Of a DNA stretch of 64,000 nt, positions 1 through 64,000 are shown piece after piece. The notes beneath the pieces were generated by a model. It searched no databases. It saw only the letters and a list, made by a program, of their open reading frames with translations, and was not told the DNA's origin. Source of the DNA: Acidobacteriota bacterium (GTDB lineage: Bacteria; Acidobacteriota; Thermoanaerobaculia; UBA5066; Gp7-AA6); the NCBI GenBank assembly GCA_039933215.1, contig JBDTOO010000015.1, positions 4,501 to 68,500 of the forward strand, written 5' to 3'. The position numbers were made by a program, and so were the translations under genes. How positions within the stretch are numbered: the first letter of the stretch is position 1; every line of letters starts with the position of its first letter.

Positions 1-340
1 TTCGGGCGAGCAGCGCGTGGAAATCCGGAAAGTCGATGAGCACCGCAGCGCTCGGGCGTCGCGCGCGCGCGGCGTCCTCGAGCGCTCGGAGGCCGCGGCG
101 GATCGCCGGGAGCTTCTCGAAGACCTCGAAGATCCCGACCACCGAGAGGCGCTCCGAGGCGACGATCCGTTCGAGGCCCGCCTGCTCGAGCCGCGGACCT
201 CCCATCCCGAAGAGCTGCATGGAGGGGCGGCGCGAGGCGAGCGCCCGGACGAGCCGCGATCCGTAGATGTCTCCGGAGGCTTCGCCGGAGGATATGAGCA
301 GGTTCAAGGCGTTCAGAGTAGCAAAGGCTGCGGTTTCCAC
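1..340 (-). CDS. lpxB: Lipid-A-disaccharide synthase LpxB, N-terminal ~113 aa (gene runs off the left edge of the window)
   Basis: Manual minus-strand translation gives ...METAAFATLNALNLLISSGEASGDIYGSRLVRAL...LSVVGIFEVFEKLPAIRRGLRALEDAARARRPSAAVLIDFPDFHALLAR. This aligns to the E. coli LpxB N-terminus (GETSGD ... MGIVEV ... DVFVGIDAPDFN). A GTG start at 340 gives the expected N-terminal length. Not in the ORF track because it is truncated by the window edge. Confidence 0.7.
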   Translation of the reverse strand, partial: METAAFATLNALNLLISSGEASGDIYGSRLVRALASRRPSMQLFGMGGPRLEQAGLERIVASERLSVVGIFEVFEKLPAIRRGLRALEDAARARRPSAAVLIDFPDFHALLAR

Positions 341-615
341 CCGGGTGACTGAGACGCCCGGGGCCGGCTGCGCCCCCCGCGGAGGCACGCGTCGGCCTTG
401 CCGCGAAGGAGAGCACCGGGCCTCCGCTCGGCGTTCGGTCGCAGCTTCCGAGATGGCGAGAGTTTCAGACCGGTATGCTCCCTCACTCATGGCCTCCGCG
501 GGGGCGCACCCTGCCCCGGGCTGCGGCGTCGCTCCAAGGCCGACGCGAGCTCCAGGGCTGCCTCACACCTCTCGCGGGAGGGCGTTAGAATTTCGGGCCG
601 GAAGGAGACGACGAG

Positions 616-792
616 ATGTTTCAACCTTCCACGGACTTCTTCGTCGGCTGGGGAACGCTCGCTCTCATCAACGCGGGGCTGGCGCAGGGCAAGAACCGGA
701 GCGGCACGAACTGGTTCCTGGGCTCGCTCCTGCTCGGCCCCATCGCGACCCTTCTCCTGGTGACGATGCCGAAAAAGCCCGCAGTCGCCTGA
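616..792 (+). CDS. Small (58 aa) membrane protein, hypothetical
   Basis: ATG at 616 preceded by GGAAGGAG (7-8 nt upstream). Product MFQPSTDFFVGWGTLALINAGLAQGKNRSGTNWFLGSLLLGPIATLLLVTMPKKPAVA has two hydrophobic segments. Below the ORF-track size cutoff. Confidence 0.4.
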   Translation: MFQPSTDFFVGWGTLALINAGLAQGKNRSGTNWFLGSLLLGPIATLLLVTMPKKPAVA

Positions 793-835
793 CCGGGTCC
801 CCTCACGCGACATCCCGCCGCTGCCCCCGGTCCTC

Positions 836-2722
836 CTAGGCGGAGAGGGAAGTCTCGCCGGGGCGGTCCGGAGCGCCGATCCGGCCGCGGATCCACCGCC
901 GGTACCACGCCTCGAGATTCAAGAGCAGCCAGACCTTGTTGTTGCGCCGCTGGGTACCCGACTCGACGAAGCGGCGGACCTCGTCCGGACGGATCACGCC
1001 GTCGGCCGCGAGGTCGCCGCGCTCCAGGACCCGGAAGGCGTCCTGCCGGTTGGCGCCGCCGACCCATTTCTTGAAGGGCGTCGAGAAGCCCGCTTTCGGC
1101 CGCGCCAGGATCTCTCGAGGCAGCCACGGGCGGATCGCTTCCCGGAACGCGATCTTGGTCGAGCCCGGCACGAAGAGCCGGGTGGCGTCCAGGGAGAACC
1201 CGTACTCGACGAGCTGCCGGTCGAGGAGCGGCACGCGCGCCTCGAGCCCGACAGCCATCGTCGAGCGGTCGACCTGCATGAGTCCGTTGTCGGGAAGGTA
1301 GGTGTGGATGTCGAGCCAGAGGAGCCGGTGCGCGAGCGGCAGGTCGGGTCGGTCGAACTTCCGGAAGAGCCACGCGGGGTCCTCCGGCGCGCGGCCGAGG
1401 ATCCGCTCCTGTTCCGCGCCGGAGAAGAATCCGCGGACGGGGAAATAGCGGTCGGCGAAGTCGGCCGCGATGAGCCGCGCCGAGCCCGCCGCGCGTGAGG
1501 CGAAGGGGCGCCGCGAGAGCGGACCGACGACGCCCCGATGGAGACCCGAGAGGACGCCCGCGAGAGGGCCGAGACTCTCGCGCATGGACTCGTAGCGCAT
1601 GACGGTCTCGTCCCAGCCATAGCCCCCGAAGACCTCGTCTCCGCCGTCGCCCGTCAGGACGACCTTGACCTTCCGGCGCGCGAGTACCGACACCTCGGCG
1701 ACCGCGAGCGCGCTCGAGTCGTAGAGCGGCTCGTCGTAGACCTCGGAGGCCCGCGCGAGCGCGTGGCCGAGATCGCCCACGTCGACGATGGATTCCTGGT
1801 GGGTCGTCCCGAAGTCCGCGGCGGCGACCCGCGCGAATTCGAGGTCGCTCCGGTCGCCGTCGCGATAGGCGACCGTGAACGTCGGGAGATCGGGGGCCGC
1901 TTCGTTGGCGCGCGCGACCACCGTCGACGAATCGAGCCCTCCCGAGAGAAACGCTCCGACCGGGACGTCCGAGATCATGTGCGAGCGCACGGCCGCGTCG
2001 AGCCGGCTGCGCAGCTCGTCTGGATCGTCCGTGACGGCGCTGCGCTCCAGCCGCCAGTACGGCTCGATGGCCACGCTCCCTTCATCGGCGTCGAAGACGA
2101 GACGATGGGCGGGCGGCAGCTTGCGGATGCCGGCGAAGAGGCAGCGGTCGAACGGGACGTAGCCGTACGACAGGAAGTCCGACAGCGCGTCGGGGTCGAG
2201 GCGAGCGGAGACGCCTGGCAGGGCGAGGAGGGCCTTGGGCTCCGAGGCGAACGCGAGGCCCGCTCCGAGCCGCATCCAGTAGAGGGGCTTGATACCGAGT
2301 CGGTCGCGGGCCAGAAGAAGGCGCCGCGAGCCCTCCTCCCAGAGGGCGAGCGCGAACATGCCTTCCAGGCGCGAGAGCGCCGGGGGCCCGCCGCGCCGGA
2401 GAAGCCGGTGCGCGACCTCGCCGTCGCTCTCCGAGACGAACCGCTCCCCTGCCGACTCGAGCTCGCGCCGCAGATCGCGGAAGTTGTAGATCTCGCCGTT
2501 GTGGATGAAGGCCGAGGTCCGGTCGGGCGAGAGCGACGGCTCCTCGCCCAGGAGCGACGGGTCGAGGATCGCCAGGCGGCGGTGGGCGAGCACGGCGCAC
2601 GACCGCGGTCCGACCCAGCGGCCGCTGCCGTCGGGACCGCGGCGGTTCAGAGTCTCGAGCGCGCGCTCGACCGCCTCCGGGAGGACCCCGTCGCGATCGA
2701 CCCATCCGACGATCCCGCACAT
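836..2722 (-). CDS. asnB: Asparagine synthetase (glutamine-hydrolysing)
   Basis: 628 aa. N-terminal MCGIVG class-II glutamine amidotransferase nucleophile. The C-terminal synthetase domain has the SGGLDSS PP-loop motif. Confidence 0.9.
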   Translation of the reverse strand: MCGIVGWVDRDGVLPEAVERALETLNRRGPDGSGRWVGPRSCAVLAHRRLAILDPSLLGEEPSLSPDRTSAFIHNGEIYNFRDLRRELESAGERFVSESDGEVAHRLLRRGGPPALSRLEGMFALALWEEGSRRLLLARDRLGIKPLYWMRLGAGLAFASEPKALLALPGVSARLDPDALSDFLSYGYVPFDRCLFAGIRKLPPAHRLVFDADEGSVAIEPYWRLERSAVTDDPDELRSRLDAAVRSHMISDVPVGAFLSGGLDSSTVVARANEAAPDLPTFTVAYRDGDRSDLEFARVAAADFGTTHQESIVDVGDLGHALARASEVYDEPLYDSSALAVAEVSVLARRKVKVVLTGDGGDEVFGGYGWDETVMRYESMRESLGPLAGVLSGLHRGVVGPLSRRPFASRAAGSARLIAADFADRYFPVRGFFSGAEQERILGRAPEDPAWLFRKFDRPDLPLAHRLLWLDIHTYLPDNGLMQVDRSTMAVGLEARVPLLDRQLVEYGFSLDATRLFVPGSTKIAFREAIRPWLPREILARPKAGFSTPFKKWVGGANRQDAFRVLERGDLAADGVIRPDEVRRFVESGTQRRNNKVWLLLNLEAWYRRWIRGRIGAPDRPGETSLSA

Positions 2723-2738
2723 CGGCGGCGGGCCGGCG

Positions 2739-2936
2739 TCAGGAGGGGAACGGGTACATGAGCCAGGCCACCGCGAGCCCGCCCAGCACCAGCGCGCCGA
2801 GGATCTTTGCGAAAAGAACGAGCCGCTCCCGGCGCTCCGATCGCCAGAGGAAGGCGAAGAAGACCGAGACGAGGAGCGCGTAGACCGTCATGATGACGAA
2901 GTGGTCGACCGGCAGGAGGGCGAGCAGGAGCTTCAC
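2739..2936 (-). CDS. Small hydrophobic protein (65 aa), hypothetical
   Basis: ORF-track ORF with two predicted TM helices (LLLALLPVDHFVIMTVYALLVSVFFAFLW / ILGALVLGGLAVAWLMY). Lies directly upstream of asnB on the same strand. Confidence 0.35.
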   Translation of the reverse strand: MKLLLALLPVDHFVIMTVYALLVSVFFAFLWRSERRERLVLFAKILGALVLGGLAVAWLMYPFPS

Positions 2937-3325
2937 GCCTTCCTCCCGACGGCGAGGTCATAGGCGTCGAGCATCAGGAGCAGATTCATGAGGCCGGCCG
3001 TCAGCAGGTAGGCGCAGCCGTACTCGTACGTGACGGCGAGGACGTTGCCGCCGGGAGTCTCGGAGAGCACGCGGCCCGCGATGTTCAAGAGGCCCGCGCC
3101 GAAGACGGCGAAGGTGGCCAGGATGGAGAGGGGCTGGCCTGGCTCGATCGTGTACAGCCGCCCCTGGAAGGACATGCCCAGGACGAAGGTCAGCGTGACG
3201 ACCAGGGCGTAGACGACCGCCGTTCGCCGCCGCCCGAGGTACGCGTGGCCGAGTCCGGGAAAGATCCACGCGAGCAAGACGGCGATCCAGGGATTCGTGG
3301 AACGTCCGGCGCCGGCCGCCGTCAA
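2933..3325 (-). CDS. Integral membrane protein, hypothetical (WIFPGLGHAYLG motif)
   Basis: The C-terminal ~125 aa of ORF 2933..3748 are hydrophobic (NPWIAVLLAWIFPGLGHAYLG...). The Arg-rich N-terminal part of that ORF overlaps the HIT gene in another frame and is rejected. A possible TTG start at 3325 overlaps the HIT stop (cTTGA). Start uncertain. Confidence 0.45.
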   Translation of the reverse strand: MTAAGAGRSTNPWIAVLLAWIFPGLGHAYLGRRRTAVVYALVVTLTFVLGMSFQGRLYTIEPGQPLSILATFAVFGAGLLNIAGRVLSETPGGNVLAVTYEYGCAYLLTAGLMNLLLMLDAYDLAVGRKA

Positions 3326-3813
3326 GAGACCGCTCCGAAGAGGGGGCGGAGGCGCGCGAGCGTGGCCGAGGGCTCCTCCGGCACGACGCGGACGTCCCCC
3401 GCGACCGTCATGAAGTTCGTGTCGCCTTTCCATCGGGGAACGATGTGCACGTGGTAGTGGTCCGCGACGCCGGCGCCGGCCGCGGAGCCGAAGTTGATCC
3501 CGACGTTCAGGCCGTCGGTCTTGTAGGCCTCCGTGAGGATCCGCTCGGCGCGCGCCACCATCTGAATGAGCTCCACCTGCGTCTCGTCGCTCGACTGGGA
3601 GAGGCGCGCTTCGTGCGCGACGGGCGCTACCATCACGTGGCCGTTGGTGTAGGGGTATCGGTTCAGGATCACGAACACCTTCCGGCCGCGATGGACGACC
3701 AGGCTCTCCCCGTCGTCGCCGGAGGACGCGGCCTCGCAGAACAAACAATTTCCGCCGGTTTTGTCCGACACCAGGTACTCGTAGCGCCAGGGAGCGAAAA
3801 GAACTTCCGGCAT
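3322..3813 (-). CDS. HIT-family (histidine triad) nucleotide hydrolase
   Basis: Internal ATG at 3813 (MPEVLFAPWRYEYL...). Histidine triad HYHVHIVPRW near the C-terminus. The upstream part of ORF 3322..4152 overlaps the ihfB-like gene and is Arg-rich (artefact). Confidence 0.8.
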   Translation of the reverse strand: MPEVLFAPWRYEYLVSDKTGGNCLFCEAASSGDDGESLVVHRGRKVFVILNRYPYTNGHVMVAPVAHEARLSQSSDETQVELIQMVARAERILTEAYKTDGLNVGINFGSAAGAGVADHYHVHIVPRWKGDTNFMTVAGDVRVVPEEPSATLARLRPLFGAVS

Positions 3814-3818
3814 CGACC

Positions 3819-4094
3819 CTATCGGTTGATGAGTTCTTTCAGCTCTTTTCCCGGCTTGAAATAGGGAATCTTCTTCGCGGGAACGGACACCTTGACGCCG
3901 GTCTTCGGGTTTCGTCCCATCCGTGCGCCCCGCTCGCGGAGGCGAAACGATCCGAATCCCCGAAGCTCGATCTTCTGGCCTTCCTTCAGGGAGCGGACGA
4001 TCGCGTCGAAGACGGTGTCGACGATCGCCTCCGCCTGCTTCTTGGTCACGTCCGTCGCGACGGCGACGCGCTCGATCAGCTCCGCTTTGGTCAT
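3819..4094 (-). CDS. ihfB: Integration host factor beta-like / HU-family DNA-binding protein
   Basis: 91 aa with the GFGSFRLRERGARMGRNPKTG DNA-binding arm. It lies immediately downstream of cmk–rpsA, as does ihfB in the E. coli cmk–rpsA–ihfB operon. Confidence 0.75.
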   Translation of the reverse strand: MTKAELIERVAVATDVTKKQAEAIVDTVFDAIVRSLKEGQKIELRGFGSFRLRERGARMGRNPKTGVKVSVPAKKIPYFKPGKELKELINR

Positions 4095-4190
4095 CGGTTT
4101 CTCTCCGCCGGCAGGGCGCGTCGGGATCGACCGCCCCGCGCGCAGAAAGCACCCCGAGTACCCGCGCTCATGCTCGCCCGTTCCTCCGCG

Positions 4191-6053
4191 TCAGCTCTTC
4201 GGAGTCGCGTCTTCCGCCTTCTTGCGGACACGCTTCTTCTTTACGGCAGGCTCGGGCTCGGCGGCCGGTGCCGCCTCTTCGGATGCCGCCTCGGCTGGCG
4301 CTGCAGCGGGCTCGGGCTCGGAGGACGCGGCCGCGCTCTGCGCCACCGCTTCGGGCGCGTCGGCGGCCTCGCCGGCGGACGACGCCTCGCCGGCCGCCGG
4401 CGTCTCGGCGGGGGCACCCGCCTCGACGTTCTGGCCCGAGAGGCCGACCTTCATCTCCGCGTCCTCGATCCGGAGGATCCGGGCGCGGACGGTATCGCCT
4501 TCCTTGTAGTGCTCCTGGGGCTTCTCGCCCCGCTCGACGGGAGTCTCGGAGACGTGCATCAGGCCTTCGACGAGCCCCTCGATCTGCACGAAGACGCCGA
4601 AGTCCGCCACGCGCGTGACGACGCCGTTCACGACGTCGCCCGCCTGGAAGCGCTCCTTGAAGGTCTGCCAGTCGTTCGGCTGGAATTCCTTGATCGAAAG
4701 AGAGATCCGCCGGTTCTCCTGGTCGATCGACGTGATGATCGCCTCGACGTCGTCGCCCTTCTTGAGAACCTCGGAGGGATGCTTGATGCGCTTCGTCCAC
4801 GACATGTCGGAGACGTGCACCAGTCCGTCGACGCCTTCCTCGATCTCGACGAAGGCCCCGAAATCCGTGAGGTTCCGGACCTTACCGCTGACGCGGCTTC
4901 CGATCGCGTACTTCTCGACGACGCTCTCCCACGGGTCCGGCAGCGTGTCCTTGAGGGACAGCGAGATGCGGCGGGCGTCGCGGTTGACGTCCGAGACGAT
5001 CGCCTCGACCGTGTCGCCCGGCGAGACGACCTTGGAGGGGTTCTTGACCTTCTTCGACCAGGACATCTCGGAGACGTGGACGAGACCCTCGACGCCCTCC
5101 TCGAGCTCGACGAAGGCGCCGTAGTCGGTCACGTTGGTGATCCGGCCCGTCACGCGCGATCCCGTCGGATACCGCTCCGGAACGTGGCTCCAGGGGTCTT
5201 CGGTCAGCTGCTTGGTGCCGAGCGAGACGCGCTCGGTCTCGCGGTCGAACTTCAGGACGACGACGTCGATCTCGTCGCCGACTTTCACCAGGTCGGAGGG
5301 GTGGTTGACGCGGCCCCAGGACATGTCGGTGACGTGGAGGAGGCCGTCGAGGCCTCCCAGATCCACGAACGCCCCGTAGTCCGTGAGGTTCTTGACGACG
5401 CCGCGCAGGACGCGTCCCTCTTCGAGGAGCTGGAGGGTCTCTTTCTTCTTCGCCTCCTGCTCGACTTCGACGACGGCCTTGCGCGAGAGAACGATGTTGC
5501 CCCGCTTCTTGTCGACGGAGATCACCTTGAAGTCGAGGTCCTTGCCGCGCAGGGACTCGAGGTTCTTGACGGGCTTGACGTCGACCAGGGAGCCGGGAAG
5601 GAAGGCCTTGACGCCAATGTCGACGGCGAGACCACCCTTGATCCGGTCGATGACCCGGCCGCGGACGGTCGAGCCCGAGCGGTACGACTTCTCGACTTCG
5701 TCCCAAACCTTCATCTTTTCGGCCTTGTCCTTCGAGAGGACGACGTAGCCGTTCTGGTCTTCGGTGCGTTCCAGCAGGACGTCGACGGCGTCTCCGGGCT
5801 TGACCATCACGTTGCCCGAGAAATCCGTGAACTCGGAGACGGGGATCATCCCTTCGGACTTGTAGCCGATGTCGACGATCACTTCTGAGGGCGTCACCGT
5901 CAGGACGCGTCCCCGGATGATCTGGCCCTCCTGGAGATTCTTGAACGAGTTTTCGTACTGAGCCAGGAGGTGCTCGTATTCCTGGGGCGTCATTTCCTGA
6001 TCCATTTCCATCGACTCGGTTTCCCGACCTCCTCTGTCGTTTTCAGCCTTCAT
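4191..6053 (-). CDS. rpsA: 30S ribosomal protein S1
   Basis: 620 aa with repeated S1 domains. Ala/Pro/Glu-rich C-terminal tail ending in a KKKRVRKK basic patch. The first ATG may be slightly upstream of the true start. Confidence 0.9.
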   Translation of the reverse strand: MKAENDRGGRETESMEMDQEMTPQEYEHLLAQYENSFKNLQEGQIIRGRVLTVTPSEVIVDIGYKSEGMIPVSEFTDFSGNVMVKPGDAVDVLLERTEDQNGYVVLSKDKAEKMKVWDEVEKSYRSGSTVRGRVIDRIKGGLAVDIGVKAFLPGSLVDVKPVKNLESLRGKDLDFKVISVDKKRGNIVLSRKAVVEVEQEAKKKETLQLLEEGRVLRGVVKNLTDYGAFVDLGGLDGLLHVTDMSWGRVNHPSDLVKVGDEIDVVVLKFDRETERVSLGTKQLTEDPWSHVPERYPTGSRVTGRITNVTDYGAFVELEEGVEGLVHVSEMSWSKKVKNPSKVVSPGDTVEAIVSDVNRDARRISLSLKDTLPDPWESVVEKYAIGSRVSGKVRNLTDFGAFVEIEEGVDGLVHVSDMSWTKRIKHPSEVLKKGDDVEAIITSIDQENRRISLSIKEFQPNDWQTFKERFQAGDVVNGVVTRVADFGVFVQIEGLVEGLMHVSETPVERGEKPQEHYKEGDTVRARILRIEDAEMKVGLSGQNVEAGAPAETPAAGEASSAGEAADAPEAVAQSAAASSEPEPAAAPAEAASEEAAPAAEPEPAVKKKRVRKKAEDATPKS

Positions 6054-6144
6054 GCGAAGGAGAATCCCCTCTCATAAGTATTTGAGATGCAAAAATATAG
6101 TCTACTTTGGGCCCGCGAGCCGAGTCAACCGGCCGCTCCCGCCG

Positions 6145-6822
6145 TCAGGCCGTCGAAAGGACCCGTTTCTCGATCTCCCGGACCACCCCTTCGGCCGTCA
6201 GACCGTCCGTTTCGATGAGGACGTAACTCGGGTCCAGGGTCAGCGGCGAGTCGGCCCGGGTCGCGTCGTCGCGGTCCCGCTGCTCCATCTCCGCGAGGAC
6301 CTTCTCGTACGGCTCGGCCGTGCCGCGGCGGGCGAGCTCCAGGGCCCGGCGGGCGGCCCGGACGCCGGGCGGAGCGGTCAGGAAGAACTTGTAGGGGGCC
6401 TCGGGGAACACCTTCGTGCCGATGTCGCGCCCCTCGAGGACCCCTCCCCTCTCGCGCCCGAGCCGCTGTTGCTCGGACACGAGCCGGCGGCGCACGGCCG
6501 GAATCGCCGAGATCGCGGAGGCGTAGAGCGAGATCTCCGGCTCCCGGATCGCGTCCGTGACGTCCCGATCGTCCAGGTAGACCCGGGCCCCGGCCGGGTC
6601 CGGCAGCAGCTCGACCCGGACGGACTCGGCGACCGCCGCGGCGGCCGCGGGGTCCGCGAAAGGGAGGGTCAGGCCGCGCTCGCGCGCCGCGAGACCGACG
6701 GCGCGATACATGGCTCCGGTGTCGATGTAGGGCACGCCGAGCCGGGCCGCGAGGGCGCGGGCGACCGTGGACTTTCCCGCGCCGGAGGGGCCGTCGATCG
6801 CGACGATCAGCCCCGCGCTCAT
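6145..6822 (-). CDS. cmk: Cytidylate kinase
   Basis: Internal ATG verified at 6820-6822 (MSAGLIVAIDGPSGAGKST P-loop). The N-terminal 250 aa of ORF 6145..7581 are Arg-rich out-of-frame overlap with rluB and are rejected. Confidence 0.9.
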   Translation of the reverse strand: MSAGLIVAIDGPSGAGKSTVARALAARLGVPYIDTGAMYRAVGLAARERGLTLPFADPAAAAAVAESVRVELLPDPAGARVYLDDRDVTDAIREPEISLYASAISAIPAVRRRLVSEQQRLGRERGGVLEGRDIGTKVFPEAPYKFFLTAPPGVRAARRALELARRGTAEPYEKVLAEMEQRDRDDATRADSPLTLDPSYVLIETDGLTAEGVVREIEKRVLSTA

Positions 6823-7649
6823 CGAGGGGGACGGTCCGCGCGCCGGGGCGCCTTGCGGGCCGGCCGCGGCGCCTCCCGGGTCTCGCGGACGGCCGGGGTC
6901 GGCTTGCGCGCCGCGGCGAGCGACGCCTTCAGGGCCCCGACTTCGGCGGGCGACAGGCGCCGGACGCGGCCGGAGGCGAGCGCGTCGTCCCGGATCGGCC
7001 CGATGGCGACGCGCTTCAACTTCGAGACCTGGTGCCCGATGATCTCGAACATCCGACGGATCTGGCGGCTTCGCCCTTCGCGCAGCGTGACCTTGAACCA
7101 GGCGTTGCCCTCCCCCCGCCCCGCGGTCGTGCGCACCTCCTCGATGTCGCAGGAGCGCGTCGAGCGGCCGTCGAGGACGATCCCTCGCCGCAGTCTCGCG
7201 AGGTCTTTCTCGGCGGGGACGCCGGAAACCTTGACGCGATACTCCTTGGCGCAGCTCATCGAGGGATGCGTGACGTCCCGGGCGAGGTCGCCGTCGTCCG
7301 TCAGGAGAATCAGTCCCTCCGTTCCCACGTCCAGGCGCCCGACCGGGCGCACGCCGCCCCGAAGACTGCCGGGCACGAGATCCATGACGGTGTCGCGCTT
7401 CTCGGGATCCGACATCGTCGTGACGTAGCCCTTCGGCTTGTTCAGCAGCAGATAGGTCTTCTCGACGGGCGGCGCCTTGATGCGGCGCCCGTCGACCTTG
7501 ACCGCGTCGCGCTCGGGGTCCGCCTGGTCGCCCAACTTCGCGACCCGGCCGTTGACGGTCACGCGCCCGTCGCGGATCCACTCTTCGGCGAGTCGCCGCG
7601 AGGCGAGGCCCGCCTGGGAGAGAAGCTTCTGGATGCGGGAGGCCGTCAT
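6819..7649 (-). CDS. rluB: 23S rRNA pseudouridine synthase (RluB-like, S4 + RsuA domains)
   Basis: 276 aa. N-terminal S4 domain (QKLLSQAGLASRRLAEEWIRDGRVTVNG). Catalytic pseudouridine synthase core (GRLDVGTEGLILLTDDGDLA). Basic C-terminal tail. 4-nt overlap with the cmk start. Confidence 0.8.
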   Translation of the reverse strand: MTASRIQKLLSQAGLASRRLAEEWIRDGRVTVNGRVAKLGDQADPERDAVKVDGRRIKAPPVEKTYLLLNKPKGYVTTMSDPEKRDTVMDLVPGSLRGGVRPVGRLDVGTEGLILLTDDGDLARDVTHPSMSCAKEYRVKVSGVPAEKDLARLRRGIVLDGRSTRSCDIEEVRTTAGRGEGNAWFKVTLREGRSRQIRRMFEIIGHQVSKLKRVAIGPIRDDALASGRVRRLSPAEVGALKASLAAARKPTPAVRETREAPRPARKAPRRADRPPR

Positions 7650-7693
7650 GAAGTTGCGCGGTCCGCGCTCAGACGCGCCGCGCGGCGGGCTCG

Positions 7694-8587
7694 CTACGCG
7701 TCATCGCCATCGTCTTCGTCGTCGTCCTCGTCCTCGTCGTCGTCGTCCTCGTCGTCCCCTTCATCCTCTTCCTCATGCTCGTCGGCGCTCACTTTCGCCT
7801 TCCCCGCTCCGCCCGCCGTGCCGGTATTCGGGGAGGAGGTTGAGCCGCCGCCGCCCTCCGCGTCGTCCTCTTCCTCCTCGGTGTCCGGAGGCGGACCGCT
7901 GCGCGGCGGAAGCCCGGCGGCGGATTCGTCCCCGACGGTCGCCGCGAGGTCCTCCTCGATCTCCTCCGGCTTCGGGAGCTCTTCGAGCTCGTTCAAGCCG
8001 AACCGAACGAGGAAATCGGGCGTCGTACGGTACAGAAACGGAGTGCCGACGACCGCCTTCTTGCCGGCCGTCGTGATGAGCTTCTTCTCGAACAGGGTCT
8101 TCAGGACGGACGAGGAGTTGACGCCGCGAATGTCCTGGACCTCCGGAAGAGTGATCGGCTGACGGTAGGCGATGATGGCCAGGGTCTCCAGGGCCGCGAG
8201 CGACAGCCGCGAGCGCTCGGTCACGTCGTGGTACTTGCGCAGGAGCGAGTCGAATTCCGGGCGGGTGACGTAGCGCCATCCGCCGGCGACGTGCTCGAGC
8301 CGCACCCCGCGCGTTGGAACGTCCGCCTCCTCCGCGAGGCCGGCCAGGGCCTCCTTCACGGCCTCGGGCGTCGCTTCGAGGACGGCCGCGAGATCCTTCT
8401 CGGAGACCGGGCGGGGCGAGGAAAACAGGATGGCCTCCATCGCATCGCGGATCTTCGCCGCGCGCGACTCTCGGGGTCGGGCGGGAGCGGTCGTCTCGCC
8501 TTGCGGGGCCTCGGCCGCCGCGGGCGGGTTTCCGTCCGTGGTCCGGGCGGCCGGCGATCCCGTGTCATTTGCGCCCGGTTCTGTCAT
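7694..8587 (-). CDS. scpB: Segregation and condensation protein B
   Basis: ScpB winged-helix core (AMEAILFSSPRPVSEKDLAAVLE...). Long poly-Asp/Glu C-terminal tail. The start is placed at the second ATG (MTEPG...) to avoid overlapping scpA. Confidence 0.8.
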   Translation of the reverse strand: MTEPGANDTGSPAARTTDGNPPAAAEAPQGETTAPARPRESRAAKIRDAMEAILFSSPRPVSEKDLAAVLEATPEAVKEALAGLAEEADVPTRGVRLEHVAGGWRYVTRPEFDSLLRKYHDVTERSRLSLAALETLAIIAYRQPITLPEVQDIRGVNSSSVLKTLFEKKLITTAGKKAVVGTPFLYRTTPDFLVRFGLNELEELPKPEEIEEDLAATVGDESAAGLPPRSGPPPDTEEEEDDAEGGGGSTSSPNTGTAGGAGKAKVSADEHEEEDEGDDEDDDDEDEDDDEDDGDDA

Positions 8588-8594
8588 TCCGTCC

Positions 8595-9356
8595 TCATCG
8601 ATAAGTATCCCGCACGTGCTCGGGAGAGAACGCCGCGTCGGTGCGCGTGGCATGGATCTCCGAGAACTGCGACGCCTGGTAGACGCGGACCACGCCGAGC
8701 CGGATGAGCTCCAGCGTCGCGAGGAACGCGGTGACGGCTTCCGCCCGGTAGGTCATCGCCCCCCAGAATTCGAGGAGCGGCAGCGTCCCGGCTTTCTCGA
8801 GGCGCTCGACGAGGTCGAGCATCTTCTCGCCGACCGAGAAGCGGAGATGATGGATCTCCATCGCCGGAGGATGGGCGAGCTGATAGCGCTCCGAGACCTT
8901 CCGGAACGTGTCGATCAGGTCGAAGAGAGACACCTCGAGCGTCTCGCCCTCGGGGGAGCGAGGCACCTCCGTGGGGGGACGGGACCAGAGGCCCGCCCGC
9001 AGTGCGTCGATCTCGTGGAACGATTCCGCGGCCTGCTTGTAGCGCTCGTACTCCAGGAGCCGGCGGGCGAGATCCTGGCGGGGGTCCTCCTCGGGCTCGC
9101 CCGGCGCGCGCGGCAGGAGCATCCGCGACTTGACGTAGATGAGCTCGGCGGCGAGGGCGATGTAGTCGGACGCGACGTCGAGGTCGAGCTCGCGCATCGC
9201 GTCGAGGTAGAGCGTGTACTGCTCCGTGATCTCGAAGATCGGGATGTCCGTGATCGACACCTCGTTGACCCGGATCAGGTGGAGCAGCAGGTCGAGCGGC
9301 CCGTTGAACGCGGGGATCGCGACCGGCGGGAGCGATTCCGCGCCGTCGACCGTCAT
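8595..9356 (-). CDS. scpA: Segregation and condensation protein A
   Basis: ATG verified at 9354-9356 (MTVDGAESLPPVAIPAFNGPLDLLLHLIR...). Only the C-terminal 253 aa of the 707-aa ORF 8595..10718 are genuine. Confidence 0.85.
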   Translation of the reverse strand: MTVDGAESLPPVAIPAFNGPLDLLLHLIRVNEVSITDIPIFEITEQYTLYLDAMRELDLDVASDYIALAAELIYVKSRMLLPRAPGEPEEDPRQDLARRLLEYERYKQAAESFHEIDALRAGLWSRPPTEVPRSPEGETLEVSLFDLIDTFRKVSERYQLAHPPAMEIHHLRFSVGEKMLDLVERLEKAGTLPLLEFWGAMTYRAEAVTAFLATLELIRLGVVRVYQASQFSEIHATRTDAAFSPEHVRDTYR

Positions 9357-10006
9357 GCGATCACCCTCTTGATCAGGTTGAAGATGCCCACGATCACGGG
9401 CGTCAGGAATCGGCCCAGGATTCCCGTGTAGGACAGCACGACCAGGATGAGGAAGCCGAAGCGGCCGAACTGGTGGAAGAAGAGACGCACGCGCTCGCCG
9501 AACGCCGCCGCCAGAATCCAGCTCCCGTCGAGCGGCGGAATGGGGATCAGGTTGAAGACCCCGAGACTGACGTTGATCAGAAGGAACTGGTAGCCGATGT
9601 ACCAGAGCGGCGACAGGATGGAATCTCCCAGCACCGCGCCGCTCCGGCGCAGCAGATACATGACGGGCACGCCGATAAACGCGAGAAGAAGGTTCGAAAC
9701 GGGTCCCGCGGCCGAAACCGCGACGTCCGCCATCCGGGGGTTTCTCGTCCGGCTGAGATTGACGGGGGTCGGCTTGGCGTAGCCGAAGAGCATCCCCGAG
9801 GTGAAGTAGAGGAGGATCGGAAGGATCACGCTGCCGAAGAGATCGATGTGCCGGATCGGGTTCAGGCTGATGCGGCCGAGGTCCCGGGCCGTCGGGTCGC
9901 CGAAGCGGAGAGCCATCCACGCGTGCGCGGACTCGTGAAACGAGATCGCGAAGAGGATGACCGCGAGCTGGATCGCGAAATCGACGACGTTGAAAGAGGA
10001 ATTCAA
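9353..10006 (-). CDS. Site-2 protease family (peptidase M50) membrane metalloprotease
   Basis: 217 aa, polytopic. HESAHA (HExxH) zinc motif. Second zinc-ligand region LIPIPPLDGS. 4-nt overlap with the scpA start. Confidence 0.75.
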   Translation of the reverse strand: MNSSFNVVDFAIQLAVILFAISFHESAHAWMALRFGDPTARDLGRISLNPIRHIDLFGSVILPILLYFTSGMLFGYAKPTPVNLSRTRNPRMADVAVSAAGPVSNLLLAFIGVPVMYLLRRSGAVLGDSILSPLWYIGYQFLLINVSLGVFNLIPIPPLDGSWILAAAFGERVRLFFHQFGRFGFLILVVLSYTGILGRFLTPVIVGIFNLIKRVIA

Positions 10007-10056
10007 GCGAGGCGACTATAACGCCGGGCCCGCGCGCAGCCGCCCCGACGATCGCG

Positions 10057-10737
10057 TCAGCGCGGTGAGTCGGGTCCCGCGTCCTTCGCGAGATCTGGCA
10101 GCCCGAGCCTCCGGCGGATCGCCCGGAAGTACTGGACGGGCTCCTCGCGCCACGCCTTCTCCTGCGCGGACGCCGGGAACTTCCCTCCGAGATCTCCGAG
10201 ATACACGTACGAGACGCGGCACGCGTCGGTCCCCGCCGGCTCGATCCGCGTTTCGCCCTCCACCCGCTCGATGCGCGTCCCCTCTTTCGGGTCCCCGGGA
10301 CGCGCATCCGCCGTCCAGTGGATCCGGAACACGCCTCCAGGCTCCTCGACGCTTTCGTACCGCACGATCGCGTCCCGATTCGAGAAGGGAAAGGGATACG
10401 GCCACACGAAGTGGATGCGCGCCGCGCCTCCGGCCGCTCCCCCGAGCACGTCGGCTTTCTTGACCGCGGGCGCGAAGAGTTCCCGGTAGCGGGAGAAGTC
10501 GGAGAGCGCCGCGGCGACGCGCGCGGCGGACGCGGGGATCGTGCCGCGGCCGCGGATCCAGGGAGGGCTCGACGGAGAGCGCGCGATCTCGATCTGGACG
10601 CCTCGCGCGGTGAACCAGCGCGAGAAGGCGCCGTCCTCGGGAACGGGGACCGCGAACCCCGGGGCCACGGCGAGCAGGAGGCCCGCCGCGATTCCGAGCC
10701 GCAGTCGAAGCCCGCCACTTCCCCGAGCGCCGCTCAC
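10057..10737 (-). CDS. SRPBCC/START-fold (polyketide-cyclase-like) secreted protein or lipoprotein
   Basis: The C-terminal ~200 aa of ORF 10057..11262 have SRPBCC-like character (IHFVWPYPFPFSNRDAIVRYESVEEPGGVFRIHW). Proposed GTG start at 10737 overlaps the upstream stop (GTGA). That start gives a signal peptide VSGARGSGGLRLRLGIAAGLLLAVAPGFA. Confidence 0.55.
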   Translation of the reverse strand: MSGARGSGGLRLRLGIAAGLLLAVAPGFAVPVPEDGAFSRWFTARGVQIEIARSPSSPPWIRGRGTIPASAARVAAALSDFSRYRELFAPAVKKADVLGGAAGGAARIHFVWPYPFPFSNRDAIVRYESVEEPGGVFRIHWTADARPGDPKEGTRIERVEGETRIEPAGTDACRVSYVYLGDLGGKFPASAQEKAWREEPVQYFRAIRRRLGLPDLAKDAGPDSPR

Positions 10738-11189
10738 GCGAGGCGATCCCCCGAAGGCGCCCGCGCGGCCGCCGCCAGCCAGGCGCACGCCCCCGCCACC
10801 ACGAGGTCCTCCGCGACCGTGGACCACCCGAGGGGACGGGGCAGGAAGACGCCGAAGCAGCCGCAATTGGGCAGCGCGAGGCCCCGGAGAATCGCCGTGG
10901 CGGACCATGCCGCGTAGGCGAGATGCATGAGGAGTGCCGCGACGGCCGCTCCCAGAGGCCGGCGATCCGAGAAGAGCCACAGCGCGAGCAGGAGCTCGGC
11001 GGCGGGGACGGCGACGGCCGCCGGAAAGACCGCCGCGTCGGGGAGGGCCCGATAGGTTCCGAGGACCCGGGCGAAGCCGGGAACGTCGAGGAGCTTCCCG
11101 ATCGCCGTCACGAAGAGGATGGCGCCGATCGCGAGCCGGAGGACGGTTCGCGTCCGGCGCCGGCCGGAGCCGGGCTCGCGCGCTTCCAC
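10734..11189 (-). CDS. MauE-like (methylamine-utilisation protein E family) membrane protein
   Basis: The C-terminal ~150 aa of ORF 10734..11984 are hydrophobic and carry the family-typical NCGCFG motif. Proposed GTG start at 11189, 6 nt after the DUF547 stop. The upstream part of the ORF is an Arg-rich artefact overlapping the DUF547 gene. Confidence 0.55.
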   Translation of the reverse strand: MEAREPGSGRRRTRTVLRLAIGAILFVTAIGKLLDVPGFARVLGTYRALPDAAVFPAAVAVPAAELLLALWLFSDRRPLGAAVAALLMHLAYAAWSATAILRGLALPNCGCFGVFLPRPLGWSTVAEDLVVAGACAWLAAAARAPSGDRLA

Positions 11190-11194
11190 CCGCG

Positions 11195-11977
11195 TCACTT
11201 CTGGTTGAGCGTCCAGTCGTACGGGATGAACTCGACCTTCGAGGACTCGGGGATCTTCGCATCCCGGTACTGGTTCGCGTAGGCCGCGAGGCTCGGTGCC
11301 TTCTTCAAGAAATCCTCGGTGTAGAACTCGAGGATCTGGGAGAACCGCACCGTCTGCCGTTCCGGCTGTATCTGCACGTTGCGCTCCTCGTTCAGGAAAT
11401 ACTGCGCCGTGGCCTGGAGCTCCATGTCGAGCTGGTCCGCTCGAAAGGGCTCGCGCGGGAGCCTCGGGCATCCGCGCACCATGCAGTTCAGCGCGAAGTG
11501 GACCCGCGGATCGCCCATCGGGCGAATGATCTTGTTCTCCAGGTCGTAGAGCGACATCTTCTCGCCGCCGATTCCGAGCTTGTTGCGGTAAAAGAAGCGC
11601 ACCTTGACGGCGTTCAAGTCCTTCGGCATGCCGGACTCGAGCACGTTGTAGAGCGCGAGTGCGTTGTAAGCGTTCAAGTAATACGCGAGCCGCGACTCCG
11701 GCGTCGGGAACGAGCCCGGCGTGTTGGCGGGGCTCACGCGCCCGACCCAGGCGACGTACGCGTCGAGGTCGGCCCGATCCTTCGAGATCGCGAGGAAGTC
11801 GATCCGGCCCTGGGCGTCGACGTATTTCGAGAGGACGTTCTCCCACAGCTTTCCCGGGTTGCCGGCCTCGGGGGCTCCCGACGCCGGGCTCTTCGGCGGC
11901 GGCACGTTCACCGCGCACGCGGAAGCCAGGACGAGGGCGAGAGCGAGAACGAACCCCGAAGCCCGCCCGCGTCTCAA
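11195..11977 (-). CDS. DUF547-family lipoprotein
   Basis: Proposed TTG start at 11977 overlaps the radical-SAM stop (TTGA). It yields a lipoprotein signal MRRGRASGFVLALALVLASAC. DUF547-like core (RLAYYLNAYNALALYNVLESG). Confidence 0.6.
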   Translation of the reverse strand: MRRGRASGFVLALALVLASACAVNVPPPKSPASGAPEAGNPGKLWENVLSKYVDAQGRIDFLAISKDRADLDAYVAWVGRVSPANTPGSFPTPESRLAYYLNAYNALALYNVLESGMPKDLNAVKVRFFYRNKLGIGGEKMSLYDLENKIIRPMGDPRVHFALNCMVRGCPRLPREPFRADQLDMELQATAQYFLNEERNVQIQPERQTVRFSQILEFYTEDFLKKAPSLAAYANQYRDAKIPESSKVEFIPYDWTLNQK

Positions 11978-13257
11978 GCCACACCCGCCGGACGCGAAGG
12001 CAGAACGGGCAGCGTGCCTCCCGACAGCGGATTCCACATGGCCTCGCCGTCCGGCGTGGTCACCGCGATCGGTTTCAAGATGAACTCGTCGCGCCGTGCG
12101 TTGTGCGCGCACATCGATATCGGGCCGTTCGCCGTCATCACCATGAACGAGCACGCGTGGATCCGCTCCGGTTCGAGCGCGCTGGCGTCCATGAAGTTCT
12201 GGACGAAGAAGGAGAGCTTGTGGACCCGGCCCCGCGCCGCGAGCAGATCGCGCCGCATCGTCCAGAGCTTGCGCGCGGCGAAGCGGAGGGCGCGGGCGGC
12301 CCAGGCCGGCCGGCGTTTGAGCTCCCCCAGAAGCGAGCGGACCGCGCGCCCGGGCTCCCGGCGGTCGAGCATCACGTGCTGGAAGTCCTCGAGGAACCGG
12401 TTGAAGAAGTCGGGATCGTCATTCAAGTCGTAGAGGTTGCCGTTCGCCTCGAGAGTGATCCCGATCCGGTGGCACGACGGATGCCCGATCCGGATCGTGT
12501 CCCACGAGATCGCGAGCTGCGCGCCCGCCTCGATCTGGCGGCGGACCGTCTCGAGGGAGATGACCCGGTCCCGCTCGCGCAGGACACCGCGCCCGGTGTC
12601 CGCCTGAAGCTGGAAGGAGGCCATGCCGACGACGTCCGCGTGCCGTCGGAAGAAGCGGATCATGTCCGGAATCTCGTCGAAGTTCTCCCGGCACACCGTC
12701 GTGTTGAAGATGACCGCGATCGGGATGCCTCGCGCGCGCTCGATGTACTCCTCGCGCACGGCGTTCAAGTCGGCCTCGGTCGCGTAGCCCTTGCGCTCCT
12801 GCGTCAGGTCGACGTGGAACGCGACGTCGTTCAAACCGGCCTCCGCGAGCTCCCGGAGCATTTCGCGGCTCGCCTTGATCCCGTTGGTCATCAGCGTCGG
12901 CAGGAGCCCTCGCTCGCGCACGCGCCGGACAATCGCGACGAGCTCGTCTCTCTTACGAAGCGTCGGATCGCCGCCCGTGATCTGGACGGCCGTCGGCGCT
13001 CCGAAACGCTCGGCGATCCCGTCGATCCGCCGGAAGACTTCCTCGATAGGCATGTCCTTGACGCGCTGGGAGTTCTCGGACAGGTAGCAGAGCGTGCAGT
13101 CGAGGTTGCAGCGCTGGGTGATCTCGAGCGCCACGCAACCGATGGCATTGCGCCGGCCCAGGACCTGGTTGTCCGAAAGCAGGGAACCCATGCGTTTTCG
13201 GGCGTTTTCGAGGGCCGCGGCGCGGTTCTCACTCCGAACGAGGGGAGCACTGGACAT
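11974..13257 (-). CDS. Radical SAM enzyme, subfamily unassigned
   Basis: 427 aa. CNLDCTLCY (CxxxCxxC) 4Fe-4S/SAM cluster motif. GGDPTL glycine-rich SAM motif. No C-terminal Cys-rich SPASM/twitch signature is visible. Confidence 0.8.
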   Translation of the reverse strand: MSSAPLVRSENRAAALENARKRMGSLLSDNQVLGRRNAIGCVALEITQRCNLDCTLCYLSENSQRVKDMPIEEVFRRIDGIAERFGAPTAVQITGGDPTLRKRDELVAIVRRVRERGLLPTLMTNGIKASREMLRELAEAGLNDVAFHVDLTQERKGYATEADLNAVREEYIERARGIPIAVIFNTTVCRENFDEIPDMIRFFRRHADVVGMASFQLQADTGRGVLRERDRVISLETVRRQIEAGAQLAISWDTIRIGHPSCHRIGITLEANGNLYDLNDDPDFFNRFLEDFQHVMLDRREPGRAVRSLLGELKRRPAWAARALRFAARKLWTMRRDLLAARGRVHKLSFFVQNFMDASALEPERIHACSFMVMTANGPISMCAHNARRDEFILKPIAVTTPDGEAMWNPLSGGTLPVLPSRPAGVA

Positions 13258-13339
13258 GGGACCTCCGTGACGAAACGCGGGGACCGAACTGTCTCTCTTC
13301 GTACATCATACGGTCAGAGGGGCCAGCCGGATGGGTCGA

Positions 13340-13370
13340 GCGAAACCTTCGGCATTCCGCGCCGTCTCCG
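13340..13370 (+). promoter_or_regulatory. Candidate ECF-type promoter upstream of the sigma factor gene
   Basis: GAAACC at 13342-13347, a 15-nt spacer, then CGTCT at 13363-13367. This resembles the GGAAC-N15-16-CGTC autoregulatory ECF promoter class. It lies ~25 nt upstream of the sigma start codon. Confidence 0.25.
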
Positions 13371-13392
13371 GGTATGCCGTGCCGGACGGATC

Positions 13393-13971
13393 TTGAGAGA
13401 CCAGAGCGCGAGCGCCGAAGATCGGAGGCTGCTCGAGCAGATCCGCCGGGGAGAAACCGCCGGCGCGGCGGAGCTTTTCGAGCGGTACGCCCCGGCGCTT
13501 CTCCGGTTCGCGGACAGGCTCCTTTCCGACCGCGGGCTGGCTGAGGAAGTGACCCAGGAGGTCTTCGTCAAGGTGATCACGCGGGCGCATCAATACGACG
13601 GACGGGCCGAGGTTTCCTCGTGGCTCTTCGCGATCGCGGCCAACGCCTGCCGGGACCGGCGGCGCCGCGAGCGCCGGGCGACCATCGTGCCCCTCGAAGG
13701 CGTCCCCGAGCCCGCCCACAAGGGCGAGGGAGCGGAGGCGAAGCTCCTGACGCGGGAGCGCCGCGAAACGGTCCGGGAGGCCTTGAACGACCTGTCCGAG
13801 GAGCAGCGCGAGGCGCTCATCCTCGCCCGATACCACGGACTCCCCTATTCCGAGATCGCCGACGTGCTCGGGATCTCCGTCGGAGCGGTCAAGACCCGAA
13901 TCTTCCGGGCCGTCGAGACACTGAAGGCCCGATTTACCCCAGGAGAAACGACATGGAATGCCGCGAACTGA
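13393..13971 (+). CDS. RNA polymerase sigma-70 factor, ECF subfamily
   Basis: The C-terminal 193 aa of artefact ORF 11659..13971 carry sigma regions 2 and 4 (ELFERYAPALLRFADRLL; YSEIADVLGISVGAVKTRIFRA). No in-frame ATG/GTG exists upstream. A TTG at 13393 with GGACGG 5 nt upstream is proposed as the start. Confidence 0.75.
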   Translation: MRDQSASAEDRRLLEQIRRGETAGAAELFERYAPALLRFADRLLSDRGLAEEVTQEVFVKVITRAHQYDGRAEVSSWLFAIAANACRDRRRRERRATIVPLEGVPEPAHKGEGAEAKLLTRERRETVREALNDLSEEQREALILARYHGLPYSEIADVLGISVGAVKTRIFRAVETLKARFTPGETTWNAAN

Positions 13972-14903
13972 TCGCCCTGGCCCTGGAGGCCCACGCCGCT
14001 GCCGATCCGGAGTCGACGGGTCCTCTCCGCCGCGAGATCTCGGAGCACACCGAGGCCTGTCCCGCCTGCCGCGAAGAGCTCGCGCGGGTCGAGGAAACAT
14101 GGTCGCGGCTCGGCGAGGACCCGGATCTGCCGATGACCCCGCAGTTCCGCCGCCGCACTCTGGCTCTCATCGACGACGAGATGCTCCGAGCTCGGATCCG
14201 CGAGTTCCGCCCGGCGCGCCGGTTCCCCCGCGCCATGCTGCAGGCGGCCGCTCTGCTGCTCGCCGTGGCCGGAGGGTTCTGGGTGGCCCGCGCGAGCGCG
14301 CCGAAGTCTCGGCCCGACCGGACGGCGTCCGGCTCGCCGGCGGTCTCTCCCGCCGCCCTCGAGAGCGCCGGGTCTCTTTCGAACGTCTCGTACCGCCCGG
14401 CGGATCCCCAGGGCCGTATCGGCGTCAGCTTCGACGTGACGTCCCGCCAGACGGTCCTCGGCAAGCCGGAGGATCCCCGGATGGCGCGTCTCTTCGCGTA
14501 TCTCGTGTCGCGCGGCGCCCAGACCTCCGGCGAAAAGTCGCGGGCGATCGAGCTCGTCTCGACGCACTACGGCTCGGAGAAGACCCCGGCTTCTCCGGAC
14601 GTCGTGCGCGCGCTCACCGCGACGCTCCGGAAGGACGGAAATCCCGGTGTCCGCAAGAAGGCCGCGGATGCCCTCGCGGGATTCCAGATGACTCCGGAGA
14701 TCCGGACGGCGTTTCTGGACGCGCTGCGGAATGACCGGAATCCCGGCGTCCGGCTCGTCGCGGTCGACGCGCTCGCCGCGGCGGCGAAGGACTCTCCGGA
14801 CGCAAAGACGATCGAATCGCTGCGGGAAAAGGCCTTCGATCCCACCGAGAACGGCTTCGTGCGCGCCAAGGCGGCCTCCGCTCTGAAGGCGATCGAGTTC
14901 TAG
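13953..14903 (+). CDS. Transmembrane anti-sigma factor with HEAT/PBS-lyase-like C-terminal repeats
   Basis: ATG at 13953 (AGGAGA 7 nt upstream) overlaps the sigma stop. MECRELIALALEAHAA...HTEACPACREEL is a ZAS-like H-x3-C-x2-C motif. One TM helix (AMLQAAALLLAVAGGFWVARA). Three DxNPxVRxxAxxAL repeats follow. Confidence 0.7.
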   Translation: MECRELIALALEAHAAADPESTGPLRREISEHTEACPACREELARVEETWSRLGEDPDLPMTPQFRRRTLALIDDEMLRARIREFRPARRFPRAMLQAAALLLAVAGGFWVARASAPKSRPDRTASGSPAVSPAALESAGSLSNVSYRPADPQGRIGVSFDVTSRQTVLGKPEDPRMARLFAYLVSRGAQTSGEKSRAIELVSTHYGSEKTPASPDVVRALTATLRKDGNPGVRKKAADALAGFQMTPEIRTAFLDALRNDRNPGVRLVAVDALAAAAKDSPDAKTIESLREKAFDPTENGFVRAKAASALKAIEF

Positions 14904-14912
14904 AGCTCATCC

Positions 14913-16988
14913 ATGCGTAACGTCGGCGCCCGCGGGGCGTCTCAGGAAATGATGACCCAACACCGGACACACTCGTCGATCGGTTTTCGCGAGGCTTCCT
15001 CGCGGTATTCGTCGCGCCGCAATCCTCTCGCGGGCCCGGGCCCCTGGATCGCGGTCGCCCTCGGGCTCCTGCTGATGCTTCTCGCCGCGATCTCACGCGG
15101 CGACGACACGGCCGCAACCGCGCGGCGAACCGAGCGCTTCACGGCGACCCTGACCCCCCGCTCGACCGTGCGGGTCGAGAACGTCTCCGGGGACGTGATC
15201 GCGACGGCCGGCCGGGAGTTCTCGGCGATCTGCAACATCACCGTCACGGCTTCCACCCAGAAGCGCGCGGACGAAGTGCTCGGCGGAACCCACACGGTTC
15301 AGGCGCGCGAAGGCGACGAGCTCTCGCTCGAAGCCCGCTGGCCCGAGAACGGCAAGGGCCGCTGGGACCGGTCCGAGTGGACGTTCCGCGGAAGGAACGC
15401 CTCGCGCTGCCGCGACTGCCGGATCAGCATGCGCTACGAGCTCGTGATCCCGCCGGGAGTGTCCGCGATTCTGCGGACGGTCAACGGCGAGGTGCGCGTC
15501 CAGGAGGTCGACGGGAAGCTCGACGTTCAGAGCGTCAATGGCAACGTGACCGTTCGGGGCTCGCGCCGGGATGTCCGCGCGCAGACCGTCAACGGCCGCG
15601 TGGAGGTCGCCGCCCAGGCAGCTCCCGCAGGATCGGACTTCGAGCTCAAGACCGTGTCGGGCGGCGTCACGCTGACGCTCCCGAAGGAGACGCGCTTCGA
15701 TCTGACCGCCTCCACGATGAACGGCTCGATCGACTCGACGTTTGCCCTGCCCGCCCGGAGCATGGAAGCGTCCGACCTCCCCTCCTCGACGGCCCCCCGC
15801 GAGCGCGTTCGCGTGCGGACGCCACGGCGGGTCGTGGTGGATCGGCGCGGGGACGAGACGGTCGTGGACGTCGAGGAGCTCCAGAAGGAGCTCGACGAAG
15901 CGATGCGCGACGTCGACATCCAGGTCCGGGAAGTCGAGCGCGACGTCGCCTCGCTCCCGCGGAAGATGAACATCATGATCCCGGGCGGCGAGTACCGCTA
16001 CTCGTCGGGCGAGGGAGCCTCCGTGCGCGTCCGCCTCTCGAGCCTGAACGGCCGCATCGCTCTCCTGGCGGCGGGGACGAAGGAGTCCGATGCGAAGCCT
16101 CTCGTCGCGCGGCGGTCGTTCGTCGTGACCGTCCCCCGCGCCCCGCGGGCGCCCCGCGCGCCCGAGAGCCCGCGCGCCGTCTCTCCGCGCCCGGAAACGT
16201 GGGTCGTGGTTCCCCAGCCTCCGGCTCCCCTGCAGCCGGTCATCTCGACGCCGCCCGTCTCGCCCGCGGCGATCGCTCCCCTTCCCCCGTCGGATCCGGC
16301 CGACGAGGACGGGGTGATCCACCGCGGCGACGTGTCGGGAGACTTCATCTCTACGGCGGGAGGCGGCACCTACGAGGTCGGAAGGGTCTCCGGCAGCGTC
16401 ACGATCCTCACCCGCTCGGGCGAGATCCACGTCGGCGGCTGCGGCTCGCGCGCCGACCTCAAGACGTACGGCGGGGACATCGTCATCGGACCCGTCACGG
16501 GGGACCTCAAGGCTCAGACGCTCGCCGGCGACATCCGCGCCGGAGCGGTCGGAGGCTCCGTCTTCGTCGAGACGTCCGGGGGCGACATCCGGGTCGCGCA
16601 CGTCGGCGGCTCCGCGGACGCGAGAACCGCCGGCGGGGACATCATCCTTCCGGCGGTCGCCGGCGGGGTTCGTGCCGAGAGCGGCGGCGGCGAGATCCGC
16701 ATCGCGATCACCGCGCGGGAGGCGCGGACGGGGATCGCCGTTCGCAACTCCGGCGGAGACGTGACGCTCACCCTGCCCGGCAATTTCCGCGGCGAGTTCG
16801 ATCTGACCGCCACCGAGGTCGATTCCGACGAGAGCGCGATCCGCGCCGACTTCCCGGAGATCGTCGTGACGCGGAAGGCCAGCTCGCAGCACGCGACGGG
16901 GACCGTCAACGGCGGCGGACCGAAGGTGACCGTCCGAACGTCCTCGGGGTCGATCCGCATCCGCCGGGGGCCGTCCGCCTCGTCCTGA
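14913..16988 (+). CDS. DUF4097-family beta-strand repeat protein (YvlB-like, putative adhesin fold), membrane-anchored
   Basis: 691 aa. N-terminal TM segment. Two blocks of short G/V-rich beta repeats (VNGEVRVQEVDGKLDVQSVNGNVTVRG...; TSGGDIRVAHVGGSADARTAGGDIILPAVAGGVRAESGGGEIRIAI). Third gene of the sigma/anti-sigma operon. Confidence 0.75.
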   Translation: MRNVGARGASQEMMTQHRTHSSIGFREASSRYSSRRNPLAGPGPWIAVALGLLLMLLAAISRGDDTAATARRTERFTATLTPRSTVRVENVSGDVIATAGREFSAICNITVTASTQKRADEVLGGTHTVQAREGDELSLEARWPENGKGRWDRSEWTFRGRNASRCRDCRISMRYELVIPPGVSAILRTVNGEVRVQEVDGKLDVQSVNGNVTVRGSRRDVRAQTVNGRVEVAAQAAPAGSDFELKTVSGGVTLTLPKETRFDLTASTMNGSIDSTFALPARSMEASDLPSSTAPRERVRVRTPRRVVVDRRGDETVVDVEELQKELDEAMRDVDIQVREVERDVASLPRKMNIMIPGGEYRYSSGEGASVRVRLSSLNGRIALLAAGTKESDAKPLVARRSFVVTVPRAPRAPRAPESPRAVSPRPETWVVVPQPPAPLQPVISTPPVSPAAIAPLPPSDPADEDGVIHRGDVSGDFISTAGGGTYEVGRVSGSVTILTRSGEIHVGGCGSRADLKTYGGDIVIGPVTGDLKAQTLAGDIRAGAVGGSVFVETSGGDIRVAHVGGSADARTAGGDIILPAVAGGVRAESGGGEIRIAITAREARTGIAVRNSGGDVTLTLPGNFRGEFDLTATEVDSDESAIRADFPEIVVTRKASSQHATGTVNGGGPKVTVRTSSGSIRIRRGPSASS

Positions 16989-17043
16989 CGCGCGGTCTCG
17001 CGCCGCGGGGGACCTGTTAGCGTGAGCGGATCAGGAGGTCCCC

Positions 17044-18180
17044 ATGAGACACGCTCGTCGGCTTCTCGCTCTCGTTCTTCCGGTGCTCTGCGTCGCGGCG
17101 CTCTCGGGCTCCCGGGCCGAAGCGGCAAAGGCGAAAGTGGACGTCAACACCGCCTCGCAGGCGGAGCTCGAGGCTCTCCCCGGGGTGGGCGAGGCGACCG
17201 CCCGCCGGATCATCGCCGGCCGGCCGTTCCGCTCGCTGCCGGATCTCTCGCGGGCGGGACTCTCCGCCGCGACCATCGACAAGCTTTCGAGCCTGGCGAA
17301 GGCGGGCCGGTCCGCCGCTGCGGAGCGGCCCGCCGACGCCCCGCCCGCTCGCGCGGAGAAACCTTCGTCCCCGCCGGCTTCCTCATCGGCCGCGAAGACG
17401 TCGGCGGCCGTCGTCGACTTGAACTCCGCGAGCGAGAAGGACCTCGAGGCCCTTCCCGGCGTCGGTGCGGCCACCGCGAAGAAGATCATGGCCGGCCGGC
17501 CGTACCGTTCCGTCGCGGATCTTTCGCGCGCGGGAGTCTCCGCGTCGACGATCGAGAAGATCTCCCCCCGGGTCACCGTGTCGGGAGGCCGGACCGCGTC
17601 CTCCCCGTCCGCCTCGTCTCCTTCCTCCCCGTCCGCGTCCTCCCCGGCGCCGTCGTCGTCGGGCGCTCCGGCAGCAAAGTCGGGCGACCGCGTGGACGTA
17701 AACTCCGCGTCGCAGAAGGATCTCGAGGCGCTGCCCGGCGTCGGCGAGGCCACGGCGAAGAAGATCGTGGCGGGGCGTCCCTACACCTCCGTAGGCGACC
17801 TGTCGAAGGCCGGCGTCTCCCAGGCGACGATCGCGAAGATCTCCCCGCTCGTCACCGTTCGTTCCTTCGGGCGCACGTCCTCGTCGTCGTCGACGTCGAC
17901 GTCGACGACGGCGTCGTCCGGCCCGGCGCCCTCCGCCGCTCCCGCCCCCGCCCCCGCTCCGTCTTCCGCGCGGCGCGCGGCGCCGGCCCCCGCGGCGCCG
18001 ACCGGCGAATACCAGGCCCCGGCTTCTCCGGGGATGGTGTGGGTGAATCTCGACACGAAAGTCTTCCACCGGGAGGGGGATCGCTGGTACGGGCGGACCA
18101 GGCACGGCAAGTACATGGCGGAAGCGGACGCGGTGCAGGCGGGTTACCGCCTCTCCAGGCAGAAGGACGAACCGAAGTAA
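17044..18180 (+). CDS. Secreted protein with three ComEA-like helix-hairpin-helix modules and a conserved C-terminal W-Y-G-R-T-R-H-G-K-Y-M module
   Basis: Signal peptide MRHARRLLALVLPVLCVAALSGSRAEA. Three ~55-aa repeats VD(V/L)N(T/S)AS...LEALPGVG.AT(A/K)..I.AGRP..S..DLS.AG.S..TI.K.S. The repeats are separated by Ser/Pro/Ala-rich linkers. Confidence 0.75.
   Translation: MRHARRLLALVLPVLCVAALSGSRAEAAKAKVDVNTASQAELEALPGVGEATARRIIAGRPFRSLPDLSRAGLSAATIDKLSSLAKAGRSAAAERPADAPPARAEKPSSPPASSSAAKTSAAVVDLNSASEKDLEALPGVGAATAKKIMAGRPYRSVADLSRAGVSASTIEKISPRVTVSGGRTASSPSASSPSSPSASSPAPSSSGAPAAKSGDRVDVNSASQKDLEALPGVGEATAKKIVAGRPYTSVGDLSKAGVSQATIAKISPLVTVRSFGRTSSSSSTSTSTTASSGPAPSAAPAPAPAPSSARRAAPAPAAPTGEYQAPASPGMVWVNLDTKVFHREGDRWYGRTRHGKYMAEADAVQAGYRLSRQKDEPK
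17140..17870 (+). repeat. Three intragenic tandem repeats (~165 bp each) encoding the HhH modules
   Basis: Near-identical DNA blocks start around 17140, 17420 and 17690 (gtggacgt(c/a)aac(a/t)ccgc(c/g)tcgcag...gctc(t/c)ccccgg(g/c)gt(g/c)gg(c/t)g(a/c)gg). Confidence 0.6.
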
Positions 18181-18256
18181 GCCGCCGAGCGGTGCAGCGC
18201 GGCGGAAGGGCAGTCGAACGGCGCGGCCGGCCGGCGAGGGACCGTCCGCGCGGCGC

Positions 18257-19621
18257 CTAACGGACGAGGTGGTATTTCGTCTGGCGCTCGAGCACCCAGG
18301 AGATCTTCCCGTTCTCGTCGATCGCCGCGTCCTCTTCCTGCGCGGAGCGCAGCGGCTGCCCGCCCCACTCCGGCACCGGCTTCACGGCCTGCAGCTCGAT
18401 CGAGAACCAGGTCGAGGGCAGGATCTTCACGTCCCCGCGGCCGGGGACCCCCTGCTGCCGGTCCCACAGGCCGATGAGCGGCCCCGCCCCGTGTCCGTGG
18501 TCGCCGATCGGATGCGTGTAGATCGATCCCTCGAGCCCCGCGTACTTCATCGCCCCGAGGGCGTCCGCGAGGACCTCGTTGCCCGTCCGGCCCGGTTTCA
18601 TGCGGGCGAGGAGCAGGTCCTGGATGCGGTTCGAGTCGGCGAGCGCCTTGCGCAGACCCTCGGGAGCGTCGGTTTCACCCTCGCGAAGGACGTAACCGAC
18701 GTGCTGCGTGTCCGTCGCGAGTCCGCACGCGAAGACGCCGAAGTCGACGTGCAGGTGGTCGCCGCGCTCGATGACGACGTCCTCGCGTTCGGCGATGACG
18801 CTGCCCGCCCCGACGCCCCGCCGCTGGACCGTCACGGTCGGCGGGAACCATTCGCCCATCCCGAGGTCGTTGACGCGCTGCCTCAGCCACCACTGGACGT
18901 CCGTGTTCGTCGTCTTTCCGGGAACGATGACCTCGTTCGAGAACGCCCGGGCGATCAGCGCGTGAACGGTCCGCATCATCCCGCGGTACGTCGGGAGCAT
19001 CTCCGGGATCCGGATCGCGATGTATTCGAGGGGCAGGTTCTCCGCACGCACGAGGCGGGCGGTCCACGGACCGAGCGCCTTCTCGAGGGGCTCGCGCTCG
19101 CCCGACGAGAGCCCGTCGGAGAAAGCGTGCGTCGACGAGACGTCGAACGCGATCGAGGCGGGCTTCCGCTCGTCGACCAGCTTCCGGAGCAGGGCCCACT
19201 GGCCTTCGCCCCAGAGCTCGCGCCCTTCGACTTCGGGATCCCGGTACACCGTGTAGAGGCCGCCGTTCGATCCGCCGCCGAGCGCGAGCCGCTCGACGCC
19301 CTGCGCGCCGCCGCGATCGAAGAAGACGAGGATGGTCCGGCGGCGCGCCGCCATGACGGACGGCGAGACGAGCGACCGGAAGGCCGGGTCCTCGTTGTAC
19401 TCGCGGCACAGGACGATCCACATCGCGATCCCGTTGCGCCGCATCGCGGGCGGCAGCACGCGCTCGAGGCGCGCCGCGAGCCAGGACTGGCGCAGGGCGT
19501 CCTGCTCGCGCAGCGGCGGCAGGCGCGCCGGCTCGGCGGGAGCGGCGGACGCGGAGGAGACGCTCAGGGCGAGAACCACCGCGGGGAGGGCCCGGCGCAG
19601 GGGGAAATGCCGAGCGCGCAC
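18257..19621 (-). CDS. Secreted M24-family metallopeptidase (Xaa-Pro aminopeptidase/creatinase fold)
   Basis: 454 aa. Signal peptide. M24 metal-binding His/Asp/Glu signature region (HVGYVLREGE..., HPIGDHGHGAGP). Confidence 0.75.
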   Translation of the reverse strand: MRARHFPLRRALPAVVLALSVSSASAAPAEPARLPPLREQDALRQSWLAARLERVLPPAMRRNGIAMWIVLCREYNEDPAFRSLVSPSVMAARRRTILVFFDRGGAQGVERLALGGGSNGGLYTVYRDPEVEGRELWGEGQWALLRKLVDERKPASIAFDVSSTHAFSDGLSSGEREPLEKALGPWTARLVRAENLPLEYIAIRIPEMLPTYRGMMRTVHALIARAFSNEVIVPGKTTNTDVQWWLRQRVNDLGMGEWFPPTVTVQRRGVGAGSVIAEREDVVIERGDHLHVDFGVFACGLATDTQHVGYVLREGETDAPEGLRKALADSNRIQDLLLARMKPGRTGNEVLADALGAMKYAGLEGSIYTHPIGDHGHGAGPLIGLWDRQQGVPGRGDVKILPSTWFSIELQAVKPVPEWGGQPLRSAQEEDAAIDENGKISWVLERQTKYHLVR

Positions 19622-19625
19622 GGCG

Positions 19626-20639
19626 TCACCGGACCCGCAGGACGCGAACCGCCTCGAGCTGTGTCTCTTCGCCGAAGCCCGCGCGGGGGTCGTGCTTCAT
19701 CGCGCCATGCAGGTACTCGTGCAGGCCGGGCCGCAGCTCCCTCCACGGGCCCGAGAACGTCGCCAGCGTCTCGGTCAGGTCGGCGGTGTTGTCCCTCGTC
19801 AGGCTGCGAAGCTGGTCCCGGGTGAGCGGAGGCGCGTCGAGCCACCCGCGGCGCGCGGCAGATTCGAACCGCCCCGCCAGAAAGCGCCCCCACCACAGGG
19901 GGAAGTGCACGAGGGGTTTGCGCCTCTTGCCGACGGCCGTCGCGATCTCGCGGTAGATCTCGTTCAACGTGAAGATCTGGGGGCCGCCGACCTCGTAGGT
20001 CTTGCCGACCGTCTCGGGCTTCTCCAGCGCTTCGGCGAAGACGCGGGCGACGTCGTAGACCGAGACGGGCATGAACTTCGTGTCGCCGGAGCCGATGACC
20101 GGGATGAAGCCGGGATTGCGCCGGACGATTGGCGCCAGCAGCGAAACGAACCCGTCGCCGCGACCGAAGATGATCGACGGACGGAGGATCGTCCAGTCGA
20201 GCTCTGAACCGCGCACCGCCCGTTCCCCCGCCGCCTTCGTGCGTCCGTATTCGGAAGGCGCGTCTTCGGAGGCTCCCATCGCGCTCATGTGAAGCAGGCG
20301 GCGGACACCGGCGGCGCGCATCGCCGCGATGACGTTCTCCGTGGCCTCGCGATGCATGCGGTCGAACGTCTGGTCGCCCTGTTCGTGGATGATCCCCACG
20401 AGGTGCACGACGGAGTCCCGGCCGGCGACGGCGCGCGAGAGGGACGCCGGGTCGAGCACGTCGCCGCGGACGGCCTCCACGGGCCGGTTGTACCGGTTGC
20501 GCGCGCCGTCCGGATCCCGCGCGAGGACCGCTATTGAGTGCCCCCGGCGCACGAACGCATTCACCAGGTGAGTGCCGACGAATCCCGTGCCGCCGGTGAC
20601 GAGGATCTTCAATGAGGCCTCCTTCTCTCTTTTTACCAC
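19626..20639 (-). CDS. NAD(P)H-binding SDR-family protein (NDUFA9/complex-I-intermediate-associated-like epimerase/dehydratase)
   Basis: 337 aa. N-terminal Rossmann motif ILVTGGTGFVGTHL. NmrA/NDUFA9-like architecture. Confidence 0.75.
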   Translation of the reverse strand: MVKREKEASLKILVTGGTGFVGTHLVNAFVRRGHSIAVLARDPDGARNRYNRPVEAVRGDVLDPASLSRAVAGRDSVVHLVGIIHEQGDQTFDRMHREATENVIAAMRAAGVRRLLHMSAMGASEDAPSEYGRTKAAGERAVRGSELDWTILRPSIIFGRGDGFVSLLAPIVRRNPGFIPVIGSGDTKFMPVSVYDVARVFAEALEKPETVGKTYEVGGPQIFTLNEIYREIATAVGKRRKPLVHFPLWWGRFLAGRFESAARRGWLDAPPLTRDQLRSLTRDNTADLTETLATFSGPWRELRPGLHEYLHGAMKHDPRAGFGEETQLEAVRVLRVR

Positions 20640-20679
20640 GCGGGGCGGATCTTCCCGGCGCGAGCGTGCGCGGTCCGCT

Positions 20680-22590
20680 TCAGCGGCCGAAGAGCTCGCT
20701 GTCGATCGCTTCGCCCGCCTCGACGCGCCGGCGTGCTTCCCGCCGTGCGTCGGCGAGTCGGGGCAGATCGCCGATCGGGTCGGCGACGCGCAGAGACGGC
20801 AGGCCCGATTGCCGCACGCCGAGGAGGTCGCCCGGACCCCGGACCTCGAGGTCGCGCTCGGCGATCACGAAACCGTCGGAGGTCTCCTCGAGGACGGCGA
20901 GCCGCGAGCGCGCCTCGAGGGTCGCGTTCTCCCCGACGACGAGTGCGCACCAGGACGGCCGCGCGCTCCGCCCGACGCGGCCGCGCAGCTGGTGGAGCTG
21001 CGCGAGGCCGAACGACTCGGCGTTCTCGACCACCATCACGGTGGCCTCGGGCACGTCGACCCCGACCTCGACGACGGTCGTAGAGACCAGGATGCCGATC
21101 TCTCCGCGCGAGAAGGCGCGGAGCACGCGGGAGCGCTCCTCGGGAGGCAGCCGTCCGTGGAGGACGCCGACGGCGACTCCGCCCGCCGCGGCGGCGATCC
21201 GCTCCGCCGTCTCCCGGGTGTCGGAGACCTCCCGCTCCCCCTCTTCGATCGCCGGCACGACCACGTAGGCGCGCTCTCCGAGGCGCACGCGCTCGGCGGC
21301 GAAGGCATAGATCCGGTCCCGCGACGAGGCTTCGCGCACGCGCGTGGCGATCGCCCCACGGCCCGGAGGCTTCTCATCCAGAACGGACAGATCGAGCTCG
21401 CCGTAGATCGCCCAGGCGAGGGACCGCGGGATCGGGGTCGCGGTCATGACGAGGACGTGGGGGCTCTCCCCCTTCCGGAACAGGCGTGTCCGGTGCGCGA
21501 CGCCGAACCGGTGCTGCTCGTCGATCACGACGAGAGCGAGGCGCCGGAAGCGAACCGGAGCCTCGACCAGGGCGTGCGTTCCGACGAGCAGATCGACGTC
21601 CCCCCGCTCGAGCGCCGCCAGGAGCTCCTGCCGGGGTCGGCCGCGGACCCGTCCGGTCAGGAGGCCCAGCCGGACTCCCGCCTTCTCCATCCAGCCCGCG
21701 AGGCTGGCGGCGTGCTGCTCCGCGAGGATCTCGGTCGGCGCCATGAGAGCGCCCTGGGCGCCCTGGGCGGCCGCCAGAAGGAGGGCGAGCCCCGCGACGA
21801 CCGTCTTGCCGCTACCGACGTCGCCCTGGAGAAGGCGCGCCATCGCGCGTCCGGAACCGAGGTCCGCGGCGATCTCGCGGACCGCCCGCTTCTGAGCCCC
21901 CGTGAGCGCGAACGGCAGCGAAGCGCGGGTGCGCGCCCGCAGGGCGTCGTCCGCGACGAGGACGATCCCGGCGCGCTCCCGGAGCGCGGCGCGGCGGCGC
22001 TCGATGCCCGCGGCCAGAGCGAGGAGCTCTTCGTCGGAGAGCGCGCGCCGCGCCTCTTCGGCCTCCGCGACAGACGAGGGGAAATGGACTCCCTCGAGCG
22101 CCTGCCGCAGCTCCGCGGCGCTCCCGGATGCCGCCGGCCAGTCCGTCCCCAGCCGGTCCAGGGTCCCTCGCACCAGGGTTCGCCAGGCGCGCGGCGCGAT
22201 GCCGGCGGCGCGATGGTAGACGCCGACGATGCGCCCCGAATGGAGCGGGTCGCCGGCGGCCGCGGAGGGGTCGAAGAACTCGGTCTCCGGGTTCTCGATG
22301 CGCAGCTCGCCGCGGTTGCCGACGGCCGGCGTCCCGAAGAGGACGGCCGTCGCCCCCTCGGCGCTCTTCGCGAAGGAGGGGTAACGGTTGTGCCAGACGA
22401 CCCGGACGGCTCCCGTTCCGTCGTCCGCGACGGCCTCGATCCGCAGCGTGCCGCGGCGCATGCGGGTGGACTTGACGCTCGTCAGGCGGACGCGGATCGT
22501 GGCGGGAGCGCCGGCCGACAGCGCGGAGACGTCGGCGAAATGCCCGCGATCCTCGTACCGGAAGGGCAGCGCCACGAGGAAATCGCCCAC
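20680..22590 (-). CDS. recG: ATP-dependent DNA helicase RecG
   Basis: 636 aa. Wedge domain followed by SF2 helicase motifs (LQGDVGSGKTVVA Walker A; DEQHRFG; VMTATPIPR; QLHQLRGRVGR). Confidence 0.85.
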   Translation of the reverse strand: MGDFLVALPFRYEDRGHFADVSALSAGAPATIRVRLTSVKSTRMRRGTLRIEAVADDGTGAVRVVWHNRYPSFAKSAEGATAVLFGTPAVGNRGELRIENPETEFFDPSAAAGDPLHSGRIVGVYHRAAGIAPRAWRTLVRGTLDRLGTDWPAASGSAAELRQALEGVHFPSSVAEAEEARRALSDEELLALAAGIERRRAALRERAGIVLVADDALRARTRASLPFALTGAQKRAVREIAADLGSGRAMARLLQGDVGSGKTVVAGLALLLAAAQGAQGALMAPTEILAEQHAASLAGWMEKAGVRLGLLTGRVRGRPRQELLAALERGDVDLLVGTHALVEAPVRFRRLALVVIDEQHRFGVAHRTRLFRKGESPHVLVMTATPIPRSLAWAIYGELDLSVLDEKPPGRGAIATRVREASSRDRIYAFAAERVRLGERAYVVVPAIEEGEREVSDTRETAERIAAAAGGVAVGVLHGRLPPEERSRVLRAFSRGEIGILVSTTVVEVGVDVPEATVMVVENAESFGLAQLHQLRGRVGRSARPSWCALVVGENATLEARSRLAVLEETSDGFVIAERDLEVRGPGDLLGVRQSGLPSLRVADPIGDLPRLADARREARRRVEAGEAIDSELFGR

Positions 22591-22718
22591 GGTCGCGATG
22601 CCGGCGTCCGCCAGCCGAGCCGCGCGCGCCGGACCGATGCGGGGGATCGACGCGACCGGGTCTCGAGGCCGGAGAGAGGCGGCGAGACCGGGCGGCGACG
22701 AGAGGCGGTCGATCGGGC

Positions 22719-23507
22719 TCAGGATTCCGCGCTGAAGAACGTGAGAGGGACGAGGCCGAACTTCAGGACGTCGGCGTTCTGGATCGCCATGGGAGCGCCC
22801 GTGGCGAGACGCTGATCATTGACGAACGTGCCGTTCATGACGCCGATCTCCTCCATCACGTAAAACGTTCCGGCCATCTGGTAGAGCTTCGCGTGGCGCC
22901 GCGAGGTCGAGCGCTGAGTGTCGAGCGGCGTGAGGTCGATGTCGGGAGTGATTCCCGTGACGGGGTCGGCGCGTCCCACGAGGGTATCGCCTTCACGGTT
23001 GAGGAAGAACTCGGGAGTCCCGTTCGCGCCGACGAGGCGGAACACGTCCTTGTGGACGACGGGTTTTCGCGACGGCGGCCTTTCCTCGTCCGGAACGCGG
23101 CGGCCGAGGGCTTCTTCGAGCATCGTCGAGACGTCCCGGACGCGGCGCGAGAGCTTTCGCATCATCCGGATGGCGATCTCCGTGTTGCTGCGGAGCATCG
23201 TGTCGAACATCGCGCCGTTGATCCGCACCACCTCGACGTCCGACTTCGCCCGCGCCGACGCGCTGCGGGGCAGATCCTCGAGGACGCTCATCTCGCCGAA
23301 GAAGTCGCCCTTCTCGAGAGTCGCGAGGACACGGCTCTCCCCCGCGATCGACTTGAAGAGCTCGACCACTCCGGACTGGATGATGTACATCTCGGTCCCG
23401 ATCTCGCCCTCGGAGAAGATGATGTCTCCCATCGGGTGGCTGACGATGTACCGCTCGAAGGGATTCTTGCCTCCGGCCGCGGTCCCCGACTTGAAGACGG
23501 CTTTCAC
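22719..23507 (-). CDS. Cyclic-nucleotide-binding domain protein fused to a C-terminal FHA domain
   Basis: N-terminal cNMP-binding fold (GEIGTEMYIIQSGVVELFK...GDFFGEMSVL). C-terminal FHA fold (TLVGRADP...RRHAKL...GTFYVMEEIGVMNGTFVNDQRL). Confidence 0.7.
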   Translation of the reverse strand: MKAVFKSGTAAGGKNPFERYIVSHPMGDIIFSEGEIGTEMYIIQSGVVELFKSIAGESRVLATLEKGDFFGEMSVLEDLPRSASARAKSDVEVVRINGAMFDTMLRSNTEIAIRMMRKLSRRVRDVSTMLEEALGRRVPDEERPPSRKPVVHKDVFRLVGANGTPEFFLNREGDTLVGRADPVTGITPDIDLTPLDTQRSTSRRHAKLYQMAGTFYVMEEIGVMNGTFVNDQRLATGAPMAIQNADVLKFGLVPLTFFSAES

Positions 23508-24418
23508 CGGACCGCCGGGCCGCCGAAAACGAGGCGTCCGCCGCGCACGGCGTCGGCCTCGAGGGTCACCGGGGCGCCGAGCGGGAGCGTCCGCGCGGCG
23601 GCCAGATGACCGGCGGGAAGCCCGAAGGCCACGGGAAATGGAGCGCCGTCGAAGCGGCCCCGCAGGTACGTCCGGACCGCGTCCGGCGACTCGCCCGCAG
23701 CGGGAACGACGGATCCGATCACCATGGCGCGCAGGCCATCGAGGGTATCCGAGCGCTCCAACTGGGTCAACAGACGGTCGATCCGGTAAATCGCCTCACC
23801 CGTGTCCTCCCAGAAAAGGATGGAATCCCGGCCGCTGACCGCCTCGGGCGTGCCCGCCATCGAGGCGAGGAGCGACAGGCAGCCGCCGACGAGCGGCCCC
23901 TCGCCGCGTCCGGGCGACAGGACGTCCTCGGCGGAAAAGACGTGAGGCTCCGGAGTCGCGCCGGTCAGGATCGCCTCCCAGTCGAGCTTCCCGGCTCCGG
24001 ACATCTCGACCGCCACCATCGGTCCGTAGAAGGTGACGAGACCGGCCGACTTCCCGACGAAAGCAAGAAGCGCCGTGAGATCCGAGCCGCCGAGATGGAT
24101 CTTCGGGTTCGCCGCGACTTCCGCCGGGTCGAGGAGGCCGAGGATCCGGGACGCCCCGTATCCCCCCCGCGCGAAGAAGATCGCGTCGACCGACGGGTCG
24201 GCGAGAAGCCTCCGGTACCCGTCCGCCCGCTGCCGGTCGGTCCCCGCGAGGAACCCATCGACCCGCCCGACGTTTTCCGCGAGGACGACCCGATATCCCC
24301 GCGCTTCGAGGGCCGCGACGCCCGCGGTGAGCCGCGCGGAGTCGACGGGCCCCGAAACCGCAGCCACGCCAATGCGGCCGCCCGGGTGAAGCCGAGGCGG
24401 TCGCAGCGCGTCAGCCAT
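23504..24418 (-). CDS. ldcA: LD-carboxypeptidase (peptidase S66, LdcA-like)
   Basis: S66 motifs including the GGYGASRIL serine region and downstream catalytic His/Glu region. Start taken at the second ATG (MADALRPPRL...) by analogy with LdcA N-termini. The first ATG at 24478 is also possible. Confidence 0.7.
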   Translation of the reverse strand: MADALRPPRLHPGGRIGVAAVSGPVDSARLTAGVAALEARGYRVVLAENVGRVDGFLAGTDRQRADGYRRLLADPSVDAIFFARGGYGASRILGLLDPAEVAANPKIHLGGSDLTALLAFVGKSAGLVTFYGPMVAVEMSGAGKLDWEAILTGATPEPHVFSAEDVLSPGRGEGPLVGGCLSLLASMAGTPEAVSGRDSILFWEDTGEAIYRIDRLLTQLERSDTLDGLRAMVIGSVVPAAGESPDAVRTYLRGRFDGAPFPVAFGLPAGHLAAARTLPLGAPVTLEADAVRGGRLVFGGPAVR

Positions 24419-24544
24419 CTTCTGAGAATGGTAAACGAGGTCATCGAGGTCCGGCGCCGCTCGGTCATCCGGGCTCACATGAGCCAGACCTCTCAGCGCC
24501 GGTCGCGCAGCGACCGCCCGCGCTGAAAGTCACTGCCTGCGCTG

Positions 24545-24940
<396 letters not shown>

Positions 24941-24976
24941 ATCCTATCAGCCGCGACGAAAAGCCACCGCGCCGGC

Positions 24977-25423
24977 CTACTCCCTGTTCCTGGGATCAGC
25001 GAAGTAGTCGAGCCACTCCGAGACGTCGACGCGCTCGGGCTTTCCCGGGGCGGGAGCTCCGGCCGCGACGGCGCGGAACCGCTCCCAGAATTCGGGCGGC
25101 GACAGGGTCTTCGCGCCGGCGGCGCGAGCGCGCCGGGTGAGTTCGCGATCGGCCGTGACGACGGAGATCTCGCCCGGGTCCCGCGCGGCACGGACCTCGC
25201 GAAGGATCGCCTCGTCCGCGGATCCTCCCGCGTCTTTCACGCTCAAGCCTCCGAGCGTGAGCGTCTTTCCCGCGGGCCCGTCGAAGAAGATCCGCACGGA
25301 CGCTCGCCGTCCCCGCAGCCGTTCGGAGACCTCGGCGAGGAGCGCGGCTCGATCCTCCTCCGCGGGCCGGCTCGTGCGCCGGGCGAGGCCGATGAGGTTG
25401 TTCCCGTCGAGAAAGTACGGCAT
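24977..25423 (-). CDS. NYN-domain (YacP-like) predicted RNA-binding protein / ribonuclease
   Basis: ATG verified at 25421-25423 (MPYFLDGNNLIGL...RIFFDG). The Ser/Arg-rich N-terminal 76 aa of ORF 24977..25651 are rejected. Confidence 0.65.
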   Translation of the reverse strand: MPYFLDGNNLIGLARRTSRPAEEDRAALLAEVSERLRGRRASVRIFFDGPAGKTLTLGGLSVKDAGGSADEAILREVRAARDPGEISVVTADRELTRRARAAGAKTLSPPEFWERFRAVAAGAPAPGKPERVDVSEWLDYFADPRNRE

Positions 25424-25439
25424 GACCGGGAGCCGGACG

Positions 25440-26042
25440 TCAGGCGGTCTCGCCCCGGTGGCGGCGCGGATGCTGGATGCGGAAGAAGAGGACCTGCAGG
25501 GCCCGGCGAACTCTCGCGCCGTGCATGACGAGGACCGCGACGAGGGCCGCCAGGAAGAGCGCGGTGAGCCACGGCTGGAAGAAGAGCAGGATCGCGAGCA
25601 TGATCGCGACGATGTCCTCCGCGATCGACAGAACGAGCTGGGCGAACCCACGCGTGGCGGCGGTCGACGTGAGGCGGCTCGTGGATTTCGCCGCGTGCGC
25701 CGCCAGCGTCACGACGGCGGCGAGGGCCGCGACGCCGATCTTCGCCGCGAGCGAGACTTCACCGAGTGCCGCGAGCGCGAGGAGCGAGCCGACGATCGGC
25801 CTCAGGAGCGTCTGCGCGGCCTCCCAGAATCGATCGGCGAGGGGAATCTTGGTCACGACGAATTCCGCGAGGAACATCACGATCGACAGCTGGAGGATCG
25901 CCGGGCTCGCGAGGAAGGCGGCCACCCCGCCGGGGAAGTCCTGCGGCAGGAGGCGATAGAGCCCGTTGTACACGAGGAGAACGGACCACGCGTTCAAGCC
26001 GGCCGCGGCCGCGAGGCCGAGGCCGGTGAGCAGGGGGATCAA
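25440..26042 (-). CDS. DUF4126-family membrane protein
   Basis: Hydrophobic C-terminal 200 aa of ORF 25440..26435 (IPLLTGLGLAAAAGLNAWSVLLVYNG...). Proposed TTG start at 26042 overlaps the stop of the upstream gene (TTGA). Confidence 0.6.
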   Translation of the reverse strand: MIPLLTGLGLAAAAGLNAWSVLLVYNGLYRLLPQDFPGGVAAFLASPAILQLSIVMFLAEFVVTKIPLADRFWEAAQTLLRPIVGSLLALAALGEVSLAAKIGVAALAAVVTLAAHAAKSTSRLTSTAATRGFAQLVLSIAEDIVAIMLAILLFFQPWLTALFLAALVAVLVMHGARVRRALQVLFFRIQHPRRHRGETA

Positions 26043-27685
26043 TTCCGCTGCCGGAAGAGGCGGGAGAAGAGACCCGGGCGGTCGGACGAAGGAGCGGCAT
26101 CGGCCGCGCCGGGCGTCCCCTCTTCCGCGGGATTCTCCCCCGCCTCGGAGGCTCCGAAGCTGGCGTCCGCGAGCGTGAGGGAATCCGGCGCCTTTTCGGG
26201 AAGTGCTCCGAGAAGGATCTGGTCGAGCAGCTCCTGGTTCTCCGGCGTGGGCGCGAGATCCACGGCCCGGCGCGCGAACGTCTCCGCCTCGTCGTCCCTC
26301 CCGTGCTGGTGCAGGGCGCGAGCCGCCGCCCGGATGTAGGGCACTCCGCGCGGAGACAGCCTCGCCGCCTCTTTCAGGTTTTCCAGGCCCTTGGAGATCC
26401 ACATCGAGTTCTTCAACTCGACCATGCCCAGGCAAAGGCGGTACTCCGGATTGTCGGGGACGAACCGGATCGCCTCGCGCAGCATCTCGACCGCGGGATG
26501 AAAGTCCTTCTGCTCGATCAGCTCCCGCGCGCGCGTGAAGCTCTGCCTGGCGAGATTCTTTCGGATCTCCGGGTCGGTGGACGTCTCCGCGACGGCGACC
26601 GAGACAGGAGCGGCGTCGAGGGTGTCGTCGTACTCGGCGCGCCGGGCCGGATCCGACAGGACCTCGTGCGCGAGCTTCAGCCGGTCGAACACCGCCGTCA
26701 GCTCCTTGGCGAACTGCGCGAGGTCGTCGCGGTGGCGCAGGTCCGGATGGAACAGGCGGCTGCGCTCGAAGTACGCCTTGCCAATCTGTTCATCGGATGC
26801 GTTGGCCGGCACGCCCAGGAGCTCGTAGTGCGTGAGCCAGTCGATTCGGCGGTAGGTGTTACGGACGAGCTCGGAGTGACCCGGCGTGCCGTCGCGCGGC
26901 TGCGCGTCGACGACGACGTTCAAGCCTTCGAACCCGCCGGCGACCCGGGGAGCGACGCCGTCCTTCTTCCATTCGACGATGCCGCAGGAGAAGAGCGCAT
27001 AGAGAGTCTTGGCCGTCGCGCCGCGCGAGCCGCCGCCGATCTTGAGGAGGGACTCGAGATCGAGCGCGCCGTCGATGCGGGAGAGGAGATAGGCCTCCTG
27101 CGGCGTCAAGGGAAGGTACTGGTAGCGGGACATCGGATCGGTCGAGAGGATCGGCACCGAGCGCGCCTCGCCGAGCCGGCGCAGGAAGGCCTCGCCCTCC
27201 GGAAGCCGGCGGATTCCCTCGACGATGATGGCGGCGGTCGACAGGGTCAGCGCGACGTCCGGGTCGAGCACTCCCGTCGAGGACTGGAAGCGATATTCCC
27301 CCTCTTCCCACTCGAAGGTCGAGAACACGATCTCCTCGACCAGGCGCCGCATCTCCGCGTCGAGGACCTGGCGGGACACCAGACCCTTCTCCACGAGGAT
27401 CTTTCCGAGACGCGCCCGGCCCTGGCGCGCGACCGTCTCGAGCGCCCACGAGAGGTCCTCGTCGGTGATCCAGCCGCGCCGCTTCAGGAAGGCGCCGATC
27501 CTCTGGCCCTCCCGCGACGAAGTCGCCGTGCGCAGCTCCCCCTTCTCGAAGAAGAGGTGGCGCGTCTCATCGCCGCGGACGAGGGTCAGGGTTCCCTTCA
27601 GCCCCTCGAGGAAGATCCGGCGAAGGACCTGAGGGAGGGGCGTTTCCGCCAGAGAGCCGCGAAATCCGGCGCGCGCTGTGTTCAT
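26039..27685 (-). CDS. DUF4388 (PATAN-like) domain protein with J-domain and TPR region
   Basis: 548 aa. N-terminal DUF4388-like segment (PLPQVLRRIFLEGLKGTLTL). DnaJ J-domain with HPD (YELLGVPANASDEQIGKAYFERSRLFHPDL). TPR-like C-terminus. Confidence 0.75.
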   Translation of the reverse strand: MNTARAGFRGSLAETPLPQVLRRIFLEGLKGTLTLVRGDETRHLFFEKGELRTATSSREGQRIGAFLKRRGWITDEDLSWALETVARQGRARLGKILVEKGLVSRQVLDAEMRRLVEEIVFSTFEWEEGEYRFQSSTGVLDPDVALTLSTAAIIVEGIRRLPEGEAFLRRLGEARSVPILSTDPMSRYQYLPLTPQEAYLLSRIDGALDLESLLKIGGGSRGATAKTLYALFSCGIVEWKKDGVAPRVAGGFEGLNVVVDAQPRDGTPGHSELVRNTYRRIDWLTHYELLGVPANASDEQIGKAYFERSRLFHPDLRHRDDLAQFAKELTAVFDRLKLAHEVLSDPARRAEYDDTLDAAPVSVAVAETSTDPEIRKNLARQSFTRARELIEQKDFHPAVEMLREAIRFVPDNPEYRLCLGMVELKNSMWISKGLENLKEAARLSPRGVPYIRAAARALHQHGRDDEAETFARRAVDLAPTPENQELLDQILLGALPEKAPDSLTLADASFGASEAGENPAEEGTPGAADAAPSSDRPGLFSRLFRQRN

Positions 27686-27808
27686 CGGGGCCTGGCCAGA
27701 CAGGTTAGCAGAACGGGACCGGTGTGGCGCGGCGGGGGCCCCGAAGGCGCGCCCGGCGCCGCCGCCCGCGTCGGGGGGCGAGGCCGGACGCCCTCGGTGG
27801 GGATCAGA

Positions 27809-29680
27809 TCATCGGACGGACACGATCGCGGGATGGTTGGCCGACGTCGTGAAGAACGCCGGGATCCGCCCTTTCGCCCGTTTGGCGGCTTCGAGGCTGG
27901 GATAGCGGCCCCAGAGCACCTTGAAGCAGTCGCGACCGCGATGGCTGGTCTTCAGAAGCCACATCGAACCGGCGGGGCGGTCGTGCTTCCACGCCTCCAC
28001 CAGGGAGGGGACTTCGCAGGCGAGCTCGAGCTGGATGGCGTATCGCGTGGAGCGCTCTCCGTCCAGCCGGCGCCGGTCGCGCGCGGCGCGGGATGCCCAT
28101 GTCCCGGAGGAGGCCCCGGCCGCTGCCGACGAACCGGTTGGCACAGCCGCGGCGCGGGGCGTCGGCGCGGCGTGGGGGGCCGCCGGCCGGACCGTCCGGG
28201 TGGCGGCGGGAGCGGCGGCCGCCCCGGTGGCAGTGGGACGCGTGCTCGGAGCTCTCGGGGCCGTCCGGGTCGGAAGAGGTGCCGCCGTCGCCGGGGCCCG
28301 AGCCGCGGCCGAGGCCGTCGGCGTGGAGGCGGAGCGATCGAGTCCCCGGGCGGGCGTCCCGCGCGGCGCGGGCGCCGACGGAGACACCCGAGCGGGCGCG
28401 GTGGGCGCCAGAGCGGCCGCCGCGGAAAAAGGTGTCAGGGCGGGGGAAGGTGACGAGGTCGCGGAAGGCGTCGCCGCCGGGGCCGCCGCCGGACCCTGCT
28501 CGGACACGGACCGGGAGCGCCAGAAGAGAAGCGCCGCGACCGCGACGACGAGGCCGGCGAAGAACCAGCCGATGATGGTCCCGGAGCCCCGGCGCGGCGG
28601 CTCCGGCGGCTCGTCACCGGGCGGAAGCGGATCGAAGCCCGACGGTCCGGAGGGTCCGCCGGAAAAATCGTCCCGGTCGCTGCGCCCTTCGCGCAGATCG
28701 GGCAGCGGATAGGTATCCAGGGGGGACGAGGAGGACGAGTCCGGCGGGACCACCGGGTCCCAGAGCTCGTTGCGCCGGGTCGCCCGGTCGTTCGAGTCGT
28801 CGAGGCCCGCCACGGACTCAGCGGGGGGCCAGTCCGCCTCCGCCTCCGCCGCCGGGGCTGCGGCCGCCGTCGCGAGGAGCTCCTCCGGGGGGACGCGGCG
28901 CGTGGACTCGAGGTCCTCGGCCGCGATCGCGGCCCCGGCGGCCTCCCGCGATTCCCCGGCCGCTTCCTCCCCGGGAATCCTCTCGGCGCGAACGAGTCCG
29001 AGAGTCGTCAGAGCCGCGAGCAGCTTGTGCACCGCGAACTCGTCGGCGGGGGCGCTGCGCGCGATCTCCGCCGCAGTCGACTGCCCGTCGATCAACCGAA
29101 CGACCGATTCCGCGTCGGCGGTCAGGCCGAAGGTTGCGAACTCGTGCTCGAAGTCTTCGGAGCGCACGAGCGGCGCATCCGTCGCCCCGAGCTGGTGGTC
29201 GACGAAGTGCCGGTCTCGCGACCGGAGGAAGAGCTCCAGGAGGAGCCGCGGGACCGCGACCGTGAACTCTCCGGCGGCGGGCCGAGCGTCGGCGTCGAAG
29301 TAGTACTTGCCCTCGGACCAGGAGAGGAGGTCCGCCAGGATCTCGATCGCGCGGATCTTCTCTCCCCATCGCCATTCCCGCCGGGTGAGGATCCCCGCCT
29401 GGAGCGCGGCGAGGGATGCGTCGCTTCCCTCGGGGATCGCGAGGCGTTCGAGCGCGGCGGCGTCGAGCTTCGACGCGCGCACGAGGATCGCGGCGCTTTC
29501 GAACCGCGGCTCTATCGAGGAGACGGAGACCACCTCTCCGTCCACGAGGGAGAAGGAGCCCGACGCGCCCGGGCGGGAGAACGAGACGACTCCCGTCGTC
29601 CGCTGGCGCCAGAACGCGACGAAGGCAGCGAGGAGATCGACATCCCGGATGTCGCCGGCGGTCTCGAATTCGGTCTTCAT
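27809..29680 (-). CDS. DUF4388 (PATAN-like) domain protein with Pro/Ala-rich linker, TM helix and C-terminal SPOR domain
   Basis: ATG verified at 29678-29680 (MKTEFETAGDIRDVDLLAAFVAF...), overlapping the uvrC stop as ATGA. TM helix IIGWFFAGLVVAVAALLFW. C-terminal SPOR-like domain (RYAIQLELACEVPSLVEAW...KVLWGRYPSLEAAKRAKGRIPAFF). The remainder of the 1240-aa ORF is uvrC in another frame. Confidence 0.7.
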   Translation of the reverse strand: MKTEFETAGDIRDVDLLAAFVAFWRQRTTGVVSFSRPGASGSFSLVDGEVVSVSSIEPRFESAAILVRASKLDAAALERLAIPEGSDASLAALQAGILTRREWRWGEKIRAIEILADLLSWSEGKYYFDADARPAAGEFTVAVPRLLLELFLRSRDRHFVDHQLGATDAPLVRSEDFEHEFATFGLTADAESVVRLIDGQSTAAEIARSAPADEFAVHKLLAALTTLGLVRAERIPGEEAAGESREAAGAAIAAEDLESTRRVPPEELLATAAAAPAAEAEADWPPAESVAGLDDSNDRATRRNELWDPVVPPDSSSSSPLDTYPLPDLREGRSDRDDFSGGPSGPSGFDPLPPGDEPPEPPRRGSGTIIGWFFAGLVVAVAALLFWRSRSVSEQGPAAAPAATPSATSSPSPALTPFSAAAALAPTAPARVSPSAPAPRGTPARGLDRSASTPTASAAARAPATAAPLPTRTAPRAPSTRPTATGAAAAPAATRTVRPAAPHAAPTPRAAAVPTGSSAAAGASSGTWASRAARDRRRLDGERSTRYAIQLELACEVPSLVEAWKHDRPAGSMWLLKTSHRGRDCFKVLWGRYPSLEAAKRAKGRIPAFFTTSANHPAIVSVR

Positions 29681-31488
29681 GCGCTGATCACCCTCCCCTG
29701 CTCGAGATAAATCGCCACGGCGCGCGCGGTCGCGGGCCCCACGGCAGCTTCGACGTCCCGCGGATCGGCCGCGGCGAGCCCCGCCAACGAGCCGAAACGA
29801 CGGAGGAGGATGCGGGCCCTCGTCGGGCCCACACCCGGAATGTCCGTGAGACTCGTCTCGCGCATCCGCTTCGAACGGCGTCCGCGATGCCGCGTGATCG
29901 CGAACCGGTGCGCCTCGTCGCGCAGGCGCTGGATCAGCTTCAGCGCCGGGTCCTTCGCCGACAGGCGGATGGGATCGGGGCGCCCGGGAGCCCAGATCTC
30001 CTCCTCCCGCTTGGCGAGTCCGACGACCGGCAGCTCGATGCCGAGGCGATCGAGCGCGGCGAGCGCCGCCTGCAGCTGTCCCCGCCCGCCGTCGACGAGG
30101 ACGAGATCGGGCATCGGTCCGCTTTCCTCGCGGACGCGCCGGTACCGCCGCTCGACGGCCTCCGCCATGCTTTTGAAGTCGTCCGGCGCGAGGAGGCTCT
30201 GCGATGCGATGCCGAAGAGCCGATAGTCGGACTTCTTCGGCTTGCCGTCCTCGAAGACCACCACGGACGCGACGCTGTCGGTGCCCTGGAGATGCGAGAT
30301 GTCGAAGCCTTCGATCCGCCGCGGCGGAACCGGCAGGTCGAGCACCCGGGCCAGGCGCTCGACGCCGAGCTCTTCCTCGCCGCCCACGCGCCGGAAGCGG
30401 ACGCGATGGCGCTCCCGGGCGTTCGTGTTCGCGAGCTCGACCCGATCGACCGCCGGACCGCGCTTCGGCACGCGCACGACGACCCGGGCCTCGCGCCGCG
30501 CGAGGAGGAATTCCTCGAGCAGGGCGCAGCTCGGGATCTCGACCGGCAGGTGGACCTCGTCCGGGAGAAACGGATTGACGTCGTAGTACTGGGGCAGAAA
30601 CGCGTCCAGGAACGCGGCCGGCTGGACCTCCTCCGATTTCTCGAAGAAGAACTCCCGGCGATCCTGGAGCGCCCCGCCCCGGACGACGAGGAGGCAGAGG
30701 GAGACGTCGCCGCCGGACTCGAAGAACCCGAACACGTCCGCGCTCTCCCCCTTCATGGACTGGACGAGCTGCCGCTCGGCGACGTCCTGGACGGTCCGGA
30801 CCGCGTCCCGGTACGCCGCCGCCATCTCGTAGTTCTCGAGAGTCGCGGCCTCCGTCATCTTCGCCTCCAGCCGCGGCAAGAGCTCCCGGTTCCGGCCCTG
30901 GAGGAAGAGGATCACGTCCCGGACGGCGTCGGCGTACGCCTCCCGCGTCGTCAACCCCGCCACGCACGGGCCGAGGCACGCGTGGAGGTCGTAGTACAGG
31001 CAGGGGCGCGGAAGCTTCCCGTCGATCTCGATCGAGCAGGTCCGGATCTGGAAATGGCGCGTGATCATCCGCATGATCCGCCGCGCGAGCCCGCCCCAGA
31101 AGGGACCGAAGTACGAGTGCCCGTCGTTTTGGACCCGCCGCGTGACGAGCGCGCGCGGCCACGGCTCCCCCGTCGTCACCTTGATGTAGGGGTAAGTCTT
31201 GTCGTCCCGCAGGCAGATGTTGTAGCGGGGGCGGTGCTTCTTGATGAGGGTGTTCTCGAGGAGAAGCGCCTCGAGCTCGGTGTTCGTGACGATCGTCTCC
31301 AGGTCCGTGAAGGCCCGCAGGAGCGCGTCCGTCTTCGAGCTCTCGATGCCGCGGGTGAAGTAGGACGCCACCCGCTTCTTGAGGGAGCGGGCCTTCCCGA
31401 CATAGAGGATCTTTCCCCGGGCGCCCTTGAAGAGGTAAACGCCGGGCGCGTCGGGGACGTTTTGCGGCGGCGCCGCGCTCACGGGCAT
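29677..31488 (-). CDS. uvrC: Excinuclease ABC subunit C
   Basis: GIY-YIG N-terminal domain (PGVYLFKGARGKILYVGKARSLKKRV), UvrBC-interaction region, RNase-H-like endonuclease domain and HhH C-terminus. Start placed at the second ATG (MPVSAAPP...) to leave room for the divergent small gene. Confidence 0.9.
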   Translation of the reverse strand: MPVSAAPPQNVPDAPGVYLFKGARGKILYVGKARSLKKRVASYFTRGIESSKTDALLRAFTDLETIVTNTELEALLLENTLIKKHRPRYNICLRDDKTYPYIKVTTGEPWPRALVTRRVQNDGHSYFGPFWGGLARRIMRMITRHFQIRTCSIEIDGKLPRPCLYYDLHACLGPCVAGLTTREAYADAVRDVILFLQGRNRELLPRLEAKMTEAATLENYEMAAAYRDAVRTVQDVAERQLVQSMKGESADVFGFFESGGDVSLCLLVVRGGALQDRREFFFEKSEEVQPAAFLDAFLPQYYDVNPFLPDEVHLPVEIPSCALLEEFLLARREARVVVRVPKRGPAVDRVELANTNARERHRVRFRRVGGEEELGVERLARVLDLPVPPRRIEGFDISHLQGTDSVASVVVFEDGKPKKSDYRLFGIASQSLLAPDDFKSMAEAVERRYRRVREESGPMPDLVLVDGGRGQLQAALAALDRLGIELPVVGLAKREEEIWAPGRPDPIRLSAKDPALKLIQRLRDEAHRFAITRHRGRRSKRMRETSLTDIPGVGPTRARILLRRFGSLAGLAAADPRDVEAAVGPATARAVAIYLEQGRVISA

Positions 31489-31562
31489 AAACAAGTGTAA
31501 CGCGCCGGATCTGCAAGCGATTTCGCGCCACGGCCGGCCCGGCGCGGTATCATTCGCCACCG

Positions 31563-31769
31563 ATGATCGAGTGCCCTTACTGCTACAAAGCGGTCAAGCC
31601 CCAGGACGCCGTCTGCCCTCACTGCGGCAAGCCGATCGAGCGGTGGCAGACGGGGTTCTACAGCCGTCAGCAGCTGCCCGCCAAATCCCGCAACGCCGTG
31701 TGGATCGGCGCCGCCCTCCTCTTCCTTCTGGTACTCGCGGGCTTCGCGAAGTCCTGCCACTGGCTGTAA
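31563..31769 (+). CDS. Small zinc-ribbon membrane protein (68 aa), hypothetical
   Basis: CPYC...CPHC double Cys pair, then a TM helix AVWIGAALLFLLVLAGFA. No strong Shine-Dalgarno sequence upstream. Confidence 0.4.
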   Translation: MIECPYCYKAVKPQDAVCPHCGKPIERWQTGFYSRQQLPAKSRNAVWIGAALLFLLVLAGFAKSCHWL

Positions 31770-31958
31770 CGTCGCCTCCGCGGTCGCGCTGCGCGCGACC
31801 GCTCCGGCTCCCGCCGCGTGAGGCTCCTCCCTCCCTTCGGTCGGGAGACTCCTCACGCGGCGAGCGGTCATCGCCGGCCGGGCGGGGGCGACTCCAGGGC
31901 GCGTGAGGGCCTTTGGGGGTGAGACGGCGTCTGAAAGGGTGACGGGCGCCTGAAAGAT

Positions 31959-34040
31959 CTACCTGAAGATCTGCAGCTCTCGCAGGGAGCGGAGCTCGTC
32001 GCGCAGCTGGGCGGCGCGTTCGAAATCGAGGGCCTTGGCGGCCGCCTTCATCGTCTTCTCCAGGTCGGCGATGCGGGTGCGCAGGGTCTCGGAGTCCGGC
32101 ACCGCCGGCCCGTCTTTCGGCGGAAGCAAACCGTCGTGGTAGTCCATGCTCGCCATGCGGACGAGCGGCGAGTCGATCTGCTTGATGATGGAAGCGGGCT
32201 CGATCCCGTTCTCCCGGTTGTAGGTCTCCTGGATCGCCCGGCGGCGATTCGTTTCGGACATGGCGCGCCGCATCGATTCGGTGACGACGTCGGCGTAGAA
32301 GTAGACGCGGCCCTGGAGGTTTCGGGCGGCGCGGCCCGCGGTCTGGATGAGGGACGTCTCGCTGCGCAGGAACCCTTCCTTGTCGGCGTCCAGGATGGCG
32401 ACGACCGCGACCTCCGGGAGGTCGAGTCCCTCTCGCAGCAGGTTGATGCCGATCAGGCAGTCGAAGATCCCGCGCCGGAAGTCGGCGAGGATCGTGACGC
32501 GGTCGAGCGTCTCGATGTCCGAGTGGAGGTAACGGCAGCGGACTCCCACCTCGGCGAAGTAGGACGTCAGCTCCTCGGCCATGCGCTTGGTCAGAGTGGT
32601 CACGAGAACGCGTTCGTTGCGGGACGCGGCTTCGCGCACGACCCCGAGGAGGTCGTCGACCTGTCCCTTCACGGGCCGCACCTCGATCTGCGGATCGAGG
32701 AGCCCCGTCGGGCGAATGACCTGCTCGACGACCTCGCCCCCCGTCGCCGCGAGCTCCTCCTTCGCGGGAGTCGCGCTCACGTTCAAGATCTGGCCGATCC
32801 GCCCCTGGAATTCCTCGTAGGTCAGGGGCCTGTTGTCCAGCGCGGACGGGAGCCGGAACCCGTACTCGACCAGCACTTCCTTGCGGGAGCGGTCGCCGAA
32901 GAACATCCCGCGAACCTGGGGCAGCGTGACGTGCGACTCGTCCACGACGAGGAGGAAGTCGGAGGGAAAATAGTCGATGAGCGTCGGCGGAGGCTCGCCG
33001 GCGCGGCGCCCGGAGAGATGCCGGGAGTAGTTCTCGATGCCGTTGCAGTAGCCGAGCTCCTTGATCATCTCGAGATCGAACATCGTCCGCTGGTGCAGGC
33101 GCTGAGCTTCGAGCAGCCGGTTGCCTGCCGTGAGCTCGGCGAGGCGCTGATCGAGCTCGATCTTGATCGTGTCGACGGCGCGGTCGAGCGTCTCGCGCGG
33201 CGTGGCGTAGAAGGTCCTCGGATAGATCGCCAGGCGCTCGACGCGCCGGAGCGCGGTTCCCCGGAGAGGATCGGTCCGGCTGATCTTTTCGATCTCGTCG
33301 CCGAAGTACTCGACCCGGACCGCGACGTCCTCGTACGCCGGGTGGATCTCGACGACGTCCCCGCGGACGCGAAATGTTCCGCGGATCAGGTCCATGTTCG
33401 TGCGCTCGTACTGCATCTGCACGAGCTGCGCGAGGAGCGCCGGCATCCCCGAGCGGTCGCCGACCGAGATGTAGGCGAGCATGTCGTAGTACGAGTCCGG
33501 CGCCCCGAGTCCGTAAATGCAGGACACCGACGCCACCACGATCACGTCGCGCCGCTCGAAGAGCGCTTTCGACGCCGAAAGGCGCAGCTTGTCGATCTCC
33601 TCGTTGCGCGACGTTTCCTTCTCGATATACGTGTCCGACTGTGGGATGTAGGCCTCGGGCTGGTAGTAGTCGTAGTAGGAGACGAAATACTCGACCGAGT
33701 TCTCGGGGAAGAATCCGCGGAACTCCTGGTAGAGCTGCGCCGCCAGGGTCTTGTTGTGGGAGAGAACGAGCGTCGGGCGATTCACCGTCTCGATCACCTT
33801 GGCGACCGTGAACGTCTTGCCCGAGCCGGTCACGCCGAGGAGGACCTGGTTGCGCCGGCCCTCCCGGAGACCTTCCACGAGCCGGTCGATCGCCTGGCCC
33901 TGATCCCCCTGGGGCGTGAAATCCGTGACGAGGCGAAACTGCCCGCCCGTCCGGGCCTGCGCGTCGCGATAGGACCCGGGCTTCGACTCGAGCGACAGCG
34001 GCGCGTCGGGCCGCGGCCTGGCCCCGGGGCGGGGGCTCAC
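31959..34040 (-). CDS. uvrB: Excinuclease ABC subunit B
   Basis: Core matches UvrB ([24 protein letters not shown]...GVTGSGKTF Walker A; beta-hairpin; C-terminal UvrC-interaction helix). No ATG lies near the conserved N-terminus. Start given at an in-frame GTG (34040); a CTG at 33998 or the distal ATG at 34229 are alternatives. Confidence 0.9.
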
Positions 34041-34161
34041 GACCCTGCCATCCCGGCGGCGCGACGCGGGCGGGTCGGGAAAGAGTGGGAAGGGGGCACG
34101 AGAGCGGCAAACAGATCCCGGGCCGCCCGAATTTCGAGAGGCCGGAAGGGGCGGAAACGGG

Positions 34162-34659
34162 TCAGGGCGACCGGCCCGGGGAGGGCGTGAGCGCGGGGGA
34201 CGCCGGGGACGGCGACGGAGTCGGCGCAACGGGACTGCCGGCGGCCTCGCGGAACGCTTCCGTGAGCTCCCGCACCTGCTCCCGGGAGATCTGGTTCTGC
34301 GGGCCGCCCCGCAGGATCACTCCGCGCACGCGCTCGAGCGAGCGGGTGTTCGCGGTTCCCTGCTTCATGCGGTCGCGGAAGGCGGCGTAGGCCGCGCGCA
34401 GGTCCGCCTTCTCGGCTTCGGTGACGTCCGGCGCGTAGTGGCCCTCCACCTGCTTCATGACGTAATCGGTGATCGCCTGGGGGTTGCGCCGCAGGTAGAG
34501 CATCCCGGCGATCAGGCAGATCAGGATGAGAAGCGCCGCGATGCCGCAGCCGATGAGGCCGTTCTTCAGGCACCCGCTTCGCGGCGTGGCGGGAGGCGGG
34601 ATCGGGACCGCGTAGCCGGGGGGCGGCGGGACGCTGCTCACGGAGGAAACATATCGCAT
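34162..34659 (-). CDS. Membrane-anchored hypothetical protein (165 aa)
   Basis: N-terminal Pro-rich stretch. One TM helix ([22 protein letters not shown]). Soluble domain with no recognisable family. Pro/Ser/Ala-rich C-terminus. Confidence 0.5.
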
Positions 34660-34696
34660 CGCCGGCCGGTCTTCGAGGGACCGGGAAGAGTCCCCG

Positions 34697-34907
34697 AAGG
34701 TGAAGGTCAGAGGTGAGAGGGAAGAGGTCAGAGGGAACGGTCAGAGTGGTGGAAGGGTGACGGTCGCCGTCGGAAGGCGTCAGCACTCCATCGGCTTCTC
34801 CGCCCGGTGACCAGGGCTGCTGTCACCCGTCACCCGTCACCCGTGACCGGTCCCACCCGTCACCGGTCCGTCTCACCTCTCCCCCTCCCACCTCCACCTC
34901 TCTCCTC
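34697..34907. repeat. Intergenic polypurine/polypyrimidine imperfect inverted repeat with short tandem motifs
   Basis: A purine-rich arm at 34697-34767 contains GGTCAGAG three times and GGTGAGAGG. A pyrimidine-rich arm at 34821-34907 contains GTCACCC three times in tandem and CCTCTCACC-like reverse complements of the left-arm motifs. Confidence 0.5.
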
Positions 34908-34943
34908 GCCGCCCGGCGGGACCCTAACCTCTACAATGGAGGC

Positions 34944-37340
34944 GTGTCCGTCGTCCGGCGCGTGTCGCTCTTCGTCCTTCCCCTCGTCGCGGTCGGGCTT
35001 CTGGGCGCTCTGGCGGGGTCGGCCACCACGAGCTTCGTCCGGGTTCCCCGCGTCTCGGAGCTCGAAACCTACCGCCCGGACATCATCACCGAGATCCGCG
35101 GCAACGACGGCTCGACGATCGCGCGGTACGCCATCGAACGGCGCATCCTGGTCACGCGCGGCGAGATCCCGACGGTCCTGAAGAACGCGATCGTCGCGAC
35201 GGAAGACAAGAACTTCTACCGGCACGGGGGCATCGACCTGACGCGCACGATCTCCGCGGTCGCCGCGAACCTGCGTTCGCACCGCTACTCGCAGGGCGGC
35301 TCGACGCTCACGCAGCAGCTCGCGCGGGCGATCTTCCTCTCCCCCCGCAAGACGATCTCCCGGAAGGTGAACGAGGCGTTCGTGGCTTTCGAGATCGAGC
35401 GGCGGTACTCGAAGGACCAGATCCTGACGATGTACGTCAACGAGATCTACCTCGGCCATGGCAACTACGGGTTCGAGGCCGCGGCGCGGTATTACTTCGG
35501 CAAGAGCCTGAAGGACCTCTCCGTCGCGCAGGCGGCGCTTCTCGCGGGCATCGTGCAGCGGCCCGAGGACCAGTCGCCCTTCCGGAGCGCGATCCTCGCC
35601 GCGGGACGCCGTGCGACGGCGCTCCGACGCATGGAGGCGGAGCGCTACATCACGGCCGCCGAGCGCCGTGCGGCCGAGGCCGAGCCCCTGCCCGCCTCCC
35701 CCTCGCTCAAGGAGACGGTCGTCGCGCCCTATTTCTGCGAGGAGATCCGGCAGTACCTGGAGCGCACGTACGGCGAGAAGGACCTCTACCGGCGCGGGCT
35801 CCGCGTCGACTCGACGCTCGATCCCGAGCTGCAGGCCTGGTCGGAGGAGGCGGTCGGCTGGGGCCTTCGGCGGCTCGCGCGGCGGCACGGCTTTCGCCGG
35901 CCGCGAAACCTGACCGCGGAGGGCTACGCGAGCCTCGACACCTACGTGGATCCCACCTGGGAAGGCGCGAAGCTCGCGGAGGGCGACACGCTGCGCGGGG
36001 TGGTCCTCTCCGTGACCGCGACCTCGGCCGAGGTCCGCGTGGGCAAGGAGAGGCTGCCGCTGCGGCCGTCCGGCTACGGCTGGACGAGCGCGAGAGTGCT
36101 GACGAAGATCCTGAAGCCGGGCGACCTCGTCACCGTCACCGTCCAGAAGGGGAAAGATGGCGGCGCCCTCGCTCTCGACCAGGAGCCGACCGAGCAGGCC
36201 GCGCTCCTGATCCTCGAGAACTCGACGGGCGCCGTGCGGGCGATGGTCGGCGGATACGACTGGACGACCTCGAAGTTCAACCGCGCGACCCAGGCGCTCC
36301 GCCAGGCGGGCTCGACGTTCAAGCCGTTCGTGTACCTCGCGGCCCTCGAGTCGGGTTACACGCCTTCGGACACGATCTTCGACGGTCCGATCGCGATCGT
36401 CATGGATCCGCGCATGCCGGCGTGGCGCCCCGTCAACTACGACCGCAAGTTTCGAGGGATCGTCACGCTGCGCGTTGCGCTCGAGCATTCGATCAACGTC
36501 CCGACCGTCCGTCTCGCGCAGCTCGTCGGCCTCCAGCGGGTCATCGAGGCCGCTCACCGGCTCGGGATCCACGAGAGGCTCCAGGCCTATCCCTCCCTGG
36601 CGCTTGGCGCGTTCGAAGTCTCGCTGATGGAGATGACGTCGGCCTACACGGTGTTCGCCAACCAGGGGCTCGCCTTCCCTCCCTACACGTTCGAAAGGAT
36701 CTCCGACGCGAACGGCGATCCGCTCGAGAAGACCCACCCCGACGCGCGTGAGGTCACGAGCCCACAGGCATCTTTTCAGCTTCTCGAGATGCTGAAGGGC
36801 GTGACCCAGCGCGGCACCGGCGCCGCGGCGGCGAGCCTCAAGCTGAACATCGCCGGCAAGACCGGCACCACGAGCGACTACACGGACGCCTGGTTCATCG
36901 GGATGAATCCTCGCTACACCGTGGGTGTCTGGGTCGGCAACGATCTGAAGACGACCCTGGGATCGGGGATGGAGGGCGCCCGGGTCGCGCTCCCCATCTG
37001 GATGCGGCTCCTCCAGAAGATGAAGGACCAGGGCCGCCTCGACCCGAAGTCCGACTTCGATCCGCCGCCGAACGTCGTCTTCACGGCGGTCGACTACGAG
37101 ACGGGATTGAAGGCGACACCCGGAAGCCCCCGGCCGATCCTGGAGTCGTTCGTCAGCGGGTCGCAGCCGACGGAGGAGTGGAGCTCCAAGTGGGAGGAGA
37201 TCACGCGTCTCCCCTGGTCTCTCCAGAAATCCTTCTACGTGCCCAAGAAGGGCGAGGGCGCCGACGACGTTGGGGCCGCTCCCGCCGATACCGCCTCTCC
37301 CGCGCCTCCCGCGCCTCCCGCGACGCCGCCTCCGCACTGA
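34944..37340 (+). CDS. mrcA: Penicillin-binding protein 1A (bifunctional glycosyltransferase/transpeptidase)
   Basis: 798 aa. N-terminal TM anchor. GT51 motifs (EDKNFYRHGGID; RKVNEAFVA). Transpeptidase SxxK/SxN/KTG motifs (STFKPFVY; KTGTT). Confidence 0.85.
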   Translation: MSVVRRVSLFVLPLVAVGLLGALAGSATTSFVRVPRVSELETYRPDIITEIRGNDGSTIARYAIERRILVTRGEIPTVLKNAIVATEDKNFYRHGGIDLTRTISAVAANLRSHRYSQGGSTLTQQLARAIFLSPRKTISRKVNEAFVAFEIERRYSKDQILTMYVNEIYLGHGNYGFEAAARYYFGKSLKDLSVAQAALLAGIVQRPEDQSPFRSAILAAGRRATALRRMEAERYITAAERRAAEAEPLPASPSLKETVVAPYFCEEIRQYLERTYGEKDLYRRGLRVDSTLDPELQAWSEEAVGWGLRRLARRHGFRRPRNLTAEGYASLDTYVDPTWEGAKLAEGDTLRGVVLSVTATSAEVRVGKERLPLRPSGYGWTSARVLTKILKPGDLVTVTVQKGKDGGALALDQEPTEQAALLILENSTGAVRAMVGGYDWTTSKFNRATQALRQAGSTFKPFVYLAALESGYTPSDTIFDGPIAIVMDPRMPAWRPVNYDRKFRGIVTLRVALEHSINVPTVRLAQLVGLQRVIEAAHRLGIHERLQAYPSLALGAFEVSLMEMTSAYTVFANQGLAFPPYTFERISDANGDPLEKTHPDAREVTSPQASFQLLEMLKGVTQRGTGAAAASLKLNIAGKTGTTSDYTDAWFIGMNPRYTVGVWVGNDLKTTLGSGMEGARVALPIWMRLLQKMKDQGRLDPKSDFDPPPNVVFTAVDYETGLKATPGSPRPILESFVSGSQPTEEWSSKWEEITRLPWSLQKSFYVPKKGEGADDVGAAPADTASPAPPAPPATPPPH

Positions 37341-37376
37341 GAGGCCGCGCGGTCGCGGGGCGGAAGGCGGGAACGC

Positions 37377-37835
37377 CTACTGGGTCGCGGAAGTCAGAGG
37401 CTGTACGTCGACCGTCAGCACGGTCGTGACGTCGCGGTGGAGCCGGATGTGGACGGTGTGCTGCCCGATGCGCTTGATCGGCTCGGCGACCTCGATGCGC
37501 CGCCGGTCCACCTCGACGCCCCGCGCGGTCAGCGCGTCGGCGATCTCGGTCGCGGTCACGGAACCGTAGAGCACGCCCTCGTCGCCGGCCTTCTTCGTGA
37601 TGGCGACGGTCAGGCCCTCGATCTTCTTCGCCGTCTCTTCGGCGCCGGTGCGCTGGTGCGACATCTTCTCGTCGTACTTCTTCTTTTCCTCCGAGAGCCT
37701 CCGCACGTTGGCGTCGTTCGCCTCGTAGGCGACGCCCTGGGGGAACAGGAAGTTGCGCGCGTAGCCGGGTTTGACGGTCACCGTGTCGCCGCGGTGCCCC
37801 AGTCCCCGAACGTCGTCTGCCAGGATCACTTTCAT
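37377..37835 (-). CDS. rplI: 50S ribosomal protein L9
   Basis: ATG verified at 37833-37835 (MKVILADDVRGLGHRGDTVTVKPGYARNFLFPQG...). The upstream 47 aa of ORF 37377..37976 overlap the DUF2232 gene and are rejected. Confidence 0.9.
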   Translation of the reverse strand: MKVILADDVRGLGHRGDTVTVKPGYARNFLFPQGVAYEANDANVRRLSEEKKKYDEKMSHQRTGAEETAKKIEGLTVAITKKAGDEGVLYGSVTATEIADALTARGVEVDRRRIEVAEPIKRIGQHTVHIRLHRDVTTVLTVDVQPLTSATQ

Positions 37836-38815
37836 GGCTGCTTTTCCGCTTTCTCGCCTCGGTGGCGAAAGTCCGCGTACCAGTCGAAGATGCCGAGGAG
37901 GCCGACCCCCACGTTGAGTGGGAAGTAGACGACCAGGGCGTAAAGGCCGGCGCGGAGGATTCGCGCCCGAAACCACTTCCGGGCGAAGTGGCAGATGATA
38001 GAGAGGCCCGTCAGAAAATACAAGGCCGCCAGGGGGATCAGGATGTCCCCCGCCCAGGGACGAAGGTCCGCGGGGAGGAGCAGGAAGCCGGCCCCCGCGC
38101 CCACGAAGAGCGCGACGACGCCCGCGGGCAATCGGAGCTCCTCGAAGCGCACCGACTCCGCCGAGGGGGCTGGCCGGGCCGACCGGGCCCCGAAATAGAA
38201 GGAGATGGCGGCAGCGATCGCCCAGGACGCTCCCACGAGGCCGAGCCAGTAGGCCTGTGCGAACTCTTTGAACCGCCGGAACGTCGCGGCCATCCGGGCG
38301 GAGGTCTCGCCGTCGACCCCGGAAGACGGGGCGGCGGCGGCCGGAGACATGGCGTCGAAAGCCTTCCCGATCTCCACGGCGAGCGGCGGCGCCCCGGCGC
38401 TCTCCCGAAGGATCAGGACGCCCGCGAGGAGACCGAACCCGACGGCGGAGAGCAGCAGGAACCCGCGCGACGGGGCCATGCCCCGCCGGACGAGCCCCGT
38501 GAACAACACGGGCAGGAGCGTCGCCGCGAGCCCGAGGGACGCCCCGGCGAGGGCCTCGGCGGCGCTGCCGCTCGCGAAACCCAGTCCCGCGAGCACCGCG
38601 GCCGCGAGAAGGCTGCCGCCGGTCCCCGCCGTCAGGCCCCGCCGGTGGGTCAGCCGGACGAGCGGGACACCCGCGAAAGCGAGCGCGAGCGATCCCGCGA
38701 TCGGCAGCACGAGGAAGAGCGCGAAGAGGAGCGCCGACGAGAGCCCGGCGAACAGGGCCTCGATGAGGACGCTCCCCTTCTTCCGCGCGTCCGGCGCGGC
38801 GGATTCAACTTCCAT
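37832..38815 (-). CDS. DUF2232 (YybS-like) polytopic membrane protein
   Basis: 327 aa, multiple TM helices. Same position as B. subtilis yybS upstream of rplI. 4-nt overlap with rplI. Confidence 0.7.
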   Translation of the reverse strand: MEVESAAPDARKKGSVLIEALFAGLSSALLFALFLVLPIAGSLALAFAGVPLVRLTHRRGLTAGTGGSLLAAAVLAGLGFASGSAAEALAGASLGLAATLLPVLFTGLVRRGMAPSRGFLLLSAVGFGLLAGVLILRESAGAPPLAVEIGKAFDAMSPAAAAPSSGVDGETSARMAATFRRFKEFAQAYWLGLVGASWAIAAAISFYFGARSARPAPSAESVRFEELRLPAGVVALFVGAGAGFLLLPADLRPWAGDILIPLAALYFLTGLSIICHFARKWFRARILRAGLYALVVYFPLNVGVGLLGIFDWYADFRHRGEKAEKQP

Positions 38816-38880
38816 TCGGCTGCCGTTCTCGGGCGGCGGTGCTCCGCCCGGAGGACGCGCGGGGCTCCCCGCGCGTCCGA

Positions 38881-39171
38881 TCAGTCCGTCGCGTATGGCA
38901 GCAGCGCGATCGACCGGGCGCGTTTGATCGCCGTCTGGAGCTTGCGCTGATGGAGGGCGCAGGTCCCCGAGATGCGGCGCGGGAGGATCTTTCCGCGCTC
39001 CGGGATGAACGACTGGAGCAGCTTGATGTCCTTCCAGTCGACGTACTCGATGTGCTCCGCGCAGAACTTGCAGACCTTCCGGCGGCGTACGAAGAACTTC
39101 TTGCGGCCGGTGGGCTTGCCGTCACGCTCCTTGGCGTTGCGCCCACCCGAACGGCTCGGCATGGCGGTCAT
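38881..39171 (-). CDS. rpsR: 30S ribosomal protein S18
   Basis: 96 aa. Conserved CKFC...IDYKD-like core ([25 protein letters not shown]...[14 protein letters not shown]). Confidence 0.9.
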
Positions 39172-39599
39172 GATTCACTCCTTGAGTTCGTTTCGCCGGC
39201 CATGGAGGCTGGGCCCGGGGACGCGCCTTCGGCCTGGACGGGTGCGGGGCGCGGAGGACGCTTCAGCGCTTTCGCCTTCATCTTCTCGGCGCTCTTCGCG
39301 GCGCGCTTCAGCTCTTCGTCCGCGCGCACCGACAGGTGCCGGAGAACCTGGTCGGAGAGCTTCAGCCGGCGCTCGAGCTCCGCGACGATCGGGGGCTCGG
39401 CGTTGACCTGGAGGTAGTGGTAGAACGCCTCCTTCTTACGCAGGATGGGGAAGCCCAGGCGCCGGCGGCCCCACGGCTCTTCCTTGACGATCTCCGCTCC
39501 GCCGTCCGTCAGAATCTTCTTGTAGTCGCCCGCGAGCTTGGTCGCGTCTTCTTCCGACAGGTCCGGGGTCACCAGGATGACGATGTCGTACAGCCTCAT
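39168..39599 (-). CDS. rpsF: 30S ribosomal protein S6
   Basis: 143 aa ([17 protein letters not shown]...[10 protein letters not shown]...). 4-nt overlap with rpsR. No ssb lies between them. Confidence 0.9.
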
Positions 39600-39620
39600 T
39601 CTCGATCCTCCTCGTGGATG

Positions 39621-40223
39621 TCAATCCGGACCCGAGGCGGGGTCCGGAGAGGAAGGTTTAGGATTCGCGCTCCTCATGGCGGCGTCGATCCCGTCGGTGA
39701 TCCAGATCCGGAGCGCGTCCGCCGCGCGGCCGATCGCGGCCTCGAAGACCTCGCGCTCCCCTTTCGCGAAGGGCTCGAGCACGTAGTCGGCGAGGTCGCG
39801 GTCCCGGGAGTAGCGCTCGCCCCGGATGCCGATCCGCAACCGGGGAAACTCGCTCGTCCCGAGGGCCGAGATGATGGACTTGATCCCTTTCTGTCCCCCC
39901 GCGGAGCCCCGCGCGCGCATACGCAGGATCCCGAGGGGCAGGTCGATGTCGTCGGAGACGACGCAGACCTCCGAGGGTTCGATGCCGTTCTTGTTGCAAA
40001 GAGCTGAGACGGCCTCACCCGAGGCGTTCATGTAAGTCTGGGGCAGGGCCAGGACCACTGGCTCTCCGGCGATGCGCCCGCGGCCGACGCGCGACTGCGC
40101 CTCCCGCGAACGGATCCGGATTCCCTCCTGCTCGGCGAGGGCCTCCACCACGCGGAACCCCGCGTTGTGGCGCGTGCCCTCGTAACGGTCCCCCGGGTTG
40201 CCGAGACCGACGATGGCGCGCAG
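39621..40223 (-). CDS. pth: Peptidyl-tRNA hydrolase
   Basis: The conserved N-terminus (L)RAIVGLGNPGDRYEGTRHNAGF is encoded immediately after the rplY TAG stop. The only possible initiator there is CTG (40223-40221); the ORF-track ATG at 40151 would delete the GLGNPG motif. The C-terminal region matches Pth. Confidence 0.8.
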   Translation of the reverse strand: MRAIVGLGNPGDRYEGTRHNAGFRVVEALAEQEGIRIRSREAQSRVGRGRIAGEPVVLALPQTYMNASGEAVSALCNKNGIEPSEVCVVSDDIDLPLGILRMRARGSAGGQKGIKSIISALGTSEFPRLRIGIRGERYSRDRDLADYVLEPFAKGEREVFEAAIGRAADALRIWITDGIDAAMRSANPKPSSPDPASGPD

Positions 40224-40226
40224 GCC

Positions 40227-40934
40227 CTACTTCTCCTTCTTCTCCGCTTTCTTGTCGGGCTTGGCGTCCTTGTCCGCGCCCTCTTCGTCGGTCACGACCT
40301 TGCCCTTCTTCAGAACCTCGGGCTCCGCGGCCGCCTCGGCTCCTTCGACCGGCACCGCCGCCGCGATCTCCTGGGTCGGCTGCGCGACGTGGACGATCAC
40401 CTTTTCCGGGTCGTCGACGATCTCGACACCCTCGACCGTCTTCAGGTCCTTGATGCGGATCGCGTCGCCGATGCCGAGCTCGGACACGTCGAGCGGAAGG
40501 TGCGCGGGGATGTTCCCGGGAAGGGACTCGATCTCGACCTCACGCGTGACCATGTCGAGGATGCCGCCGTCCGTCTTCACGCCGCGGGCGACGCCCACGA
40601 TCTCGATCGAGACGAAGACGCGGATCTTCGCGTCCATCATGACGCGCACGAAATCGATGTGGAGGGCCTTGCGCGACAAAGGATCCTTCTGGAGCTCCTT
40701 GATCATGGCGTGGCGGCTCTGATCCGAGCCCGCGAGCTTCAGGAGGAAGATCGCGTTCTCCCCCGCCCCGTTGCGGAACGCGTCGGAGAGCGACTTGCGG
40801 TCGACGACGATGGGTACGGTCGCCTTGCCCGCCCCGTACACGATCGCCGGGATCTTGCCGGAGACGCGGGTCCGGCGGGCTTCATTCTTGCCCCGCGAGG
40901 AGCGCTTTTCGACGTTCAGTTCGATGGTCTTCAT
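40227..40934 (-). CDS. rplY: 50S ribosomal protein L25 / general stress protein Ctc
   Basis: 235 aa. L25 beta-barrel N-domain (MKTIELNVEKR...IPAIVYG) plus Ctc-type C-terminal extension and Lys/Glu-rich tail. Confidence 0.85.
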   Translation of the reverse strand: MKTIELNVEKRSSRGKNEARRTRVSGKIPAIVYGAGKATVPIVVDRKSLSDAFRNGAGENAIFLLKLAGSDQSRHAMIKELQKDPLSRKALHIDFVRVMMDAKIRVFVSIEIVGVARGVKTDGGILDMVTREVEIESLPGNIPAHLPLDVSELGIGDAIRIKDLKTVEGVEIVDDPEKVIVHVAQPTQEIAAAVPVEGAEAAAEPEVLKKGKVVTDEEGADKDAKPDKKAEKKEK

Positions 40935-40994
40935 TCGTTTCCCCGCGCGGAAAGCCGCGCAAAACGTTAGATCCTATACGAAAAACGGGGGATT

Positions 40995-41951
40995 CTACAC
41001 GAAAAGCGAGGAAACGGACGTCCCGTCGTGGATCCGCTGGATCGCCTCGCCGAGGATGGGAGCGATCGACAGCGGCTGGATCCGGGCGCACCGGGCCAGG
41101 GCGGCCTCCATCGGGACGGTATTGGTCACCATGAGGCTCTCGAGGCCCGAGGCCTCGATCCGCTCGATCGCCGGGCCGGAGAGCACGGGGTGAACGGCCG
41201 CCGCGTAGGTCCGGCGCGCGCCCTGGCGCCGGAGCGCCGCCTCGGCCTGGACGAGAGTTCCGGCTGTGTCCACGATGTCGTCCAGGATCAGGACGTCCTT
41301 GCCCTCGACCTCTCCGACGACGTTCAGGACCTCCGTCTCGTTCTTTCCCGTCCGCCGCTTGTCGATGATGGCGAGCGAAGCCCCGAGCCGTTTGCCGATC
41401 GCACGGGCCCGTGCCACCCCGCCGACGTCCGGCGAGACGATCACGAGGTCTTCGAGCTCGAGCTTGCGGATCGCGTCGAGGAGAACCGGGGCGGCGAAAA
41501 GGTGGTCGACGGGGATGTCGAAGAAGCCCTGGATCTGGGCCGCGTGCAGGTCCATGGTCAGGATCCGGTCCGCCCCCGACGCCGTCAGGAGGTCGGCCAT
41601 GAGCTTGGCCGCGATCGGCACGCGCGGCTTGTCCTTCTTGTCCTGCCGCGAATAGCCGAAATAGGGCATCACCGCGGTGATCCGCGAGGCCGAAGACCGG
41701 CGGAAGGCATCGAGGAGGATGAGCAGCTCCATGACGTGGTCGTTCACCGGCGAGCTCGTGGGCTGGACGATGAACACGTCCGCGCCGCGAACGTTCTCGT
41801 CGATCTGGCAGTAATTCTCGCCGTCGGAAAAATTGTAGAGCGTCAACTGCCCGAGGGGGATCTCGAGGTAAGCGCAGATCTCCCGGGCCAGCGCCGGATG
41901 CGCGCGCCCGGAAAAAATCTTCAGGTCGCCGTAAGAAAAATTAGGTCCCAA
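40995..41951 (-). CDS. prs: Ribose-phosphate pyrophosphokinase
   Basis: 318 aa. PRPP-binding motif (VLILDDIVDTAGT) and the conserved N-terminal half. Confidence 0.9.
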   Translation of the reverse strand: MGPNFSYGDLKIFSGRAHPALAREICAYLEIPLGQLTLYNFSDGENYCQIDENVRGADVFIVQPTSSPVNDHVMELLILLDAFRRSSASRITAVMPYFGYSRQDKKDKPRVPIAAKLMADLLTASGADRILTMDLHAAQIQGFFDIPVDHLFAAPVLLDAIRKLELEDLVIVSPDVGGVARARAIGKRLGASLAIIDKRRTGKNETEVLNVVGEVEGKDVLILDDIVDTAGTLVQAEAALRRQGARRTYAAAVHPVLSGPAIERIEASGLESLMVTNTVPMEAALARCARIQPLSIAPILGEAIQRIHDGTSVSSLFV

Positions 41952-42076
41952 GAGTCCCGAATTCTACACGCCAGCGATCCCTCACCCCATGCGGTTTGAG
42001 GACGCTCGACTCCTTCAACCGCCGCCACGAGAGAGAGTCGCTCACGCCCCACTGAAACAACAGCGGGAGCCGCAGC

Positions 42077-42095
42077 GGTCGCGCCCGGCGCGACC
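42077..42095 (-). terminator. Perfect palindromic hairpin downstream of tRNA-Gln (possible terminator/processing stem)
   Basis: GGTCGCGC-ccgg-GCGCGACC lies 15 nt past the tRNA 3' end. Only a weak U-rich tract follows, on the minus-strand RNA. Confidence 0.25.
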
Positions 42096-42109
42096 GCGGA
42101 GGCGACGGA

Positions 42110-42185
42110 TGGCTGGGGCGGATGGACTCGAACCATCAGATGCCGGCTCCAAAGGCCGGTGCCTTACCAGTTTGGCGACGCCCCA
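42110..42185 (-). tRNA. tRNA-Gln (anticodon UUG)
   Basis: Minus-strand TGGGGCGTCGCCAAACTGGTAAGGCACCGGCCTTTGGAGCCGGCATCTGATGGTTCGAGTCCATCCGCCCCAGCCA folds as a cloverleaf (7-bp acceptor with U1:A72, GCC/GGC D-stem, CCGGC/GCCGG anticodon stem, TTG anticodon, GATGG/CCATC T-stem). It is near-identical in its 5' half to E. coli tRNA-Gln. CCA is encoded. Confidence 0.85.
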
Positions 42186-42268
42186 GAAGAGTGGCGATCA
42201 GGATAACGCCGAATCGCGCGGGGCGCGCCGCTGCCGTACGGGGGCCGGGATGAACGAGAGGCGGAGGT

Positions 42269-42610
42269 TCAGCCGGAGAACGTGGACGCGCCCGTCTCCT
42301 GGAGCGCGGCGCCGGCTTCCGCGTAATCCGCCGCGACATCCGGGGGCGAGGGCGACGCGACGCGCGCCCGCTCGTACTCGTCCAGGATGCGGCGCTCCAT
42401 GCGCTCCCGGGTCTCCCGGTTCAGCGGATGAGCGATGTCCTTGAACTCGCCGTTTTTCTTTCTCTTCGAGGGCATCGAGATGAACAGGCCGTTGGGACCG
42501 TGGATGACTTTCAGATCCGAAACGAGGAAGCAATCGTCGAGCACGATGGAGACGTAGGCCTTGAGCTTCTCCTCATCGACCGGGAAGACTTTGACCTGGG
42601 TAATGTCCAT
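42269..42610 (-). CDS. spoVG: Septation protein SpoVG
   Basis: 113 aa (MDITQVKVFPVDEEKLKAYVSIVLDDCFLVSDLKVIHGPNGLFISMPSKRKKNGEFKDIAHP). Confidence 0.85.
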   Translation of the reverse strand: MDITQVKVFPVDEEKLKAYVSIVLDDCFLVSDLKVIHGPNGLFISMPSKRKKNGEFKDIAHPLNRETRERMERRILDEYERARVASPSPPDVAADYAEAGAALQETGASTFSG

Positions 42611-43475
42611 TTCGACCTCCGGGAGGCGTAGTTCGCGACACGTACTCGGCTCGTCCGAGAGTCCGGGTCCGCTCGAAGCGCGCCTCAGGGTGACGTTGCG
42701 CCAGCCAGCTCTCGGCCCCGGTGCCCGCCCCGATCAGAACGACCGTGGAGCCCGAGCCGGTGAGGCTCGAGTCCGAGCCGACTTGTCGAGCGGATTCCAG
42801 ATAGGCCTTCATCGCACCCTCTACCTCTAGCACGGCGGATGCCAGTTCATTTGGCCCGAAGAACTTTCCAGAAGTCTCGAGGTCGAGACGCTCGGCAACG
42901 CGCGCGCCCTCGCCGGTCCTTCGCGCGTGGGCCTCGAAGACCTCGCGCGTCGAAAGGGGAAAGGGCGGAATGAGAAGAAGGAGCTCGGCCGCCGGGGCGT
43001 CCGGTCGGGGAACCACGTGTTCTCCCCTTCCGGAAACGTCCGCATCGCCGCCGACCAGGAAATAGGGAACATCGCTGCCAAGGGTCGGAGCGACCCTCGA
43101 AACGATCTCCCCGGAGGGGTCGACGTCCCACAGGCGCCGCAGGAGGCGGAGCGCCGCGGCGGCGTCGGAGCTGCCGCCCCCGAGCCCCGCGCCGACGGGA
43201 ATGCGCTTGTCGAGGACGATGCGGGCTCTCGGCTCGACGCCGGCCTCGAGCGCGAGCCCGCGCGCCGCGCGGAGAACGAGGTTGCTCTCTCCGCAGTCGA
43301 GCGGCTCGCCGCGGCAAAGGAGCTCGAGCCGGTCGGAAGCCTCGACCGTCAGGGTGTCGGAGAGATCGATCGACGAGAATCGGGAGAGAAGATCGTGGAA
43401 CCCGTCGCTCCGCCGCGCTCCCACGCGCAGCTCCCGGTTGATCTTGGCCGGCGCGTCGGCGCTCCACGCGCTCAA
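42573..43475 (-). CDS. ispE: 4-diphosphocytidyl-2-C-methyl-D-erythritol kinase
   Basis: 300 aa. GHMP kinase motifs (KRIPVGAGLGGGSSDAAAAL; GSGSTV). The 3' end overlaps the spoVG start by 38 nt. Confidence 0.85.
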   Translation of the reverse strand: MSAWSADAPAKINRELRVGARRSDGFHDLLSRFSSIDLSDTLTVEASDRLELLCRGEPLDCGESNLVLRAARGLALEAGVEPRARIVLDKRIPVGAGLGGGSSDAAAALRLLRRLWDVDPSGEIVSRVAPTLGSDVPYFLVGGDADVSGRGEHVVPRPDAPAAELLLLIPPFPLSTREVFEAHARRTGEGARVAERLDLETSGKFFGPNELASAVLEVEGAMKAYLESARQVGSDSSLTGSGSTVVLIGAGTGAESWLAQRHPEARFERTRTLGRAEYVSRTTPPGGRNGHYPGQSLPGR

Positions 43476-44116
43476 CGCAGGGACTCCCGCGCCTGCAGTG
43501 TCAGCTGGAGGCGGCTCGCGCTCGACCGTTCCTCGATCGAGACTTTCCTCGGCCAGGGGTCGGCCGTCTCCCCATAGGACGCTTCGTAGGTCCGGCCGTC
43601 GCGCTCGACCCGCAGCGACGCGAAGCGCGCCTGAGCGAGGTTCAGGACCCCCTCGGCGCGGGCCGGGCCCGACCAGACGAGGAGCGCGTCGCCTCCCAGG
43701 ATGCCGCGGACCTGCGGGTCCGGATCCTTCCAGATTCCCGCGAGGAGCCAGAGGAGCGGCTCCGGCTCGATGACGACGGGCGCGAACTTCTCGCCGCGAA
43801 GCGCCCCGTTCTCGTAGACGGCGACGGGCGACCCGAATGGTCCGGTGATGGTGGCGCGGACCGGATCGCCCGTCGTCACCGCGAGAGTTCCCGGCAGCGA
43901 CGCGAGCCCCTGGCTGAGCTTCGCGTCGTACAGGAGGCGGGAGGGCCCCAGGGAGTCCGCCCGCGCGACCGCTTCGCGCCAGGCGGCGAGGGCGAGGGAT
44001 ACCTGCTCCGCTCCGGCGGGACCGAAAGACCTGGCGGGCCGGCGGGCCGCGCAGCCGCTGATTGCGAGCAGGAGGGCGCCGAGCGTGACGGCCGCGGCGG
44101 CTCGCGTGCGGATCAG
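43472..44116 (-). CDS. LolB-like outer-membrane lipoprotein (start apparently CTG)
   Basis: The reading frame of ORF 43472..43879 stays open upstream and encodes (L)IRTRAAAAVTLGALLLAISGC, a lipobox signal peptide. No ATG/GTG/TTG occurs in any frame between the TPR-gene stop and the signal peptide. CTG at 44116 with GAGG 9 nt upstream is the best initiator. Position upstream of ispE matches the common lolB–ispE order. Confidence 0.5.
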   Translation of the reverse strand: MIRTRAAAAVTLGALLLAISGCAARRPARSFGPAGAEQVSLALAAWREAVARADSLGPSRLLYDAKLSQGLASLPGTLAVTTGDPVRATITGPFGSPVAVYENGALRGEKFAPVVIEPEPLLWLLAGIWKDPDPQVRGILGGDALLVWSGPARAEGVLNLAQARFASLRVERDGRTYEASYGETADPWPRKVSIEERSSASRLQLTLQARESLR

Positions 44117-44126
44117 CGGCGGCGCC

Positions 44127-46040
44127 TCAGCGGGTGGCGCCGGCGATCTTCGCGCGGGCGCGGTTCAACTTCTCCTGCACCTTGGCGGGCTCGTCCGGCT
44201 TGAGCGTCAGGGAGCGCTCGAAATGGCGGACGGCTTCGTCGGCCCGGCCCTGCCGGTCGGCGAGATCTCCGAGATGTTCCTCGATCGTCGAGTCGTCGGG
44301 CTCGCGGCGCTGCGCCTCCATCAGGTTCTTCTCGGCCGCCGCGAAGTTGCCGAGGCGGAAGTCCGCCCACCCGAGGGAGTCGCGGTACGCGCCGTTGCGC
44401 GGCTCGCGGGCGACGGCCTTCTCCAGGAGATTGCGCGCGCGCTCGAGGTTCTCGCCCCGGTCCGCCCACATGTATCCGAGGTAATTCATCGTCGCGGCGT
44501 CGTTCGGCTTGGCGTCGAGCATCTTCAGGAAGATCTTCTCGGCTTCGGCCGGGGAGCCTCCGCGCTCGAGGCTCGAGGCGAGGCGGAACTGCACTTCGGA
44601 GCTCTCGGGATACCGCTTCGCCGCCTCCCGCGAGATCCGCACGGCCGTCGCGAAGTCCTTCACGCGGGCGGCGGCATCGGCGGCGGCCATCGCGCGCTCG
44701 AGCTCCGGCGAACCGGCCATTTTGTCGAAGGCGGCGACGGCGCCGGCCCGGTCGCCGGTGCGGTGGAGGAACTCGCCGACCGCGGCTTCCCACTCGGGAT
44801 TGCCCGGCTCGGCGGCCGCGGCGGCGCGCGCGGCGGCGAGGCCCGACGGGTACTCCGCGGAATCCCGCGCCACGGCGAGCAGGAGGCGTACCGCGCGCGC
44901 GTCGACCGGCCGGCCGGCGACGATCGGCTCGAGCGCCTTCCGGGCGGCCGGGTAATCCTTCTGGAGATAGGCGGCATACGCGAGCTCGCGCGTCGCCCAG
45001 GTCTTCTGGTCGGCGGCCTTGGGATCGGCGCCGGCGCGCTTCAGGCTGTCTTCGAAGAGGGCGCGCGCCTCGGGGAGTCGGTGCTCCCGGAGAAGCTCGT
45101 TCGCGAGCGCCCGGCGCGTTGCCTCGTCTTCCGGGTCCGCCTGGAGGAGGTCGCGGAGGATCTTCTCGCCGCCGGCGCCGTCCCCCTTCTCGAAGAGGAC
45201 CTGGGCGAGGAGACGGCGGATGTCGCGGTTCTCGGGGCGGCGGGTCGCGAGCTCGCGGGCGCGCTTCTCCGCCTCGTCGAAACGACCGGCGCGCGCGAGG
45301 TCGAGAGTGATGCGCTCGGAAACCGCCGGGTTCTCGGGGTCCTTCGCGGCCAGGTCGGAGAGCAGCTTCAGGGCTTCGTCGTAGCGGTCGTCTTCCTCGT
45401 AGACGTCGATGAGCGCCGCCGCGATCTCGCGGTCGGTCGGGTCCAGGGCGAGGAGCTGCTGGTACAGGACCTCCGCGTCGCGCGAGCGTCCGCTCTTCGC
45501 GCGGGCCTCCGCGGCGATGCGGACGAGGGCGGGCTGCATCCGGGTCTCGGGAACCTCGTCGAGAAGCTGCGATGCCTCGGCCGCGCGGCCCCGCGTGAGC
45601 AGCGCTCGCGCGAGAGCCGCCACCGTCGAGAGGTCGCCCGGCGCGAGCTTGCGGGCCTGCCGCAGCTCCTCGATGCCCCTGTCGACCGCGGCCGGGTCCT
45701 TCTCCCCCGCGGCGATCTCGAGCGTTCCGAGAAGGCGGTGGGCCTCGGCCATCTTCCCGTCGAGCCGGATGGCTTCCCGGGCCTGCTTCACCGCTTCGTC
45801 CTGAACGTTCAGGTCTCGCAGGAGCTGCGCGTACTCGTAGCGGACCACGGCGTCGTCCGGGCGGCGCTCGATCACCTTGCGATAGAGGTCGAGGGCCTCC
45901 TTGTACTGGCCGTCCGCGACGGCGCCGCGGGCGCGCAGGTACATGCGGCGGAAGTCCCGTTCGCCGTCGGGAGCCGGGGCCGTCGGCGGAGCGGGAGCAA
46001 GAGTCGCCGCGAGGATGAGCGCGAGGAAGAAGGGCCTCAT
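44127..46040 (-). CDS. Secreted tetratricopeptide-repeat protein
   Basis: 637 aa. Signal peptide MRPFFLALILAATLAPAPP. More than 12 TPR-like repeats. Confidence 0.75.
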   Translation of the reverse strand: MRPFFLALILAATLAPAPPTAPAPDGERDFRRMYLRARGAVADGQYKEALDLYRKVIERRPDDAVVRYEYAQLLRDLNVQDEAVKQAREAIRLDGKMAEAHRLLGTLEIAAGEKDPAAVDRGIEELRQARKLAPGDLSTVAALARALLTRGRAAEASQLLDEVPETRMQPALVRIAAEARAKSGRSRDAEVLYQQLLALDPTDREIAAALIDVYEEDDRYDEALKLLSDLAAKDPENPAVSERITLDLARAGRFDEAEKRARELATRRPENRDIRRLLAQVLFEKGDGAGGEKILRDLLQADPEDEATRRALANELLREHRLPEARALFEDSLKRAGADPKAADQKTWATRELAYAAYLQKDYPAARKALEPIVAGRPVDARAVRLLLAVARDSAEYPSGLAAARAAAAAEPGNPEWEAAVGEFLHRTGDRAGAVAAFDKMAGSPELERAMAAADAAARVKDFATAVRISREAAKRYPESSEVQFRLASSLERGGSPAEAEKIFLKMLDAKPNDAATMNYLGYMWADRGENLERARNLLEKAVAREPRNGAYRDSLGWADFRLGNFAAAEKNLMEAQRREPDDSTIEEHLGDLADRQGRADEAVRHFERSLTLKPDEPAKVQEKLNRARAKIAGATR

Positions 46041-46138
46041 GCGAACGAATCTAGCATGCGGGGTGCCAGCGGAAGGGTTGCCCGTGCGGCCGGCTCGGCG
46101 GGCGACCGGAACGTTCTACGCCATAATCGGAGGCGACC

Positions 46139-47542
46139 ATGCCCCGCCTCGGCCAGCTGCTCGTGCGAGCCGACCTCGTATCGGAGAACAACCTCGCCCG
46201 GGCGCTCGGCGTGCAGAATTTCGCAGGGGGCCGGCTCGGAACGCTGCTGCTCGAGAGAGGCTCCGTGAGCGAGGACGAACTCGGCAAGACGCTCGCGCAG
46301 CAGCATGGGTGCGAGTACGTGCCGTGGCGGCTTCTCGCCGACGTTCCGATGGGGACGATCGCGGCCCTCCCGGCGAAGTTCGCGATCAAGCATTCCGCGG
46401 TGCCCTACGACCGCTCCGAGAACGTCCTGAAGCTCGTCCTGCGGGATCCTTCGGATCTGCGGATCTTGGACGAGCTCTTCTTCGTGACGGGCCGCAAGAT
46501 CATCGCGGGCGTCGCGCCGGAGGTTCGCGTCTACCAGGCGCTCGAGAAGTACTACGGCGAGAGGCGTACCCCGCGCTTCGCCATCCTCGCCGAGAAGCTC
46601 TCGCGCCCCGTTCGATCCGCCCGGAGCGAGACGAGCGCCCCGCCTCCCCCGCCGAGCTTCTTTCCCGAGACCGAGCGCGCGGAGGAGCGGCTTCCGGACG
46701 CGCAGGAAATCTGGGGCGACTCGTCGGACGCCGATCTGGCGCTGGGCCCTCCGATCGTCCAGTCGTGGCGGACGACGACGGAGCCGCACGGCGGATGGGC
46801 CGGGACCTCCTCCCAGATGGGCGATGCCCGGCTGTCGGGGGACGTCGACGCGATCTCCTGGGAGGAGATGCCGCCGGCGGCCCCCGGCCCGCCCTCCGCT
46901 TCCTCCGCTTCCTCCGCGACGCCGGCGCTCGGCGCCGGGTCGGCTCATGAATCCCCCGCTTCTCCGCAGGCCCCCTCCGTGCCTGCTCCCGCCGCGCGCC
47001 CGGCGCCGGTCGCCGGATTGCCCCCGATGGCGGCGCCTCCGGAGCGGGCTATGCCGAGAACGGCGGCAGCGGACGACTTCACAGCGATCGCGGAGGCGAA
47101 CGACCGGGACACGATCGCGGTCGCTGCCCTGTCCGCGATGGCCCCCCGTTTCGTGCGGTCCGCGCTCTTTGCGGCGCGGCCCGACCGCGTCCAGGGCTGG
47201 GCGGGCGGCGGCGAGCTCGATCCCGTTCGGATCCGCGCGATCGCGATCCCCTGGAAGGAGGGGTCGGTCTTCCTGAACGTGCGCCTCTCCCGGTCCTTCT
47301 ATCTCGGCCCCCTGCTGCGGCTCCCCCGGCACGAGGATCTCGCGCTCGCGACGGGGGGCTGGCCGGAGGAGTGCGTCGTGATGCCCATCCTGATCCAGGA
47401 CAAGCCGGCCGCCTTTCTCTACGCCGAGGGCCCCGCCGAACGGGGGGTCACCCCGATGGACCTCGTCTTCCTGCGGGAGCTCTCCCGGGCGGCCGCCGCG
47501 GGGCTCTCGCGGGCCATCCGTATGAAGAAGAAAGAGATATAA
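46139..47542 (+). CDS. MshEN/T2SSE_N-type N-terminal domain protein with disordered linker and GAF-like C-terminal domain
   Basis: Two tandem 24-aa motifs RLGQLLVRADLVSENNLARALGVQ and RLGTLLLERGSVSEDELGKTLAQQ match the c-di-GMP-binding MshEN consensus (RLGxx[LVI][LVI]xxG[LVI][LVIF]xxxxLxxxLxxQ). The C-terminus is GAF-like. Confidence 0.7.
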   Translation: MPRLGQLLVRADLVSENNLARALGVQNFAGGRLGTLLLERGSVSEDELGKTLAQQHGCEYVPWRLLADVPMGTIAALPAKFAIKHSAVPYDRSENVLKLVLRDPSDLRILDELFFVTGRKIIAGVAPEVRVYQALEKYYGERRTPRFAILAEKLSRPVRSARSETSAPPPPPSFFPETERAEERLPDAQEIWGDSSDADLALGPPIVQSWRTTTEPHGGWAGTSSQMGDARLSGDVDAISWEEMPPAAPGPPSASSASSATPALGAGSAHESPASPQAPSVPAPAARPAPVAGLPPMAAPPERAMPRTAAADDFTAIAEANDRDTIAVAALSAMAPRFVRSALFAARPDRVQGWAGGGELDPVRIRAIAIPWKEGSVFLNVRLSRSFYLGPLLRLPRHEDLALATGGWPEECVVMPILIQDKPAAFLYAEGPAERGVTPMDLVFLRELSRAAAAGLSRAIRMKKKEI

Positions 47543-47568
47543 TTGCGGGAGCGCACTCGGAGGCAGAG

Positions 47569-47838
47569 ATGATCAAAGCGGACATCGTCGATCTCGTGGT
47601 CGACCTCGCAGCGATTCCCCGCGCGAAGGCGGCGACGGCCGTCGAAACGGTGATCGAGTCGATGCGGTCCGCCCTGGGCGCGGGAGATCGCATCGAGTTG
47701 CGCGGTTTCGGCGTGTTTCAGGTGAAGCGGCGCAAGCGCGGCATCGGCCGCAACCCCAAGACCGGCGTCGAAGTGACCATTCCTCCGGGCAACACCATCC
47801 GGTTCAAGCCGGGCAAGGACCTCCGCGACCTGCCCTGA
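47569..47838 (+). CDS. HU/IHF-family DNA-binding protein
   Basis: ATG at 47569 with GGAGG 8 nt upstream. MIKADIVDLVV...RIELRGFGVFQVKRRKRGIGRNPKTGVEVTIPPGNTIRFKPGKDL. The upstream part of ORF 47371..47838 is rejected. Confidence 0.8.
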   Translation: MIKADIVDLVVDLAAIPRAKAATAVETVIESMRSALGAGDRIELRGFGVFQVKRRKRGIGRNPKTGVEVTIPPGNTIRFKPGKDLRDLP

Positions 47839-47859
47839 TGCCTTAGAATAAGGATCCGC

Positions 47860-49488
47860 ATGGCACCGCGCCGGATCGGCGAGCATCTCGTGTCGGAAGG
47901 GATTCTTTCGGAGTCCGAGATCCACCGTGCGCTCGGGTTCCAGCGGCTCTCCGGAGAGCGGCTCAAGCTGGGCAGCATCCTGCTCCACTGGGACCTTCTG
48001 GACGAAGAGGCGCTGCTTACGGCCCTCTCGAGCCTCCACCGGACACCCGCGGTGACCTGGGCGATGCTCGCGGAAGCGCCGTTCGAGGCGGTCCGCCTGC
48101 TGCCGGCCGCCCACGCGCTCCGTCTCGGCGCGATCGCCTGGGGCGCCGAAAGAGGCCTGGTCCGCGTCGCGTTCACGAACCCCTCCAACCTCGCCGTGAT
48201 CGACGAGGTCGCCGCTCTCGTCGGGCGCCGCGTCGTTGCCGGCGTGACGACGGAAGTCCGTCTCTTCCAGGCGCATCAGAAATTCTTCGGACGCCACGTT
48301 CCGCTTCAATACCGCGCGATCGTTCAGAAGCTCGATCGCCCGGCGGCCGGCCGGCCGCCGGCGCGGCGCGACTTCCGCGCCACCGACGTCGTCCAGGCCG
48401 AGCGGGAGGTTCGCTCCTCGGGCTCCGCGGGCGCCCTCGAGATCCCGGTGACGCCCGAAGCGGGCGCCGCGGCGGACGACGCGCGCCTCGTCCTGCCGCC
48501 CGTCGAGCCTCCCGAGCTGCCGGACCTTCCCGAGCTCGCCGAGGTGGCCGACGCGCCGGACGCGGCCGCTGTCGACGCCTCCCCGGCGGACGACTCGCTC
48601 TCGGACTGGGTCGGCGAGGCCCTGTCCGCATTTACCGACGGACCCGCCGCGCGAGATCCGGAATCGCCAGCCGGCGTCGCCGATCCTTCGCAGTTCGGAC
48701 GGCACGGCGAGCCCCCTCGTCCCGGACCTCTCGCCGTTTACGAAGACGATCTGCCTCAGACCAACATGGTGCGCGCGCGGGTGGAAGAGAAGGCGCGGCT
48801 CTCGGCGCAGGCCTCTCCCCTGACCGACGAGCACCGGCGCGGCGTTCCCGACTCGATCCCTCCGTTCCGGCGGGCGAGCGACCCGATCGGTCCATACGCC
48901 AATCCGGCACCGTCCGGCGATCCCGCGGAGGGCCTGTGGAGGCGGGCGGATGACAGCGTAGCGTCGCCCGCGGCCGAATCGCTCTGGAAGATCGAAGCGG
49001 ACGGCTCCGAGCCCGGGGCCTCCGAGGCCCGCAGCCGCGACGACGTCGCGGATTCGGTCCTCGAGAGCTACCTCGGCGAGCTCCCGCGCGTGGTGCTCCT
49101 CGGGGCCGGTAAGAACGGCATCACGGGATGGCGGGGCCGGGCGCCCGGGCTCACCGCCGAAGCGGTGTTGAAGATCCGGATCTTCCCCTCCGAGATCTCC
49201 GTGTTCACCGCCGTCCAGGAGTCCGGAGTGCCGCACTTCGGCGCGGTCGACCGGTCCGAATGGCCTCGCGCGCTCGCGACGCTCTTCGGCGGGAACCCGC
49301 CCGAATGCGCGATCTTTCCCGTCCGGGTTCTGGACGGGATCGCCGCGTTCCTCTACGCGGACCGCCTGGGGTCGCCCATGCAATACGAGGACTTCGCTCT
49401 CGTCGCCCGCGCCGCCGGCTCGGCCGCCGGCGTCCTCTCCCAGTTCCTCCTCCGCCGCCGCCGCTCCGACACGACGCACGTCGGCTGA
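47860..49488 (+). CDS. Paralogous MshEN/T2SSE_N-type N-terminal domain protein with GAF-like C-terminal domain
   Basis: RIGEHLVSEGILSESEIHRALGFQ matches the MshEN motif exactly, followed by a degenerate second copy. Same architecture as 46139..47542, including the ...LDRP linker junction and an AFLYA(D/E) C-terminal GAF-like block. Confidence 0.7.
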   Translation: MAPRRIGEHLVSEGILSESEIHRALGFQRLSGERLKLGSILLHWDLLDEEALLTALSSLHRTPAVTWAMLAEAPFEAVRLLPAAHALRLGAIAWGAERGLVRVAFTNPSNLAVIDEVAALVGRRVVAGVTTEVRLFQAHQKFFGRHVPLQYRAIVQKLDRPAAGRPPARRDFRATDVVQAEREVRSSGSAGALEIPVTPEAGAAADDARLVLPPVEPPELPDLPELAEVADAPDAAAVDASPADDSLSDWVGEALSAFTDGPAARDPESPAGVADPSQFGRHGEPPRPGPLAVYEDDLPQTNMVRARVEEKARLSAQASPLTDEHRRGVPDSIPPFRRASDPIGPYANPAPSGDPAEGLWRRADDSVASPAAESLWKIEADGSEPGASEARSRDDVADSVLESYLGELPRVVLLGAGKNGITGWRGRAPGLTAEAVLKIRIFPSEISVFTAVQESGVPHFGAVDRSEWPRALATLFGGNPPECAIFPVRVLDGIAAFLYADRLGSPMQYEDFALVARAAGSAAGVLSQFLLRRRRSDTTHVG

Positions 49489-49576
49489 ACAGCTGAACGG
49501 CTGACGGGCTCGCCGGAGCGCGCGCCGCCTCCGCGCCGGACGCGGGCGAAGCTCTTCCCTGTGAGATAACGGCTCG

Positions 49577-50515
49577 ATGAGGGACGACGATGTGCCGACG
49601 GCACCGGACGGGGGCGAGCCCGCACCGCCACCGGTCCAACGGCGGAGAGGCTGGCTTCCCTGGCGATTTCCGTACGCGGAGCATCCGCTCTTTCATCTGG
49701 CTCTCCTCGTCCTGACCTTCTGCACCACGACGTTCGCCGGCGCGCTCTTCTTCAGCGAAGCGCCGGACTTCCCCGGGCGGCTCGAAGCGGGCCTTCGGTT
49801 CTCGATCCCTGCCATGCTCATCCTGGGCGTCCACGAGATGGGGCATTACCTGATGTGCCGCCGCTACGGGCTCGCGGCGACGCGGCCGTACTTTCTTCCC
49901 GCCCCCACGCTCTTCGGCACGCTCGGAGCGGTCATCCGCATCAAGGAGCCGATCCGGAAGAAGACGGTCCTTCTCGACATAGGGGCCGCCGGACCGCTCG
50001 CGGGATTCGTGACGGCGCTTCCCTTCCTCTTCTACGGCGTGACGCGCGCCATCCCGATCCGCACTCCGCCGGACCCCGGCGTGCAGGTGTTCGGCTATCC
50101 CCTGGCCGTCCGCTTCGCGCAGGATTGGACGGGGATGGCGCGGTACACGAGCGCGGGGGTCCACGAAGATCCGACCTTCATGGCCGCCTGGCTCGGTCTT
50201 CTCGTGACGGCGCTGAACCTTCTCCCGATCGGCCAGCTGGATGGAGGCCATGTCCTGCGGGCGGTTCTCGGAAAGAGGCAGCCGATGGTGTCGCTGGCCG
50301 TGCTCGCGTGTGCTCTGGCGGTGGCGTTCCGAGGCGGCTACACGTGGGCGATCTTCGCGGCGATCGTCGGAGGGCTGCTCGGGGTCGCGCATCCGCCCGT
50401 CGAGGACGACGACGAGCCGATCGGTACCGGCCGGCTCACGATCGCGCTCGTGTGCCTCGCCGTGTTTCTGCTCTGCGCGACGCTGGTGCCGCTCGGCCCC
50501 GTTTCAGAGAAATAG
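49577..50515 (+). CDS. Site-2 protease family (peptidase M50) membrane metalloprotease
   Basis: 312 aa, polytopic. HEMGHY (HExxH) motif and LNLLPIGQLDGGH second motif. Confidence 0.7.
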   Translation: MRDDDVPTAPDGGEPAPPPVQRRRGWLPWRFPYAEHPLFHLALLVLTFCTTTFAGALFFSEAPDFPGRLEAGLRFSIPAMLILGVHEMGHYLMCRRYGLAATRPYFLPAPTLFGTLGAVIRIKEPIRKKTVLLDIGAAGPLAGFVTALPFLFYGVTRAIPIRTPPDPGVQVFGYPLAVRFAQDWTGMARYTSAGVHEDPTFMAAWLGLLVTALNLLPIGQLDGGHVLRAVLGKRQPMVSLAVLACALAVAFRGGYTWAIFAAIVGGLLGVAHPPVEDDDEPIGTGRLTIALVCLAVFLLCATLVPLGPVSEK

Positions 50516-50534
50516 GACTCCGGCGGCGCGTCGA

Positions 50535-50996
50535 TCAGGAGCCGGCGGGCGAGGCGCCGGGGATGTCGACGACGAAGGTGGCGGGGCCGTCGTTGACGAG
50601 CGACACGCGCATCGCCTCGCCGAAGACGCCTCTCTCGACGCGGAAACCCGCGAGCTCGAGCGCCGCGCAGAAATGGTCGTAGATCGGGCGGGCGTCCGGG
50701 CCGGGCAACGCCTTCTCGAATCCCGGCCGGCGCCCGCGGGAGAGGTCGGCCGCGAGCGTGAACTGCGAGACCGCCAGGATGGCGCCGCCGACGTCCGAGA
50801 GGCCGAGGTTCATGTGACCTCGATCGTCCTCGAACACGCGCAGGCCCGCGACCTTGCGTGCGGCCGCTTCCGCGGTCGCGCTCCCGTCGCCGCGCTCGGC
50901 TCCGAGCAGGACGAGGAACCCGCGCTCGATGGCGGCCACGCGCCGCCCCTCGACCTCGACCTCGGCGCTCGCGACGCGCTGGACGACGAGCCTCAT
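50535..50996 (-). CDS. dtd: D-aminoacyl-tRNA deacylase
   Basis: 153 aa (MRLVVQRVASAEVEV...SQFTL...NDGPATF). 4-nt overlap with murJ. Confidence 0.85.
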   Translation of the reverse strand: MRLVVQRVASAEVEVEGRRVAAIERGFLVLLGAERGDGSATAEAAARKVAGLRVFEDDRGHMNLGLSDVGGAILAVSQFTLAADLSRGRRPGFEKALPGPDARPIYDHFCAALELAGFRVERGVFGEAMRVSLVNDGPATFVVDIPGASPAGS

Positions 50997-52579
50997 GGGG
51001 TACTCCGGGGGCGGCGCCGCGCGACGCTCCGCAGCTCACGGGCCTCCGGAGCTCCCAGCAGCCGCGCCGCCGACCAGTAGACCGCGGCGGAGACGGCGAT
51101 GGTCGCCGCGAGAGCCGCCGCCCCTGCCCCTCCCCGCCAGCGCTCGAAATCCATCCAGCGCCCGGCCGCGCCGAGCGCGACGCCCATGACGGCGGCCGCG
51201 GCGGCGATGCGCGCGAAGGAGGCGGCCATCTCGCGCCCGCGCATCCGTCCCTCGCGGCGCCGGAGGACCCCCAGCAGGATGGTGACGTTGACGCCCGCGG
51301 CGGCGGACGCCGCGAGGCCGATCCCGGCGAGGCCGTAAGGCCGGGTCCAGAGTGCGCAGAGCGTCACGAACGTCGCGCAGTCCGCGACCGCCGCGAGCAC
51401 CGGCAGGCGGGTGTCCTTCAAGGCGTAGAACGCGGGCACGACGACGCGGACTCCCGCGAAGAAAACGAGTCCGAGAGCAAGCGCGGCGAGCGCGCCCGCG
51501 GTGCCCCGGGTGTCCGCCGCGTCGAACTGGCCGCCTTCGAAGAGCACGCGGACGATCGGGGTCCGAAGAAGGATCAGGCCGACCGTCGCCGGCACGGTCA
51601 CGAACGCGATCAGCCGCAGCGCGAACGCGACGTTCGCCTTGAAGGGCTCCCGGTCCGCGGCGAGGGCCTGCAGGGAGAGGAGCGGCAGGATCGCCGTGGC
51701 GACCGAGACGGCGAATCCCCCGAGGACGAGCTCCTTCAGCCGGTTCGCGTAATAGAAGTGCGACACGCTCGCCTCTCCGAGGGCGGCGGCGAATCGCGTC
51801 GAGATCACGGTGTTGACGGTGTTGATGCCATAGGCGAACAGGCGCGGGACCATGAGGAGGAGCATCGATCGCACGGCAGGGTCGCGCCAGCCGAGCGCGG
51901 GCCGGCCGACCGCCCGCAGGCGGCGCATCTGCGGGATCTGGATCGCGATCTGGAGGAGCCCGCCGAGCAGCACCCCGGCCGCGAGCCCGTAGGTCGGTTC
52001 CTCGAGGCGCGGTGAAATCACGACGGCGCCGAGGATCATCGCGACGTTCAAGAAGATCGGAGCGGCGGCAGCGACCGCGAACCGATGGCGCGCGTTCAAG
52101 ATCGCCTGGCAGAACGCGGAGAGCGACACCAGGAGGACGTAGGGAAAGATCCAGCGGTTGAGCGCGACCGTCAGCTCGAACTTGCCGGGTGTGCTCCGGT
52201 AGCCGTGCGCCAGGAGGTCGACGAGCCAGGGAGAGGAGAGGATCCCCGCCGTCGTGATCGCGGCGAGGAGCAGAGAGAAGGTGCCGAGCGCGCGCCCGAC
52301 GAAAGCGCGGGCCTCCTCCTCCGACCGCGTCTCCGTCACCTCGGCGTAGACGGGGATGAACGCCGAAGACATGGCCCCCTCGCCGACGATCTCCCGGAGC
52401 ATGTTCGGGATCCGGAACGCCACGAAGAACGCGTCGGAGCTGCGCCCCGCCCCGAGCAGAAGCGCGATGACCTTGTCCCGGGCGTACCCCGTGATCCGGG
52501 AGAGCAGCGTCAGCGGCGTGATGATGGACGCCGAACGGACGATCCTTTTCCGGCTCTCGTGCGCCGATTCGGCAGGCAT
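50993..52579 (-). CDS. murJ: Lipid II flippase MurJ
   Basis: 528 aa, 14 predicted TM helices. MurJ/MviN N-terminal signature (SRITGYARDKVIALLLGAGRSSDAFFVAFRIPNMLR). Confidence 0.85.
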   Translation of the reverse strand: MPAESAHESRKRIVRSASIITPLTLLSRITGYARDKVIALLLGAGRSSDAFFVAFRIPNMLREIVGEGAMSSAFIPVYAEVTETRSEEEARAFVGRALGTFSLLLAAITTAGILSSPWLVDLLAHGYRSTPGKFELTVALNRWIFPYVLLVSLSAFCQAILNARHRFAVAAAAPIFLNVAMILGAVVISPRLEEPTYGLAAGVLLGGLLQIAIQIPQMRRLRAVGRPALGWRDPAVRSMLLLMVPRLFAYGINTVNTVISTRFAAALGEASVSHFYYANRLKELVLGGFAVSVATAILPLLSLQALAADREPFKANVAFALRLIAFVTVPATVGLILLRTPIVRVLFEGGQFDAADTRGTAGALAALALGLVFFAGVRVVVPAFYALKDTRLPVLAAVADCATFVTLCALWTRPYGLAGIGLAASAAAGVNVTILLGVLRRREGRMRGREMAASFARIAAAAAVMGVALGAAGRWMDFERWRGGAGAAALAATIAVSAAVYWSAARLLGAPEARELRSVARRRPRSTP

Positions 52580-52715
52580 GTGTGGCGAGGATTGTAGCCG
52601 CGGCCTTCGCGCGTCCCGCGGCCGGGACGCTAAAGGTGACGGACCCGCTCAGACATCATCTGTCCCCGGGCATCCTGGATTATCTTTGCCAACACCTGAA
52701 CAGGAGGAAGAACAC

Positions 52716-53141
52716 ATGGCGAGCGTCAACAAAGTGATTCTGATCGGAAACCTCGGCAAGGATCCGGAGATCCGCACGACGCCTCAGGGCACGTCTCTCG
52801 CGCGATTCTCGGTCGCGACCACGACCAACTGGAAGGACAGCTCCGGAGCGCGGCAGGAGCGCACGGAATGGCACGACGTCGTCGCCTGGGAAAAGCTCGC
52901 GCAGATCTGCGGCGAGTATCTGCACAAGGGCAAGATGGTCTACGTCGAAGGCAGCCTTCAGACGCGCAGCTGGGAGGACCAGAACGGTCAGAAGCGCTAC
53001 AAGACGGAGGTGAAGGCGAACAACGTCGTGATGCTCTCGCCCCGAACGGACGGGGCCCGCGCAGCGGCCGGCCCCCGGGCGGTATCCGACGCCGGCGAAG
53101 TCGCCGAGGCGCCGATCGACGACGACGACGTTCCGTTTTAG
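52716..53141 (+). CDS. ssb: Single-stranded DNA-binding protein
   Basis: ATG at 52716 with AGGAGG upstream. OB-fold (NKVILIGNLGKDPEIRTT...WHDVVAWEKLAEIC). Acidic C-terminal tip DDDVPF. Confidence 0.9.
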   Translation: MASVNKVILIGNLGKDPEIRTTPQGTSLARFSVATTTNWKDSSGARQERTEWHDVVAWEKLAQICGEYLHKGKMVYVEGSLQTRSWEDQNGQKRYKTEVKANNVVMLSPRTDGARAAAGPRAVSDAGEVAEAPIDDDDVPF

Positions 53142-53153
53142 CCGGCGGGCGGA

Positions 53154-54179
53154 TCAGGCTTCGGTGCTCTCCGCGGTGCGGTCGCGCAGGTCGCGGATCG
53201 CGTCGCGGAGGGCCGCCGCGGTGCGAGAGGGCCTCGTGCTTTCCTGCGGGAGCCGCGCGGCGTAGTCGGCGACGCGATCCGCCGCCTCGCGGCGCCTCTC
53301 TTCGGAGACGGTCTCCTCGACCTGGCGCACGGAGGCGGGATAGTCCTCGATCCGGCTGCACACGAGAAGGAGGTCGCACCCGGCGCGCAGCGCCTCGGCC
53401 GCGCGGTCGGGCACCTCGCCGAATGCGCTCAGAGCGCCCATCTCGAGGTCGTCCGAGAACGCCGCTCCCCGGAACCCGAGGGAGCCGCGAAGAAGAGCCG
53501 TCGCGCGCGCCGGCGAGAGCGTGGACGGGAGGCCGTCCGGACCGGCCGCGTGCGAGATCATGACGGCCCGCGCGAGATCCATGGTGGCGGCGAACGGCGC
53601 CAGGTCCCGGCTCTCCTCGTCGGGATCGTCCGGAAGAAACGGAAGCGCCTGGTGCGTGTCGAGATCGGCGCGACCGAGCCCCGGAAAGTGCTTCACGCAT
53701 CCGCCGGTCCCGCTGGCGTGGAGTCCGTCGAGGAATGCGGAGGCGGCGGCAATGATCCCTTCCGGATCGCCCGCCGCGCATCGCCCGGCGAGGACGCGCT
53801 CGGAGGCGCCCGGCAGCATGCGGTCCACGACGGGCGCCAGATCCACCTGGACGCCGAGCAGCCGGCAGGCTTCTCCCGCGATCTCCCCCGCTTCGCGGGA
53901 GAGACCGGAGCGCGCCGCGTCGCGAAACGCCGCGGAGGCTCCCAGGATCTCGCGGAAGCGGTCGACAGGACCCCCCTCCATGTCGACGCACACGAAGGGT
54001 CGGCCCGGAAGGTCGCGCAGCTCGCGCGTCAGAGCCTGAACGCCCTCGATCGATTCGACGTTGCGGCGGAAGAGCACGATCGCCCCGGGCGGATCCCGCT
54101 CGAGGACCCGGCGTTCCTCCTCGGTCAGCGCCGGGCCGGAGATCCCGACGCCGAAGAGCCCGGCGGCGGGCGCCGTCAA
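53154..54179 (-). CDS. nagZ: Beta-N-acetylhexosaminidase NagZ (GH3)
   Basis: The C-terminal 341 aa of ORF 53154..55916 contain the GH3/NagZ signature KHFPGLG(R) and the AIVLFRRN N-terminal block. Proposed TTG start overlaps the mutS stop (cTTGA). The rest of that ORF is mutS in another frame. Confidence 0.75.
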   Translation of the reverse strand: MTAPAAGLFGVGISGPALTEEERRVLERDPPGAIVLFRRNVESIEGVQALTRELRDLPGRPFVCVDMEGGPVDRFREILGASAAFRDAARSGLSREAGEIAGEACRLLGVQVDLAPVVDRMLPGASERVLAGRCAAGDPEGIIAAASAFLDGLHASGTGGCVKHFPGLGRADLDTHQALPFLPDDPDEESRDLAPFAATMDLARAVMISHAAGPDGLPSTLSPARATALLRGSLGFRGAAFSDDLEMGALSAFGEVPDRAAEALRAGCDLLLVCSRIEDYPASVRQVEETVSEERRREAADRVADYAARLPQESTRPSRTAAALRDAIRDLRDRTAESTEA

Positions 54180-56680
54180 GAAGGTGCCTTCAGCCTCTCC
54201 TGCAGGGACGAGAGCAGGGACAGCGCCGCGATCGGCGTCAGCCGGTCGCAGTCGACTTCCCGCAGCTTCTCGAGAACGAGCCCTTCGTCCGACGAGAAGA
54301 GGAGGATCTGCCCGTCCCCGGCGCTCGCGCCGGCGTGCCGGGCGAGGACCGGCGCCCCCTGCACGTCGAGCTCCTGCTTTTCCAGGTTCGACAGGACCTC
54401 TCGCGCGCGGGCGATCACCTCGGGAGGAAGCCCGGCGAGCTCGGCGACCTGGATCCCGTAGCTCCGGTCGGCCGTGCCGGGCACGACCTTGCGGAGAAAG
54501 ACGACCTTTCCGTTGATCTCCTTGACCGCCATCGTCGCGTTGGCGATGCCCGTGCGGACGAGCGATATCTCGGTGAGCTCGTGGTAGTGGGTCGCGAACA
54601 GCACGAAGGCCGCGCGGTCCGCCGCGTCGTGGAGGTGCTCGACGATCGCCCACGCGATCGACAGGCCGTCGAAGGTCGACGTTCCGCGCCCGACCTCGTC
54701 CAGAATGATGAGGCTGCGTCCGGTCGCGCCGCGCAGGATCGCCGCGGCCTCGAGCATCTCGACCATGAAGGTGGACTCCCCCCGCGAGAGATGATCGGCT
54801 GCGCCCACGCGGGTGAAGATGCGGTCGAATATCGAGAGCTCGGCCTTCGTCGCGGGAACGAAGGAGCCCGCCTGCGCGAGGAGCACCGCCGTCGCGACCT
54901 GACGCAGGTACGTCGACTTGCCGCCCATGTTGGGGCCCGTGACGACGAGGATGCGCTTCTCGGGAGAAAGATCGCAGTCGTTCGGGATGAAGGGCTCCTG
55001 CCGGCGCACGGCCTCGACGATGGGGTGCCGGGAATCCGTCAGGCAGAGCCGGGGCCGCGCGGAGAGCTTCGGCCGCACCCACCGCCCGGACTCCGCCGTT
55101 TCGGCGAAGCTCGCCAGAACATCGAGTCCCGCGGCCGCCGTGGCCGCGGCGGCGACGCGCCCGGCCGCCTTCGCGAGCTCGGTCAGCAGAGCGTCGTAGA
55201 GGCGGTCCTCGATCGCTCCGATCTTTTCTTCCGCGCCGAGAATCTTCTCTTCGAGCTCCTTCAACGCGGGCGTGACGAACCGCTCCGCGTTCGCGAGCGA
55301 CTGGCGCCGGATCCAGTCGGCCGGAACACGGTCGCGATGCGCGCTGCCAACCTCGAGCGAATAGCCGAAGACGCGGTTGTAGCGCACGCGGAGGTTGGCG
55401 ATCCCGGATCGCCTGCGCTCCTCCGCCTCGACGGCCATCAGGGCGCCCTGGGCATCCTGACGAAGCGATCGAAGCGCGTCGAGCTCCGCGTCGGCGCCCT
55501 CCCGGATGGAGCCGCCCGCCGAGGCGAGGATCGGAGGTTCGGGCGCGAGGGTCGTCTCGACGCGCCGGACGACGTCGTCGACGGCGGGGATTCCGTCGAG
55601 AAGCGATCGCAGGCGGCGCGAAGCGAGGTGCTCCCCCGCGGCGGCGACGCCGGGCAGGGCCTCGAGCCCCTCCGCCCAGGCGGCGACCTCGCGGGGGCCG
55701 GACACGCCCGCCGCGATGCGCGCGAAGCGGCGCTCGATGTCGCCGACGTCGTCGAGCGCGGCCTGGAGCGCCTCGCGCGCCGCGGGTGTCCGGACGAGCT
55801 CTTCGACGGCGTCCCAGCGCGCCTCGATCTCGACGGGATCGGTGGATGGCCGCGCCAGCGTGTCCCGCAAGGCGCGCGCGCCGAGCGGTGTGCGGGTGCG
55901 ATCGAGCAGCGCGCACAGGCTCGACCCCGTCGTGCCGTCGGACGACTCGAAGAGCTCGAGCGTCGCGATCGCGGCCGCGTCGATGCCCATGCGCTCGCCG
56001 AATCGCAGCGGCTCGGCCTCCGCGAGGTGCGCCGCGCCGCCCGGCCTCAGTTCAGCGGCGTACGCCCGGGCCGCCGCGGCCGCTCCGACGCCTCCGGAGC
56101 GTCGGCTCTCCGCGAACCACTCGGCCGAGCGGCGGGTTTCCGCGGCGCCCGGAGGGACGGGCGCCGAAGCGCCGTCCGGCAGGAGGAGCTCGCGCGGCCG
56201 GAAGAGAGCCATGGCGTCGGCGAGACGATGCCGGGGGACGCTTCCGGAGAAGAACCGCCCGGTGGAGAGGTCGAGGAACGCCGCGTCCCAGTCCCCGTCC
56301 CCGGGCACCAGCGCGGCGAGGTACGACGGCGCGCCCGGGACGAGGGACTCGGCGTCGAGCACCGTTCCAGGCGTGACGATCCGGGTTATGTCGCGCCGCA
56401 CGAGCCCCCTGGCGGCGCGGGCGTCCTCCATCTGGTCGCAGATCGCCACCTTGCGGCCCGAAGCGACGAGCTTCGCGATGTGATGGTCGACGCTGTGGTA
56501 CGGCACGCCGCACATCGGGGCCTCGATGTCGGAATCCTTGTTGCGGGCCGTCAGGGCGATCCCGAGGATCGGCGCCGCTTCCCGGGCGTCCTCGAAGAAC
56601 ATCTCGTAGAAGTCGCCCATCCGATAGAGCAGGATGGCGTCCGGCGCCCGGCTCTTCATCTCGAAGTACTGCCGGAGCAT
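54176..56680 (-). CDS. mutS: DNA mismatch repair protein MutS
   Basis: ATG verified at 56678-56680 (MLRQYFEMKSRAPDAILLYRMGDFYEMFFEDA, the canonical MutS N-terminus). Walker A GPNMGGKST. The ORF-track extension to 57514 overlaps tsaB and is rejected. Confidence 0.9.
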   Translation of the reverse strand: MLRQYFEMKSRAPDAILLYRMGDFYEMFFEDAREAAPILGIALTARNKDSDIEAPMCGVPYHSVDHHIAKLVASGRKVAICDQMEDARAARGLVRRDITRIVTPGTVLDAESLVPGAPSYLAALVPGDGDWDAAFLDLSTGRFFSGSVPRHRLADAMALFRPRELLLPDGASAPVPPGAAETRRSAEWFAESRRSGGVGAAAAARAYAAELRPGGAAHLAEAEPLRFGERMGIDAAAIATLELFESSDGTTGSSLCALLDRTRTPLGARALRDTLARPSTDPVEIEARWDAVEELVRTPAAREALQAALDDVGDIERRFARIAAGVSGPREVAAWAEGLEALPGVAAAGEHLASRRLRSLLDGIPAVDDVVRRVETTLAPEPPILASAGGSIREGADAELDALRSLRQDAQGALMAVEAEERRRSGIANLRVRYNRVFGYSLEVGSAHRDRVPADWIRRQSLANAERFVTPALKELEEKILGAEEKIGAIEDRLYDALLTELAKAAGRVAAAATAAAGLDVLASFAETAESGRWVRPKLSARPRLCLTDSRHPIVEAVRRQEPFIPNDCDLSPEKRILVVTGPNMGGKSTYLRQVATAVLLAQAGSFVPATKAELSIFDRIFTRVGAADHLSRGESTFMVEMLEAAAILRGATGRSLIILDEVGRGTSTFDGLSIAWAIVEHLHDAADRAAFVLFATHYHELTEISLVRTGIANATMAVKEINGKVVFLRKVVPGTADRSYGIQVAELAGLPPEVIARAREVLSNLEKQELDVQGAPVLARHAGASAGDGQILLFSSDEGLVLEKLREVDCDRLTPIAALSLLSSLQERLKAPS

Positions 56681-56806
56681 CGGTGTGGCGCGGGCGCCCG
56701 CGACGCTCACGGCCGCCCTCGGAGCGGATCGTGCGCGTCGCGTCGACCCTGTTTGCCGGGGATGTCCATGGATCCGGGTTAGCATACCGTCGGAACGGTC
56801 AAGCCA

Positions 56807-57454
56807 TTGAGGACGACGACTCCCATCCTCGCGATCGACACGGCGAGCCCGTCTCCGGCCGTCACGCTCGCCGTCGGCGGGCGCGAATACGACGAGGCCC
56901 TCCCCGGGGACCGGCAGGCCTCCGAGCGGCTCCTCGGCGCGATCGAGGAGTGCTCGAGACGGGCGGCCGCGCCGCTTTCTTCCTTCGGCCTGATCGCGGT
57001 GTGCTCCGGTCCCGGATCCTTCACGGGCGTCCGGGTCGGGCTCGCCACCGCGTGGGGACTCGGCCGCGCCCTGGGCGTCCGCGTCGAAGCCGTCTCCACT
57101 CTCGACGCGATCGCGGAGGCGGCCCGCGCGGACGGACTCGATCGCGTGGCGGCGGCGCTCGACGCCGGCCGCGGGGAGATCGTGTGGCAGGCCTTCGATC
57201 TCGGCGGACCTCGCGCCCGGCCGTTCGGCGCCTCGCGGCGCGAGACCCCGGAACGCGCGCGGGACGAGGCCGGAGACCTGCCGTTCGCGAGCCGGCCCGC
57301 GGGGCTCGTCCCCGGTCCGGCGATCGACCTGCCGCCGCTGCTCTCCCCTTCTCTCGCCCGCGCCGCCGCCCGCGCTCCGTCGCTGTCCGAAGGAGCTCTC
57401 GCCGCGATCTACTCGCGCCCGAGCGCCGCCGAGGAGAAGCGTGGCGCTCCGTGA
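56807..57454 (+). CDS. tsaB: tRNA threonylcarbamoyladenosine biosynthesis protein TsaB
   Basis: 215 aa (ILAIDTASPSPAVTLAVGG...GPGSFTGVRVGLATAWGL). Confidence 0.8.
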   Translation: MRTTTPILAIDTASPSPAVTLAVGGREYDEALPGDRQASERLLGAIEECSRRAAAPLSSFGLIAVCSGPGSFTGVRVGLATAWGLGRALGVRVEAVSTLDAIAEAARADGLDRVAAALDAGRGEIVWQAFDLGGPRARPFGASRRETPERARDEAGDLPFASRPAGLVPGPAIDLPPLLSPSLARAAARAPSLSEGALAAIYSRPSAAEEKRGAP

Positions 57455-57941
57455 GCCCCGCGCGCGGCCGTACGAGGTCGCGGCGGCCCGCCCCGCGGAT
57501 CTGGATGAGATCACGCGGATCGAAAGGGAATCCTTCCTGGTCCCCTGGAAGAGGGAGTTCTTCGCGACCGAGCTCGCGGAGCCGTACCGGTACGCGCGGG
57601 TCCTGGCTGGCGGCGGCGCCGCGGAGCCGCGAATCGGCGGCTACCTCTTCGCCGTGTCGCTGTACGAGGAGTTCCACATCAACAAGATCGCGACGGACGT
57701 CCGCCTGCGCCAGCAGGGCTACGGACGGCTGCTGCTCGAGGATGCCCTCTCGCGCGCGAAAGGCGTCGGAGCCGCGGCGATCACGCTCGAGGTGCGCGTT
57801 TCGAATCTGCCGGCGCGCGAGTTCTATCGTTGCTACGGGTTCCGGGAGGCCTACCGGCGAAAGGGCTATTACCAGGATGGCGAAGACGCCTTCGCGATGG
57901 TCCTCGCCTTCGACGAAAAGCGCTCCCCCGGCTCGACTTAG
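57441..57941 (+). CDS. rimI: Ribosomal-protein-alanine N-acetyltransferase RimI (GNAT)
   Basis: 166 aa. GNAT motif A (RQQGYGRLLLEDAL). Classic tsaB–rimI pairing with 14-nt overlap. Confidence 0.8.
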   Translation: MALREPRARPYEVAAARPADLDEITRIERESFLVPWKREFFATELAEPYRYARVLAGGGAAEPRIGGYLFAVSLYEEFHINKIATDVRLRQQGYGRLLLEDALSRAKGVGAAAITLEVRVSNLPAREFYRCYGFREAYRRKGYYQDGEDAFAMVLAFDEKRSPGST

Positions 57942-58056
57942 CGGTCTCGCGGGAATCGCGTCCGAAGAACCTTGAATGCCCGGCGCCCGGTGGTTACACT
58001 CGGGTCGTGGCCTTCCTTTTTCCTCCCCCGTTTACAAAAAAAGGAGGTTCGAGACG

Positions 58057-58281
58057 ATGGGAACCCAGACTCCGGATTCTCTGACGGAAGTCGACGCCGA
58101 ATACCGCCGCCTCCAGGACGCCCATCAGGATCACGAGCACCGCCTGCAGACCTACGCCGGGAAACCTCAGCTTTCCGAAGACGAAGAGATCGAAGAGAAG
58201 CGCCTGAAGAAAGAGAAGCTCGCCATCAAGGACCGCATGGAGGCGATCGCGCGCAATTACCGGGAAGGGGTCACGCACTGA
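58057..58281 (+). CDS. DUF465 (YdcH-like) small protein
   Basis: ATG at 58057 with AAGGAGG 9 nt upstream. 74 aa with a conserved HEHRL...LS..EE.E..RLKKEKL.IKD block. The first 27 aa of ORF 57976..58281 are rejected. Confidence 0.6.
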   Translation: MGTQTPDSLTEVDAEYRRLQDAHQDHEHRLQTYAGKPQLSEDEEIEEKRLKKEKLAIKDRMEAIARNYREGVTH

Positions 58282-58931
58282 AGTTTCCCCTTGCGAGCGA
58301 AGGCTGGAAGTTCATTCTTCCCGCGCTCGCCCTGACGGTCGCAGCCGCCGCCACCGGGCACCCGATCTGGGCGGCAGGGTTGGCGGCTCCGACCGTTTTC
58401 CTCATCTCATTCTTCCGGGATCCCGAACGCCGCCCGGCGGGGGGTCCGGAGACGATTGTCTCGCCGGCGGACGGAACGGTGCTCTCGATCGGTCCCGCTT
58501 CCGAGGCGCCGCCCGGGGCGTCCCGCCGGATCTCAATCTTCATGTCCGTCTTCAACTGTCACGTCAACCGAGCCCCCGTGACCGGCGTCCTGTCCGACTA
58601 CGCCTACAACCCGGGTCGGAAGATGGCGGCGTTCGCCGAGAAGGCGTCCCTGGAGAACGAGCAAAACCTGGTGACCATGTCGTCGGGAACCGGCCGCGTC
58701 GCGTTCAAGCAGATCGCGGGGGCGCTCGCACGCCGGATCATCTTCTATCCGAAGCCCGGCGAATCGCTCGAGCGAGGCCAGCGCGTCGGCATCATCCTTT
58801 TCGGCTCGCGGGTCGATCTCTTCCTTCCGGACGACGCCGAGGTGCTCGTCGTGAAGGGGCAGAAGGTCAAGGCGGCGCTGACGGGTATCGCCCGATGGAA
58901 GAGCTCGCCGCCTCCCCCGGCCCGGGGATGA
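58278..58931 (+). CDS. psd: Phosphatidylserine decarboxylase proenzyme (short archaeal/bacterial type), apparent CTG start
   Basis: Frame of ORF 57972..58931. The conserved N-terminus (L)KFPLASEGWKFILPAL begins at a CTG overlapping the DUF465 stop (CTGA), with GGGAAGGGG 8 nt upstream. The upstream ATG at 57972 would overlap rimI and the entire DUF465 gene. FGSR (GS[TR]) self-cleavage region FGSRVDLFLP near the C-terminus. Confidence 0.75.
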   Translation: MKFPLASEGWKFILPALALTVAAAATGHPIWAAGLAAPTVFLISFFRDPERRPAGGPETIVSPADGTVLSIGPASEAPPGASRRISIFMSVFNCHVNRAPVTGVLSDYAYNPGRKMAAFAEKASLENEQNLVTMSSGTGRVAFKQIAGALARRIIFYPKPGESLERGQRVGIILFGSRVDLFLPDDAEVLVVKGQKVKAALTGIARWKSSPPPPARG

Positions 58932-58946
58932 GCCCGCGGTGAGCCC

Positions 58947-59729
58947 ATGAGCGAGTCGACGCCGGCGGCGCCCGGCCTTCCGGGCGGCCGGGTCCGCGTC
59001 CGGAGGCTCTCGCGCGAGAAGCTCTCGCGAGGCCTCTTTCTCCTTCCGACGCTCTTCACGGTCGGCAACCTCTTCTGCGGCTATCTCTCGCTGTGGTGCT
59101 CGATCAACGGCACGTTCGAGCGGGCCGCCCTCCTGATCATCGGGGCCGCCGTGCTCGACATGCTGGACGGGCGCGTCGCGCGCCTCACCAACACGGCTTC
59201 GGAGTTCGGCGAGGAGTACGACTCCCTGGCCGACCTGGTCTCCTTCGGAGTCGCCCCGGCGATCCTCGTCTATTCCTGGGGGCTCTCCGACTTCCACCGG
59301 CTCGGCCTCGCCGTCTCGTTTTTCTTCGTCGTCTGCGGCTCCATGCGGCTCGCGCGCTTCAACATCCAGACCCACATCGCCGACAAGAAGTACTTCGTGG
59401 GGCTCCCGATCCCGTCCGCGGCCGGGACGATCTGCGCGCTCGTACTCGCGACCCCGGACCCGCTCGTCGACCGCGTCTGGATGACGGGCGTGCTGGTCGT
59501 GACCTTCATCCTCTCGTACCTCATGATCTCGACGATCAAGTACCGGTCCTTCAAGGACCTCGACCTGCGCCGCCGCCGTCCCGCCTGGATCCTGCCCGCG
59601 ATCGCGCTCTTCTTCATGGCCATCGCGTACCGGCCGATCCTCGCGCTTCTCGTCCTGGCGGTCGTGTTCGCGTCGTCCGGCCCCGTCGCCAAGATCTACG
59701 GCTTCGTGCGGCGCCGCAAGAAGGCCTGA
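58947..59729 (+). CDS. pssA: CDP-diacylglycerol--serine O-phosphatidyltransferase
   Basis: 260 aa. CDP-alcohol phosphatidyltransferase motif D(x2)DG(x2)AR...G(x3)D(x3)D (DMLDGRVARLTNTASEFGEEYDSLAD). Confidence 0.85.
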   Translation: MSESTPAAPGLPGGRVRVRRLSREKLSRGLFLLPTLFTVGNLFCGYLSLWCSINGTFERAALLIIGAAVLDMLDGRVARLTNTASEFGEEYDSLADLVSFGVAPAILVYSWGLSDFHRLGLAVSFFFVVCGSMRLARFNIQTHIADKKYFVGLPIPSAAGTICALVLATPDPLVDRVWMTGVLVVTFILSYLMISTIKYRSFKDLDLRRRRPAWILPAIALFFMAIAYRPILALLVLAVVFASSGPVAKIYGFVRRRKKA

Positions 59730-59741
59730 CCTCTCTCCCCC

Positions 59742-61196
59742 TCAGCGCGGTGGCGGCGTCGTGGCCGGTCCGTCGCCTTCCCGGACCACTTCGGCTCCCG
59801 CGGACGAGAGCACGTGCACGCGATGGGCGCAGCAGTCCTTCGGGGGGGCGCGGCGTACGAGGATTCGCGCGGGCGCGATCTTCTCCCCCGGGCTGACGAG
59901 CGTCTCGAAGAACCGGATCCGGGTCGCGCGCCCGAGGGTCACGGCTCCGCCCTCGGGGCCGAACACTTCGAACCGGTCGAATCCCCCGGCCTTCACGTCG
60001 CTGATGGCTCCGGTCGGGATCTCGACCTCCACCCAGTTGGACGTGCGCGACACGAGTGAGGCGTGGGCGGTGGGGTTCTCCGCGGTCACCGCGACGGCGC
60101 CTTTCGACGGCTCGACCGTGAGCCGCAGGTCGGTGTTCAAGGAGCGCCCCAGGAGGATGTCGTCCAGGGCGGAAAGGGTGAAGATGCGCTCGCTCTCGCT
60201 CCGCCCCTGGAGGATGACGACGCGGCCCTTGACGAACCGCTTGCCGGCGAGGTCAGCGCCGAAGTGGTAGACCATGTCGGAGAGGGACGGCTGCCGGAAG
60301 CGGACCCGATCGTTCGCGCGAAAGGCCAGGTTGCCGACGGAGAGCGCCTGGTGCGGCGTCAGGAGAAAGCCGGAGGCCGACTCATCCCGCAACGACAGGT
60401 CGTGCGAGAACTCGACCCTCGGGTCGTCCGTCAGGCTCGCGAGGACGCTCTCTCCCACGACGCGCTCCTCTCCTTTCGCGGAAGTCCAGCGCCCGCGGGC
60501 GCCCGGGGCATACGCCGCGAGCCAGGGCCGATCGAGGCGGTCCGTCGCCGTGGGATCCGCCACGGACCCCTCGCCGAAAATGAGAGCAACGGTGCCGTCC
60601 GCGGGGGCGATCGCCTTCTGGACCGCCTCTCGTTCGGTCTCCGACGGAGCGAAGCGGAGGGTGGTCGTCAGAAGGACGTCCGGAGGGATCTTCCCGCGGA
60701 CGTTCCGCACGAGGGCGCCCCACGCTTCCGCGTTCGCCGCCGCGAACGGGATGTCGAGATGGACGCCCCGAACCTTCCCGTAGCGCGCGGCGTCGCGCAG
60801 AGCGGCCTTCGCGGCGAGCGCGGCGGCGTCGGCGGTGGCCACGGCCCCCGCCGGGTCCGCGAGCGCCGCCCGCGCCGGCTCCCCGGCCGAGATGACGAGC
60901 GTCACGGGGATCCGGTCGAAGGGGTGAGCGGGAGGCTCGGAAGGAGCCGTCGACCAGCGGTCCCCCTCGCGCGTGAGGGCCGCCGCGGGCAGGAACACCG
61001 AAGCGAATCCGCCGCGTGCGAGCGACGCCTCGACTTCGCCCGCGCCGTCCGCGGAACCGTCCTCGAACCACACGACGTCGCCGGCGGCGAGGCGGGACGG
61101 CCCCGCCGTTTTCGAGCCCTGGCACCGGCCCGCGCCGGCCGCCGCGCCGAGTGCCGCGAGGAGAAGGAGGGCGCGCCGCGCCGGTCCCGGCTTCAA
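59742..61196 (-). CDS. Secreted hypothetical protein (484 aa)
   Basis: Signal peptide [23 protein letters not shown]. No recognisable catalytic motifs. 4-nt overlap with the upstream histidine-kinase gene. Confidence 0.55.
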
Positions 61197-64000
61197 GCGA
61201 GGTCTCCCGAAGGTTCCGCGAAGGGAAGATCGAACGTCACGCGAAGGCCTCCTTCCGCACGATTCTGCGCCGCGATGCGGCCGCCGTGCTCCTCGATGAT
61301 CTTCTTCGCGATGGCGAGGCCGAGCCCCGTGCCGCCGCTCTTGGCGGAGAAATACGGGTCGAAGAGCCTCGGCAGGATCTCAGGAACCACCCCGGGCCCG
61401 TCGTCCTCGACTGCCACACGGATCCGCTCCCCATCCTTTCGGGCGTCGAGCCGGATCCGTCCGCCTCGGGTCCCGAGGGCCTCGACCGCGTTTCCGACCA
61501 GGTTCGAAAACACCCGGCCGAGCAGCCGCGGGTCGGCTTCCGCGGTCAGGCCCGGCTCGATCCGCAGGTCCCAGGCGACTCCCGGAGCCCCCGCGTACCC
61601 GGCAGCGGCGTCGCGGGAGAGCGCGGACACGTCGGTCGGCCGGATCTCCGGGGCGGGCAGCCGGGCGTAGTCGGAGAATTCGGATGCCGAACGGCGCAGC
61701 TCCTCGGTCTGGCGGAGAACGTTCGTCACGCACTCGTCGAGGACCGCGTCGAATCCGGGATCGCCGCGCTTCCAGACGGCCCGCAGGTGTTCGACGGAGA
61801 GTCGGATCGGCGTCAGCGGGTTCTTGATCTCGTGGGCGATGATCCTCGCCATCTCGGCCCACGCGGAGAGCCGGTTGGATCGCACGACGTCCGAGACGTC
61901 CTCGATCACGGCCATCCTCGTGCCTTCTCCGCCGAGAGGCAGCGCCACGGTGACGACCCTCCACCGTTCGCCGGGACGCGGCTCGATCTCCACGGACGAG
62001 AACGATATCGAATCCACGGCGAGCGCGGCGCGCACCGCGGCCATCGGCGCCCCGGGGAACACCTCGTCGAGCGTGCGGGCGCTCTCGCGACCCCCGCCGA
62101 GAGCGGCCGCGGCCGGGTTCGCGAGCAGAACGGTCCCGTCCTCCCGGTAGGCGACGACGCCTGCGGTCAGGTGTGCGAGGAGCGTCGCCAGGCGCTCCTT
62201 CTCCGTCGAGAGGGCCTCCGTCTGCTCCTTCAGGCTGCGGGACATCGACAGGAAGGCGCGAACGAGCTCGCGCAGCTCCTCGTCGGGGGGCTCGGCGAGG
62301 CGCGGCGAGAAGTCCCCCGCGGCGACGGCCCGGGTGCCCTCGACGAGGTCGGCCACGGGCTTCGCGACGCGCACGGCGAGACGCCCCGCGATCAGGGCCG
62401 AGAAGAGGAAGACGAGCAGGCTGAATGCCGAGACGGCGGCGGTGAGCTGGGCGGCCTCGGCCTCCGCGACCCGCTGCTGCGGGAGCAGGAGGAGAGAAAG
62501 GAGCGCCGGGCTTCGCACTCCGGGGACACCCGGAACGGAAGCCAGGTCCGTGGTGATCTCCTCGAGCTGGCTTCCGAAGACGGGCCGCGACCCGATCTGC
62601 TGTCCCGATCCGGAGAGGCCGATCGCCACGAAAGCCGGCGCCGGAACGCGGTCCGGAACGAGGCCCGCCGAATAGAGGTCCCGCCTCGAGGTGGCGATCA
62701 GGCTCGAGTCAGGGGCGTAGACGGAGAGGTCGTAGCCGATCGCGTTCGCGAGCCACGCGAGGATGTCGTCGTCGAGCGCGAGGAGGCTCCCCCGCCCGCC
62801 CGACGCGGACGGCAGGTAGTCGTCCAGCACCTTCCTCGCGGTCTCGAGCCCCGTGCGCGCGTGCTCGAGGGTGTCCTGGACGGACCGGCTCACGATCGTC
62901 GTGCGGAGAAAGAACGTCACCGCGAGAAGCGGGATCATCACGACGAACACGAACAGGCCGATGAGCCGGCCGCGAAACGTCCGCACGCCTCCGAGCCAGA
63001 ACCTCTCGGACCCCGCCCGCCGCGCGACGGCGGCCCGCCAGAGCATGAGAATCGCGCCGACCGCCGAGAGGAGCGCGATGCCCGGCAGGAGGAGGGCCGC
63101 CGTCAGGAGCCTTCCGAGGAAGTTGGGAACGGGAATGGCGACGAGGCGGTAGCCGTCCGCGATGGGCCGCACTTCTCCCCACAGCTCGCTTCCGCGAAAC
63201 GGGAGATGAACGGCGGCGGGACGGTCGGTCCGGCGGAGAGCGTCGCGAAGCGAGGCGGCCAGCGACGGTCCCTCGTCCCTCTTCTCTCCGTCGCGCGCGT
63301 AGTGCGCGATCACGACGCGGGGAACCGGTTCGGCGTCCGCACGCGATCCCTCCCTCTCCCCGAGCACGAGACGCCGGTAGAACTCGATGCGCGGCGGCAG
63401 CGGATCCCACTGCGGCCAGTCTGCGAGCTGGATGGCGACGCTGCCCCAGCGCCGACCGCCGGCCATGAGCGGGACCGAACGGCGGATCACCGCCAGGTCG
63501 TACCGGTCGATCCGAACGGATCCCGTGGCGGCGGACTTCCCGAACTCGGCCTCGGGAATCAGGGAGAACTTGCTGCGGGACCGGCCCGCCGCGTCATACA
63601 CCTCGTAGGAGCTCACCGACGGCCGCGGGTTCGCGCGCTCGCCGTTGCGCCAGATGCGGTAGGCGAGATCCGACACGTCGGTCTCCTCGATGGGTGCGGG
63701 AAGGACACGCTCGAGGTCGAATGCGCGGACGCGGTCGACGGCCCTCTGCGCGGAGAAGGCGGCGTCCGCCGAGGCATGGCCCGGGTCGGGGATCTGGATC
63801 GTCGCCGAGCGTTGGAACGCACGGGCGGCGCGCGCATGCTCGGAGAGGGCGGAGGCGGACAGCACGGCGAGGAGCGCGGCGCCCGCCACCAGGCGCGGGC
63901 TGATGAAAACGCCGCCGGGCAGGGCCTCGCCGACGGCCCGCGACCAGAGAGCGAACACGAGTAACGCCGCGGCGACGGCGGCGACGACGAAGAGCGGCGA
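61193..64000 (-). CDS. NtrY-like sensor histidine kinase (periplasmic sensor, HAMP, PAS, HisKA, HATPase_c); N-terminus probably beyond the window
   Basis: HAMP ([22 protein letters not shown]). H-box [18 protein letters not shown]-boxes ([19 protein letters not shown]). The frame stays open upstream of the GTG at 63958 and encodes a further hydrophobic helix ([18 protein letters not shown]). The gene therefore likely continues past 64000. Confidence 0.8.

Follow-up and report, generated by a model that had tools for sequence, protein, structure and literature searches.

Adjacent PATAN-domain proteins downstream of uvrC in Thermoanaerobaculia: a protein with a DamX-like SPOR domain and a J-protein with a predicted c-di-GMP-binding motif

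The window analyzed here, a 64,000-nucleotide stretch of an Acidobacteriota contig (JBDTOO010000015.1), carries on its minus strand two adjacent genes, for protein A and protein B, between uvrC and the genes for a DUF4126 membrane protein and a YacP-like protein. The genes and the regions of their products are as follows:

29677..31560, minus strand: uvrC, context gene (ORF and translation)
27809..29680, minus strand: gene of protein A, 623 aa (ORF and translation)
29228..29659, minus strand: A, PATAN/DUF4388 domain, residues 8-151 (Pfam 35.9 bits, gathering cut-off 25)
28976..29188, minus strand: A, winged-helix-like subdomain, residues ~165-235 (collinear alignment to B residues 166-240)
28586..28975, minus strand: A, acidic Pro-rich cytoplasmic linker, residues 236-365 (composition)
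28517..28585, minus strand: A, TM helix, residues 366-388 (Kyte-Doolittle maximum 2.43)
28076..28516, minus strand: A, variable Ala/Pro/Ser/Thr-rich periplasmic linker, residues 389-535
27812..28075, minus strand: A, DamX-like SPOR domain, residues 536-623, preceded by a conserved helix
26039..27685, minus strand: gene of protein B, 548 aa (ORF and translation)
27197..27661, minus strand: B, PATAN/DUF4388 domain, residues 9-163 (Pfam 78.9 bits, E 4e-22)
27341..27502, minus strand: B, tandem MshEN_N-type motifs RIGAFLKRRGWITDEDLSWALETV and RLGKILVEKGLVSRQVLDAEMRRL, residues 62-115, with a 6-residue spacer
26966..27193, minus strand: B, winged-helix-like subdomain, residues ~165-240
26627..26833, minus strand: B, J-domain, residues 285-353 (Pfam DnaJ 57 bits, cut-off 27.8)
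26219..26536, minus strand: B, TPRs, residues 384-489 (Pfam TPR_14 35.5 bits, cut-off 23.5, and other TPR models)
26042..26074, minus strand: B, C-terminal tail GLFSRLFRQRN, residues 538-548
25440..26042, minus strand: DUF4126 membrane-protein gene (Pfam DUF4126, E 6.7e-32)
24977..25651, minus strand: YacP-like NYN-domain gene (Pfam NYN_YacP, E 3e-8)

The frames of A and B are considered coding because their GC3 is 0.86-0.88; long plus-strand ORFs over both were rejected as shadow ORFs. The coordinates and strand of the original prediction are confirmed (A 29680..27809, B 27685..26039, minus), and it also recognized the overlap in which the TGA of uvrC shares 4 nt with the ATG of A (ATGA). Its proviso that A and B might be a single frameshifted gene can be dismissed: they lie 123 nt apart, and they are separate genes in 76/76 related genomes with enough flanking sequence to be testable. 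A further overlap, beyond the original prediction, connects B with the DUF4126 gene, whose TTG start overlaps the stop codon of B (TTGA; the junction was read from the sequence). The YacP-like gene comes next after DUF4126 in the same direction, in a conserved position, and its real start probably lies inside the ORF 24977..25651. It is probable that uvrC, A, B, DUF4126 and YacP constitute one transcription unit. Both protein families are already catalogued, and a protein identical to A (P0121) is named [quoted passage not shown] by NCBI.

Protein A consists of a PATAN/DUF4388 domain, a winged-helix-like domain, an acidic linker, a TM helix, a Pro/Ala/Ser/Thr-rich linker and a DamX-like SPOR domain. 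The DUF4388 assignment, made earlier for both proteins, scores above the Pfam gathering threshold in each; the winged-helix fold of A is inferred from the model of protein B. The acidic linker (~130 aa) is not conserved in sequence, and no conserved motif was found in it among 120 homologues. A single TM helix had been predicted and is indeed present, with a comparable peak in 120/120 homologues. In the periplasmic linker (~147 aa) no tandem repeat was found at the DNA level.

The previously proposed SPOR domain fared differently by method. Pfam did not find it in full-length protein A, and the isolated C-terminus remained sub-threshold (12.9 bits vs cut-off 21, E=0.15). The profile of the C-terminus, searched against the PDB, had as its sole match the SPOR domain of DamX (2LFV, E=0.004), the AlphaFold2 model (pLDDT 92) has the order beta-alpha-beta-beta-alpha-beta, and the best four Foldseek matches were the SPOR domains of DamX, CwlC, DedD and RlpA; several orthologues of A are named "septal ring-binding cell division protein DamX" by JGI. 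Profile and predicted fold thus support the assignment of the C-terminus as a SPOR domain. The Gln of beta-1 is conserved, and an invariant Cys aligns with the Trp of the DamX stretch "GQPWYV" (W385), a residue required for localization to septa. Two invariant Cys residues suggest a disulfide. Like E. coli DamX, DedD and FtsN, A appears to be a bitopic protein with the N-terminus inside, whose one TM helix is followed in the periplasm by a low-complexity linker and then by the SPOR domain at the C-terminus. It differs from all of them in its cytoplasmic PATAN and winged-helix domains and in a SPOR score below the Pfam gathering level, and from DamX in the Cys at the Trp position.

Protein B comprises a PATAN domain (AlphaFold2 pLDDT 92) with an MshEN_N-like insertion, a winged helix, a J-domain, TPRs and an amphipathic tail. 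The J-domain and TPRs had been correctly recognized, and the HPD motif (residues 313-315, window positions 26741-26749) is kept in 121/121 orthologues of B. The description of this combination as an unusual fusion does not hold, since PATAN-J-TPR is a common architecture, with a J-domain in 41/76 of the nearest cluster representatives. The J-domain is not N-terminal and lacks a G/F region or zinc finger, and its combination with TPRs or a membrane anchor resembles that of class C (type III) J-proteins with TPRs, such as eukaryotic DNAJC3/p58IPK and DNAJC7, and of membrane J-proteins such as E. coli DjlA; B differs from these in the order J then TPR, in the N-terminal sensory PATAN module and in a putative attachment to the membrane by an amphipathic tail instead of a TM helix. 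The tail, absent from the original prediction, follows a hypervariable linker and is itself conserved in every sampled orthologue; distant PATAN-J-TPR proteins end in similar tails. It is a putative amphipathic membrane-targeting helix, presumably comparable to the tail of MinD. In B-like proteins from sister lineages with the same synteny, HPD is lost (replaced by DPD, DPA, RVD and others), and one of them has no DnaJ Pfam match, which means that the wider family cannot have activation of DnaK as its conserved core role.

The most informative feature, missed earlier, is the MshEN_N-type motif in the PATAN domain of B. The NCBIfam model NF053729 "c-di-GMP_motif" matches B with 39.0 bits, 1 bit above its cut-off of 38, while Pfam MshEN does not match it. 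The family profile of B matches residues 7-63 of Vibrio cholerae MshE (5HTL), containing the 53-residue c-di-GMP site, with E 2.4e-11, and Thermus thermophilus PilF (6F8L) with 3e-25; PilB is matched too. The model of B has four helices at residues 63-123, and local Foldseek matches of the insertion include the GSPII-B domain of PilF with c-di-GMP (probability 0.91) and the N-terminus of PilB (0.97). Judged by these profiles and the model, the helical insertion is homologous to the c-di-GMP-binding four-helix motif of MshEN_N. As in MshEN/GSPII receptors, B has a four-helix unit of tandem 24-residue repeats (RLGxxLVxxGhhxxxxLxxxL), with the RxG…G…L core retained; here the unit is inserted within PATAN, with no MshEN_C subdomain or ATPase, and binding is predicted only. 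MshEN_N by itself binds c-di-GMP with sub-micromolar Kd (PMC5013675). Two further MshEN proteins are encoded in the window, which indicates that the organism uses c-di-GMP sensing by this motif.

The corresponding region of A, the alpha-clip, is degenerate. Families A and B align over 232 columns (hhalign probability 99.4%, E 1.3e-21), and the RIG and RLG of the two repeats correspond in A to E61-S62-A63 and D87-A88-S89, of which D87 is invariant; A has no match to the NCBIfam c-di-GMP motif, and no MshEN match in the PDB. Both Arg and both Gly are thus replaced in A and retained in B, which points to selection acting on these residues of B. A doubtful, if possible, alternative is that the alpha-clip of B serves for contacts between proteins instead of binding a nucleotide, which would make B a constitutive J-protein adaptor without second-messenger input. 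The alpha-clip was originally proposed to be a module for interactions that also occurs in the N1 domains of T2SS/T4P ATPases (bioRxiv 10.1101/2021.06.11.447907), and many MshEN domains have lost binding, among them XpsE with Q61V and other changes (Wang et al., PMC5013675). Both repeats of B have lost their final Gln (V85, L115), motif 1 has a Lys at a hydrophobic position, the spacer has 6 residues where 5 are expected, and the NF053729 cut-off is exceeded by only 1 bit; Q32 of MshE has been described as pivotal (PMC12943098). Against this interpretation stand, besides the contrast with A, the conservation of R1, G3, L6 and G10 of both motifs throughout the family, with (near) invariance in 121 orthologues, the retention of 12/14 key positions (key as scored by analogy with the XpsE changes), and the occurrence of a 2-residue longer spacer in PilB sequences matched by the family profile.

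Analysis of gene order revealed that A adjoins B, directly upstream, in 76/76 testable species of Thermoanaerobaculia, and that the pair is also kept, in the same order, in two more divergent lineages, L082 and L083, where the gene orthologous to uvrC carries the UvrC Pfam families. DUF4126 directly follows B in L082, L083 and all 80 loci. The adjacency of A and B is in itself weak evidence of coupling, because the whole block uvrB-uvrC-A-B-DUF4126-YacP-(rnpB)-LdcA-cNMP/FHA-recG is syntenic across Thermoanaerobaculia. A could therefore be a lineage-specific DamX-like SPOR division protein and B a general membrane-associated J-protein, perhaps working with DUF4126, the two being independent neighbors in a frozen uvrB-recG region. 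We regard this as possible though rather unlikely. Across 80 species none of the nine genes has changed its place or strand, and among them are unrelated housekeeping genes (uvrB, uvrC, recG, LdcA, rnpB). B overlaps DUF4126 (TTGA) and is thus linked to it more tightly than to A, from which gaps of 14-265 nt separate it. In other genomes, PATAN-J-TPR proteins are encoded with no A-like partner, in one of them by a lone gene. What independent neighbors would leave unaccounted for is the rare full-length module of 230 residues common to A and B, the specific loss of the ligand motif in one of them, typical of an active/degenerate partner pair, and the persistence of the pair in lineages of only 50-58% identity (L082, L083). 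P0276 and P0243 are single polypeptides with two PATAN modules and a J-domain or TPRs, which makes it plausible that PATAN modules act in pairs.

The 4-nt overlap of uvrC and A, found in 22/22 loci with both gene ends readable, makes their cotranscription plausible. Together with uvrB and recG in the same block, it might be read as a sign of a DNA-damage checkpoint in which A and B link repair with cell division, but this is very improbable: neither protein has a DNA-related domain, the winged helix lacks basic character and is similar to folds of the RRE/Lrp type, which bind peptides, and housekeeping genes often share operons without a common function.

The acidic linker of A and the TPRs of B recall FimV/HubP, which combine TPR-type surfaces and a long acidic region in the cytoplasm with one TM helix and a periplasmic domain that binds peptidoglycan; FimV/HubP differ in an N-terminal LysM instead of a C-terminal SPOR domain and in having everything in one polypeptide, and no homology of A or B to FimV/HubP was detected. 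A could by this analogy be a peptidoglycan-anchored landmark, with TPRs supplied by B, and the pair might regulate type IV pili or motility/polarity, its PATAN modules docking on PilB/PilC as in PatA-type regulators and SgnC. PixG, PixE and other PATAN domains do bind PilB1/PilC and localize to the membrane, and Myxococcus xanthus SgnC is required for social motility (bioRxiv 10.1101/2021.06.11.447907). A and B share with the PatA-type PATAN-REC regulators (Anabaena PatA; Synechocystis PixG, PixE, LsiR) the PATAN/DUF4388 domain with a two-repeat alpha-clip, and we count the membrane-associated partners of those domains as a further likeness (bioRxiv 10.1101/2021.06.11.447907). However, A and B lack REC, have a winged-helix subdomain after PATAN, and end in a J-domain and TPRs (B) or a TM helix and SPOR (A); the conserved uvrB-recG block contains no pil genes, and SPOR targets septal rather than polar peptidoglycan. 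We therefore find this role unlikely. Nothing in the window supports the small-GTPase link suggested earlier.

The domain identities would fit the divisome- or polarity-linked module suggested earlier, and our best explanation, advanced tentatively, is that B is a c-di-GMP-responsive J-protein working at the membrane with A as a septal SPOR anchor. A fusion of this general kind has a precedent in M. xanthus, where four PilZ proteins have a DnaK or DnaJ domain, joining a c-di-GMP receptor-type domain to an Hsp70-system component (PMC8316039); B differs in its phylum, in using MshEN_N within PATAN instead of PilZ, and in its additional TPRs and membrane tail. A and B would be conserved paralogous modules of PATAN, alpha-clip and winged helix with different output ends. 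A, a bitopic inner-membrane protein with a cytoplasmic N-terminus, would bind denuded septal glycan through its periplasmic SPOR domain and so place its PATAN module, having lost the nucleotide-binding residues, at the division site. B, as a class-C J-protein, would bind c-di-GMP, given the MshEN_N core preserved in its PATAN insertion. It would be retained at the membrane by the amphipathic tail and would use its TPRs to bind a partner or client, and the J-domain with its HPD motif would activate DnaK there. Binding of c-di-GMP could then alter the engagement of the PATAN domain of B with that of A and/or with DUF4126, and thereby gate the recruitment of Hsp70 to the envelope or septum.

Protein A (PATAN domain, winged helix, acidic linker, transmembrane helix, a linker rich in Pro, Ala, Ser and Thr, and SPOR domain) and protein B (PATAN domain with a helical insertion, the alpha-clip, followed by winged helix, J-domain, TPRs and a tail) are encoded by consecutive genes that follow uvrC:

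34229..31959 (-), uvrB
31560..29677 (-), uvrC
29680..27809 (-), A, 623 aa
27685..26039 (-), B, 548 aa

The G+C content of the window is ~70%, and the GC3 values of A (0.86) and B (0.88) are those typical of coding frames in this genome; over the A/B region, the long forward-strand ORFs display the inverse GC3 pattern, which identifies them as shadow ORFs. A is 100% identical to a database protein (P0121) that NCBI names [quoted passage not shown], and the close homologues of A and B stem from Thermoanaerobaculia MAGs. The predicted overlap of uvrC and A is present, with the ATG of A placed on the TGA of uvrC and read as ATGA. The possibility that A and B are a single frameshifted gene is ruled out, since they lie 123 nt apart and are two separate genes in every related genome.

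Pfam assigns the PATAN/DUF4388 domain (PF14332) to B with 78.9 bits (residues 9-163), and likewise bears out the predicted J-domain (PF00226, 57 bits against a threshold of 27.8, residues 285-353) and TPRs (TPR_14, 35.5 against a gathering score of 23.5; other TPR models fall below threshold over residues 384-489). The HPD motif of the J-domain (residues 313-315) is, as expected, there, and is intact in 121/121 orthologues. B ends, after a hypervariable linker, in GLFSRLFRQRN (residues 538-548, 26042-26074 (-)), which is kept in all sampled orthologues; distant PATAN-J-TPR proteins end in similar basic amphipathic tails, e.g. TIFSKLFKKK or SFLKKLFKKE. We take this tail to resemble the membrane-targeting helix of MinD, and by this analogy B would be a peripheral membrane binder.

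In the structure model of B the alpha-clip comprises four helices (residues 63-123), with beta-strands 50-56 and 130-135 on either side. The alpha-clip of PATAN domains is homologous to the N-termini of T2SS/T4P ATPases, according to Makarova et al. 2006 as cited in bioRxiv 10.1101/2021.06.11.447907. The NCBIfam model NF053729 ("c-di-GMP_motif", described as "cyclic di-GMP-binding domain, MshE-related") matches residues 62-108 of B with 39.0 bits, just 1 bit above its curated cut-off of 38, and the Pfam MshEN model (PF05157) finds no match in B. The region consists of RIGAFLKRRGWITDEDLSWALETV, then ARQGRA, then RLGKILVEKGLVSRQVLDAEMRRL, i.e. the 24-residue MshEN motif RLGxxLVxxGhhxxxxLxxxLxxQ in duplicate (Wang et al. 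2016, PMC5013675). A profile of B with 31 distant members retrieved from the PDB T. thermophilus PilF (3e-25), the N-domain of V. cholerae MshE (5HTL, 2.4e-11) and several PilB N-termini; in an ungapped alignment its positions 54-110 correspond to MshE residues 7-63, exactly the 53-residue c-di-GMP site. A role of the pair in type IV pili or in polarity, the latter raised in the original prediction, seems improbable to us.

As a reference for the MshEN_N motif we used two copies of RLGxxhhxxGhhxxxxLxxxLxxQ with a 5-residue spacer. Both repeats of B keep R, L/I, G, L6, G10, h11/12, L17 and L21, and these positions are invariant or nearly so among the orthologues (n=121). B differs from the consensus in that the terminal Gln (Q24) is replaced in each repeat (V85 and L115), the first repeat has Lys at position 7 (h7), and the spacer is of 6 residues, not 5. 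Q32 of MshE has been called pivotal (PMC12943098), and the non-binder XpsE carries Q61V among its changes; isolated MshEN_N binds c-di-GMP at sub-micromolar level (PMC5013675). In view of these substitutions and precedents, we regard c-di-GMP binding by B as likely but unproven. That the alpha-clip of B does not bind at all, a reading which overlaps with the other alternatives discussed below, would fit the lost Gln residues; set against the retained motif positions, we hold it to be the less probable case, if one of some weight.

Two further MshEN proteins are encoded next to each other in the window:

46139-47542 (+), MshEN protein 1, 467 aa, NF053729 48.7 bits (cut-off 38)
47860-49488 (+), MshEN protein 2, 542 aa, NF053729 35.6 (cut-off 38)

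In both, the N-terminal MshEN is the sole recognised domain, with no T2SS/T4P ATPase domain, and from this composition they are probably orphan c-di-GMP receptors; their presence indicates that receptors of this type are in use in the organism. In our literature search we met no discussion of the alpha-clip of PATAN-J proteins as a site for a nucleotide, and nothing on PATAN with DnaJ or on Thermoanaerobaculia with c-di-GMP.

In A, the PATAN/DUF4388 assignment was upheld by Pfam (35.9 bits against a gathering threshold of 25, residues 8-151), and the predicted transmembrane helix corresponds to a single strong segment (residues 366-388), with a comparable peak in 120/120 homologues. The cytoplasmic linker (residues 236-365) is acidic and Pro-rich and the periplasmic linker (residues 389-535) is rich in Ala, Pro, Ser and Thr; conservation is absent from both, no short conserved motif fit to serve as a TPR ligand was found in them, and no tandem DNA repeats underlie the periplasmic one. 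The SPOR domain predicted for the C-terminus escaped Pfam: PF05036 has no match in full-length A, and the C-terminus by itself reaches 12.9 bits (E 0.15), below the gathering threshold of 21. A profile of 27 orthologue C-termini has as its sole PDB match the SPOR domain of DamX (2LFV, E 0.004, chain residues 16-88), which it covers as a whole. The AF2 model of the C-terminus (pLDDT 92.4) has the beta-alpha-beta-beta-alpha-beta order expected of the ~75-residue SPOR fold (E16-23, H26-33, E42-49, E52-62, H65-72, E87-90), and Foldseek ranks the SPOR domains of DamX, CwlC, DedD and RlpA first to fourth (probability 0.98-1.0, TM ~0.55). On the strength of the DamX match, the order of elements in the model and the Foldseek ranking, we accept the C-terminus of A as a predicted divergent DamX-like SPOR domain despite the Pfam result. 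Several A orthologues are named "septal ring-binding cell division protein DamX" by JGI.

The Gln of beta-1 is invariant in the SPOR domain of the A family, and so are two Cys (residues ~559 and ~589, C24 and C54 of the C-terminal alignment; domain at 27812-28075 (-)). One of these Cys stands where DamX has the Trp of its "GQPWYV" stretch, which we take to be W385. The Cys pair may form a periplasmic disulfide, presumably comparable to the one in the SPOR domain of FtsN.

BLASTP finds no significant similarity between A and B (E 0.073), so that a profile-profile comparison was required. Hhalign of the A-family N-terminus against the B family gave 99.4% probability and an E-value of 1.3e-21 over 232 collinear columns, and in the sequence alignment A spans the same columns as the alpha-clip of B, i.e. 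two helix-hairpin repeats. Both RxG triplets are replaced in A, by E61-S62-A63 and D87-A88-S89 (D87 being invariant), so A lacks this feature of the MshEN_N motif; NF053729 has no match in A at E<=1, and the A-family profile finds no MshEN in the PDB. Judged from these alignments, the A module is a degenerate paralogue of the B module, and the pair unites a module that retains the core of the ligand motif with another predicted to be ligand-blind. To our knowledge, such pairing of intact and degenerate PATAN modules beside a J-domain has not been described.

The domain families of A and B are all already known, and the fusion of J-domain and TPRs to PATAN, originally thought unusual, is not. 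A search with B(1-254) against 1.84 billion cluster representatives recovered the 230-residue module of PATAN, insertion and following domain in 8976 representatives at E<=1e-3 and in 3046 at E<=1e-10. Among the nearest 76, DUF4388 is found in 75, DnaJ in 41 and TPRs in ~35, others carrying REC, protein kinase or GGDEF domains; PATAN-J-TPR is thus a common architecture, though an uncharacterised one. Some proteins carry two to five PATAN modules in tandem (e.g. P0276 with two and DnaJ, or P0243 with two and TPR), and pairwise action of PATAN modules is therefore plausible. The combination PATAN-TM-SPOR is lineage-specific: it was encountered solely in the family of A (328 proteins, the organism-named ones all from Acidobacteriota or Thermoanaerobaculia), and the SPOR model is absent from the 25 commonest Pfam families among relatives of the B module.

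The stop codon of B is shared with the TTG start of a gene for an uncharacterised multi-pass membrane protein, DUF4126 (TTGA, 26039-26042 (-)), which suggests translational coupling. Next come, in this order, a YacP-like NYN gene, RNase P RNA, LD-carboxypeptidase, a cyclic-nucleotide-binding protein and recG. Features around this block are:

24548-24929 (-), rnpB, bacterial RNase P RNA class A, full length (Rfam 273 bits, gathering score 100)
23504-24478 (-), LD-carboxypeptidase (S66)
22719-23507 (-), cyclic-nucleotide-binding protein with C-terminal FHA, part of the syntenic block
34944-37340 (+), class A PBP
50993-52579 (-), MurJ

The rnpB gene lies between the YacP-like and LD-carboxypeptidase genes, and ORFs listed across it (e.g. 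24700-25140 + and 24785-25528 +) are spurious; it is the sole real Rfam match in 24000-32000, with no RNA inside the A/B genes. The LD-carboxypeptidase, PBP and MurJ genes are all peptidoglycan genes; that they lie near the pair may be a coincidence of the clustering of housekeeping genes.

Scanning one genome per species yielded 80 Thermoanaerobaculia loci, all of which show the order uvrB-uvrC-A-B-DUF4126-YacP-LdcA-cNMP/FHA-recG as far as their contigs extend. B is immediately preceded by the SPOR-encoding end of A in 76/76 loci with enough flank, the 4-nt uvrC/A overlap recurs in 22/22 loci readable at both ends, and the A-B gap ranges from 14 to 265 nt. The cNMP/FHA protein is 71-95% identical in most loci and 50-56% in a few divergent ones. 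Two divergent lineages (loci L082 and L083) keep uvrC-A-like-B-like-DUF4126(-YacP), with B modules 58% and 50% identical to that of B. The conserved order, overlaps and gaps support a predicted single transcription unit; its limits are set by overlaps and gaps only, since in 24400-34800 the scan gave no promoter-like sites and five terminator-like sites against 4.1 +/- 1.9 in shuffles. The co-occurrence expected of the pair is thus found; because the whole block is syntenic, it is weak evidence of physical partnership. A and B may be independent neighbours in a frozen block, which we consider unlikely though worth keeping in mind; a link to DNA damage through uvrC, whose stop codon A overlaps, is very improbable. 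PADLOC matched none of A, B, DUF4126 and YacP to a defence system, and the window genes that were scanned include no dnaK. The apparent B-DUF4126 fusion P0075 reads as a frameshifted, truncated gene call (an out-of-frame-looking segment, conserved tail missing) and was not used as Rosetta-stone evidence.

A lone PATAN-J-TPR gene occurs in a 9.2-Mb genome (L081). In the B-like proteins P0245, P0246, P0251, P0254, P0255, P0257 and P0268 of sister lineages, HPD is changed to DPD, DPA, RVD, RPE or similar, and because of this replacement their J-domain is probably inactive; synteny like that of B was confirmed only for P0246 (L083, 3977-5548), which has no DnaJ Pfam match.

The original prediction, of adjacent PATAN proteins with J-domain/TPR and SPOR fusions that form a divisome- or polarity-linked module, is confirmed as an observation of the fusions and their adjacency with two corrections (SPOR by profile and fold only, and a J/TPR fusion that is not rare) and partly supported as an interpretation. 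Our tentative preference, held with somewhat less than even confidence, is for a c-di-GMP-responsive J-protein B at the membrane together with a SPOR-anchored A. A would be an inner-membrane protein whose SPOR domain contacts septal or denuded peptidoglycan and whose ligand-blind PATAN faces the cytoplasm. The tail of B would keep this protein at the membrane, its alpha-clip would sense c-di-GMP, and its J-domain would direct DnaK activity to partners bound on the PATAN, winged-helix or TPR surfaces of B; the obvious candidates for such partners are A and DUF4126. We know of no bacterium in which c-di-GMP, the DnaK system and septal peptidoglycan have been described as directly linked. A more specific version, in which c-di-GMP on the B insertion would control docking to the PATAN of A and thereby Hsp70 activity at the septum, is rather speculative. 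Each element has a precedent: the PilZ-DnaJ and PilZ-DnaK fusions of M. xanthus (PMC8316039), the membrane localisation and partner binding of PATAN domains (bioRxiv 10.1101/2021.06.11.447907), and the sub-micromolar c-di-GMP binding of isolated MshEN_N (PMC5013675).

Should this reading fail, A would be an ordinary lineage-specific DamX-like protein beside B, an ordinary specialised J-protein. If it is true, PATAN-J-TPR proteins would constitute a large and so far unstudied group of c-di-GMP effectors working via Hsp70, its size suggested by the 8976 representatives with PATAN and winged helix (E<=1e-3) and by the J-domain in over half of the nearest 76, and Thermoanaerobaculia would exemplify the pairing of one such effector with an anchor on septal peptidoglycan. 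As far as we know, PATAN domains have been without a biochemical function since 2006; the alpha-clip would then offer a testable one, a nucleotide pocket present in active and degenerate versions side by side.

Follow-up and report, generated by a model that had tools for sequence, protein, structure and literature searches.

A conserved CUG codon as the probable translation start of pth in a ribosomal-protein operon of Thermoanaerobaculia

We analyzed the rplY-pth junction in a window of 64 kb (the whole stretch of acidobacterial DNA under study, 64,000 nt), in which pth is most probably translated from a near-cognate CUG codon at positions 40223-40221, giving a complete 200-aa enzyme. A sequence-only reading had already placed the start at this codon, just after the rplY stop, and the placement is now supported by four lines of evidence: no usable canonical start is available, outgroups start at the same codon, the junction has a matching conservation pattern, and an AAGGAG site precedes the codon. 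No start position other than this CUG would yield a complete enzyme. A conserved CTG start as such is already known; the interest of the present case lies in the apparent frequency of such starts at gene junctions and in their strict conservation.

The rplY-pth junction and its conservation among relatives

On the minus strand, the junction reads ...AAG AAG GAG AAG TAG GGC CTG CGC GCC ATC GTC GGT CTC GGC AAC CCG GGG... (coordinates are given in Table 1). The CTG shares the frame of rplY, whose C-terminal tail is rich in Lys/Glu, and this frame is open down to the pth stop. The CTG follows the TAG after one codon, as originally described, and the conserved R-A-I-V-G stretch begins two codons after the TAG rather than one. 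It had also been stated that no ATG, GTG or TTG is available before a GTG past the GLGNPG motif; the first canonical start is indeed this GTG at codon 25, which falls downstream of both GLGNPG and TRHNAGF. A second near-cognate codon, ATC, is present at codon 4 (40214-40212).

Table 1. Coordinates of features at the rplY-pth junction and of the other genes with apparent CTG starts, numbered within the window
Feature	Position	Strand	Details
rplY (ctc, ribosomal protein L25/TL5)	40227..40934	-	ATG start, TAG stop 40229-40227; PF01386 and PF14693
Shine-Dalgarno AAGGAG	40233..40238	-	Within last rplY codons (AAG GAG), 9 nt before CTG
Spacer GGC between rplY stop and pth start, non-coding	40224..40226	-	
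CTG, probable initiation codon of pth	40221..40223	-	Conservation, outgroup starts, NCBI MEO8430900.1
pth (PTH1-family peptidyl-tRNA hydrolase), 200 aa	39621..40223	-	TGA stop 39623-39621; PF01195, PDB Pth chains
GTG, first in-frame canonical start (pth codon 25)	40149..40151	-	
rpsF, next operon gene	39168..39599	-	ATG 21 nt past pth stop; own GAGGAGG site
TGTAGAAT, extended -10-like box overlapping prs stop	40992..40999	-	Candidate promoter
psd (phosphatidylserine decarboxylase)	58278..58931	+	CTG 58278-58280 overlaps TGA 58279-58281 of DUF465-like gene upstream
Lipoprotein gene upstream of ispE	43472..44116	-	CTG 44116-44114
recG	20680..22722	-	CTG 22722-22720 overlaps TGA 22721-22719 of cNMP-binding/FHA gene upstream

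The pth gene is located inside a ribosomal-protein operon (rplY-pth-rpsF-rpsR-...-rplI), and the box TGTAGAAT is a putative promoter for rplY-pth-rpsF-rpsR-DUF2232-rplI. Consensus scans found neither promoter-like nor terminator-like sites between rplY and pth, and, on the minus strand, nothing terminator-like from prs to rpsR. No Rfam leader or regulatory RNA was detected near the operon, the sole matches being RNase P RNA and one tRNA. Moreover, no conserved RNA structure was found at the rplY/pth junction (alifold consensus -2.4 kcal/mol, single-sequence z-score 0.2).

The protein started at CTG matches positions 2-183 of the PF01195 profile (183 positions) with its residues 4-187 (E 1.8e-63). 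At E <= 1e-20 a PDB search returned 36 chains of Pth or CRS2, of which the best reached 2.8e-37, and query residues 2-183 align with residues 3-184 of E. coli 2PTH. Asn10 and His20 are catalytic residues of E. coli Pth; their equivalents here, residues 9 and 19, lie ahead of the first GTG. The predicted N-terminal peptides are (f)MRAIVGLGNPGDR or RAIVGLGNPGDR for the CTG start, MVEALAEQEGIR for the GTG start and MVGLGNPGDR for an ATC start.

For comparison, 60 species-level relatives (Thermoanaerobaculia, Acidobacteriota; 69-98% identical) were used. The source organism of the window is an uncultured soil acidobacterium, represented by a MAG. The pattern AAGGAGAA[G/A] TA[G/A] NNN CTG was present at the junction in all 60 related genomes recovered and is not due to chance. 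The orthologue comparison that the earlier reading had suggested as a check gave CTG in 60 of 60 relatives (61/61 sequences), and ATG, GTG or TTG at the aligned codon in outgroups; Aminicenantes even share the stop-NNN-TTG layout, as TGA-NNN-TTG. Within the same gene the codon of Leu7 drifts (CTC 43, CTG 16). The rplY stop is TAG in 49 and TAA in 12 of the 61 sequences and never TGA, and each of the three spacer positions varies freely, with 15 different triplets among 59 sequences. The spacer measures 4 nt in two species (L051 and L054), breaking the rplY frame, although both come from nanopore-based MAGs in which a short A run is one A longer, and they could be indel errors.

Among the 59 sequences whose spacer is 3 nt long, positions -15 to -10 (AAGGAG) upstream of the start show little or no variation. 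The site lies in rplY codons whose wobble positions, -13 and -10, are each G in 59/59, whereas the wobble positions of Lys/Glu codons further upstream in rplY vary. Three-base periodic variation begins directly after CTG: codon 2 is CGC, CGA, CGT or CAC, and codon 3 (GCN) differs at its third base only. Neighbouring starts are also stable (rplY ATG in 59/59, rplI ATG in 55/55, prs TTG throughout), and since prs keeps its TTG, GC pressure alone does not convert TTG into CTG.

Alternative readings of the junction

Initiation at the ATC, which would give M-V-G-L-G-N-P-G and leave CTG-CGC-GCC as an untranslated leader, is improbable. AAGGAG lies 18 nt from ATC versus 9 nt from CTG, the spacer that is free to vary ends right before CTG, codons 2-3 vary in a coding fashion, and PDB homologues align already from query residue 2, even though the Pfam match opens at residue 4. 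The ATC does lie in frame, belongs to the known weak starts and hardly varies (58/59, with ATT once), but outgroups with an ATG three codons before it keep it equally well, so that a conserved Ile explains its conservation. A slightly less probable reading is that post-termination ribosomes resume at CUG with an elongator Leu-tRNA and no initiator tRNA, so that Pth begins with Leu. This would fit the observation that all four CTG starts reported here hug an upstream stop, and that CTG is kept over TTG in psd, including sites at which TTGA could arise by a C-to-T change that is silent in the upstream gene. However, we know of no bacterial precedent for such a restart, CTC or TTG would also be expected were Leu decoding the point, and the conserved Shine-Dalgarno site and the canonical outgroup starts fit ordinary fMet initiation.

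Two further readings are less probable again. Read-through of the in-frame rplY stop, with an L25-Pth fusion or a processed product and no initiation at CTG, draws on the single codon between stop and CTG and on the shared frame in 59/61 sequences; yet the frame is broken by the two 4-nt spacers, the stop alternates between TAG and TAA and never uses the leaky TGA, and the spacer codon is unconstrained. In addition, no conserved structure or context that might stimulate read-through was seen, the window has no suppressor tRNA, a conserved Shine-Dalgarno site at start-codon distance would have no role, and an invariant CTG is unexpected for an internal Leu codon, as the drift of Leu7 illustrates. 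The start at GTG 40151 is the one assumed by most gene callers, and gene calls from Logan, ENA and JGI together with one NCBI record give 175-aa proteins from it. Such a product would lack the GLGNPG strand as well as the counterparts of Asn10 and His20, whereas the 24 codons upstream of the GTG are conserved at the amino-acid level in 60 species. This conservation likewise speaks against a decaying pseudogene, as do the facts that pth is normally essential and that no second pth was seen within the 64-kb window. The invariant CTG, the AAGGAG site, the free spacer and the outgroup starts together make read-through very unlikely, and a downstream GTG start or a pseudogene is the least probable of all these readings. 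A base-call error turning ATG into CTG was excluded by the presence of CTG in 60 independent assemblies. A reassigned TAG was also rejected, given that TAA replaces TAG in 12 species and that 14 of the 48 window ORFs terminate in TAG.

Other apparent CTG starts in the window

The sequence-only reading had pointed to apparent CTG starts in psd and in a gene that it called LolB-like, the lipoprotein gene upstream of ispE, and both are borne out by junctions and homologues. For psd, CTGA is found in all 40 distinct metagenome sequences, in which the next canonical start comes 2-88 codons later, and psd-CTG and pth-CTG co-occur in the same genomes. At the DNA level, two psd loci among relatives, L121 and L123, have GTG, and loci further removed have ATG. 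The "M" at the N-terminus of NCBI Psd proteins (P0002, P0016, P0019, P0023 and P0036) was rejected as a sign of ATG, as NCBI proteins show every start codon as M. The CTG of the lipoprotein gene lies 10 nt after the TGA (44129-44127) of a TPR gene, with GAGG 8 nt upstream, and CTG-ATC is conserved in one relative (L161). Homologues have a signal peptide with a lipobox, and the window gene has no canonical start before its lipobox.

Beyond the genes named earlier, recG is a fourth CTG-start case; among its relatives, one has CTGA (L169) and another has TAG followed directly by CTG (L167). A fifth candidate, at rpsR/DUF2232 (CTGA in the window), was rejected, as the rpsR stop varies between TGA, TAG and TAA among relatives. 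According to the window gene map, CTG occurs at 4 of ~16 tight junctions versus 0 of ~35 stand-alone genes, counts that come from a tally with hand curation and may be biased, the stand-alone starts having been only partly checked against homologues. The apparent frequency of CTG starts is ~4 in 50 window genes, all at gene junctions, and among the NTGA overlaps of the window N is C in 2 of 9.

It is possible, and we put it forward tentatively, that in this Thermoanaerobaculia lineage CUG is a regular, selected start for several percent of genes, specifically at coupled junctions (CTGA, or a stop followed by CTG within ~10 nt). If so, first-base discrimination would be relaxed in ribosomes that reinitiate, or through a changed IF3 or initiator tRNA in this lineage, and standard gene callers would systematically truncate one class of proteins in the lineage. 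The four stop-adjacent CTG starts offer a natural data set on the question of whether termination-reinitiation relaxes bacterial start-codon selection.

Proposed mechanism, precedents and annotation

In the mechanism that we propose, initiator fMet-tRNA would read the CUG, as at other near-cognate bacterial starts, and the product would begin with Met. Most initiating ribosomes would come straight from termination at the rplY stop, which lies 3 nt before the CUG, through termination-reinitiation coupling, and the AAGGAG site would hold these post-termination ribosomes in place. We infer the rplY-pth coupling purely from geometry, and the strong Shine-Dalgarno site 9 nt upstream could also drive ordinary de novo 30S initiation. 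The distance from stop to CTG is 3 nt for pth (4 nt in two species) and 10 nt for the lipoprotein gene, and psd and recG have CTGA overlaps; four CTG starts adjoining upstream stops suggest a weak start fed by translational coupling. In E. coli reporters CUG initiates at 1-2% of AUG (10.1101/063800), and its strength in the acidobacterial lineage could be higher. We hypothesize that the weak CUG would step Pth output down strongly, with transcription of the downstream ribosomal genes not lowered, and a need for low Pth output would explain why selection holds on to CTG and has never let TTG, GTG or ATG take its place. The same logic of step-down and coupling seems to extend to psd, recG and the lipoprotein gene. 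A weak start that 60 species retain unchanged within a ribosomal-protein operon would be a clean natural example of expression tuning by start-codon choice.

The closest likeness is to rpsL (ribosomal protein S12) of Deinococcus-Thermus, whose CTG start is likewise conserved (Baudet et al. 2010, PMC2830850). As in that case, pth is a housekeeping gene with CTG as the only workable start across the lineage, missed by standard gene callers and recognised via alignment of orthologous loci. Unlike that of pth, which is predicted from sequence, the Deinococcus rpsL start is backed by peptides; on the other hand, only 3 nt separate the pth CTG from the preceding stop, within a ribosomal-protein operon, and at least three more genes in the same 64 kb use a stop-proximal CTG. 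A different parallel is infC, encoding IF3, which has a conserved, autoregulatory AUU start: IF3 discriminates against such codons, and output follows IF3 activity. Both infC and pth appear to be translation-related genes in which selection keeps a weak near-cognate start, but pth uses CUG rather than AUU and does so at a gene junction, and the feedback is a feature of infC that we do not claim for pth.

Coupling by termination-reinitiation has been described for ATGA/TGATG overlaps (Huber et al. 2019, PMC6728339) and, in M. tuberculosis, for NUGA overlaps (Kipkorir et al. 2024, PMC11260477), the latter paper counting CUG as a non-start. The window junctions resemble these coupled overlaps in that the stop and the start share bases or are separated by a few nucleotides, with the Shine-Dalgarno site inside the upstream coding region, and psd and recG have the same 4-nt overlap geometry. 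Those papers discuss ATG-type overlaps (AUGA, UGAUG), whereas those in the window involve CTG and their coupling is deduced from geometry. A CTG start is also cited for RepA of an E. coli plasmid (in PMC2830850). Like the reporter CUG (10.1101/063800), it indicates that bacterial ribosomes are able to initiate at CUG, weakly; RepA and the reporters are single-gene or synthetic E. coli cases, whereas pth is essential, chromosomal and conserved across 60 species. Our literature search on a CTG start of pth, CTG starts in Acidobacteria and CTGA overlaps returned nothing relevant.

As annotation, the CTG starts of Pth and Psd are not new, since both are already in the NCBI records of this contig: MEO8430900.1 (200 aa, MRAIVGLGNPG...) begins Pth at the same CTG, and MEO8430919.1 (217 aa) begins Psd at CTG 58278. 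For recG and the lipoprotein gene, no exact match to products with CTG, ATC or GTG starts was found in the protein collection. NCBI annotation rescues only proteins that have a family model, and most automatic calls in the lineage truncate CTG-start proteins. For pth, most gene callers start at the codon-25 GTG and give 175-176 aa (such as the 175-aa call at 9705-10232 in L161), the 175-aa Pth losing the region that aligns with the E. coli catalytic His. Truncated calls likewise leave Psd without its first membrane segment and the lipoprotein without its signal peptide and lipobox, and RecG calls in relatives often begin past the N-terminal helix-hairpin-helix region.

The rplY/pth junction and the start of pth

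On the minus strand, the rplY/pth junction reads GAG AAG AAG GAG AAG TAG GGC CTG CGC GCC ATC GTC GGT CTC GGC, and pth continues AAC CCG GGG GAC CGT TAC GAG GGC ACG CGC CAC AAC GCG GGG TTC CGC GTG GTG. The sequence-only reading had proposed that pth initiates at this CTG, and its coordinates and description of the junction are correct in minus-strand reading, except that RAIVG lies directly after the CTG, i.e. two codons after the TAG rather than one. The CTG-opened frame matches profile positions 2-183 of 183 of Pfam Pept_tRNA_hydro (E 1.8e-63). As had also been stated, no ATG, GTG or TTG precedes the GTG that follows the GLGNPG motif: the earliest canonical codon is this GTG, at 40151 (codon 25). 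Besides CTG, a second near-cognate codon is present in the frame, ATC at codon 4.

Features at the rplY/pth junction and other CTG starts in the window
Feature	Position	Strand	Evidence or context
rplY, ribosomal protein L25/TL5	40934-40227	minus	Pfam PF01386 + PF14693
rplY stop TAG	40229-40227	minus	sequence
pth start CTG	40223-40221	minus	one codon past rplY TAG; 200-codon frame
pth stop TGA	39623-39621	minus	end of CTG-opened frame
psd start CTG	58278-58280	plus	overlaps TGA 58279-58281 of upstream DUF465-like gene
lipoprotein gene start CTG	44116-44114	minus	10 nt past TPR gene TGA; GAGG 8 nt upstream
recG start CTG	22722-22720	minus	overlaps TGA of upstream cNMP-binding/FHA gene

A comparative scan with one genome per GTDB species returned 80 loci, and the junction was extracted from the 60 that belong to MAGs labelled Thermoanaerobaculia or Acidobacteriota (Pth 69-98% identical to that of the window). 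The pth start codon is CTG in all 61 sequences, including the window. A base-call error turning ATG into CTG is thereby excluded, because sixty independent assemblies carry CTG. As the rplY stop, 49 of these sequences have TAG, 12 have TAA and none has TGA. The spacer is 3 nt long in 59 sequences, with 15 distinct triplets, and 4 nt long in the other two (loci L051 and L054). Among the 59, the Shine-Dalgarno (SD) motif AAGGAG (-15 to -10) shows no variation or almost none; both wobble positions within its Lys and Glu codons, -13 and -10, read G in 59/59, and the wobbles of Lys/Glu codons farther upstream are variable (e.g., G39/A14/C6 at -16). Three-periodic variation sets in downstream of the CTG: codon 3 is GCC, GCG, GCA or GTC, and third positions +17, +20, +23, +26, +29 and +32 vary freely. 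At Leu7 both CTC (43) and CTG (16) occur; codon 1 is constant.

The aligned start codon is ATG or GTG in Omnitrophota, Planctomycetia, Chloroflexota and Clostridia outgroups, two Aminicenantes-type Acidobacteriota loci (L064 and L079) have the same layout with TTG (TGA-NNN-TTG), and in L066, a distant Thermoanaerobaculia MAG, an ATG stands one codon before the aligned position. Judged from this distribution, the simplest history would be one TTG-to-CTG transition in the clade ancestor, with CTG kept since.

L051 and L054 are sister MAGs from one nanopore-based sample, with TAG-AAGC-CTG and TAA-GAGC-CTG, respectively (relatives have TAG-AGC-CTG). Their 4-nt spacer has arisen either through a genuine 1-nt insertion that the start site tolerates or through an indel error within a short run of A; its occurrence in two bins with differing stop codons favours a real inherited insertion.

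Three other readings of the pth frame were weighed. A truncated product starting at the GTG, or a pseudogene, is contradicted by the first 24 codons, which are conserved at the amino-acid level across the 60 species. In PTH1 enzymes, the catalytic base is His20, and Asn10 belongs to the active site. A PDB sequence search aligned residues 2-183 of the pth product with 2PTH (E. coli Pth) residues 3-184, which equates its Asn9 and His19, numbered from the CTG, with Asn10 and His20. These two residues, like the GLGNPG strand, are encoded upstream of GTG 40151 and would be missing from a GTG-started product; judged from the sequence, this GTG is very unlikely to be the pth start. Translation could instead begin at ATC, which is almost invariant in the clade, but this conservation is accounted for by a conserved Ile that is present too in outgroups starting three codons upstream. 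Moreover, codons 2 and 3 evolve as coding sequence, and the SD would sit 18 nt from ATC.

The in-frame rplY stop would also allow an L25-Pth fusion made by read-through. Against this, TAG and TAA alternate as the stop, nothing constrains the spacer codon, and such a model leaves the conserved SD without a function. In L051 and L054, pth is out of the rplY frame, although these MAGs are nanopore-based and the extra A lies in a short A run. A search for conserved RNA structure at the junction found none that could support read-through (alifold -2.4 kcal/mol; z-score 0.2), and Rfam has no match there. Clade conservation, the SD and the essential residues upstream of the GTG support initiation of pth at CTG, and the finding is real: the start position, its SD, its proximity to the stop and its conservation are shown by the sequence comparison.

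Operon setting and a possible role of the CTG start

The pth gene is set among ribosomal-protein genes, with rplY upstream and rpsF, rpsR, a DUF2232 gene and rplI downstream. Between rplY and pth, a consensus scan picked up neither a promoter-like nor a terminator-like site; the only promoter-like element seen was a single TGTAGAAT box (40999-40992) upstream of rplY. Across the clade loci, rplY starts with ATG in 59/59, rplI with ATG in 55/55 and rpsF with ATG in 58 and GTG in one, and for prs the start is TTG, both in the window and in all clade loci where it could be placed. GC pressure thus brings about no general TTG-to-CTG conversion, and these neighbours each hold their own start-codon type. 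Such gene-by-gene constancy is the pattern that would be expected under selection on start-codon strength.

By analogy with other bacterial near-cognate starts, fMet-tRNA would initiate pth at CUG. The geometry suggests that the initiating ribosomes may largely be those ending at the rplY stop 3 nt upstream, i.e. termination-reinitiation, a mode of coupling treated by Huber et al. 2019 (PMC6728339). CUG initiation in E. coli reaches 1-2% of that at AUG (10.1101/063800); a CUG of similar strength would sharply cut Pth output and leave transcription of the downstream ribosomal genes untouched. Our preferred reason for the invariance of CTG is that it may be kept for this step-down of Pth. TGA terminates 32/48 ORFs in the window but 0/61 rplY genes, possibly because selection disfavours a leaky stop ahead of the in-frame pth or, alternatively, the creation of an out-of-frame GTG (AAGTGA).

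Two further elements were seen in this region. At the prs start (41949-41966, minus strand), a -10-like box of the extended type, TGTAGAAT in the window, lies only 8-10 nt upstream of the TTG, and most of the homologous loci L002-L077 carry 'tagaat' or near variants ('tacaat'/'tatgat'). This suggests that the prs mRNA has no leader, or a very short one, before its UUG; such a message would be out of the ordinary. In addition, the rplY 5' leader (40935-40990, minus strand) contains a GC-rich hairpin (GCGCGG-CTTT-CCGCGC) just upstream of the rplY ribosome-binding region; matched by no Rfam family, it could be a leader element regulating the ribosomal-protein genes.

Other CTG starts in the window

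Apparent CTG starts had also been noticed in psd and a 'LolB-like' lipoprotein gene, and both hold up. In psd, the next canonical in-frame codon is TTG at codon 35, and homologues in the protein collection have ragged predicted N-termini at various internal GTG, ATG or TTG codons. A metagenome scan retrieved 40 distinct psd sequences (64-70% identical), with CTGA in 40/40, the next canonical start 2 to 88 codons downstream and an in-frame canonical codon upstream absent in nearly all. The upstream gene, assigned to DUF465 by Pfam matches on its orthologue in loci L170 and L171, ends in CAC, AGC or AAC, and the synonymous C-to-T change giving TTGA was never observed. Both loci have the psd CTGA and share contigs with the pth-CTG loci L046 and L049. 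The junction is GTGA in L121 and L123, and ATG is found in more distant loci.

The lipoprotein gene, upstream of ispE, has no Pfam match; its homologues open with a basic n-region followed by a hydrophobic core and a lipobox of the form G-C-A-[S/T]-R, and in the window no canonical start occurs from the in-frame stop to the lipobox. A 78%-identical relative (L161) keeps the same layout (GAGG-N8-CTG-ATC). This CTG is young, since more distant homologues start canonically. An additional case, absent from the sequence-only reading, is recG: counted within the stop-to-stop ORF, a canonical GTG first appears at codon 75, past the beginning of the RecG wedge match, and the region upstream of it is translated in relatives. 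In the DNA, L169 has the same CTGA, and L167 has TAG with CTG immediately after it where the ORF opens. A fifth candidate, CTGA at the rpsR stop (38881-38884), was rejected for the DUF2232 gene; the rpsR stop is TGA, TAG or TAA across relatives, and the gene likely starts at ATG 38815.

In a hand-curated gene map of the window, about 16 co-directional junctions have a start no more than 25 nt from the upstream stop, with ATG in seven, GTG in two, TTG in three and CTG in four. Nine are 4-nt NTGA overlaps in the window (3 ATGA, 1 GTGA, 3 TTGA and 2 CTGA; e.g., 39168-39171, 37832-37835, 43472-43475, 22719-22722 and 58278-58281), and from these sequences the first base of the start codon looks little constrained at overlapping junctions. 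None of about 35 stand-alone genes requires a CTG start, the homologue check having covered some of those starts. The difference (one-sided Fisher test, hand-computed from window counts, p ~0.007) is no more than suggestive of a concentration of CTG at junctions. In two more 20-kb pieces of clade genomes, with 15 and 21 called genes, psd alone was a CTG case; CTG starts thus look like a few percent of genes in these non-randomly chosen regions.

Existing annotation and further observations

An exact-sequence look-up showed that the NCBI record of the 70,437-bp MAG contig contains Pth MEO8430900.1 (200 aa, MRAIVGLGNPG) and Psd MEO8430919.1 (217 aa, MKFPLASEGW), whose lengths and N-termini place both starts at the CTG. 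Truncations to 175 aa and 184 aa stand in other sources and in a further NCBI record (P0274 in the protein collection), and the lipoprotein is cut to 135 aa even at NCBI (P0121). The CTG start is an already known feature type, and automated public annotation is correct for pth and psd. Like pth here, rpsL in Deinococcus-Thermus has a documented lineage-conserved CTG start, and CTG starts are further reported for Deide_03051 and plasmid RepA (PMC2830850); for mycobacteria, PMC11260477 considers CUG rarely used. Our literature search, whose incomplete coverage makes it weak evidence of absence, found nothing on a pth CTG start, CTG starts in Acidobacteria or CTGA-type coupled starts. What goes beyond prior knowledge is how deeply the CTG is conserved, how constrained the embedded SD is, and the clustering of four CTG starts at stop-proximal junctions within a 64-kb window. 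From these sequences, routine use of CUG for coupled genes in this lineage would be a testable possibility.

Besides CTG starts, a class A RNase P RNA (Rfam RF00010, 273 bits) was detected at 24548-24929 (minus strand), between an LD-carboxypeptidase gene and an unannotated ORF. ARAGORN called a 93-nt tRNA-Pro (CGG) at 10635-10727 (minus strand), where the Rfam tRNA model falls below its gathering score; the call may be false, or the tRNA may be unusually long or contain an intron. The mutS frame (54176-57640, minus strand) continues without a stop for about 318 codons ahead of the MutS_I domain, in a stretch overlapping an opposite-strand rimI-like acetyltransferase gene (56994-57941, plus strand), and the true mutS start is probably a GTG shortly before ...ATPMLRQYFEMK.

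Follow-up and report, generated by a model that had tools for sequence, protein, structure and literature searches.

The locus described here lies in a 64 kb window (the whole stretch of DNA that was analysed) from an uncultured Acidobacteriota genome. It contains two genes, A and B, which encode proteins with an N-terminal MshEN domain, a long linker and a predicted GAF-fold C-terminal domain, and which flank a small HU/IHF gene. The boundaries of the three genes match open reading frames and agree with gene calls made independently for a public contig that encodes an identical A protein (ABI592_05310, from an NCBI MAG of Acidobacteriota). The features of the locus are:

44127..46040, minus strand: TPR protein, 637 aa, with a hydrophobic signal-like N-terminus (multiple TPR families), divergent from A
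46117..46128, plus strand: candidate -10-like element TACGC(C/G)ATAATC, ending 11 nt before the ATG of A
46139..47542, plus strand: gene A, MshEN - linker - GAF, 467 aa (open reading frame, gene call)
46139..46609, plus strand: complete MshEN domain of A, residues 1-157 (PF05157, phmmer, family conservation)
46145..46303, plus strand: predicted c-di-GMP-binding site of A, residues 3-55, 53 residues (alignment to MshE; NF053729)
46610..47068, plus strand: linker of A, ~153 residues (Pro 18%, Ala 18%, Ser 12%; family length differences)
47069..47539, plus strand: GAF-fold domain of A, residues 311-467 (fold on predicted model)
47559..47563, plus strand: ribosome-binding site GGAGG of the HU/IHF gene (direct reading), 5 nt before its ATG
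47569..47838, plus strand: HU/IHF-family DNA-binding protein, 89 aa (PF00216)
47860..49488, plus strand: gene B, paralogous MshEN - linker - GAF, 542 aa (open reading frame, gene call)
47872..48036, plus strand: motifs of B, residues 5-59: motif I RIGEHLVSEGILSESEIHRALGFQ, 7-residue spacer, variant motif II KLGSILLHWDLLDEEALLTALSSL (73 homologues)
48340..49029, plus strand: linker of B, ~230 residues, Ala/Pro/Asp-rich (family conservation)
49030..49485, plus strand: GAF-fold domain of B, residues 391-542 (AlphaFold2, Foldseek)
49577..50515, plus strand: M50-family (site-2-type) metalloprotease (PF02163, 74.7 bits), co-directional

The HU gene starts 26 nt past the stop codon of A and ends 21 nt before the start of B, and the M50 gene follows B after 88 nt. 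In an alignment of 110 nt of upstream sequence from the A-type genes of 19 loci, the spacer was unconserved outside TACGC(C/G)ATAATC, which was recognisable in the window and in ~12 of the 18 other loci. This element is a candidate promoter, from which the leader of A would be very short or absent; a sigma-70 consensus scan did not find a full promoter. Neither a terminator-like nor a sigma-70-like site was found between A, HU and B. On the basis of the short gaps, the lack of a terminator and the single conserved -10-like element upstream of A, the genes A, HU and B, and possibly that of the M50 protease, appear to be co-transcribed.

The preliminary description had placed a small HU/IHF gene with a strong ribosome-binding site between A and B, and both points were borne out: PF00216 matched with 86.7 bits (gathering score 22.4), the sequence GRNPKTG fits the arm motif GRNPxTG, and GGAGG precedes the start codon. 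The IHF equivalog cutoffs of the best NCBIfam models were not reached by this gene (IHF-beta, 80.4 vs 115; IHF-alpha, 74.7 vs 111). A second HU/IHF gene in the window (3822-4094) is IHF-beta-like, its score of 115.8 just reaching the IHF-beta cutoff of 115.

At least 388 homologues of A were found. PF05157 scored 46.5 bits in A (gathering score 23.1; match spanning residues 74-143), and NF053729, the NCBIfam model of the c-di-GMP motif, scored 48.7 bits and passed its cutoff of 38. The N-terminal 160 residues matched the solved domains of PilF (6.6e-26), Myxococcus xanthus PilB (7.8e-20) and Vibrio cholerae MshE (5HTL, 1.7e-11), with phmmer matches covering residues 3-146. The domain comprises an N-terminal four-helix part and an alpha/beta MshEN_C part with a conserved EKYYGERRTPRFAILAEKLSR tail. 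Its predicted binding site consists of two 24-residue motifs (residues 3-26 and 32-55), for which the consensus is RLGxx(L/V/I)(L/V/I)xxG(L/V/I)(L/V/I)xxxxLxxxLxxQ, separated by the five-residue spacer NFAGG, and residues 3-57 could be aligned without gaps to residues 9-63 of MshE. Of the residues that contact the ligand or build the clusters, namely R, L, G, L, L and Q in each motif, all 12 were identical in the two proteins; their roles have been described (PMC5013675). Across 118 A homologues these positions were 98-100% conserved or conservatively substituted (L/I/V), the spacer was invariably of five residues (118/118), and both motifs were under strong purifying selection. It should be noted that motif I of A has Asp in place of the turn Gly at position 10, and that about half of the A family has Asp or Asn there.

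For B, of which 84 homologues were found, the corresponding scores were 35.7 bits for PF05157 (gathering score 23.1; residues 73-145) and 35.6 bits for NF053729, just under the cutoff of 38, and its N-terminal 160 residues matched PilF (1.9e-18) and 5HTL (1.2e-12). The MshEN_C alpha/beta subdomain is present in both proteins, with alignments to PilB, PilF and MshE reaching residues 139-148. Thus, the proposed MshEN N-termini are genuine, and the motif strings quoted for them, including that at residues 5-28 of B, were correct. Motif I of B is intact (R, I, G, G10, I17, L21 and Q24), and in 73 homologues R was found in 98%, I or L at the next key position, and G, G10 and Q24 in 100%. Motif II reads K-L-G...L17...L21, with Asp at position 10 and Leu at position 24. 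In the same homologues its first residue was K (80%) or R (17%), G was invariant, position 10 was D, E or Y and position 24 was L, H or F, with Gln in none of the 73; Trp9 was present in 97%. The spacer had seven residues in 73/73. The second motif of B had been called degenerate; it is indeed altered, but it is a conserved variant under strong purifying selection rather than a product of random decay, and its spacer is seven residues long, not five. B also aligned without gaps to Geobacter PilB; since Geobacter PilB proteins have a spacer of seven residues as well, the five-residue spacer is not absolute.

A and B are paralogous (BLASTP of the C-termini, E = 9e-8, ~30% identity), as had been supposed, and the predicted models of both C-termini have the GAF fold, in which helices pack on a six-stranded antiparallel sheet. 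The AlphaFold2 model of the B C-terminus had a pLDDT of 93.7 and a pTM of 0.88, and the Foldseek PDB matches listed were all GAF or GAF-fold structures (3eea, DosS GAF-A, 3oov and 5w10; probability 1.00, TM <=0.72). Among the nearest structural neighbours of the domain are GAFs that bind cAMP, cGMP, haem or bilin. The proposed GAF-like character thus holds at the level of fold, and a check with profile models supported T2SSE_N/MshEN in both proteins but not GAF: A reached 17.7-20.4 bits with GAF_2 (gathering score 28.6), and B had no match to the Pfam GAF models. Among 28 C-termini of the family, half (14/28) matched GAF_2 at E<=0.01, the best at 9.2e-8. The C-terminal domain belongs to a large family of 4,502 clusters at 50% identity; in the wider family G358, S376, F378 and G390 are invariant, and W354, H398, P409, C412, P416 and Y428 are conserved at >=90%. 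A subset of GAF domains, such as those of PDEs, carries the cyclic-nucleotide-binding signature NKFDE. Inspection of the C-terminal sequences of A and B did not reveal this signature, and no known GAF ligand motif was recognisable in the domain.

The linkers had been described as disordered. They are long and of low complexity, but not featureless, as they contain conserved Trp-containing islands. The linker of A is Pro/Ala/Ser-rich and variable in length (family proteins range from 436 to 644 aa, the differences being located in the linker), with conserved islands PPPPxFF, IxQxW, GWAG and IsWEEmP; the islands in B are DSLxxWVGEAL, ippfrr and MWrp. The statement that the motifs are not attached to a T2SS/T4P ATPase was also right: at E<=1 neither A nor B had a Pfam match to T2SSE (PF00437), and the PilB and GspE equivalog models matched only their N-terminal regions, far under cutoffs. 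No additional domains were detected in either protein with Pfam and NCBIfam.

Conservation of the gene triplet in related genomes had been anticipated, and it was found. The order TPR (opposite strand), A, HU, B, M50 recurs in Thermoanaerobaculia/Acidobacteriota loci, with HU downstream of an A-type gene in 74/78 related loci and B after HU in 64/71. The median gaps between aligned segments were 30 nt (A-HU) and 43.5 nt (HU-B). A and B were adjacent in every locus having B. In nearly all loci, M50 followed B (or HU in single-copy loci) and a TPR gene lay upstream of A, distant single-copy loci included. At seven more distant loci a single MshEN-GAF gene is followed by HU and then by M50, which suggests that B is probably a lineage-specific duplicate; in a neighbour-joining tree A and B grouped together, apart from the single-copy clade, although weakly. 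The HU linkage is restricted to a single clade, that of Thermoanaerobaculia and relatives, where ~13 kb around the locus is syntenic, with prs, spoVG, ispE and TPR to one side and M50, dtd, murJ and ssb to the other. Thus, the A-HU adjacency could be inherited synteny. No HU gene adjoined MshEN-GAF in the three members of more distant subfamilies that were examined, whose contexts were Era/Der/RNase III, PriA/OEP and VWA, or at a further distant locus from the genome scan.

Both the MshEN_N and MshEN_C parts are common to A, B and the T2SS/T4P ATPases (V. cholerae MshE, M. xanthus PilB, Geobacter PilB and Thermus thermophilus PilF), with the key residues of the 53-residue MshE site recurring in A and the Geobacter PilB spacer length in B. 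In these ATPases, however, MshEN is followed by T2SSE, whereas in A and B it is followed by a linker that is long and of low complexity and then by a GAF-fold domain. The principle of a portable c-di-GMP input on varied outputs is shared with the MshEN fusions to non-ATPase partners, such as the NfrB glycosyltransferase, PA3740, FrgA (MshEN-UNK-HEAT) and MshEN-REC, among others (Wang et al., 2016, PMC5013675, Supplementary Table 4); MshEN domains in such fusions bind c-di-GMP with a KD of 14 nM to 0.5 uM (PMC5013675). The MshEN region of NfrB was the best NCBIfam full-length match for A. A and B lack an enzymatic output. That supplementary table holds no MshEN with a C-terminal GAF; its sole GAF entry is GAF-MshEN-T2SSE, in which GAF is N-terminal and the ATPase is present. 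Our literature search found no paper on the MshEN-GAF architecture and no characterised member. MshEN-GAF is a known receptor domain in a new combination. Canonical GAFs (Lcd1 5w10, PtsP 3trc, PDE2A, DosS GAF-A and the Geobacter GAF/HD protein 3eea) share 8-19% identity with the A/B domain and lie N-terminal to an effector; the GAF of A and B, on the other hand, is the last domain, falls below the Pfam threshold and lacks NKFDE.

We consider it reasonably likely that A and B are cytoplasmic proteins without an ATPase, from a large family combining MshEN, a variable low-complexity linker and a GAF-fold domain, and that they act as follows. Judging from its residues, A would quite probably bind one c-di-GMP through its two tandem motifs, as in MshE. 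For B, a lineage-specific duplicate whose second half-site would have changed in a conserved way, binding at all seems evenly balanced, and it would probably be weaker than, or different from, that of A. [quoted passage not shown] In PilF a single polypeptide carries the units ahead of an ATPase, whereas A and B are separate proteins with a GAF each. Because A and B have no enzymatic or DNA-binding domain, their output would have to be protein-protein interaction. Binding of c-di-GMP at the N-terminal bundle may alter partner engagement by MshEN_C, the linker islands and the GAF domain, and/or the way in which the GAF domains bring A and B together as homo- or heterodimers.

As for the target, the best single guess would be the co-transcribed IHF/HU-like dimer, a tentative suggestion that we put forward as unlikely on balance. 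A strong contender, which we place a little short of even, is that HU/IHF is only a housekeeping neighbour, the order MshEN-GAF, HU, M50 having been inherited in one acidobacterial clade, and that the targets of A and B are encoded elsewhere. The flanking genes over ~13 kb are equally conserved, distant MshEN-GAF subfamilies occur in unrelated contexts without HU, and HU is 93-100% identical across the 64 B-carrying loci, in which A is only ~50% identical (HU identity is 61-80% in single-copy loci), a pattern typical of an independently constrained core gene. Against this, the HU linkage persists in loci where the identity of the MshEN-GAF protein is as low as ~31-44%, and it outlasted a duplication by which B came to lie after HU and not elsewhere; the intergenic gaps are very short, with no terminator found. 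The T2SSE_N1-like MshEN_C is a partner-binding module in GspE/PilB-type ATPases (EpsE-EpsL), which suggests type IV pilus or secretion platform proteins as possible targets elsewhere, for which A and B could be c-di-GMP-dependent competitors or adaptors. The best sequence matches of the N-domain are PilB and PilF, and there are precedents in PA3740 and FrgA, ATPase-less MshEN proteins that act in motility (PMC5013675 supplement); competitor or adaptor roles have been proposed for such proteins, for example PA3740. However, no pilus or secretion gene was found among the ~20 window ORFs scanned, a minority of those in the window, or in the neighbourhoods read.

The division of labour between the two domains could also differ from that proposed. 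GAF domains are classic small-molecule sensors, and the GAF could be the real sensor here, of another small molecule or cofactor, with MshEN a structural or interaction module that no longer senses c-di-GMP and serves as output or adaptor. The ligands bound by its structural neighbours and the family-wide conservation of S376, F378, G390, H398, C412 and Y428, consistent with a functional site, speak for this, and MshEN-like domains without c-di-GMP binding exist, as in XpsE (PMC5013675). Nevertheless, we regard it as very doubtful: the conservation of the known contact and hydrophobic-cluster residues of A is hard to explain without ligand binding, the c-di-GMP-motif-specific NF053729 passes its cutoff in A, and the GAF domain shows no known ligand motif. 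Somewhat less doubtful, though still unlikely, is a dual-input integrator, in which MshEN would sense c-di-GMP and the GAF pocket a second signal, and an A/B heterodimer with one canonical and one altered site would set two thresholds for a common output. Consistent with this, both domains are conserved, the variant half-site of B is under selection and not decaying (position 24 never Gln, Trp9, fixed spacer), A and B always occur together where B exists, and PilF provides a precedent for graded sites. As to the heterodimer and the GAF ligand, however, it is purely inferential.

Returning to our favoured reading of A and B as ATPase-less MshEN-GAF proteins acting through protein partners, the preliminary description had gone further and proposed a c-di-GMP-responsive nucleoid/regulatory module. 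Its components (domains, paralogy and triplet) stand, but the module itself is weakened by the one-clade synteny, the distant members without HU, the second HU/IHF gene and the absence of any GGDEF or HD-GYP signature of a c-di-GMP synthase or hydrolase in the 64 kb; no c-di-GMP riboswitch was found in the window either. Described links of c-di-GMP to nucleoid proteins, which such a module would resemble, are limited to the c-di-GMP-binding nucleoid-associated proteins CdbA/CdbB of M. xanthus (PMC7156744) and the disputed connection with H-NS (PMC10657408, PMC12162814). CdbA is itself the receptor and has a ribbon-helix-helix fold, whereas here the DNA-binding protein has an HU/IHF fold with no known c-di-GMP motif, and an MshEN-GAF protein distinct from it would serve as receptor. 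In its most specific form, which we judge improbable, direct binding of the MshEN-GAF receptors to the co-transcribed IHF/HU-like dimer would switch how this dimer binds or bends DNA, with canonical A and altered-site B setting two c-di-GMP thresholds. If this is true, MshEN would for the first time be seen to connect c-di-GMP with chromosome architecture or global transcription, and for an HU/IHF-family protein of this kind a regulator protein would be known for the first time.

Both A, the MshEN-linker-GAF protein, and its paralogue B could be assigned to a known ligand-binding fold at their N-termini. The MshEN-type motifs that the preliminary description had placed there were recovered by profile search, with PF05157 (MshEN) scoring above its gathering score of 23.1 in both proteins (46.5 bits in A and 35.7 bits in B). 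With NF053729, the NCBIfam c-di-GMP motif model (cutoff 38), A passed with 48.7 whereas B fell narrowly under with 35.6. Comparison with solved structures matched residues 1-160 of A to PilF of T. thermophilus (6.6e-26), PilB of M. xanthus (7.8e-20), Geobacter PilB and V. cholerae MshE (5HTL; 1.7e-11, residues 3-139 on 9-145), and residues 1-160 of B to PilF (1.9e-18) and 5HTL (1.2e-12). On the basis of these matches, each protein has a whole MshEN domain, with the ligand-binding four-helix part as well as the alpha/beta MshEN_C. No ATPase domain was detected in either of them by Pfam and NCBIfam searches. The genes and elements considered here are as follows.

46139..47542, + strand: A, ORF of 467 aa, co-directional with the small gene and B
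47569..47838, + strand: HU/IHF-family small gene (HU), ORF of 89 aa
47860..49488, + strand: B, ORF of 542 aa
46117-46128, + strand: TACGC(C/G)ATAATC element, conserved upstream of A and ending 11 nt before the A ATG
3822-4094, - strand: second HU/IHF-family gene, 91 aa (PF00216 118.7 bits; IHF-beta 115.8, cutoff 115)

According to Wang et al. (2016, PMC5013675), the MshEN site comprises two motifs of 24 residues each, with five residues between them. Within either motif, R1, L2, G3, L17, L21 and Q24 are ligand contacts or belong to Leu clusters, and G10 provides a helix turn (PMC5013675). Residues 3-57 of A aligned without gaps to residues 9-63 of MshE, and all 12 key residues were identical. 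Among 118 A-type homologues, the key positions were 98-100% conserved or conservatively substituted (L/I/V) and the five-residue spacer was present in every sequence; the sole deviation in this family was position 10 of motif I, which was Asp in 44%, Gly in 38% and Asn in 9%. In B, motif I was intact, and each of the 73 homologues had a seven-residue spacer. Motif II of these 73 proteins (window 47965-48036 in B) began with K (80%) or R followed by L-G, had Trp9 in 97%, Asp, Glu or Tyr at position 10 and both L17 and L21 in 100%, and carried Leu, His or Phe, never Gln, at position 24. Accordingly, the B site is a conserved variant rather than a decayed one. Geobacter PilB (PDB 5zfr, 6olj and 5tsg) also has a seven-residue spacer and could be aligned with B without gaps. 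Thus, the rule of a five-residue spacer in MshEN is not universal.

Several precedents bear on whether these sites are occupied by the ligand. [quoted passage not shown] Substitutions of charged or polar residues, Gln32 among them, shifted affinity by no more than about fivefold according to an earlier study cited by Wang et al. (PMC5013675). Considering these precedents together with the conservation of the sites and the seven-residue spacer, A would be likely to bind c-di-GMP, and for B we regard binding and non-binding as evenly balanced. No GGDEF, SGDEF or HD-GYP-type motif was present in the six frames of the 64-kb window, so the idea that c-di-GMP enzymes are encoded nearby was rejected.

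The C-terminal domains had been described as GAF-like from the sequence alone, a proposal that was upheld for both proteins. By sequence, Pfam GAF_2 was sub-threshold in A and gave no match in B. Half of the family C-termini (14 of 28) matched it at E<=0.01, the best with 9.2e-8. The C-termini of A and B shared about 30% identity (BLASTP E = 9e-8). In the 28-sequence alignment of the wider family, G358, S376, F378 and G390 (A numbering) were invariant, and W354, H398, P409, C412, P416 and Y428 were conserved in at least 90%, which suggests that these residues form a functional site. A cyclic-nucleotide-binding GAF was unsupported because the NKFDE motif was not visible in the C-terminal sequences of A or B. 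Free methionine-sulfoxide reductases rely on two or three Cys residues, and this assignment was rejected because only one conserved Cys (C412) was found.

The two domains are connected by long linkers, approximately residues 158-310 in A (window 46610-47068; 18% P, 18% A and 12% S) and 158-395 in B (window 48340-49029; 17% A, 13% P and 10% D). Protein length ranged from 436 to 644 aa in the A family and from 465 to 624 aa in the B family, and the variation fell in the linkers. Although described as disordered, they contain short islands conserved across the families, namely PPPPxFF, IxQxW, GWAG and IsWEEmP in A and DSLxxWVGEAL, ippfrr and MWrp in B. Several of these islands are centred on Trp, and they may serve as short linear motifs for binding.

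A and B are members of a large uncharacterised MshEN-linker-GAF family. A search with a profile of the GAF-like domain retrieved 4,502 clusters (50% identity) at E<=1e-3, of which 1,962 reached E<=1e-10, and among the top 150 representatives nearly all full-length members were 400-560 aa long with MshEN-type motifs at the N-terminus. The sequence of A is identical to an NCBI entry, 'MAG: hypothetical protein ABI592_05310 [Acidobacteriota bacterium]'. Uncultured Acidobacteriota are rich in members of this family. When relatives were sought by full-length alignment using one genome per GTDB species, 229 were found, and the best 80, which were examined, were all Thermoanaerobaculia/Acidobacteriota MAGs. 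Distribution beyond Acidobacteriota is therefore based on metagenome proteins; the organism names recovered in the wider family were Thermoanaerobaculia and, for distant subfamilies, only 'candidate division NC10 bacterium' and 'bacterium'. MshEN on non-ATPase partners is established, and several such proteins bind c-di-GMP with affinities from 14 nM to 0.5 uM (PMC5013675). Unlike A and B, none of the architectures in Supplementary Table 4 of Wang et al. (2016) has MshEN with a C-terminal GAF; the only GAF combination in that table is GAF-MshEN-T2SSE (PMC5013675). The literature pairing MshEN with GAF, nucleoid or Acidobacteria yielded no characterised member, and neither the MshEN-linker-GAF architecture nor MshEN proteins of Acidobacteria were the subject of any paper we found. 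Two other proteins of the window are of note. A 548-aa protein (26039-27685, - strand) combines DUF4388 (78.9 bits) with a DnaJ domain and TPR repeats, and DUF4388 accompanies MshEN in a myxobacterial MshEN-HD-GYP-REC-DUF4388 protein (Wang et al., PMC5013675). A 262-aa protein (22719-23507, - strand) with a cyclic-nucleotide-binding domain (82.5 bits) and FHA represents a further sensor of second-messenger type.

The gene triplet described earlier proved to be conserved in related loci. Among the best 80 relatives of the genome scan and the loci fetched via individual proteins, counted where sequence sufficed, HU lay directly 3' of the MshEN-GAF gene in 74 of 78 loci (median gap about 30 nt between aligned segments), and a B-type gene came next in 64 of 71 (median gap about 44 nt), with M50, a site-2-type metalloprotease gene, after it. 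The same three genes, and then the M50 peptidase, were also called independently on a publicly available contig encoding an identical A protein. Overall, the observation in the preliminary description was right and clearly not a matter of chance. Seven loci (L005, L006, L080, L084, L085, L087 and L089) lacked B and had HU followed by M50, and the N-domains of their MshEN-GAF proteins shared only 37-44% identity with that of A. A grouped with B, apart from this single-copy clade, in a neighbour-joining tree, which is a weak method. Together with the loci lacking B, this grouping is most simply explained by a duplication inside the clade whose product, B, was placed behind HU. In one Thermoanaerobaculia MAG (L053, 5127-6155), the A-type gene and HU lie about 1 kb apart, compared with about 30 nt elsewhere, which suggests an insertion into the operon. 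In the single-copy locus L089 (6407-6907), the gene after MshEN-GAF was called as a 166-aa HU-family protein of about twice the usual length, either because the protein is extended at its N-terminus or because its start site was miscalled.

The three genes are probably co-transcribed. In the window, whose G+C content is about 70%, the intergenic distances were 26 nt (A-HU), 21 nt (HU-B) and 88 nt (B-M50), and GGAGG lies in the A-HU gap, 5 nt upstream of the HU ATG. Scans for sigma-70 promoters and intrinsic terminators found none between A, HU and B; the two terminator-like hits both fell within the M50 gene, at chance level. An Rfam scan of 43-53 kb of the window (E<=0.1) gave no match, so control of the locus by a riboswitch or other RNA was rejected. 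The TACGC(C/G)ATAATC element was recognisable in aligned upstream regions of the window and about 12 of 18 other loci; the loci with it 5' of A-type genes include L013, L020, L022, L025, L026, L032, L048, L052, L055, L062 and L071. Across loci it ends approximately 9-12 nt before the MshEN-GAF start codon, and the intervening bases are variable and often lack a Shine-Dalgarno sequence. This suggests a -10-like box from which the mRNA would start with a very short leader or none (near-leaderless), or alternatively an operator.

The small HU/IHF-family gene matched PF00216 with 86.7 bits. Its top NCBIfam models were IHF-beta (80.4) and IHF-alpha (74.7), with HU (61) behind them, none reaching the cutoff. 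It is not the sole nucleoid protein of the organism, since the second HU/IHF-family gene at 3822-4094, immediately downstream of a 620-aa ORF (4191-6053, - strand), encodes a protein 41% identical to it. Among the 64 loci carrying B, the HU protein was 93-100% identical, where A showed about 50% and B about 40-55% identity; in single-copy loci it was 61-80% identical. These values point to an unusually strong constraint on the HU protein (loci L009-L082). Links between c-di-GMP and the nucleoid that we found described are CdbA (PMC7156744) and a disputed H-NS case (PMC10657408, PMC12162814).

The proposed link to HU has its basis in a gene position that is conserved, tightly spaced and within a probable transcription unit with A and B. 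However, the adjacency could be inherited synteny, and the flanking genes were as syntenic as HU itself: L25, prs, spoVG, ispE, a small hypothetical gene and TPR (the divergent gene upstream of A) on one side, and M50, dtd, murJ, ssb and a GH3 gene on the other. Moreover, no HU gene was found in three more distant subfamily members, whose neighbourhoods were unrelated, or at L086, a more distant locus of the genome scan. Because the linkage is inseparable from inherited synteny and is absent in other subfamilies, direct functional coupling of the MshEN-GAF proteins to HU seems unlikely. It should be noted that in the window ispE and TPR are separated by a 135-aa ORF (43472-43879, - strand) that has no Pfam match, and neither does the gene at the same position in related loci (186 aa in L001, 231 aa in L002 and 119 aa in L003).

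The anatomy of A and B is solid. Because they have no catalytic or DNA-binding domain, their output must be protein-protein interaction. In the mechanism we propose, c-di-GMP would change partner binding and/or GAF-mediated dimerisation, and B would act as a paralogue of modified affinity. MshEN is among the few c-di-GMP receptor domains predictable from sequence, most of its non-ATPase fusions are without a known output, and second-messenger biology of Acidobacteriota has hardly been studied. The conserved place beside an IHF/HU-like gene provides a concrete hypothesis that is cheap to test, and in the A/B pair the second half-site has been altered in a natural experiment (Gln24 to Leu, seven-residue spacer and Trp9). 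If A binds c-di-GMP, the family would offer a simple two-domain receptor for studying MshEN signalling without an ATPase.
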